Positions 1 through 24,846 of a stretch of DNA of 24,846 nucleotides are shown here, piece by piece. Positions within the stretch are counted from its first letter, which is position 1, and every line of letters starts with the position of its first letter. The notes beneath the pieces were generated by a model. It made no database searches. It was not told the DNA's origin and was given only the letters and a program-made list of their open reading frames with translations. The stretch comes from a virus. Its lineage: Duplodnaviria; Caudoviricetes. The DNA lies in IMG/VR virus record IMGVR_UViG_3300044858_004988, positions 1 to 24,846 of that record; one strand, written 5' to 3'. Made by a program: the position numbers and the translations under genes.

Positions 1-15
1 CTGGGCCCGTGATCT

Positions 16-507
16 TCAGAACCCGCTGCGATCCAGCTCCGCCAGGGCCAGCACCAGCACCCGCTGGGGCATCTGCCCGTTGCTGATCAGCCAGCGGATC
101 ACCTTGGCCGTCTCCTCAGTGATCCGGGCGTTCTTGCCAGGGGCCTCGGTGATCTTGAAGGGCAGGAAGGCGTCCTGGCCCCGGGCCTTGTTGCCTAGCC
201 CTGGGAAGGCTGCGATTTCCACCATCTCCGCCAGCCGGGCCATGGTGGTGCTCATCTCGTTGGTGCGTTTCGCCTTCTCCTTCAGGGCCCAGTGATAGGC
301 CTTCAGCACGGCATCCACCGGTTGAAACGGCAGCCGCTCGGCATGCCAGCGGGGGTCCTGGGTCAGGCCGCTGGTCAGCACCAGCTGGATCTCATCCCAG
401 TCGGTTGGCGGTGTCTTGAGGTAGGCCTCTATGCGGTCGCGGTGCTCGCTGCGGGTGAGCTCTTCGGCGCTCGACGGGGCGTCTTCGCCGGTGCCGGAGG
501 CTTTCCC
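16..507 (-). CDS. Tail assembly chaperone, frameshifted C-terminal part (gpT of a gpGT-like product)
   Basis: The frame of ORF 16..381 stays open upstream to the slippery site at 501-507 (..GKASGTGEDAPSSAEELTRSEHRDRIEAYLKTPPTDWDEIQLVLTSG..) and is the -1 frame of ORF 429..1046. Confidence 0.8.
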   Translation of the reverse strand, partial: GKASGTGEDAPSSAEELTRSEHRDRIEAYLKTPPTDWDEIQLVLTSGLTQDPRWHAERLPFQPVDAVLKAYHWALKEKAKRTNEMSTTMARLAEMVEIAAFPGLGNKARGQDAFLPFKITEAPGKNARITEETAKVIRWLISNGQMPQRVLVLALAELDRSGF

Positions 508-1046
508 GCTGCCAGCATCGCCGCTTTCTCTTCGAGCAGGAACTGCTGGATCTCGTTGATCAGATCGGTGGGCAGCTGAGCGGTGTCCTCCTCACCCCAG
601 AGATCTGGCCCCAGCTTCACCCACTCCAGGCTTTCGGGGTCCATCCCCTCGCCGCGGCCGACCAGCACCCTGTGGACCTGGGCCTTCTTCTGATCACCCA
701 GCAGGGTCTGGCTGGCGAGGAAGTTGTGCAGCCGGCCCTGATCGGCGGAAAGGAGGCCAAAGCTCTGCAGCGCGCCTTTGACGGAATCAGGATTGCCTGG
801 ATCCACCGCAGCGGTCATGTTCTGGATCAGCTTGTCCACCTCCTCCAGGGGCATCCCCGTCTCCTTGGCGATGCCATCGGCCAGCTGGTAGAAGGCGCCA
901 ACGCTGACGCAGCGCTCCCGATCGTGCTGCTCGAGGAGCTCCGCTTCCCCCTGGAGCACCTTGCCGTAGACCGCGAGGCGGAACTTGCCGCCGATGATTT
1001 TGTGACCGGTGCGGAACGACGCCAAAAGGCGGCTGCTGAAGGTCAT
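429..1046 (-). CDS. Tail assembly chaperone (gpG-like), 205 aa
   Basis: Downstream of the tail tube gene; contains GCG GGA AAG (A-G-K) slippery codons near its 3' end. Confidence 0.8.
   Translation of the reverse strand: MTFSSRLLASFRTGHKIIGGKFRLAVYGKVLQGEAELLEQHDRERCVSVGAFYQLADGIAKETGMPLEEVDKLIQNMTAAVDPGNPDSVKGALQSFGLLSADQGRLHNFLASQTLLGDQKKAQVHRVLVGRGEGMDPESLEWVKLGPDLWGEEDTAQLPTDLINEIQQFLLEEKAAMLAAGKPPAPAKTPRRAPKSSPAASTATA
501..507 (-). other. Programmed -1 ribosomal frameshift site GGGAAAG
   Basis: Plus strand ctttccc at 501-507; same heptamer as the lambda G-T site, correct phase (G GGA AAG), and the -1 frame is open to position 16. Confidence 0.88.
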
Positions 1047-1291
1047 GAAACAGGCCGAAGGGCTGCACGGATCTGGAACCCAACGTAGCGCTGGCCTTGA
1101 TTCAGAACACCCTCAGGCAGCGACATCCAGAACTCATTACCGCCCGTGGGTGGGGTCACCAGTACCTCTGTATCACTGGTGCCGGCTTCGATCACCAGCA
1201 TGCCCACCGACACCTCGCCGCCAGCGTCAGGGGCGCGGCAGTCGATCGCCACCACGTTTTGCATCGGGGTGAGCAGCAGGCGGTGGTGCAC
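1043..1291 (-). CDS. Hypothetical phage protein, 82 aa
   Basis: Stop overlaps the chaperone start (ATGA at 1043-1046); normal composition. Confidence 0.65.
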   Translation of the reverse strand: MHHRLLLTPMQNVVAIDCRAPDAGGEVSVGMLVIEAGTSDTEVLVTPPTGGNEFWMSLPEGVLNQGQRYVGFQIRAALRPVS

Positions 1292-1311
1292 AGCTAGCGA
1301 TCAGTGGTGCC

Positions 1312-1632
1312 TCAAGTCTGTGCTCCCTCCTGCCGGCGCGGATCATCTGGAGCCGCCGCGGCCTTGCTGACAGCCGCCTGGGCGTAGACGGCCACGTCTC
1401 GGGTGAGCTGCAGCATCTGGATGTCGAGCTCCATCATGTTGGCCGTTGTGATGCCCTCGGGATCCTGGTGGGCCAGCAGCTGGAGCCGAAACCGCTCTTC
1501 AGGGGAGCAGGCCATGCCGGCAGCCAGCAGGCCCACTCGGAGGATGGTGGAGCGGAGCACCTTCAGCTCGGCGCGCATGGTGGCCTCCCACTCCTCAGGG
1601 GGAGGGGAGGACCAGAGGGGAAGAACGGGCAT
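1312..1632 (-). CDS. Hypothetical protein, 106 aa
   Basis: Fills the gap between the KilA-N gene and 1043..1291, co-oriented, helical composition. Confidence 0.55.
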   Translation of the reverse strand: MPVLPLWSSPPPEEWEATMRAELKVLRSTILRVGLLAAGMACSPEERFRLQLLAHQDPEGITTANMMELDIQMLQLTRDVAVYAQAAVSKAAAAPDDPRRQEGAQT

Positions 1633-1695
1633 GGGGAGCGTGCAAGGGGATGGGGTGGCCCAGGCGCAGGGCCCGGGCCGTGGCGGCAGTGAGGC

Positions 1696-2646
1696 TCAGA
1701 GCTTCATGAACAGCCAGCTGGCACAGCCCGGGGGATAGGTGCTGCACAGCTTTCCGGCGGAGAGCTTGCCGCGGCCGATGAGGCGCCAGCCGTCGCGTTC
1801 TGCTCCGATCGGCTTGGCAGCGGCCCACTTGTTGATGGTGTGGGCTTCGAGGTGCAGGAGGTGGGCCAGCTCGGGGCCGGTGATCAGGTCGCCGCGATTG
1901 AAGCGCTGCTGGGGCATGGCCCAGGCCTGATCGTTGCGTGGGGGCTGCGGCGCGGGTGCCGGCGGGGCCGGTGGCCGGGGAGGGCAGGCCACCGCTCCGA
2001 CAGGGATGCCGATAGGGGCGGGGGAGATCACCAGCTGGCCGTGCTCAGCAACGAACCATTCAAGGAAGTGTTTGGCGGCAGGGCGGGGAAAGCGCAGGGA
2101 ACGGCAGCGCTCAGGTTGGGGGAGTGCCTCCTGCTCGGCTTCTGTCTGGGTGGTGTAGGCGTCGAGGATCTCGGTCAGCGGCTCAGAGAAGGCGGTGGCG
2201 CCGAGGACGTTGATGCCAGGGCCGCCGACCTGGTACTCCAGCAGCTCCCGCTGCTTCGGGGGCAGGGCCGCCGGGGCCGGGTTGGGATCGGCGGCGAGCT
2301 TGGGGGTGAAGCTCTCCAGAAACCAGCCATCCATCATCACGGCGAACTCGGGGTGAAGCCATCGGGCCAGGTCCACCGCGATGCGGGGGTGGACCCAGGT
2401 GCCGCGCAGATCGTTCGGGCCGGTCGTGATCATCTGGATCAGGAGGTCTACGGGAAATCCCGTAGACCTCGAAAGCGCCCGCACGTACTGGGTTGTCCGG
2501 TCGAGCCGGCCGTAGTCGTTGAAGAGCTTGCCGTAGGCCTTGCACATGGCTGTGGCGTTCACGTAGCCGTCGGAGGGCCGACGCAAGATGCCCACACCAT
2601 TCCAGGTGCGGGACTCCATCCCCTTGGGGGTGAGGCTGCTATTCAT
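1696..2646 (-). CDS. KilA-N domain DNA-binding protein (antirepressor-like) with a C-terminal HTH-like segment
   Basis: KilA-N motifs DGYVNATAMCKAYGK and GTWVHPRIAVDLARWLHPEF; start reassigned to ATG 2646 (MNSSLTPK); C-terminal LITGPELAHLLHLEAHTINKWA. Confidence 0.88.
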   Translation of the reverse strand: MNSSLTPKGMESRTWNGVGILRRPSDGYVNATAMCKAYGKLFNDYGRLDRTTQYVRALSRSTGFPVDLLIQMITTGPNDLRGTWVHPRIAVDLARWLHPEFAVMMDGWFLESFTPKLAADPNPAPAALPPKQRELLEYQVGGPGINVLGATAFSEPLTEILDAYTTQTEAEQEALPQPERCRSLRFPRPAAKHFLEWFVAEHGQLVISPAPIGIPVGAVACPPRPPAPPAPAPQPPRNDQAWAMPQQRFNRGDLITGPELAHLLHLEAHTINKWAAAKPIGAERDGWRLIGRGKLSAGKLCSTYPPGCASWLFMKL

Positions 2647-2945
2647 CGATGACTCCCGCTCGAAGCGGGCGTATTGGTTGCCCAGCAGCGACGCCGGGTT
2701 TTGGCAGAGTACAGCAGTTTGATCTGTCAAGTGGGGTGGAGGAGGGGCCTCCGCAACCGGAACCCGAGCGGCGACCAACGGCACCGCTCCCGGCGCCCGC
2801 CCTTGCGGGTGGGCACGACCCCCCCCCCGGTGCAAGAGTACGGGAGGCGGGGGCTGGGTTCAGAGGCGCCACCTAGGAACCGCTGCATGTCGCCTCGGAA
2901 AGCCGCAGTGTGCTATTGCTGGCAGGCTTCGCTGTACCTATCCCC

Positions 2946-3311
2946 ATGATTACTCGCCCCTGGAAAATACTCCTTGGAATAGTGCTGGGACTGGCAGGGT
3001 GCAGCGGGATACTTATGGGGTTGGTACTTTGGTTCGATCCAAGCACTCGAAGCGCAGGCACAAGCACTGATGCCACGGTTGGAGACACCCGCTATATGGG
3101 CGCCAGCAACTGCGACAAGGCAATCCAGGCTCGGTTGACCGATCCCGACAGTTATCAACGGAGCGCCACTCAGATCGTGGATGCAAAGCCGGGACGCGGC
3201 TGGGTGGCACGGACATCGTTCCGATCACGAAACGGCTTTGGCGGCTACAAGGAGGCAACGGCAGATTGCGTGTTTGATGGCAACTCCTACAGGGCCATCG
3301 TGATGCAGTGA
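2946..3311 (+). CDS. Membrane-anchored hypothetical protein (moron-like)
   Basis: N-terminal hydrophobic stretch ILLGIVLGLAGCSGILMGLVLWF; two later Cys; LTDPDSY..FRSRNGFGG motif; lower GC; opposite strand to the operon. Confidence 0.75.
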   Translation: MITRPWKILLGIVLGLAGCSGILMGLVLWFDPSTRSAGTSTDATVGDTRYMGASNCDKAIQARLTDPDSYQRSATQIVDAKPGRGWVARTSFRSRNGFGGYKEATADCVFDGNSYRAIVMQ

Positions 3312-3341
3312 AAGGGGCCCCCATTTCCAGCACGCCATGAC

Positions 3342-3362
3342 AAAGGGGGCCCGCAGGCCCCC
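3342..3362 (-). terminator. Probable intrinsic terminator after the tail tube gene
   Basis: Perfect 7-bp stem gggggcc-cgca-ggccccc (3345-3362) followed by TTT on the minus strand, between convergent genes; the U-tract is short. Confidence 0.55.
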
Positions 3363-3390
3363 GGTGTTGCCCCTGTTGCCCTGATCAGGA

Positions 3391-4404
3391 TCAGGCGGTG
3401 CGGAAGGTGGTGGAGAAACCCGCCAGCGGCCGGCGGATGCCGGCGGCATCGGCCACCAGGGAGGCGTTGACCGCCTGGGTGATCGCCCCATCGCGCACCA
3501 CCAGCCGGTAGATGGTCGCCGCGGCCAGGTCGGCCACCGGGTTGATCGTGACCACGTTCGAGGCCAGGGTGACCACCGCCGGGACGCGGACGCCGCTGGA
3601 GGCCAGCTCGAGGCGGAAGCCGGAGCCATCGGCAGCACCCAGGGCCAGCTGGGTGAGGGCCGCCGTGCCGTCGGAGGTGTAGGTGACGGTCTGGTTGGCA
3701 GTGACCACTGCCGCCGTGCCGTTGTCGACCGGCACCACCGCATATCGGCGGGTGCCGCTGGAGGGGGCAGTGGTAAGGATCACGGATTGGATGGCCCCGC
3801 TGGCGAGTGGAGAAGCGCCGGCATTGAAGCGACCGAACACGGCCCGACCACGGCTCATGCCGTCGAAGGTGACGTTGATCAGGTCCTCAGCCGCCTGGGG
3901 CTCCTTGTAGTTGCGCAGGCAGCAGTTAAACCCGGCGTAGTCGTACACGTAGTCGCCGGTGCTGCCGCTGGCGCGGCCCAGCTCCTTGAACATCTCCACG
4001 AACACCTCGTAGTCGGTGTCGTAGCGAGCTTTCTCGACGATGGCGAACTCCTCGGAGTAGTCGCCGCGGAACTCGGGGCAGTTGCCGGTGGCCGCCTGGA
4101 CGATGCTCCGGGAGAAGAAGGTGTCGAAGCTGGCGCTGACCTTGGAGCCGGTCGTCACGCTGTCGCTCCAGCCGTCATCACCGATCAGGCGGAACTCCCG
4201 ATCGTTGTTGTCGACGTTGAAGGACACCTGTTTGACGGTCTGGAGCTCCCGGGCCCAGTCGCCGGTGTCCAGGGTGGGGCGGGTGATGAAGCCGGAGCTA
4301 TCCCGGACGGGGAAGTAGCGGCAGGGGGCCCTCAGCGGGGTCATGAGCAGGATGCTGCGATGCGCCTTGATAAAGCCTTGCCCAATCGCAAAATCGGTCG
4401 TCAT
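3391..4404 (-). CDS. Major tail (tube) protein with a C-terminal Ig-like domain
   Basis: Follows the neck genes; beta-rich tube-like N-terminal part; C-terminal VVTINPVADLAAATIYRLVVRDG..FSTTFRT resembles bacterial Ig-like (Big_5) domains. Confidence 0.78.
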   Translation of the reverse strand: MTTDFAIGQGFIKAHRSILLMTPLRAPCRYFPVRDSSGFITRPTLDTGDWARELQTVKQVSFNVDNNDREFRLIGDDGWSDSVTTGSKVSASFDTFFSRSIVQAATGNCPEFRGDYSEEFAIVEKARYDTDYEVFVEMFKELGRASGSTGDYVYDYAGFNCCLRNYKEPQAAEDLINVTFDGMSRGRAVFGRFNAGASPLASGAIQSVILTTAPSSGTRRYAVVPVDNGTAAVVTANQTVTYTSDGTAALTQLALGAADGSGFRLELASSGVRVPAVVTLASNVVTINPVADLAAATIYRLVVRDGAITQAVNASLVADAAGIRRPLAGFSTTFRTA

Positions 4405-4461
4405 GTCGATGTCCTTGGAATGTCGGGGGTCGAGAGGGGATGAACAGAGGCGGCTGCTGGA

Positions 4462-4899
4462 TCAACCGGAAGCGGCCAGCGAGGCGATCAGGACCGGATC
4501 GGGCAGCTCGATGATGAGCCGCTCGTAGCTGTCATCAGTCTGGGGCTGGTGACGTTGCTGGGCCGTCGGCCAGGCGCGAAACGCCAGCAGCCGCACAGCC
4601 TCCAGATCGCTGCTGCTGTCGAACTGGGTAAAGGTGAGGGTCCAGGTCCGCATGGTTGCCAGCACCGGGGTGGGGCGGCCGAGGAGCTCGCGCTCCGGGG
4701 CGTTGGTGAGCACCGCCTCGATGCCGGTGGCCGTGTAGCTCGGCCGCACCTGGCCCTTGCCCACCGTCCAGAAGGCCTGGATTGGTGGGCCTTCGGGCCG
4801 CTTGTAGAGGCCTAGAAGCGGGCCGAACAGGGCGCGCAGGTCGTCGGCCACCTGGCGGACGGTGGCGCCCAGCTCCACCTGGCAACGTGCCTGGGTCAC
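4462..4899 (-). CDS. Putative tail terminator/completion protein
   Basis: Size (145 aa) and position just before the tail tube; GTGA overlap with the upstream gene. Confidence 0.55.
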   Translation of the reverse strand: MTQARCQVELGATVRQVADDLRALFGPLLGLYKRPEGPPIQAFWTVGKGQVRPSYTATGIEAVLTNAPERELLGRPTPVLATMRTWTLTFTQFDSSSDLEAVRLLAFRAWPTAQQRHQPQTDDSYERLIIELPDPVLIASLAASG

Positions 4900-5351
4900 G
4901 ATGCACCTCCAGCCGGCGGCACGGCCGGGGCCGGGGCCCCGCCGCCGTTGTTGCCGCCGAGGCCCCGCCGTTTGGCCGACAGGGTGAAGTGCAACTGGAA
5001 GGTGCTCTGCAGCCGCTGGCGGTCCTTCATCAGCTCACGGGTCCAGGGCCGGGCCGTCATGGTCTTGGGGTTGCCCTCAGCATCTGTGGCCTTGAACACC
5101 GCGCCGTCATGCACCGCCGGGGCATAGGGAGCCGACCAGCGGTACTTGGTGACCATCACCCCAGGGCGGGGATCGATCGTCATCGTTTGCGAAGCCCGCA
5201 GGTCGCCGGTGTCGACGATGTCCCTGGGGCTCTCTCCCCGCGGCCAGTCCCACTTCGGTTCGGTGATGTGCCGGGTCAGCTCAGAGTCCACGTGGGCGCT
5301 GAAACGCCCCCAGGCCTCACTCACCACCTCGCGCAGCAGCTGCTCATTCAT
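4896..5351 (-). CDS. HK97-gp10-like neck/tail completion protein
   Basis: Motifs IVDTGDLRAS and APYAPAVHDG..ARPW; start reassigned to ATG 5351 (MNEQLLRE). Confidence 0.72.
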   Translation of the reverse strand: MNEQLLREVVSEAWGRFSAHVDSELTRHITEPKWDWPRGESPRDIVDTGDLRASQTMTIDPRPGVMVTKYRWSAPYAPAVHDGAVFKATDAEGNPKTMTARPWTRELMKDRQRLQSTFQLHFTLSAKRRGLGGNNGGGAPAPAVPPAGGAS

Positions 5352-5748
5352 CGCCGCGGCCTCCGGTGACCCGGAAGGTGCCGTTGATCTGCTGGCGCAG
5401 CAGCGGCATGGCACCCACGGGAGCCCCCAGGTCTTCCTGCAGCTCAAAGCGGCCCCGGCGGCCATTGATCACCGCCACCGCCTTGCTGCCGCTCACGATG
5501 CGTGGATCGAGGGTGGCGGGGCTCAGCAGCCGGCCGGTGCAGGGGAAGGTGCTCTCATCCACCCCCACCTGCTTCTCCCAGCGGGAGCGATTGATCCGCA
5601 GGGCCGCCAGGTAGTTGATCACCTCCGTGGCCGCCACCTGGTTGCCGGTGTCGGCATCCACCGTCAGCACCGCACCAGCAACCTCAAACGCCAGGGTGGA
5701 GTTGGCGAGGTTGCCGTAGGCGGAGGCTGGCTGGGGGGTGGTGGTCAT
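5344..5748 (-). CDS. Putative head closure / head-tail joining protein
   Basis: Position after the adaptor; TGATG overlap gives start 5748 (MTTTPQ); beta-rich composition. Confidence 0.55.
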   Translation of the reverse strand: MTTTPQPASAYGNLANSTLAFEVAGAVLTVDADTGNQVAATEVINYLAALRINRSRWEKQVGVDESTFPCTGRLLSPATLDPRIVSGSKAVAVINGRRGRFELQEDLGAPVGAMPLLRQQINGTFRVTGGRGDE

Positions 5749-6053
5749 CAGATCGCGAAGCCGCAAAGGGGGAGGCAGGACTGCAGCTCGGCGAACTGCT
5801 GCCCGTAGTAGGTGGCCTCGATGCCACTGCCGGCGGAGGCAGCGGCCTGGCCCACCTGGGCCCCCACCTCACGCACCCGGCAGGCGATGAGGTGGGCAGC
5901 GAACAGGCCCACGCCATCGCCGTGGAGGTTGTCCCACACGGTTTCATCACAGCGGCGGCCGGCGGTGGCCAGCGCCTGCTCCAGCTGGGCATGGGTGTGC
6001 ACAGCCAGTTCGGGGAACCGATCGAGGAACTCAGGAAGGGTGGGCACGGCCAT
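5748..6053 (-). CDS. DUF4054-like head-tail adaptor protein
   Basis: Motifs EFLDRFPEL, LFAAHLIA and TYYGQQF; start reassigned to ATG 6053. Confidence 0.8.
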   Translation of the reverse strand: MAVPTLPEFLDRFPELAVHTHAQLEQALATAGRRCDETVWDNLHGDGVGLFAAHLIACRVREVGAQVGQAAASAGSGIEATYYGQQFAELQSCLPLCGFAI

Positions 6054-6055
6054 GG

Positions 6056-6541
6056 TCAGGGCTTGCCGTCGTTGATCTCTTGGATCCGGGTCGCGATCCG
6101 CTCGCGCAGCTGCTGGCGGTCCTCCTTGCGGAGCCATTGCTGCAGCTGCTCGGTGTTCCGGCAGCCGTAGACCAGGCGGATCGCCACCGGCACCGAAACG
6201 GCGCCGAGGGTCAGCTCACCGTCGGCGTTGGTGGCGCCATCGGTGAGCTCGATCTCCTGAAGCAGGCCGCGCCCCATCAGCACCTGGGTGTCGGGCCGTT
6301 CCTTGGCCTGCTCCCACAGGCTGCGATCGATCGGGCCATTGAGGCCCGGGTTGATGCGCAGCGTGGTGGGATTGCTCAGCGGGCCAAACACCCAAGCCAG
6401 GGAGCCCCCACGGCAGGACTGCAGGCAGGCCTCATTCAGCTCGGGAGTGAAGACCACCGCCAGGGAGCCGGTGATGGCCTCCTGGGGTGCGGCTTCGGTC
6501 TCGGGCTTGGTGGCGGGCTTGGTGGGATGGGTCGTCGTCAT
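6056..6541 (-). CDS. Hypothetical head-module protein, 161 aa
   Basis: Between capsid and adaptor, co-oriented; charged helical C-terminus. Confidence 0.75.
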   Translation of the reverse strand: MTTTHPTKPATKPETEAAPQEAITGSLAVVFTPELNEACLQSCRGGSLAWVFGPLSNPTTLRINPGLNGPIDRSLWEQAKERPDTQVLMGRGLLQEIELTDGATNADGELTLGAVSVPVAIRLVYGCRNTEQLQQWLRKEDRQQLRERIATRIQEINDGKP

Positions 6542-6591
6542 AGGGAGCGGATGGGGGAAGGGTGCACGGGAATCAAGCCGATCAGCCGTGA

Positions 6592-7524
6592 TCAGCCGCC
6601 GTCCTCGATGTAGAGGAAGGCAACCGGAAATTCGGGGATGAAGCCGCCGATCTTGCTCATCGAGGGCACGATGAACTTGAGGTTCTTCGGCTGGGGGGGG
6701 AGGAAGGTGAGGGGCAGGGGGATGTGGAACTTCCCCTTGGTCGGATCCTTCCGGTAGAAGAGCATCCGGCGGGCGCTGAGGTTGCCGCCGGAGTTGGCCG
6801 GGTCGAGCTCGTTGATCGGCTCCACGCTGGTGATGCCGGGGTTCATCTTCAGGAACAGCTCCAGCACCGTCATGTTGTCGGTGGCGCTGCGGCAGGTGGT
6901 GGAGACGATCCGGTGATCCGATTCACCCATCAGGAGCGAGTTGGGCGACTCCACCTGCTTGGAATTGACCCGCATTTGCGTGACCCCGAAATTGAGCAGA
7001 TCGAGCATCTGCTGGGGCGTGGTGTTGGGGTCGTTGAACCAGGCGTCAGAGGAGTTCCCGGTCACCACCACACGGTCGATGGCGGGGTGGTTGAGCATGC
7101 CGCGCAGGCCGGTGCCGGCCCGGCCGAACAGGCAGGTGATGTTGTTGCGGCGCTCGTAGGCGTCGCGCACCGCATCGGCCCGCTCGCTGGTGATGCCCAC
7201 GCCGGCCATTTTTGCCGACAGCAGCTCGGACTGGGTGTAGTCGAACGCGCCGCCGAACTCGCGGATCTCGTTCACGATCTCACCCACCTTTACGCCGGAG
7301 CGGGGCAGGTCGTCGGCAGCGTCGGAAATCAAATCAAAGTTGCCGGTGCGATCCCAGATGGGGCGCTTGATCGAGGTGGCGCCGGGGTCCACCTCGAAGC
7401 TGACGGGGCAGATCTTGGGGTAGACGATTTCGGCGTAAGGCTTGCGCAGCACACCAGGGATGATGTGCTGCAGCTGATCGACGAGGAACGCTCCCTCGCT
7501 GTAGTTGTCCAGGCGGTGGCTCAT
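6592..7524 (-). CDS. Major capsid protein (DUF2184-type, HK97 fold)
   Basis: 310 aa; DDLPR, YTQSEL..A, LFG..GLRGMLNHP motifs; follows the protease and decoration genes; SD-like GGAG upstream. Confidence 0.9.
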   Translation of the reverse strand: MSHRLDNYSEGAFLVDQLQHIIPGVLRKPYAEIVYPKICPVSFEVDPGATSIKRPIWDRTGNFDLISDAADDLPRSGVKVGEIVNEIREFGGAFDYTQSELLSAKMAGVGITSERADAVRDAYERRNNITCLFGRAGTGLRGMLNHPAIDRVVVTGNSSDAWFNDPNTTPQQMLDLLNFGVTQMRVNSKQVESPNSLLMGESDHRIVSTTCRSATDNMTVLELFLKMNPGITSVEPINELDPANSGGNLSARRMLFYRKDPTKGKFHIPLPLTFLPPQPKNLKFIVPSMSKIGGFIPEFPVAFLYIEDGG

Positions 7525-7579
7525 GGGTCGTCTCCGGGAGGAGGGCAGGGGGTGATGGGGATCGGGTTAGGGGGAGTGA

Positions 7580-8143
7580 TCAGTCAGCGGTGACAACCAG
7601 AGCCGCCGGGGTGTTGAAGCGCACGATGGCCAGGCCACCAGCAGCCGCCGGGCGCTCGATCTCCCAGCCACCGGCGGAGAAGTTGAGGCTGTTGCCGGTG
7701 CTGGCGGTTTTGCCCCAGCGGCCCGCGTTGTTGCCGCTCTTGAAATAGCGCAGGGCGTTGCCGGGGGCGAGGGTTTCCCAGCAGTCGAGGTAGATGGCGC
7801 CGACCTTGAGGATGTTGACCGCACCGCCGGGCTTGATGCCCTCCTGATACGGAGTCGCGGCATCGCGATGGGACACCTCGTGCACGTCGGTCAAGACGGT
7901 GATGCCCAGGATCGTGGAGGCTGCCACCGCAGGGGTGCAGGAGTTGGGCAGGACGCCGGAGCCGTTCCGGATCACGGGAATGCCGAACAGGATCCGGGCG
8001 GCCGTTTCGTTGTTGCCGCTGATGATGGTGCTGTTGCTGATGTCGGCAAGCTCACCGATGCGGCCGATGCCCATCTGCATGGGGTAGTCGCGGCCAACAC
8101 CGGCGAAGACGGTGGCGGCGTTATTGGTGAAGGTCTGGGCCAT
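7580..8143 (-). CDS. Head decoration/cement protein
   Basis: 187 aa, Gly/Ala/Thr-rich, ILFGIPV..G and AVNILKVGAIY motifs; between scaffold and capsid. Confidence 0.78.
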   Translation of the reverse strand: MAQTFTNNAATVFAGVGRDYPMQMGIGRIGELADISNSTIISGNNETAARILFGIPVIRNGSGVLPNSCTPAVAASTILGITVLTDVHEVSHRDAATPYQEGIKPGGAVNILKVGAIYLDCWETLAPGNALRYFKSGNNAGRWGKTASTGNSLNFSAGGWEIERPAAAGGLAIVRFNTPAALVVTAD

Positions 8144-8183
8144 GGTTCTAAGGAAAGGGGGTCAGGGAAGGGCGGGAACGGGA

Positions 8184-9500
8184 TCAGGCGGCCGTGGACT
8201 GCCAGGCATTCGCCACCGCCTGCCGGTGCTCCGCCGCGGCTGCAGCGATGCCGTCGCTGCTGCTATCGCTGCGGGGGGTGGTGAGGCCCTGCAGCTGGCG
8301 GGCCAGCAGGTTGGCGGCATTGGGGGCGTAGGGGATCTTTTCGGCGTTCTCGAACGCGGCATCGAAGCGAGCGGCGATGTATTCGTCGCTGCGGTCCTCG
8401 AGGCCATCGATTCGCACCGCGGCGGCCTCCAGGGCCAGCACCATCACCTCGCGGTTAGAGAGGCCGTCATGGCGCTCCCGCTTGCCGATGAGCTCACCGG
8501 CCTTCTCCAGCACGTCGACCCGCTCGGCCACCAGCTGATTGATCAGCTCAGGATCGGGCTCCGGAGCAGAATCGGTGCGCTCGGCCACCAGCTGCTCCAG
8601 CTCAGCGAGCTGCTCAGAGAGGCTGTCGAAGCGCAACTCAGAGGCGGCCAGATCATCAACGGTGGCCTTGTAGACCTCCCAGGGCACGCTGCGGCCGGGG
8701 GTGGCGGAGTCGCCACGGGTCTTCTTGCCCTTGGCCATGCCGTAGCCGTCTTCCTTCTCCTGGTCGTCGTCGCCGGCCATGCCGTCGTCGCCTTCCATGG
8801 CTTCAGGGTCCATCTCTTCCTCGGCCTTGGCCTTGGCCTTGGCGTCGGTTTTGCCGGCGGGGGGCTTCATGTCGGTGCGATCAGTGGCGGGCTGGCTGGA
8901 AGTGGCCATGGAGGGGTCCTCAAAGGAAGGAATGAGATCGGCAGAAACCGCGACGATCGGCGGGTCGTCGCCGTCGGCGGAGTCGAAATGCAGGCGCACC
9001 TCCGACCCCGCCCGGGCCTTGCGGGTGATGGCGTGGTGGTTGCCAGAGATGGCGCGCTGCACGCCGTCGTAACGGGTGCCGTCCGGGGCGACGCCGGGGG
9101 TGGCGTCGTATTCGCAGCGGTAACCCACCGACAGCTCGGTGGCGTCGCCACGCTTGACGGCCTCGATCGCCTCACGGTCGGTGAGCACGACAGTGCCGTG
9201 CACAAACCCGTTGTCGTAGACCACGTGGGTGCCGGAAGCGCCCCGCTGGTACTGCCGGGCCGTGTCCGGGGTGAGCAGCTGGGGCGGGTGCTCCAGGGTC
9301 ACCGGCAGGCCACCAAGGGACAGGAAGCTGTCTTGGCGGGCCACCTCCGACTCGGGGCGGTACTCGACACGCTGCGAGCCATCCGGGTTGCTGTAGGTCT
9401 GGCAACCGGTGCGGGCAAAGGTGGCGCGAATGCGCAGGAATCCCTCGGGGGTCTCCACCCAGTTGCCCGGAATGCTGGAGCGATCGAAACGAAACTGCAC
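8184..9500 (-). CDS. DUF2213-type prohead protease with a C-terminal scaffold region
   Basis: ETPEGFL..ARTGCQTY, PVTLEHP, ELSVGY and QRAISGNHHAITRKARAG motifs; acidic coiled-coil C-terminus. Confidence 0.9.
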   Translation of the reverse strand: MQFRFDRSSIPGNWVETPEGFLRIRATFARTGCQTYSNPDGSQRVEYRPESEVARQDSFLSLGGLPVTLEHPPQLLTPDTARQYQRGASGTHVVYDNGFVHGTVVLTDREAIEAVKRGDATELSVGYRCEYDATPGVAPDGTRYDGVQRAISGNHHAITRKARAGSEVRLHFDSADGDDPPIVAVSADLIPSFEDPSMATSSQPATDRTDMKPPAGKTDAKAKAKAEEEMDPEAMEGDDGMAGDDDQEKEDGYGMAKGKKTRGDSATPGRSVPWEVYKATVDDLAASELRFDSLSEQLAELEQLVAERTDSAPEPDPELINQLVAERVDVLEKAGELIGKRERHDGLSNREVMVLALEAAAVRIDGLEDRSDEYIAARFDAAFENAEKIPYAPNAANLLARQLQGLTTPRSDSSSDGIAAAAAEHRQAVANAWQSTAA

Positions 9501-9575
9501 CGGCAGATAGCAGGAGCTGCCAGGAAGATGAAGCCGCCGGCCTTATGTTGAAGGCATGGATGCCATAAACGCACA

Positions 9576-9803
9576 ATGGCGACACTCCTGCCTGACGCGA
9601 TGGTCCGTCGGCTGTTGGGTGCACGCTTGGGCGTGATCATGCGACAGCGTGGCGTCAGCCAGCAGCAGCTGGCGGAGCAGCTGGAGGTGCACCGCAGCGC
9701 CGTTAGCCGGTGGTGCTCAGGCGAGCGTGATCCGAACCCTGGCCAGCTGCGGTCGATCTGCCTGCTGCTCGCGATCGATCCGGCCCTGCTGCTGGGGCTC
9801 TAA
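9576..9803 (+). CDS. Xre/Cro-family HTH transcriptional regulator
   Basis: RGVSQQQLAEQLEVHRSAVSRWCSGERDP. Confidence 0.9.
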   Translation: MATLLPDAMVRRLLGARLGVIMRQRGVSQQQLAEQLEVHRSAVSRWCSGERDPNPGQLRSICLLLAIDPALLLGL

Positions 9804-9965
9804 TCAGCTGGCCTTTGGCCGCTTTCCCCGTGCCGCGGCCACCGGTGGGGCCTCCTGCAGGCGCAGCATTACGGTGGTCTCCACTGCCACGTTGGCCCAG
9901 TCGATCGGGGCAGCGTCGGGGCGGCGGGCTGAGGGATTGCTGCTAGCAGGGCTGAAAGGCGTCAT
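9804..9965 (-). CDS. Small hypothetical protein, 53 aa (not in the ORF track)
   Basis: Read by hand: MTPFSPASSNPSARRPDAAPIDWANVAVETTVMLRLQEAPPVAAARGKRPKAS; ATGA overlap with the upstream ORF; stop abuts the HTH stop. Confidence 0.5.
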   Translation of the reverse strand: MTPFSPASSNPSARRPDAAPIDWANVAVETTVMLRLQEAPPVAAARGKRPKAS

Positions 9966-10159
9966 CGGCGAGGCGTTGTGGACGATGGCAGTTTCTTTGT
10001 AGAGCCAGTGGGTTCAGCTGCCTGGCTCTCGGCATCCTTTTGATCGGCGGGGAATTGCCCCTCCGGGTCTGCAAACTCAAAACCAATGTCCTGCATTCGG
10101 CCTTGAAGCCCTTTGCCTTTGCCAGGTTTGCTTGATCCCGTCATCGCATTCATAGTCAT
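9962..10159 (-). CDS. Small hypothetical protein, 65 aa; candidate ART inhibitor
   Basis: ATGA overlap with the 1411-aa gene stop; shares the lower GC of the ART segment. Confidence 0.55.
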   Translation of the reverse strand: MTMNAMTGSSKPGKGKGLQGRMQDIGFEFADPEGQFPADQKDAESQAAEPTGSTKKLPSSTTPRR

Positions 10160-13100
10160 ATTCGTTCCACTGTAACCTGCAGTCCTTTTCCTTTGGGACC
10201 AGGGGTTACGGATAGCACCCTGAACTTTGCCGGTGGACCGACAATAACCTCTTGCTCATCCGCTCGCTCTGATAGCTTGGATACATCTCGGCCGCCGTGC
10301 CCCGCTTTGTAGGTGATAATAACCGCTGTGATTTTTGAAGATGTAACTCCCCCGGCTGCAAAGTGTTTTGCAACCGTTTCATCTCTGCTTGTGCTCTGAA
10401 AGGCCTTGTCCCGAAAGACCCCACCAACCTTGAACATCCTTTCCGCGTCTGCCGTCGGAATGGCAATCCCCCGGAAGGTATCCCCCCTGTATTCGGGGAG
10501 CTTTGTCAGCGCATCTTTCAGCATGGCCGCGCTGTCTCTGGATTCGTTAAAGTTCTGATCGTATTGCGTTTTAGCCTTACCAGTTCTCATGTAGTGGTTT
10601 ATGGCTGTATATTTATCATCCGCCGTGTAATTGCTGAGTGCGCCAAGGTGCGCATCGCTCAAGCCAAGCTTCTTGGCTTCTCTCGCTATTGCTTGCTCGT
10701 CAGTGCTGCGGATCTTGGCAATTCTGGCGCGGCTTTCCTGCCCTCTTTTCTGCATGTCCAGCAGGTTCTCGGGGTCTGTCTTCGGGGTTCTTCTTGCCGT
10801 TTGCCTTGGTGAAGGCGCCACTGCCGGAGACGGCGACTTGGCCGGCGTTGCATTTCCCGGCGCCGCCAGGGCGAGGATGCGCTGCATCTTCTGCTGGCCG
10901 GGGCCGGCTCCGGGGGTCTTGCGGCACTGCTTGCTCATCGAGATGCAGCTGGATCCGCAGCCATAGCCAGTGCTGCACTTCCGGCGCAGGGCATCGATCC
11001 GGGCTTCGAGGATGTCAGCATCCCGCCGGCTGCCGCCGAGGCGCCGCCGCGGCCGGCCACCACCCAGGGATGGATCTTCGCCACCTTCACCACCGAACTG
11101 CTCCTCTGCCTGGATGCGCAGGTCGATCGTCTGCTTCTGGAGATCGTTCAGCCGCTTGTCCTGGGCCTTCATGTCCTCGAGCGCGCTCTTCAGGGCTCCA
11201 GAGACGGTGCCGGAGGCGCCGGCACGGTTGCGCATGGCCGCGGATCGAGCGGCAGCTTCAGGGGAGCTGGCCTGGGCCTGCATCTTCTGGGCAAACTCGG
11301 CCTTGAACTTGTCCCGGGCCTGGTCCTTGCTCATGCCCCGGTAGCGGGTGCGGCGGTCGATTGTCCAGCCGGCCTCGAAGAGCTGCTCAGCGATCATCCC
11401 CATCTGCTTGGCGTCTGCGGCCTTCAGGGCCCCCAGGGTTTGCCTGAGGGCTTCTGTGACGCTGCCGGGTTTGGAGGCAGGGGCCGTCGTCGTGGGCCGG
11501 GCGGCTGCTCCACCGCCGGACTGGACGGCCAGGCTGCCGCCGGTGCTGGGGGTGCTGGCGGGCTGTTCCTTGAACAGCGGCATGGTTTCGTCGTATTCGG
11601 TCACCCCAAACAGCGATCTCTGGCTCTGCTTGTTGCTGCTGATGGCCGTGGCCAGCCGGCCGCGCTCCACCGCCCTCTCTTCCTTCCGCCAGGCCTGAGC
11701 CCCGGATTGATCCCCGGCGGCCTGGGCGGCCTGCTGCTGCTGCCGGGCGAAGGCGGCCTGTTGCTTGCTGGTGGTCACGTCCTGGGCGTTTAGGCCCTGC
11801 TCCTTGGCCTTGGGTGCCAGGCCGGGATCCTGGCGGCCGGGGTTGGTCAGCACCGGCTGGGGTGAGCCTTCTGATGCGTTCCCATTTGCAAACGTGCCCT
11901 CTCGAATCGGCCTGGAATGCTTGTTGCCACCGATGCGCACGTCTGTTGCGGTCCCCCCTCTTGTTGCTGTGCCGGCAGCTGCAAAGGACTCAACTGTCTC
12001 CAGCACTTCGCGGTCGCTGGTGTCTCGCAGAAGGTTTCGATTGCCCACATAGGAGGCCTTGTACTCGGCCTGCCACTCGTTGCCACGGCGATTATTGGTG
12101 CCCTCCTCGGCATCCGCGTCACTTTTAGCGTTGTGGTCTGCGTACCAGTGCTCTGCTGCCTGGCGATCCCGGAAAAAGTAGTTTTGCTTGGTGGCTCCTC
12201 CACGCTGGGTGCGGTAATACTTCAGGCCACCCGCTGCTTTTCTTTTCTCTACTGCTGGATCGTAGTTTGTATCGCCTCCTGCAGCGATGCTCATTGGCTT
12301 TAAGGTGACGATCTCCTTAAGTTGCGGAGTTGGCCGGTAGGGATTGGTTTGTTTCTCTTGAGCAGCCTTGGCTCGACGAGCAGCCTGGCGCTGGAATCGC
12401 AGCTCCTGAGCTTGGCCGGTGCGCCGACCCTGCAGATCAGCCGCCATGGTGGCCGCTTCGGCTGCTTTAGGCACACCTATCCCCTTGGGCTTGATTTCGC
12501 CTTGGGCCAGGGCCAGCAGCCGCTTCATGCGCTCCTTCCCGATGGCGCTGCGGGGAGTGGTGCGACATTCCTTCCGCAAGCTGATGCAAGCCGACCCGCA
12601 GCCATAGCCGGTGCTGCATTGCTTCCGCAGGGCATCGATCCGTTCCTGCAGGCTGTCGGCCCGGGGCCGCTTGCGCAGCCCCACCGCTTCCAGCTCAGCC
12701 TGCACCGCCTCGAAGACATCCCGCTCCAGCTCCTTCCGCACCGTGGCCTCGGCCTCGCCGGCCTCCACCCGATCGGCGGCACGGTTGAGGGCGGAACTGA
12801 TCGGGCCAGAGGCGCTCTTCAGCCGCTCAAACACCCCCAGGGCCTCGCTGGCCTCGCCGGCCACCTTGGCGCTCTGCTCCTGGTTGATCACGTTCCCCCC
12901 CTTCTCGGTCAGGCTGGTGGCGGCCTTGGCCTTGCTGACGGTGGAGAAGAGGCGCTTCTCCCGGGCGATCTTGGCCTTCAGGCCGGCGGAGAGCTTGGCC
13001 CGGGTGAACAGGTTGTCTTTGGCCTCCTGGCTCATTCCGAAGAGATCCATCGTGGTCTGGGTGCGTTGGGAGCTGGCAGCGGCATGCTCCACCAGCTCCT

Positions 13101-14391
13101 GCAGGGTCTGATCGGTGATGGCTTTGCGGGAGCCGATCATCTTGAACACCTCCCGCTGCTTGGCGTCATCGAGGCCACTGCCGCCAATGATCGCCCCGCG
13201 GTTCACCGTCAGGTCACCCCGCACCACAGCGTTGAACACGTCGCCGGGGAGCTTGCTGAGGCTCAGCCCCTTGGATGCCTGGCCGCTGCCCAGGGGCAGG
13301 CCCCGGGCCTCCACGTCCTGCTGGTTTTTGATGCCGGTGTCGCGGAAGAACTTGGCCGCATCCATCGGGCTGCCAGCCCCCTCGGCGATGTTCTGCAGGG
13401 CCCCGATTGCCCGGGCCTCGGTGGCGGTGGCGGCATTGAGGAAGCGCACGGTGACGGCCTCCGCCCCCAGGCGGTTGGCCAGGGCCAGGCGGTTGTGCCC
13501 GTTGACCACATAGACCTTGTCGTCGGCCGGGTCCTTCCAGACCGACATCACGCCGGAAAGGTTCGGGTCCCACTTGCGCACCCCCGACAGGCTGCCCACC
13601 TCGCCGGTGGTGGCGGTGGCGTTGATCTTGTACTGGAAGCGGGAGGGATCGAAGGCGAGCTCCCCTGGCTTCATCTCCCGGACGGTGCCGGGCTCCGTGG
13701 AGCTGTTGGCCGAGGCGGGGAGCTTGCCGGTGCGCAGGAACTCGGCGATCTCCGGCCGCTCGAGCAGCTTCTGCACCCGCTGGGTGGTGCGGTCCTTCTG
13801 CAGAGCCGCCGCGGCCGCCCCGCGGGAGGCCTGCGCCTGGCTGGCGGTTTTGCCAGCTGATTGGTTGCCGGCGGCAGCCAGCTGCTGGAGGCGCCGCAGG
13901 CGGCCCTTTCCGATCGCTGAACGGGGGGCGATCCGGCACTCCTTCTGGAGGGAGATGCAGGCGTTGCCGCAGCCGTAGCCGGTGGCGCATTTCCGCTTCT
14001 GGCCACCGCCGGCCCTGGTGCGGCGGAAGTCCATCCGGGCGACAGGGGCCCGCAGCTGCAGAAACGAATCCGATCGCAGCTCCCAACCACGCTGCAGCAC
14101 CCCCTCCCATGCGGGGCGATAGCCAACGCCTTCCGCATCGACACGGAACCGGTAGACCAGGCCATCGGCGGCCATCCGCCCGGCATGGGCAGCACCGTCC
14201 TGCCGCCAGTCGAGCACCAGGGCGCCGGGGAGCACCTCGGCCAGCAGCTGCTGCAGCACCGGGGAGACCCGATCGGCGGCGTCGTGCCGCAGGGCCACGG
14301 GGCGCTGGGCCAGGGCCTTGTTGACGCGGGCCACGGAAAACTGAGCCTCAATGGCCGAAAGGCGATCCAGCAGGGACTGGTGACGGCTCAT
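10156..14391 (-). CDS. 1411-aa multidomain (polyvalent) protein: N-terminal domain, three Cys4 cassettes, ParB/Srx-like domain, unknown domain, C-terminal ADP-ribosyltransferase
   Basis: VYVVNGHNRLALA (ParB-like); YTAINHYMR, TFRG, FQSTS and EQEVIV (R-S-E ART); three copies of C-x2-GYGCG-x2-CIS-x4-CR. Confidence 0.9.
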   Translation of the reverse strand: MSRHQSLLDRLSAIEAQFSVARVNKALAQRPVALRHDAADRVSPVLQQLLAEVLPGALVLDWRQDGAAHAGRMAADGLVYRFRVDAEGVGYRPAWEGVLQRGWELRSDSFLQLRAPVARMDFRRTRAGGGQKRKCATGYGCGNACISLQKECRIAPRSAIGKGRLRRLQQLAAAGNQSAGKTASQAQASRGAAAAALQKDRTTQRVQKLLERPEIAEFLRTGKLPASANSSTEPGTVREMKPGELAFDPSRFQYKINATATTGEVGSLSGVRKWDPNLSGVMSVWKDPADDKVYVVNGHNRLALANRLGAEAVTVRFLNAATATEARAIGALQNIAEGAGSPMDAAKFFRDTGIKNQQDVEARGLPLGSGQASKGLSLSKLPGDVFNAVVRGDLTVNRGAIIGGSGLDDAKQREVFKMIGSRKAITDQTLQELVEHAAASSQRTQTTMDLFGMSQEAKDNLFTRAKLSAGLKAKIAREKRLFSTVSKAKAATSLTEKGGNVINQEQSAKVAGEASEALGVFERLKSASGPISSALNRAADRVEAGEAEATVRKELERDVFEAVQAELEAVGLRKRPRADSLQERIDALRKQCSTGYGCGSACISLRKECRTTPRSAIGKERMKRLLALAQGEIKPKGIGVPKAAEAATMAADLQGRRTGQAQELRFQRQAARRAKAAQEKQTNPYRPTPQLKEIVTLKPMSIAAGGDTNYDPAVEKRKAAGGLKYYRTQRGGATKQNYFFRDRQAAEHWYADHNAKSDADAEEGTNNRRGNEWQAEYKASYVGNRNLLRDTSDREVLETVESFAAAGTATRGGTATDVRIGGNKHSRPIREGTFANGNASEGSPQPVLTNPGRQDPGLAPKAKEQGLNAQDVTTSKQQAAFARQQQQAAQAAGDQSGAQAWRKEERAVERGRLATAISSNKQSQRSLFGVTEYDETMPLFKEQPASTPSTGGSLAVQSGGGAAARPTTTAPASKPGSVTEALRQTLGALKAADAKQMGMIAEQLFEAGWTIDRRTRYRGMSKDQARDKFKAEFAQKMQAQASSPEAAARSAAMRNRAGASGTVSGALKSALEDMKAQDKRLNDLQKQTIDLRIQAEEQFGGEGGEDPSLGGGRPRRRLGGSRRDADILEARIDALRRKCSTGYGCGSSCISMSKQCRKTPGAGPGQQKMQRILALAAPGNATPAKSPSPAVAPSPRQTARRTPKTDPENLLDMQKRGQESRARIAKIRSTDEQAIAREAKKLGLSDAHLGALSNYTADDKYTAINHYMRTGKAKTQYDQNFNESRDSAAMLKDALTKLPEYRGDTFRGIAIPTADAERMFKVGGVFRDKAFQSTSRDETVAKHFAAGGVTSSKITAVIITYKAGHGGRDVSKLSERADEQEVIVGPPAKFRVLSVTPGPKGKGLQVTVERI
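10861..11028 (-). repeat. Cys4 cassette copy 3 (before the ART domain)
   Basis: RRDADILEARIDALRRKCSTGYGCGSSCISMSKQCRKTPGAGPGQQKMQRILALAA. Confidence 0.95.
12505..12663 (-). repeat. Cys4 cassette copy 2 (before the unknown domain)
   Basis: RADSLQERIDALRKQCSTGYGCGSACISLRKECRTTPRSAIGKERMKRLLALA. Confidence 0.95.
13870..14037 (-). repeat. Cys4 cassette copy 1 (before the ParB-like domain)
   Basis: RMDFRRTRAGGGQKRKCATGYGCGNACISLQKECRIAPRSAIGKGRLRRLQQLAAA. Confidence 0.95.
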
Positions 14392-14852
14392 CGATCAGGG
14401 ATCTCCTTCCATGGCCGGGGCGGCGTCAAGCGGCTGCGCAGGTGGTCAGCGGCGGCAGCCCTCGCTGAAGAGGCTGCAAAGCTGATCTGGGCCTTCATTT
14501 CTTTGGCTGGAATCATTCCGGCGGCTTCGGCGGCAACCTGCAGCCGCTCCGGGCCGATGGCCTCGATCTGCGGCTGCAACGCCAGGGCAGGCTTCCCCGC
14601 CGCCTCCAGCGCTTCGATCTGCTGCTGCAACTGGGGGGCCTGCCCCAGCGTCACCTTCATGTCTGCGATGCGCTTTGTGGCCGCTGCCTGCAGCCGCTCA
14701 TCAAGCCCCTCGAAGGCCGTGTCGATCCGGTCTTCCGCCTGATCCAGCGCGGCATCAATTGCACCATCCAGCTGGGCGCGGACCTTGAGCGCCAGCTTTA
14801 AGGCGAGGCGATCCAGCAGGGGATCCAGCAGTCCATCGAGCCAGTTCATCAC
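14388..14852 (-). CDS. Coiled-coil hypothetical protein, 154 aa
   Basis: Heptad-like Leu/Ala/Asp pattern; 4-bp start/stop overlaps with both neighbours. Confidence 0.75.
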   Translation of the reverse strand: MMNWLDGLLDPLLDRLALKLALKVRAQLDGAIDAALDQAEDRIDTAFEGLDERLQAAATKRIADMKVTLGQAPQLQQQIEALEAAGKPALALQPQIEAIGPERLQVAAEAAGMIPAKEMKAQISFAASSARAAAADHLRSRLTPPRPWKEIPDR

Positions 14853-15133
14853 GATGCTCCGAGACGGGTTTTGATGCGCTCAATCCGGGCCTGGAGATCG
14901 CTATCCTCCCGGCCGCCGCCACCTTGGCCCTTGGGCTTATAGGTGACCATGCCGCCCTTGGTGAACCTGAAGATGAAGCGCTGCCGGTTCGATACGAACT
15001 CACCTTGGGGCTCACCACCGGCATCGGAGATCGACACGATCTGCACCGGTCGGATCTGTTCACTCAGCAGCTCAGTGGCCAGCTGCACCATTTCAGTTCG
15101 TCGATCCACAGGGCCAGCAGCGTTCTGAATCAA
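14849..15133 (-). CDS. Small protein resembling the N-terminal domain of the 1411-aa protein (start TTG 15133 or ATG 15091)
   Basis: LLSE..G..FIFRF..G..YKP aligns with LLAE..G..YRFRV..G..YRP; ends REDSDLQARIERIKTRL. Confidence 0.72.
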   Translation of the reverse strand: MIQNAAGPVDRRTEMVQLATELLSEQIRPVQIVSISDAGGEPQGEFVSNRQRFIFRFTKGGMVTYKPKGQGGGGREDSDLQARIERIKTRLGAS

Positions 15134-15169
15134 GTATGGGCATGGTGATAGGGACGGTTGGCCGCCGGG

Positions 15170-16036
15170 CTACCCAGTTGGCGCGGCAGATTTGTAGGGG
15201 TGCCCTACGGGGAGGAGGCTCTGCAGATTCCATCCGGCGACCGGGCCGGCAAGATAACCCTGGACCAACTGAACGGTGGCGAGGCTAGTGCCAGGGGGCA
15301 GAATGACGATTTCCCATATAACGCCTACGAGTCGAGACGCGCCATTGCCCAGCGTCCCGAGATCCAACAGAAAGGACGCATTTGCCGAAGATGGGGCGTT
15401 TGTGAGTGAGTTGTTTTTAATTTCCGCCCCGCCGTTGACTGTAATTATTGACCTGTTCGCAGGTGTTGCGTTGCTGGGGTCACCAATATGCGTGATAATT
15501 ACAGGAGTGTTAGCCGGGTGCGCGTTGTCCCCTGATAGGTTGACAGCTGCATCTTGGCTGCCTACTCCTCTTGTTATTAACGCGCCAGCTCTTAGATTGC
15601 GGCCAACAGGGGCTCTGTCATCAAAAAACACAGAAAAGCCGTGGTTGGCTGACGCCCCGGCGTTGTTCCCCAGTAGTCCGTATAGAGCGTTGGGATCTGC
15701 GGTGTTTCCGGCTCTCCACACGGCTACGATAGTTGCGCCCGCGCCCGCTGCGGTATGCAGAAAATTCCACGTTGCTGCCGAACTGGAAGAAGTCAGCCAT
15801 TGGCTTCCGTTAAATGTTAGTCCGTTTTTGCCATTTAACGGATTCCCCATGGTTGGCTGAGCCCCGCCAGTCGCTTGGTCGAAAACGCGCTCAAGCCCCA
15901 GCTTCTTGTCCCGGATCTGGGATACCCCTGTCGCAATCGTAGTTGTGGCCGTGTCATACGGCGTAAGCCATAGCTCGGTGGCAGTTTGGGTTGGGGTCCA
16001 TAAAGTTGGCGCCCGCCGCCTAGAAGTGTAAATCAC
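15170..16036 (-). CDS. Virion structural / receptor-binding-like protein, probable LamG/concanavalin-like fold
   Basis: LWTP..LWL..D, QATGGAQPT, LTFNGSQWL, IWEIVI and GHPYKSAAP motifs; start reassigned to GTG 16036; lower GC. Confidence 0.65.
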   Translation of the reverse strand: MIYTSRRRAPTLWTPTQTATELWLTPYDTATTTIATGVSQIRDKKLGLERVFDQATGGAQPTMGNPLNGKNGLTFNGSQWLTSSSSAATWNFLHTAAGAGATIVAVWRAGNTADPNALYGLLGNNAGASANHGFSVFFDDRAPVGRNLRAGALITRGVGSQDAAVNLSGDNAHPANTPVIITHIGDPSNATPANRSIITVNGGAEIKNNSLTNAPSSANASFLLDLGTLGNGASRLVGVIWEIVILPPGTSLATVQLVQGYLAGPVAGWNLQSLLPVGHPYKSAAPTG

Positions 16037-16103
16037 TTTTGGCAACCTCCGATCTGGCGAGCCAGCGGCAGGGGAAATCCAGGGCGGCGGAAGGCGTTGT
16101 TCA

Positions 16104-16769
16104 TTACTCCTCAATTCCATTGACCCAGCCCGTAGCGCTTTCACTGTTGTCCTGCATTTTGCTAAAGGGCCAATCGTCAATGTTGCCGGTTTCCCCAGCC
16201 TCTTCAATCGCAGCGTAAATTACAGCTAGTCTTCTATCGTTATGAAACGATGCAGCCAGAAGTTTTTCGTGGCGTTCCACAAGGGCTATAAATTCAGGCA
16301 AATCGTTTTGCGCCGCTATCTGTTTTTCAGCATAAGCCAATTTTTCATTATATCCAAGCTCTTGCGGCCAAAGCGCACGGTTGTTAGATTCCCAGTACCC
16401 CCTAGCCAAAGTTTTCAGCTCAGCTTTACTGCGCCGCTTGAGCACACGGGTCTCCTCGTAGGTCCCCTGAGGGTGGCCGGTTGGTGGCTTGGGTACGGCT
16501 GGCTTTAGAAAGCGGCCACTGTTTTCGGAATCAACAAACCTAAGCTCGGAGTCAAAGGGCGCTCCCTCGAACGGCACATATTCGTAAAATTCTTCGCTGA
16601 AATCGTGAACGCCACCGTTGCCGGTGGGCCAGTGATCACCGCGTGGGTTGTTAATGTTGCCGTTGCTTACATTAACAAACAAGGCAACGCTTTTGCCATC
16701 CAATGGTCCTGAGGTGTAATACTCAATTCCAGTGGTGGGATTTGTTGCTGTGGGGGTCATGGGGGTCAT
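16104..16769 (-). CDS. Hypothetical protein, possibly fibre-associated, 221 aa
   Basis: Long ORF in lower-GC DNA directly after the fibre-like gene. Confidence 0.7.
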   Translation of the reverse strand: MTPMTPTATNPTTGIEYYTSGPLDGKSVALFVNVSNGNINNPRGDHWPTGNGGVHDFSEEFYEYVPFEGAPFDSELRFVDSENSGRFLKPAVPKPPTGHPQGTYEETRVLKRRSKAELKTLARGYWESNNRALWPQELGYNEKLAYAEKQIAAQNDLPEFIALVERHEKLLAASFHNDRRLAVIYAAIEEAGETGNIDDWPFSKMQDNSESATGWVNGIEE

Positions 16770-16774
16770 GGTGT

Positions 16775-18115
16775 TTAGGAGTAACGAACGTAAACAGTGA
16801 GCTTGAGGCCGGTGGCCCCTGTGCCGACCTGGATTAGGTCGCCCCCTACGGTATCCCCGGCCACAAGGGTCAGGTTGCCCGTGAGGGTGCCGCTCACATT
16901 TGTATAAATACCAGTGGTCACGGGCAGGGATGCGTTGGCGCTCAAAAGATTGGTCTTTGTCCCACTGCGGCGGGCAAACAGCATCACCTGGCTGCTGCCG
17001 CTGGTTGATACAGTTGTTGGGTTTAATTCAAAAGTCACACCTATTACTGTGCAAGCCCGATCTACGGCTTTCTCTTCGTAGTTATTACGAGGGACCGCAG
17101 TTTCCCCATTGTTTGAAATGGTGAGGACTATGCCCTCGGTCATTACAAGGTTGCCACTCTGAATCGAAAGCCCGCCGGCTGGGGTGATCTCCTCGACCGC
17201 CCCCACTCCTGCCGTGCCGCGGCCGGCAATGCGGTTGGTGGCCATGGTCAAACCGCTGGAGCCGATCAGGCCGCCCAAGGCCCTTTCTGCGATGTTCCCG
17301 ACGACCTTCTGCAGTGCCTGCAAAATCGAGTCCGACGCGCCAACGGTCCCGGCCCCTGAGGTGAATCCGGTCAGCGCCGCGCCGATCGCTCGGGCGGCCG
17401 TGAAGAACAGGTTGCCGCCGCTCTCGCCAAGGTCGCCTGTTCCCAGCGTGACAGCGCCGGTCTGCCCGTTGATCGAGCTGACCGGTGCAATGCCAGTGGG
17501 GAGCTGGATCCAGTCCGCCAGGGAGGCGCCGTTATTGGCGACGATCACCCATTCCGTGTAGGAGTCAGTTCGGATGCACCAGTCACCGCCTTCCCCGCGA
17601 AGGGCGAGCATTGCGGACTGGTTGGCCGCTTGGCCAAGGTATTGAACCACCGCAACCGCCGGGATCTGGCTGGTGGGCACCACGCCGCCCACCAAGTCGG
17701 CTTTTGCGGTGAGCGCTGCCGGTTGAACCGCCGTGTCGGCTTTGGTTCCCTGCGCTGCCGTGGCGTAATCGGTTGCGGCGGTTAAGGCCGCAGTGCCCAG
17801 CTCCAGGGTGGTGCGGGCGGTCGCTGCATTCAGCCCCGTACTGCTGCCGTCCCAGCGGAGCCGCTCGCTGAAGGCGGTGTCCCAGTTGGCCTGGCTGGTG
17901 TTGGAGGGCAGGCTGTATCCAGCGGCAAACGACAGGGTGATGTTGCCGCTCACCGTCACTGGCGAGCCGCTCACTGAGAATCCCGTCGGGACAACTAGGC
18001 CCACGCTGGTCACGGTCCCAGATCCGCCGTCGCCCGCACCGCCTTGCCCAGGCGGCGGGTTCACCGTGGCCTGGAGGGGGGTCTCGTTCAGTACAACAAC
18101 TGCCGTTATATCCAC
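16775..18115 (-). CDS. Fibre-like structural protein, 446 aa
   Basis: Gly/Thr/Ala-rich; fibre-type motifs GTVTSVGL, ATAAQGTKADTAVQP, KADLVGGVVPTSQIP and VSSINGQTGAVTL. Confidence 0.78.
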   Translation of the reverse strand: MDITAVVVLNETPLQATVNPPPGQGGAGDGGSGTVTSVGLVVPTGFSVSGSPVTVSGNITLSFAAGYSLPSNTSQANWDTAFSERLRWDGSSTGLNAATARTTLELGTAALTAATDYATAAQGTKADTAVQPAALTAKADLVGGVVPTSQIPAVAVVQYLGQAANQSAMLALRGEGGDWCIRTDSYTEWVIVANNGASLADWIQLPTGIAPVSSINGQTGAVTLGTGDLGESGGNLFFTAARAIGAALTGFTSGAGTVGASDSILQALQKVVGNIAERALGGLIGSSGLTMATNRIAGRGTAGVGAVEEITPAGGLSIQSGNLVMTEGIVLTISNNGETAVPRNNYEEKAVDRACTVIGVTFELNPTTVSTSGSSQVMLFARRSGTKTNLLSANASLPVTTGIYTNVSGTLTGNLTLVAGDTVGGDLIQVGTGATGLKLTVYVRYS

Positions 18116-18117
18116 TG

Positions 18118-18471
18118 TTACGACGCCCTCCCAAGCCTGGTGATTTCCTGTGTTCCTGCGAAAAGCGGGATGATCGTTCCGTTGGCTTGCGTGAGGATGA
18201 TCTCCCAGTAGTAGCTTCCTGCCGTCAGTGGCAGGATTTGCGGGTTAATTCGGAAAATGCCACCTGCGGCATTGGTGATCTGAATCCCAGCGCCAACGAC
18301 AAGATTCAACCTCTCCAGGTTCTCACCGACTCGCCGGTAGACCATGCGCGGCTGCGCATTGGTCAGGTCCAGCGGGATCCCGGCCGGCTGCTCCAGCGTT
18401 ACCGAGTTAATTCCTTCCCACGTCGTGCCTTCATAGACCGCGCTGAGCGTGAGGATTTGCGGCTGTGTCAT
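18118..18471 (-). CDS. Small beta-sandwich virion protein (BppU-N-like), 117 aa
   Basis: PLDLTN, IQITNAAGGIF, YYWEIILT and LFAGT pattern typical of phage fibre-anchoring proteins. Confidence 0.6.
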   Translation of the reverse strand: MTQPQILTLSAVYEGTTWEGINSVTLEQPAGIPLDLTNAQPRMVYRRVGENLERLNLVVGAGIQITNAAGGIFRINPQILPLTAGSYYWEIILTQANGTIIPLFAGTQEITRLGRAS

Positions 18472-18508
18472 AGCTGGCGGGCAGCTGGCGTCAGGCTAGG
18501 CCTCACAA

Positions 18509-18874
18509 TCAGCTGGCCTTGCCGGATTTCTTGGCGGTGGGCTCTGGTGTGAGTCCTTCAGCCAGCAGCGCTTCTCCACCACCGTCTGCTGGCTCGCTGC
18601 TGGCAACCTGGGCCAGCTCATCAAACTCCGCCAGCGACTCTTTAAGGGCCGTCTCTGCCGCGGCCACGTGGTCATTGCCTGGAGGCAGCTCCATCAGCGT
18701 TTCGAGAACCGTGTTCATAGCCCATGCCGCCTCGATCGGGCCAACCTGCTTCAGGAAGGCCAGGAAGTGCTGGGCGGCGTAGGCGCATTCGTTACGGTTC
18801 ATGGATGGCGACTCTGGATCGCCCTCATGGTAGGCATGGCCCTGGTTGGCAATGCCAAAACCGGGCCTTGCCAT
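18509..18874 (-). CDS. Hypothetical protein (start may be ATG 18802)
   Basis: Helical acidic product, co-oriented with downstream genes. Confidence 0.55.
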   Translation of the reverse strand: MARPGFGIANQGHAYHEGDPESPSMNRNECAYAAQHFLAFLKQVGPIEAAWAMNTVLETLMELPPGNDHVAAAETALKESLAEFDELAQVASSEPADGGGEALLAEGLTPEPTAKKSGKAS

Positions 18875-18886
18875 GGGGGCCGCAGC

Positions 18887-19135
18887 TCACGGGCGAAGCG
18901 GCGCGGCCAGGGGCTGTGCAGGCCCATTAAGCGCCGCAATGTCCCGCACGATCGAGAAAGCCACCAGCGCCACGACCAGGGCCACACCAGATAGGCAGAT
19001 GGCAATCAGGCCGGCATTGCAGCAAGGGGCAGGGGCTGATCGTTTGGGGCGGCGGGCCCGGAACTGGGGATGTAGAACCCGCGCAGGGGGCCGAGAGGCG
19101 GGCTTTGGCAGAACGGGGAGAAGGAGTGTGGGCAT
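18887..19135 (-). CDS. Small single-pass membrane protein
   Basis: Hydrophobic run LIAICLSGVALVVALVAFSIV preceded by a basic segment. Confidence 0.55.
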   Translation of the reverse strand: MPTLLLPVLPKPASRPPARVLHPQFRARRPKRSAPAPCCNAGLIAICLSGVALVVALVAFSIVRDIAALNGPAQPLAAPLRP

Positions 19136-19231
19136 GTTGAGATCGCTACGTTGTGAGTGCGTAACAACAATACATCAGTTCGGCTGTGGGGGTATGATCC
19201 GACCATCCCCGGCCTGAGCCGACCCGGATCA

Positions 19232-19534
19232 ATGACATCGTTTTCCCGCTTTGCGATCACCACCGCCCTGCTGACGCTCGGCGCCTGCCATGCGGCGCCA
19301 GCCCATGCCGGCGTGGGCACTGCGGCCTGGGCCACGGCCGGTTCGATCTGCCGGGCCCTGGGCGCCGACCTGACCATCCGCGCCGCCGTGCGAGTGGGGC
19401 TTTCGGACAATGCCTACCTCTGGTCCGCAGAGATGCGCGACCCGTCGTTTCAGCAGCTGATGGTGGCCGAAGCCGTCAGGCAATGCCCTGAGCAGCTGAT
19501 CCGCGCCGTCAATCAAGGCCGGACGCAGCCATGA
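19232..19534 (+). CDS. Small secreted protein with two mature-region cysteines
   Basis: Signal peptide MTSFSRFAITTALLTLGACHAAPAHA; ..SICRAL..VRQCPE; start reassigned to ATG 19232. Confidence 0.68.
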   Translation: MTSFSRFAITTALLTLGACHAAPAHAGVGTAAWATAGSICRALGADLTIRAAVRVGLSDNAYLWSAEMRDPSFQQLMVAEAVRQCPEQLIRAVNQGRTQP

Positions 19535-19561
19535 CCCTCCGCGAGGCCATCGCCAGTCGCC

Positions 19562-20866
19562 TTACCAGCTACGCGGCTGAGCGCGGACTTCCCCCGTTGG
19601 ACCCACCGCCAGGGTCTCCAGCACCGCCGAAAACAGCGCCCGTTGCTCCTCTGGTGTCGCACCCGCGAAAAACTCAGGGTCGCTGATCCGCTCGGCATAG
19701 CCAGCCAACTCAGGTGCCACCCTCGGCCGTCCTATCAGGCTGGCAATCTCCGTCCGCAACGCAACGCACGCCGATGCAATCGCCGGGTTGCGCCTAGCCA
19801 GCCCCTCCAGTTGCTCCAGATCCCGCCGCTTTGCCGCCACCGCCGGATCCTCGTCGGCGGGCATGGCATACGCTGCCGCCAGGCGATCTGCAGCAGCCAC
19901 GCACGCCGCCACCGCCAGAGGCATGGCATCAGGTTCCCGGATGGCGCCTTTCTCCTCGCACAACCGGTGACGGCAACGCCACCACGCCGTATTCCCCGAG
20001 TTGTTGCGGCGCAGGCTGTGGCCGCACGCCGCGCAGCTCAGCAACCCGGTCAACCCATGGCGAGCTTCACGGCCTCGACCCAGAAAGGTGTTGCTGGGCC
20101 GCCGCAGATACATCGCCAGCTCCTGCCAATCGGCCTCACCGATCAGCGGCGGGTGCTGGTCGTAGTGGATCTCGCCCCATTGCTGATTCCAGCTCTTCCC
20201 GCTGCCTTTCTGCAGTAGGTGGCCCACGTGCCCCCTGATGCAGGGGTTGTAGAACCAAGCCTGCAGGTTTGGGCTCGCCGGGGTCCACTCGCACCAGCTC
20301 GGCAATTCTCTCATCACCGCTGAGAAACTCCCCAACTGCCGCAACCTCTCCAACACCTTCAACGCTTGGGGCCAGTGCTCCGGGTGGGGCTCCAACTTGT
20401 GGTTGGCACCGCCTCGATACCCAAACGGTTTCCGGCGCCGTAGGTGGCGGCCCTGGGAGCGGTACTGCTCAAACTGCCGCCGCAGCCGCAGGCTCAGCAT
20501 CCGCGACTCCACCTCGGCCATGGTGGTGAGGATCCGGGCTTGCATGAATCCCTGGGGTGACGCCGCTTCGATGGTGCCGCCGTCGATCGCCGTGACCTTG
20601 ACCCCTTGGATCCCGCACAGGGCCAGCAGCTCATCGGCGAAGGCGGCGTTGCGGCCCAGCCGATCGGCTCTGGTGATCACCAGCTCGGCCACGCGGCCTG
20701 AGCGAACCTCAAGGATCACTTCCGCCAGGCCGGGGCGATCGTCATTCCGACCGCTCTCCAGCTCCTCCACGATCCGATCACAACCGGCCGCCCGAAGCCT
20801 GGCCACCTGAGCTGGCAGGGAGTCGGCCTGCTCCTCCTTCGAGACGCGGGCATAGCCGAGCTTCAT
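19562..20866 (-). CDS. Large serine recombinase (phage integrase)
   Basis: Catalytic YARVS, ESGR..RPGL and DRLGR motifs; KPFGY recombinase domain; zinc ribbon CAACG..WWRC..C; coiled coil. Confidence 0.95.
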   Translation of the reverse strand: MKLGYARVSKEEQADSLPAQVARLRAAGCDRIVEELESGRNDDRPGLAEVILEVRSGRVAELVITRADRLGRNAAFADELLALCGIQGVKVTAIDGGTIEAASPQGFMQARILTTMAEVESRMLSLRLRRQFEQYRSQGRHLRRRKPFGYRGGANHKLEPHPEHWPQALKVLERLRQLGSFSAVMRELPSWCEWTPASPNLQAWFYNPCIRGHVGHLLQKGSGKSWNQQWGEIHYDQHPPLIGEADWQELAMYLRRPSNTFLGRGREARHGLTGLLSCAACGHSLRRNNSGNTAWWRCRHRLCEEKGAIREPDAMPLAVAACVAAADRLAAAYAMPADEDPAVAAKRRDLEQLEGLARRNPAIASACVALRTEIASLIGRPRVAPELAGYAERISDPEFFAGATPEEQRALFSAVLETLAVGPTGEVRAQPRSW

Positions 20867-20898
20867 GGATAGGCTGCGGTGCAGTGGTTTCGGAGCCT

Positions 20899-20942
20899 AG
20901 CGCTTTGACGACGTTTTCCTTAGATACCGTCTCATAAGCGCT
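20899..20942. other. Candidate serine-integrase attachment site (attP-like)
   Basis: Ungapped imperfect inverted repeat around a central TT (20920-20921), 14 of 21 flanking pairs complementary, 33 bp upstream of the integrase start. Confidence 0.62.
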
Positions 20943-21142
20943 GCCTGTGGTACGGTTCAGGCGTCGGGGGAGACAACCCGATCGCCAGCCGGCCATAGGC
21001 GCAAAACCGGGCCGATCCGCCCCCAGCAGTTAGGGGGCAATCAAATCCAGCAGAAGAGCCCTGAGTGGCCCTGCTGGCACCGCATTACAACCCACCCTGA
21101 GCAGGCTCTGAGCAGCCGCCGGGACCCTCATAGGACCGAACC

Positions 21143-21631
21143 ATGACCACGATCTGCATCACCGCTCCCGATCTGAAGACCATCACCAGGGGCCTTTCCT
21201 CCGACTGGGGCCCGACGCTCCATGCCGCTGCCCGCCGCCTGGGGGCGGTGGTGGCCCTGATCTACACGCTGGGTTTCATGGCCGGCGAGCGCTGGCATCA
21301 GCTGGTGGCCTGGGCCCAGGAGCACCAGCTCCACGGCCTGGCCCGGCTGGGGTTGTCCGGGGGCAACTTGAAAGCCAGGCTTACAGGTTCAGCTCCAGAC
21401 CAATTTCCTGGCGCCACGGAAATGGTCACCACCCCCGTGGGGCCGAAACCCGTTGCTATCACTAACGGCGCCGAACTTTTGCCGGCCCCAGATGCCGCTC
21501 CGGTCACCACCTCCGCCAACGTCGCACCGCCCTCGGTCCGGCGTCTCGCCGCTCAGGGCTGCAGCCAGCGGGAGATCGCCGGCACACTGGGGCTCACCCG
21601 CTACCAGGTCCGCAAGGCCCTTGTTGCCTGA
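21143..21631 (+). CDS. Hypothetical protein with a C-terminal HTH
   Basis: SD-like AGGA before the ATG; VRRLAAQGCSQREIAGTLGLTRYQVRKAL; N-terminal hydrophobic helix. Confidence 0.72.
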   Translation: MTTICITAPDLKTITRGLSSDWGPTLHAAARRLGAVVALIYTLGFMAGERWHQLVAWAQEHQLHGLARLGLSGGNLKARLTGSAPDQFPGATEMVTTPVGPKPVAITNGAELLPAPDAAPVTTSANVAPPSVRRLAAQGCSQREIAGTLGLTRYQVRKALVA

Positions 21632-21687
21632 GCACCACCACGGCCCGCCGGAGCCCATCCGGCACCCCTTCCCATCGCACGCTTCCC

Positions 21688-22002
21688 ATGGTCACCTTCA
21701 TTTCCTTCACCAGCACCGGAGGCCGAATCGGTCGCATCCACTGGGCCAACACTGCCCCCTTCAAAGGCGGCACCATCTGGGGCCAGATGCAGTGGGACAA
21801 GTTCTGGCCTGCGAAGCCTGAGGAGCTGTTCTCTGCACGCATCCGGCGCTACGCCGAAGTTGTTCGGTCGGTCGGCAAGCAGATGAACCAGGTCCTGGCA
21901 ACGGTGAAGCAGGCGGAAAACGCCTTTGCTGAGTTCGGCCGAGCGTTCGGTGCCGCTGCCGAGATCAGGACTGTCACACCTCCAGCTCCGCCACCTCATT
22001 GA
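21688..22002 (+). CDS. Hypothetical protein, 104 aa
   Basis: ATG start and protein-like composition; its 3' end overlaps the MuF 3' end by 29 bp. Confidence 0.5.
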   Translation: MVTFISFTSTGGRIGRIHWANTAPFKGGTIWGQMQWDKFWPAKPEELFSARIRRYAEVVRSVGKQMNQVLATVKQAENAFAEFGRAFGAAAEIRTVTPPAPPPH

Positions 22003-23359
22003 CCATGGCCTCGTAGGCCTCGCGAGCGGCGGCATTGATCCAGCCCCTGGAGGGGGTCCAGACCGGATCCCCCGATGGCCAGGGCCTGGCCCCACCGTTG
22101 GCGGGGTTGTTCTCGGTGTTGGGCCTTGGAGTGGTGGCCGGCAGGGCGGTGCGTTCCATCAGGGGGTAGTCCCGCGGGCCCCGGGGTTCACCGGTGCCGC
22201 CGATTGGCCGCCAGGGCCTGGTGCTGGCCTCGTCGTACTTCCTGCGGGTCCCCGCGGCCAGTGCCTGCTGCTGATCCTCCCAGCGCTCGCCGCGGTTGGC
22301 CGCCAACTGGTTCTGGATCACCAGCGCCTCCAGGGTGATCGGGGAAAGGGCACACCTGCATCTGGGATGGATGGGGGTTTTGACGCTGCCGGCGTAATAG
22401 AGGGCCCCCATCCGGGGTGCGCAGAACTCGCAGACCCGATCGTCGGCGGTGGCCACGTACCGCACGAACCCAACGCCGATGCGGCGGAAGGTGCGCTCTC
22501 TGGCCTCGCCGGCGGCGATGTGGGTCTCGGTGCGGGCCACGGTCTCGGCCCGGTTGCGAAACGCATCGTTGATGTGGGGGAGGCGGGCCTTGAGGTTGCG
22601 GGCCAGGGCGCGGCTGTCGACGCCGGTGGCCATCTGAGTGGCGGTCTCGAACTGCACGGCATCGCCCCAGTCGCGCCACCAGCGGAAGAAATAGTCCTTC
22701 GCTGCCCAGACCCGATCGGAGGTTGCGGCGTTGCGCTGGCGGCGGTAGTCGGCGCTGAGGGTCTTGAAGTCCCGCTCAGACGCGGCGATGACGGCCCCCA
22801 GGTTCAGGAGCCTGGTGAAGCTCTGCCCCTCCTGGTAGGGGCTGCCCGGGGCCGGGGCGTCGGTGGGGGCCGGTGGTGCCGCCGGTGGCAGCTGGGGGTC
22901 CTGCAGCGAGGGGTGGCGGCTGCTGAGCACGGCCGCCGGGGGGAGCATGTCCCGCGACAGCTCGAGGGCGTACTCAGTCCCCAGATCTTGGGCCCGGTTG
23001 TAGAGCTCCGTGAGCTCACGGTTCAGGGCTGCATTGGCTGCCCGATCGGCCGGGAAGCGGTTGATGATCACCTGCAGGTCCTGGGCCAGCTGGCCTTGCA
23101 GGTAGAGGCTGGCCTGATCTTTCTGCAACGGGGTGATCGGCACCGGGCCATCCGGGGTGGAGCCCAGGAAGGCACCGGGGGTGGTGGCCGGGTCGTAGTC
23201 GGGCTGGGCCTCGATCCGCTCCAGGCGATCCATCAGGCTGCGGATGGTGCGGCGCAGGGCCTCATCGAAGATGCCCTTGAGCTTCCGCAGCTGCTGGTCC
23301 TCCAGGCCCCGCAGCTCCTGGTCGAGCTGCTCGATCAGATCCAGGGAGCGGTCAGCCAT
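21974..23359 (-). CDS. MuF / SPP1 gp7-family minor head protein
   Basis: RAETVARTET, YVATADDRVCEFC and PIHPRCRCAL motifs. Confidence 0.93.
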   Translation of the reverse strand: MADRSLDLIEQLDQELRGLEDQQLRKLKGIFDEALRRTIRSLMDRLERIEAQPDYDPATTPGAFLGSTPDGPVPITPLQKDQASLYLQGQLAQDLQVIINRFPADRAANAALNRELTELYNRAQDLGTEYALELSRDMLPPAAVLSSRHPSLQDPQLPPAAPPAPTDAPAPGSPYQEGQSFTRLLNLGAVIAASERDFKTLSADYRRQRNAATSDRVWAAKDYFFRWWRDWGDAVQFETATQMATGVDSRALARNLKARLPHINDAFRNRAETVARTETHIAAGEARERTFRRIGVGFVRYVATADDRVCEFCAPRMGALYYAGSVKTPIHPRCRCALSPITLEALVIQNQLAANRGERWEDQQQALAAGTRRKYDEASTRPWRPIGGTGEPRGPRDYPLMERTALPATTPRPNTENNPANGGARPWPSGDPVWTPSRGWINAAAREAYEAMVNEVAELEV

Positions 23360-23551
23360 TCAGGGGCCACAGCGCGCCCGCAGGGCGTCGATGCGACGCT
23401 GGAGGCTGTCATTGGTTGTGAGAGCAGGCCGGCCGGTGAGCTCGCGGAGGTGCTCGTCCTCCAGCCGGTAGAACGCCGCCACGTCGCCACGCCCCCGGGC
23501 CTCATTCATAGCCGCAAGCAACTGAAAGCGACGGGGGAATGGTTGTCTCAT
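23360..23551 (-). CDS. Small protein, 63 aa, ending in a truncated cassette (DSLQRRIDALRARC)
   Basis: ATGA overlap with the kinase stop; its stop abuts the MuF start. Confidence 0.7.
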   Translation of the reverse strand: MRQPFPRRFQLLAAMNEARGRGDVAAFYRLEDEHLRELTGRPALTTNDSLQRRIDALRARCGP

Positions 23552-24789
23552 GCTCGGCCCCCAAAACGGCGATCCAGCTCGCGCCGCATCTCATTGAGGT
23601 CACTCTGGCCAAAGATGGCGTCACGGGCCTCAGCGGCCCGGGCCAGCACCTCTGGCGTCAGGGGGGCCTCCAGTCCGACACGGGGATCCCGTAGAGCCAT
23701 GTCGTAGGGCATCCCCTCCTCTCGTTTGAGCCTGTTGGCCTCCACCATCCGCCGACGGAACTCACCCTTCTCCAGCTTGGCTCCCACTTTCTCTTCGTTG
23801 GCTTCCTTCCAGGCCAAGTCGTGGGCTGCGATGACGCGGCCGAATGCCATCTCTGCATCTCTTGCCTTTTCTCGGGCAATGGCCACAAGCTCAGAGACGC
23901 CTTTGGCTGCTTCCGGCAGGCGCTGCGCCTGTCCGGCCATGCTGAGAAGAGGAATGAGCGCATAGCCCTCGTCTGTTGCTTTCATTGCTGGGCTCCGGGT
24001 GCCCTGATTCCATGGATTGCGGCTTTCGCGCACCTGTCCCCAGTCGATCAGGCGTGGGGTGCCATCAGGGCCCACCAGTACGTTGCCGCCATGCAAGTCG
24101 CCATGGATTAGACCCGTGTCGGCCTGCCGGCGGGCCAGTTGCAGCGCCCCAGCCACGTATCTGGCAGCGGCCTTGGGATCGGCCAGATACGTGGCAGCTT
24201 CAGAGGTCAGCTCCACTGTGTTGTGAGACGGAGTGAGCTTTGAGCCCGGCAGCATTCGGTAGGCCAGGCTCCAGCGGCCATCGGGCAGATGGGTGAGCTT
24301 GCCGATGGGTTCGGGGCCCAGTCCGGTCGCATGGGCCCGCTGCAGGTTCTTGAACTCTCGCCGAGCCACGTTTTCCCGCTGCTCCGCCAGGCCCACCCCT
24401 GGGTTGCTCTCAGCAGGATCGCCCATCGTGAGACCGTTGACCTTCACCACCACCGGCCCGTCTTCTGTGTCGAACTGGTAGGTCTTGCCAAATGCCCCAC
24501 TGCCAAGACTGCGTGTTGGCTTGAGCCCATTGAGTCGAGGCTCTCCTCCGTCCGAATCAGTCGTGATCGTGATGCCACTGCGCGGCTGCTGGGACACCTT
24601 CTCGCCCGCGGCCAGGGCCAGCAGCCGCTTCATGCGCTGCTTGCCAGTCGAGCTGCCGGGACTGACCCGGCACTCCTTCTTGATGCTGATGCAGGTCGAT
24701 CCGCACCCATAGCCGGTGGTGCATTTCCGCCTGAGGGCATCAAGCCGGTGTTGCAGGGCTGCACAATCCACCGAGCCGTGGTGTCTCAT
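23548..24789 (-). CDS. Protein-kinase-fold phosphotransferase with an N-terminal Cys4 cassette (start ATG 24789 or 24843; frame open to the window edge)
   Basis: Gly loop LGSGAFGKTY, VVVK, REF (alphaC Glu), catalytic loop IHGDLHGGNVLV, LIDWG. Confidence 0.9.
   Translation of the reverse strand: MRHHGSVDCAALQHRLDALRRKCTTGYGCGSTCISIKKECRVSPGSSTGKQRMKRLLALAAGEKVSQQPRSGITITTDSDGGEPRLNGLKPTRSLGSGAFGKTYQFDTEDGPVVVKVNGLTMGDPAESNPGVGLAEQRENVARREFKNLQRAHATGLGPEPIGKLTHLPDGRWSLAYRMLPGSKLTPSHNTVELTSEAATYLADPKAAARYVAGALQLARRQADTGLIHGDLHGGNVLVGPDGTPRLIDWGQVRESRNPWNQGTRSPAMKATDEGYALIPLLSMAGQAQRLPEAAKGVSELVAIAREKARDAEMAFGRVIAAHDLAWKEANEEKVGAKLEKGEFRRRMVEANRLKREEGMPYDMALRDPRVGLEAPLTPEVLARAAEARDAIFGQSDLNEMRRELDRRFGGRA
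24604..24762 (-). repeat. Cys4 cassette copy 4 (before the kinase domain)
   Basis: AALQHRLDALRRKCTTGYGCGSTCISIKKECRVSPGSSTGKQRMKRLLALAAG. Confidence 0.95.
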
Positions 24790-24846
24790 CTCAACAGCAA
24801 CGAGCGCGCAGGCCATCGATCCGTTGCTGGAGCTTCCTCCCATGAG

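Follow-up and report, generated by a model that had tools for sequence, protein, structure and literature searches.

A likely head-protease cut site and a basic four-cysteine knuckle precede unrelated cargo domains in a Caudoviricetes virus

A 24,846-nucleotide stretch of a Caudoviricetes record (IMGVR_UViG_3300044858_004988; the window) carries four copies, all on the minus strand, of a small cassette that precedes four different cargo domains. The cassette has two parts, a likely R-x-D cut site and a basic four-cysteine knuckle. In the explanation that we favor, and hold to be somewhat better than an even bet, the R-x-D would be a prohead-protease site and the knuckle behind it would likely be closed by disulfides. 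With the same confidence, we propose that the tagged proteins enter the prohead as precursors, are cut into knuckle-led cargo pieces, and accompany the DNA into the host.

Cassette copies and the 1411-aa protein

The first cysteine of the cassette lies at residues 135, 592, and 1139 of a 1411-aa protein (ORF 10156–14391) and at residue 41 of a kinase-fold protein (ORF 23548–24843), that is, three copies in one protein and one at the kinase N-terminus, just where a first-pass annotation of the window had placed them. Compared to copy 2, the other copies show a pairwise identity of 61–64%, and the cassette motif has four occurrences in the window, whereas 100 shuffles gave 0.01 on average (maximum 1). 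A tandem duplication artefact was ruled out, since the copies are 59–80% identical at the DNA level, lie 9 kb apart, and are conserved in 210 proteins. The 12 cysteines of the 1411-aa protein are exactly those of its three knuckles. The annotation was right that the cassette recurs, but its motif needs rewording, as copy 2 reads RIDALRKQC. It was also right that copy 1 is without the RIDAL helix; copy 1 nevertheless retains an R-x-D (RMDF, aa 119), and only the second R-x-D is present in the kinase copy.

The features of the 1411-aa protein (all on the minus strand) follow a repeated order. A leader domain (aa 46–93; 14113–14256), located by profile with its range taken from a near-identical homologue, lies upstream of the first R-x-D site preceding knuckle 1 (RMDF, aa 119–122; 14026–14037), and four further R-x-D-small sites fall within aa 35–109. 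Knuckle copy 1 (aa 135–152; 13936–13989) is followed by a basic helix reaching to around aa 173 and then by cargo 1 (13072–13710), which is conserved (phrog_21, E 3e-50) and carries an invariant YVVNGHNR motif. Cargo 1 had been labeled ParB-like, and it has some resemblance to ParB/Srx; this label was not confirmed, as no ParB/Srx match was found by Pfam, PDB, or profile comparison. Next come a double R-x-D site with helix (aa 577–587; 12631–12663), knuckle copy 2 (aa 592–609; 12565–12618), and cargo 2 (11032–12474), a mosaic in which three unnamed blocks are combined, each also seen at other positions in relatives; cargo 2 had no match in the ESM Atlas. A second double R-x-D site with helix (aa 1122–1134; 10990–11028) and knuckle copy 3 (aa 1139–1156; 10924–10977) precede an R-S-E ADP-ribosyltransferase (ART) domain (aa 1222–1397; 10201–10728), with its R, STS, and EQE motifs at aa 1307, 1333, and 1379. 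The earlier ART and kinase assignments were both upheld, the former by Pfam (E 6e-10, above cut-off) and the latter by an APH/RIO1 match together with the motifs GSGAFG, VKV, HGDLH, and DWG. The ART is the only cargo of the 1411-aa protein with a named activity; the two other blocks are conserved and unrelated. Downstream of the ART, where MuF toxin systems have their immunity gene, a 65-aa ORF (9962–10159) had no match in family searches.

The 1411-aa protein is likely a polyprotein that yields three basic cargo pieces, because R-x-D is likely a cut site and a knuckle would remain on each product. The predicted products (aa 122–579, 587–1124, and 1134–1411) are 458, 538, and 278 aa long with a pI of about 10. 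The leader domain is a candidate prohead-targeting part.

R-x-D sites and the DUF2213 head protease

The 1411-aa ORF lies between the gene for the minor head protein MuF (21974–23359) and a DUF2213-cement-capsid block; these genes, the kinase gene, and the 63-aa and 94-aa ORFs described below are all on the minus strand. The kinase protein, whose exact start codon is uncertain, bears its R-x-D (24736–24747) and knuckle (24670–24723) at the N-terminus. It had been described as encoded beside MuF and about 10 kb from the 1411-aa protein; the gap is 9.2 kb, and a 63-aa ORF that ends in an R-x-D helix and one cysteine (23360–23551) intervenes between kinase and MuF. The end of this ORF resembles the C-terminal stubs of related polyproteins. 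The 461-aa MuF protein has Phage_Mu_F as the sole domain found, with no toxin fused at its C-terminus and no R-x-D-[SA], in agreement with the earlier statement that the cargo is not fused to MuF here.

The DUF2213 protein (8184–9500), a prohead protease-scaffold, has a predicted gp21-like fold: its model matches T4 gp21 (Foldseek E 3e-5) and aligns to 5JBL over 139 residues (Z 12.6, rmsd 2.4), and His71 and Ser124 are invariant across 15 aligned rows. The protein itself contains seven R-x-D-[SA] motifs (0.6 expected), and 85 were seen in 15 DUF2213 proteins against 8.4 expected. By contrast, six Mu-type proteases contain one (1.7 expected) and instead carry 23 x-F-[SA] motifs (8.0 expected). 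Exceptions are the DUF2213 protein L080 and the Mu-type protease L202, each being without the motif of its type. R-x-D also marks the ends of the protease, its scaffold, the N-terminus of the capsid protein, and the portal, and was found within the first 14 residues of 14 of the 15 capsid proteins from DUF2213 loci. It is absent from the cement and MuF rows; the cement protein of the window (7580–8143), located on the outer surface by family, served as a control and has no R-x-D-[SA].

The same motif precedes the knuckle. In the 35 residues ahead of the knuckle in 49 cargo proteins, R-x-D-[SAGF] occurs 100 times against 3.0 expected, whereas four control motifs occur 2–10 times against 3–4 expected (R-x-E, 10 against 4.0). 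R-x-D lies upstream of the knuckle in 62/64 cases with DUF2213-type heads (23 contig groups) and in 0/13 with Mu-type heads (five contig groups), the groups in each set being related so that the counts are not independent; in Mu-type heads, [DENS]-F takes this position in 10 of the 13. The motif swaps with the type of protease. A depletion of R-x-D inside the cargo was dropped as evidence, since control motifs fall there too.

The mature capsid protein of phage TLS has a sequenced N-terminus (PMC11447400). It maps to residue 28, directly behind K-N-D, and aligns with the R-L-D at aa 4–6 of the major capsid protein of the window (6592–7524); the TLS protease is DUF2213-like (E 9e-28). TLS provides one site from one distant phage, and the first position of that site is Lys rather than Arg. 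The TLS authors surmised the removal of 45 residues and saw a 29 kDa protein (PMC11447400), and the Rogue1 paper reports missing N-terminal capsid peptides and gives no cut site. Neither the cassette nor an R-x-D rule was described in the literature that we searched. Taken together, the DUF2213 head protease of this phage likely cuts at R-x-D, and we think it quite probable that it does so after Asp.

Relatives, head linkage, and virions

The unit was proposed to be portable and tied to head modules, and both hold among relatives: 806 downstream segments group into 77 clusters, with the four cargos of the window in four different ones, and 51/57 related loci have a head gene no more than 3 kb away. 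Cargo in relatives includes ART, kinase, zeta toxin, zincin peptidase, DnaJ, LPD1, GNAT, and alpha/beta hydrolase. What did not survive is the idea of a single label. The R-x-D/helix half, likely a prohead-protease site in its own right, also occurs without a knuckle and co-varies with the protease, and a third element, the ~50-aa leader domain, often precedes it. In our preferred scheme, entry into the prohead would occur via such a removable part, either the leader domain or the scaffold-like helix.

A rival explanation, which we judge to have roughly one chance in four, is that the knuckle acts as the packaging label in its own right and docks cargo to the prohead core or DNA, with R-x-D only freeing the pieces later. 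No other part is common to DUF2213, Mu-type, and S-CBWM1-like heads, and it is also fused to a Mu-type protease (L373) and to a portal (P0223). In S-CBWM1, the knuckles of gp106, gp113, gp161, and gp162 start at aa 5–13 with no leader or cut site upstream, and a passage of PMC10665884 reports the knuckle-led kinases APH, ChoK, and Rio2 in virions; that passage does not name the PknB-like gp173, which has no knuckle, among the virion kinases. The lack of a leader or cut site in these S-CBWM1 proteins weighs against our favored explanation, as does the NMNAT of this phage, which has no knuckle and is also reported in virions; virion enzymes of cyanophages might be contaminants, as PMC10665884 notes. 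Against the rival, the virion support from S-CBWM1 is second-hand, and many modules have an R-x-D helix or a leader but no knuckle, among them a 94-aa stand-alone leader domain with R-x-D and helix (14849–15133, minus strand), the 63-aa ORF next to MuF, and 17/74 leader instances. One N-terminal label would also serve a whole polyprotein, yet the knuckle repeats behind each cut site, which fits a job after cutting.

Among isolated phages, knuckle proteins were found in three cyanophages, namely CL131 (gp044, 045, 047, and 048), PaV-LD (seven ORFs), and S-CBWM1 (gp106, 113, 161, 162, and 174), with only chance-level rows beyond these. In the parts of their records and papers that we drew on, the virion cargo is annotated as hypothetical, virion, or kinase, and no shared unit is named. 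The published mass-spectrometry list of CL131, which gives proteins and no peptide positions, includes all four knuckle proteins among 23 virion proteins, with very high spectral counts for gp045 and gp048 (123 and 175). These sources, as far as they reach, bear out the expectation that virion proteins of relatives carry the unit. The CL131 result is confounded, as the four knuckle genes sit in a cluster (gp038–049) in which 11 of 12 genes were detected. We consider it highly probable that the proteins of the window are packaged in the head.

The knuckle and known systems

The knuckle is unnamed, as had been suspected. It matched nothing in Pfam, NCBIfam, the PDB (by profile), or the ESM Atlas, and its single profile match was phrog_33618, a family of unknown function. 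Structural models were moderate (best pLDDT 82.7, the other four 61–67, pTM 0.42), and the model of 57 residues had no PDB fold match (best Z 2.9). The C-x5-C-x3-C-x6-C core of the knuckle is common in exported bacterial proteins, where it is likewise basic; 109 of 115 bacterial genome matches do not resemble cargo, and most of these look exported. Unlike the phage units, the bacterial modules have no R-x-D and no downstream cargo; what precedes them is an N-terminus resembling a signal peptide or else an SH3, nuclease, or PKD domain, and they often contain extra cysteines.

The four cysteines are invariant within the four-Cys form, and Cys1 and Cys3 occur together (308 both, 69 neither, one alone 1). 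Since cysteines are lost pairwise and the bacterial relatives are exported, we favor a knuckle closed by disulfides (predicted pairs Cys1–Cys3 and Cys2–Cys4) rather than by metal, contrary to the metal-binding role first suggested. In cargo proteins, the stretch from the predicted cut to Cys1 holds 207 Lys and Arg against seven Asp and Glu in 468 residues. We tentatively suggest, at slightly below even confidence, that the retained knuckle, basic arm, and helix might grip DNA and thereby keep the pieces inside the head and carry them out of it. The DNA-binding step is weakened, as bacterial fusions to SH3 outnumber those to nucleases (8/30 and 4/30).

A disulfide-like knuckle would also suit another reading, in which the proteins belong to the inner core or serve morphogenesis and either remain in the head or are broken down. 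After lysis, disulfides of the knuckle would cross-link or compact them, and the enzymes would have virion proteins as targets or act at a late stage, without being injected. The scaffold carries the same cut motif, and the very high spectral counts of gp045 and gp048 fit this reading; the cargo, however, is highly variable, several of its domain types are among those that PMC5512222 lists for polyvalent proteins, and the ART module is missing from many close relatives, so we regard this reading as improbable. A structural zinc site with R-x-D as an uncut binding motif in proteins that stay whole is very unlikely: the four invariant cysteines, synthesis in the cytoplasm, and His in place of Cys3 in 22 two-Cys variants would suit it, but 45 variants that keep only Cys2 and Cys4 have Trp, Phe, or Tyr at Cys3, the bacterial matches mostly look exported, and the mature TLS N-terminus begins after Asp.

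The favored explanation, cutting by the head protease into knuckle-led pieces, likely makes this phage work like one with T4 internal proteins and places it with the polyvalent proteins. T4 Alt and internal proteins, like the ejection proteins of SPN3US and phiKZ, are made as cargo precursors and processed by a prohead protease of the gp21 fold, which acts on capsid and scaffold as well. T4 cuts after Glu and removes a short targeting peptide, whereas here R-x-D is enriched, the window encodes several cargos per polyprotein, and a folded tag would stay on each product. As in MuF toxins, variable enzyme cargo lies beside MuF in the head module here, but the cargo genes are separate and MuF is without cargo. 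Polyvalent proteins are large late-gene proteins that join unrelated effector domains and are predicted to be packaged and injected (Iyer et al. 2017, PMC5512222), and a passage of the same paper describes Alt as a packaged, injected ART. At least two disparate domains in one polypeptide and a location among head genes are found here too, as are an ART in the window and ART, kinase, LPD1, and zincin peptidase in relatives. For polyvalent proteins, self-processing by a zincin peptidase was proposed, although this domain is present in 36% and not required (PMC5512222); the two cargo proteins of the window have none, some relatives have one, and boundaries are marked by a repeated likely head-protease site and knuckle. 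The words 'cysteine' and 'DUF2213' do not occur in the main text of that paper.

It is doubtful, though conceivable, that at least three cyanophage head types share one modular cargo-loading code, made up of an optional leader, a cut site adapted to whichever head protease the phage has, and a universal redox-sensitive knuckle. The knuckle would then remain on every released effector and be enough by itself to keep that effector in the head and to deliver it together with the genome, so that any domain behind a cassette would be an injected effector. In the present phage, the ART and the kinase might target proteins of host defence or transcription in the early phase of infection.

The tag shared by kinases, ARTs, and other enzymes of cyanophage particles gives a prediction of virion cargo that can be read from sequence and tested directly in cultured CL131, PaV-LD, and S-CBWM1. 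DUF2213 proteases, with relatives in 1,683 GenBank phage records, gain a likely cut rule. The findings also suggest that some polyvalent proteins may be polyproteins cut by a head protease, and the tag singles out many unnamed cargo domains as candidates for effectors that counter host defence or take over the host early on.

Cassette copies and cargo

The window, a phage contig of 24.8 kb, is a complete record in itself. Its host is likely a freshwater picocyanobacterium, since Synechococcus phage S-CBS4 is the best isolate match to the window protease and capsid, and a Cyanobium MAG contig carries a close copy of the 1411-aa polyprotein (minus strand, 10156–14391). The minus-strand order is kinase (23548–24843), a 63-aa ORF, MuF, a serine recombinase with tail-type genes, a 94-aa ORF, a 154-aa ORF, the polyprotein, DUF2213 (the head protease-scaffold, 8184–9500), cement and major capsid. 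The serine recombinase and low-GC tail-type genes lie between MuF and the head genes (15170–20866), an order kept in close relatives. The polyprotein and protease genes are separated by a small HTH regulator on the other strand (9576–9803), and a KilA-N gene lies in the tail region (1696–2835).

The first-pass annotation had placed a Cys4 cassette three times in the polyprotein (first Cys at aa 135, 592 and 1139) and once at the N-terminus of the kinase, and all four copies were recovered there, with the first Cys of the kinase copy at aa 41; 100 shuffles of the window gave a mean of 0.01 motif matches. ART and kinase cargo were borne out, with catalytic motifs present in both. The ParB-like label for cargo 1 was not, as Pfam, PDB and profile comparison gave no match; its NGHNR motif presumably resembles ParB/Srx. 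GC dips to 0.56, against ~0.66 around it, over the ART module (10001–11000), and many close relatives end in a helix and one Cys in place of the ART; from these two features, the ART is likely a recently swapped-in cargo.

A profile built from the four window copies matched 210 proteins among 8,000 scored candidates (120 of them listed). Cassette proteins formed 129 clusters at 50% identity. The proposed linkage to head modules held: in 51 of 57 viral loci, no more than 3 kb separates a cassette gene from a portal, MuF, DUF2213 or capsid gene in the same orientation; for the other six, the marker is 4.9–5.2 kb off in two and absent from that strand in four. The cassette also precedes unrelated cargos, as had been claimed, with the window's four downstream segments falling in four different clusters. 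Single-linkage clustering of 806 segments downstream of knuckles gave 77 clusters, the largest (308 segments) chained through a common helix extension. Domain scans of 79 + 45 selected proteins, the majority without a match, named ART, kinase, zeta toxin, LPD1, DnaJ, zincin peptidase, GNAT and alpha/beta hydrolase as cargo in relatives. Knuckles are also fused directly to a Mu-type protease-scaffold (locus L373, 2237–4486), a Mu portal (protein P0223) and a MuF-domain protein (locus L237, 1407–3041). One contig, L116, has seven knuckle matches within 20 kb (e.g. 4805–5836, 7399–8424, 8448–9617, 11096–12133), and four of its five scanned knuckle proteins are kinases.

R-x-D and the head protease

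The cassette had been read as a single label. The repeats are real, but they are not one unit, since the R-x-D (Arg-x-Asp) helix also occurs without the knuckle: two short window ORFs, of 63 and 94 aa, carry it by itself, and many relatives end in this helix plus a single Cys.

R-x-D is likely the cut site of the head protease. The usual substrates of prohead proteases are capsid, scaffold, protease and internal proteins. In the window, R-x-D-[SA] occurs seven times each in the DUF2213 protein (0.6 expected) and the polyprotein (1.4 expected), and not at all in MuF, cement and recombinase. All nine polyprotein R-x-D-[SAFG] sites fall in aa 35–121 or in the 20 aa preceding a knuckle; the four R-x-D inside cargo have another residue in fourth position. 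Cutting would yield three predicted products (458, 538 and 278 aa), all with a pI of ~10 and beginning 5–14 residues ahead of Cys1. Across 49 deduplicated cargo proteins, R-x-D-[SAGF] was found 100 times just before knuckles (3.0 expected), 45 times in leaders (7.8), 21 times at C-termini (2.3) and 29 times deep in cargo (18.3); four control motifs gave 2–10 before knuckles (3–4 expected).

An AlphaFold model of DUF2213 aa 1–200 (pLDDT 80, pTM 0.75) matches the T4 prohead protease gp21, and His71 and Ser124, invariant among aligned rows, are probably the catalytic residues. In 15 DUF2213 proteins, R-x-D-like motifs are found on either side of the protease domain and throughout the scaffold (85 versus 8.4 expected); one of these proteins, L080, has no R-x-D-[SA]. 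Of 15 capsid proteins encoded at DUF2213 loci, 14 have R-x-D within their first 14 aa, and the motif is enriched in portals linked to DUF2213 (34 versus 8.9 expected); it was not found in the cement and MuF rows listed. ORF071 of cyanophage PaV-LD (L058, 8155–9678), annotated 'capsid protein', is actually a DUF2213 protease-scaffold with nine R-x-D-[SA].

The TLS protease matches the DUF2213 profile (E 9e-28), and the mature TLS capsid N-terminus was determined by sequencing, according to the available part of PMC11447400. It maps to residue 28 (L494, 7088–8062), with K-N-D immediately before it and aligned to the R-L-D of the window capsid; this is an experimental anchor for the R-x-D rule. 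This disagrees with the removal of 45 residues surmised in the same part of that paper (observed 29 kDa). That discrepancy weakens the anchor, as does its being a single site with Lys in the Arg position.

Overlapping loci formed 264 groups, 37 with a head marker; the following counts come from these 37, in ORFs of at least 150 aa deduplicated at 80%, leaving out copies in the other 227. With DUF2213/portal_3 heads, R-x-D lies within 30 aa upstream of 62 of 64 knuckles (majority in 23 of 23 groups), versus 0 of 13 (0 of 5 groups) with Mu-portal heads, where [DENS]-F lies upstream of 10 of 13 versus 15 of 64; the contig groups are related to each other, so these counts are not independent. Six Mu-portal head proteases hold 23 x-F-[SA] (8.0 expected) and one R-x-D-[SA] (1.7), one protein having neither; 'Mu-type protease' is here a label from a Portal_Mu neighbour and GenBank 'peptidase', Pfam having matched none.

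An unnamed leader domain of ~50 aa precedes the likely cut sites, in the window as a stand-alone gene (14849–15133) and at polyprotein aa 46–93; the window kinase lacks it. Among 74 deduplicated instances, R-x-D lies within 60 aa in 68 and a knuckle lies within 110 aa in 57; the domain occurs in both head types and also alone. Because of its position upstream of the cut site, we infer that it would be removed on cutting, in the manner of a targeting propeptide.

The cysteine knuckle

The knuckle (C-x5-C-x3-C-x6-C) was modelled as a short hairpin flanked by two helices, and structure searches with this model gave no match to a known fold; in a viral fold search, three of the seven rows agree in length with proteins of cyanophage CL131. 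Counted with an anchor requiring neither Cys1 nor Cys3, 308 copies have both, 69 neither (about three chance rows) and one has one alone, in a protein set first gathered via four-Cys copies and with two-Cys variants from few lineages. Cys3 is replaced by W, H, F or Y in these variants. Since Cys1 and Cys3 are lost as a pair, disulfides 1–3 and 2–4 would fit the knuckle better than a zinc site, which disfavours the earlier 'probably metal-binding'. The two-Cys form occurs in L358, L363, L366, L385 and other loci, where a 'PGQ-L-x-L' linker and an R-x-D site often precede it.

Judged by eye, 109 of 115 bacterial genome matches to the knuckle are not cargo-like, mostly with signal-peptide-like starts. 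Scans of 30 longer bacterial knuckle proteins gave SH3 in eight, nuclease-type domains in four, others in two and none in 16. An unnamed Cys-rich module with four to eight Cys is widespread in small exported-looking bacterial proteins of many phyla (L208–L327). The arm ahead of Cys1 is strongly basic; the most likely job of the knuckle, proposed tentatively, may be to bind DNA after cutting.

Virion proteins and known systems

Four knuckle proteins were found in CL131 (bases 1–111,500 of 112,793 scanned; gp045 weak, E 0.006). The virion LC-MS/MS table in the available part of PMC6293099, with 23 proteins, includes all four, and gp048 holds its top score. This is no independent test of the tag, because the knuckle gene cluster consists almost wholly of virion genes. 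Cyanophage S-CBWM1 has five knuckle proteins; its APH, ChoK and Rio2 kinases (gp162, gp161 and gp113 by GenBank names) are reported in virions in the accessible text of PMC10665884, which lists NMNAT alongside them and warns of contamination. This virion-listed NMNAT has no knuckle. The gp113 knuckle (L197, 20375–21325) lies upstream of the annotated GenBank start, with the frame open further upstream. PaV-LD has seven knuckle proteins (bases 1–79,329 scanned), two named virion proteins by GenBank annotation.

In the literature searched, which left most subscription papers outside, we found neither the cassette nor the R-x-D rule described; the domain tables of the polyvalent-protein paper, available in part (PMC5512222), could include the knuckle domain. 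Cassette proteins are not of the MuF toxin kind. The system would operate in the manner of the T4 internal proteins and of Alt, the packaged ART, and fits the phage-type polyvalent proteins of that paper, yet its proteins depart from the T4 sequence rule.
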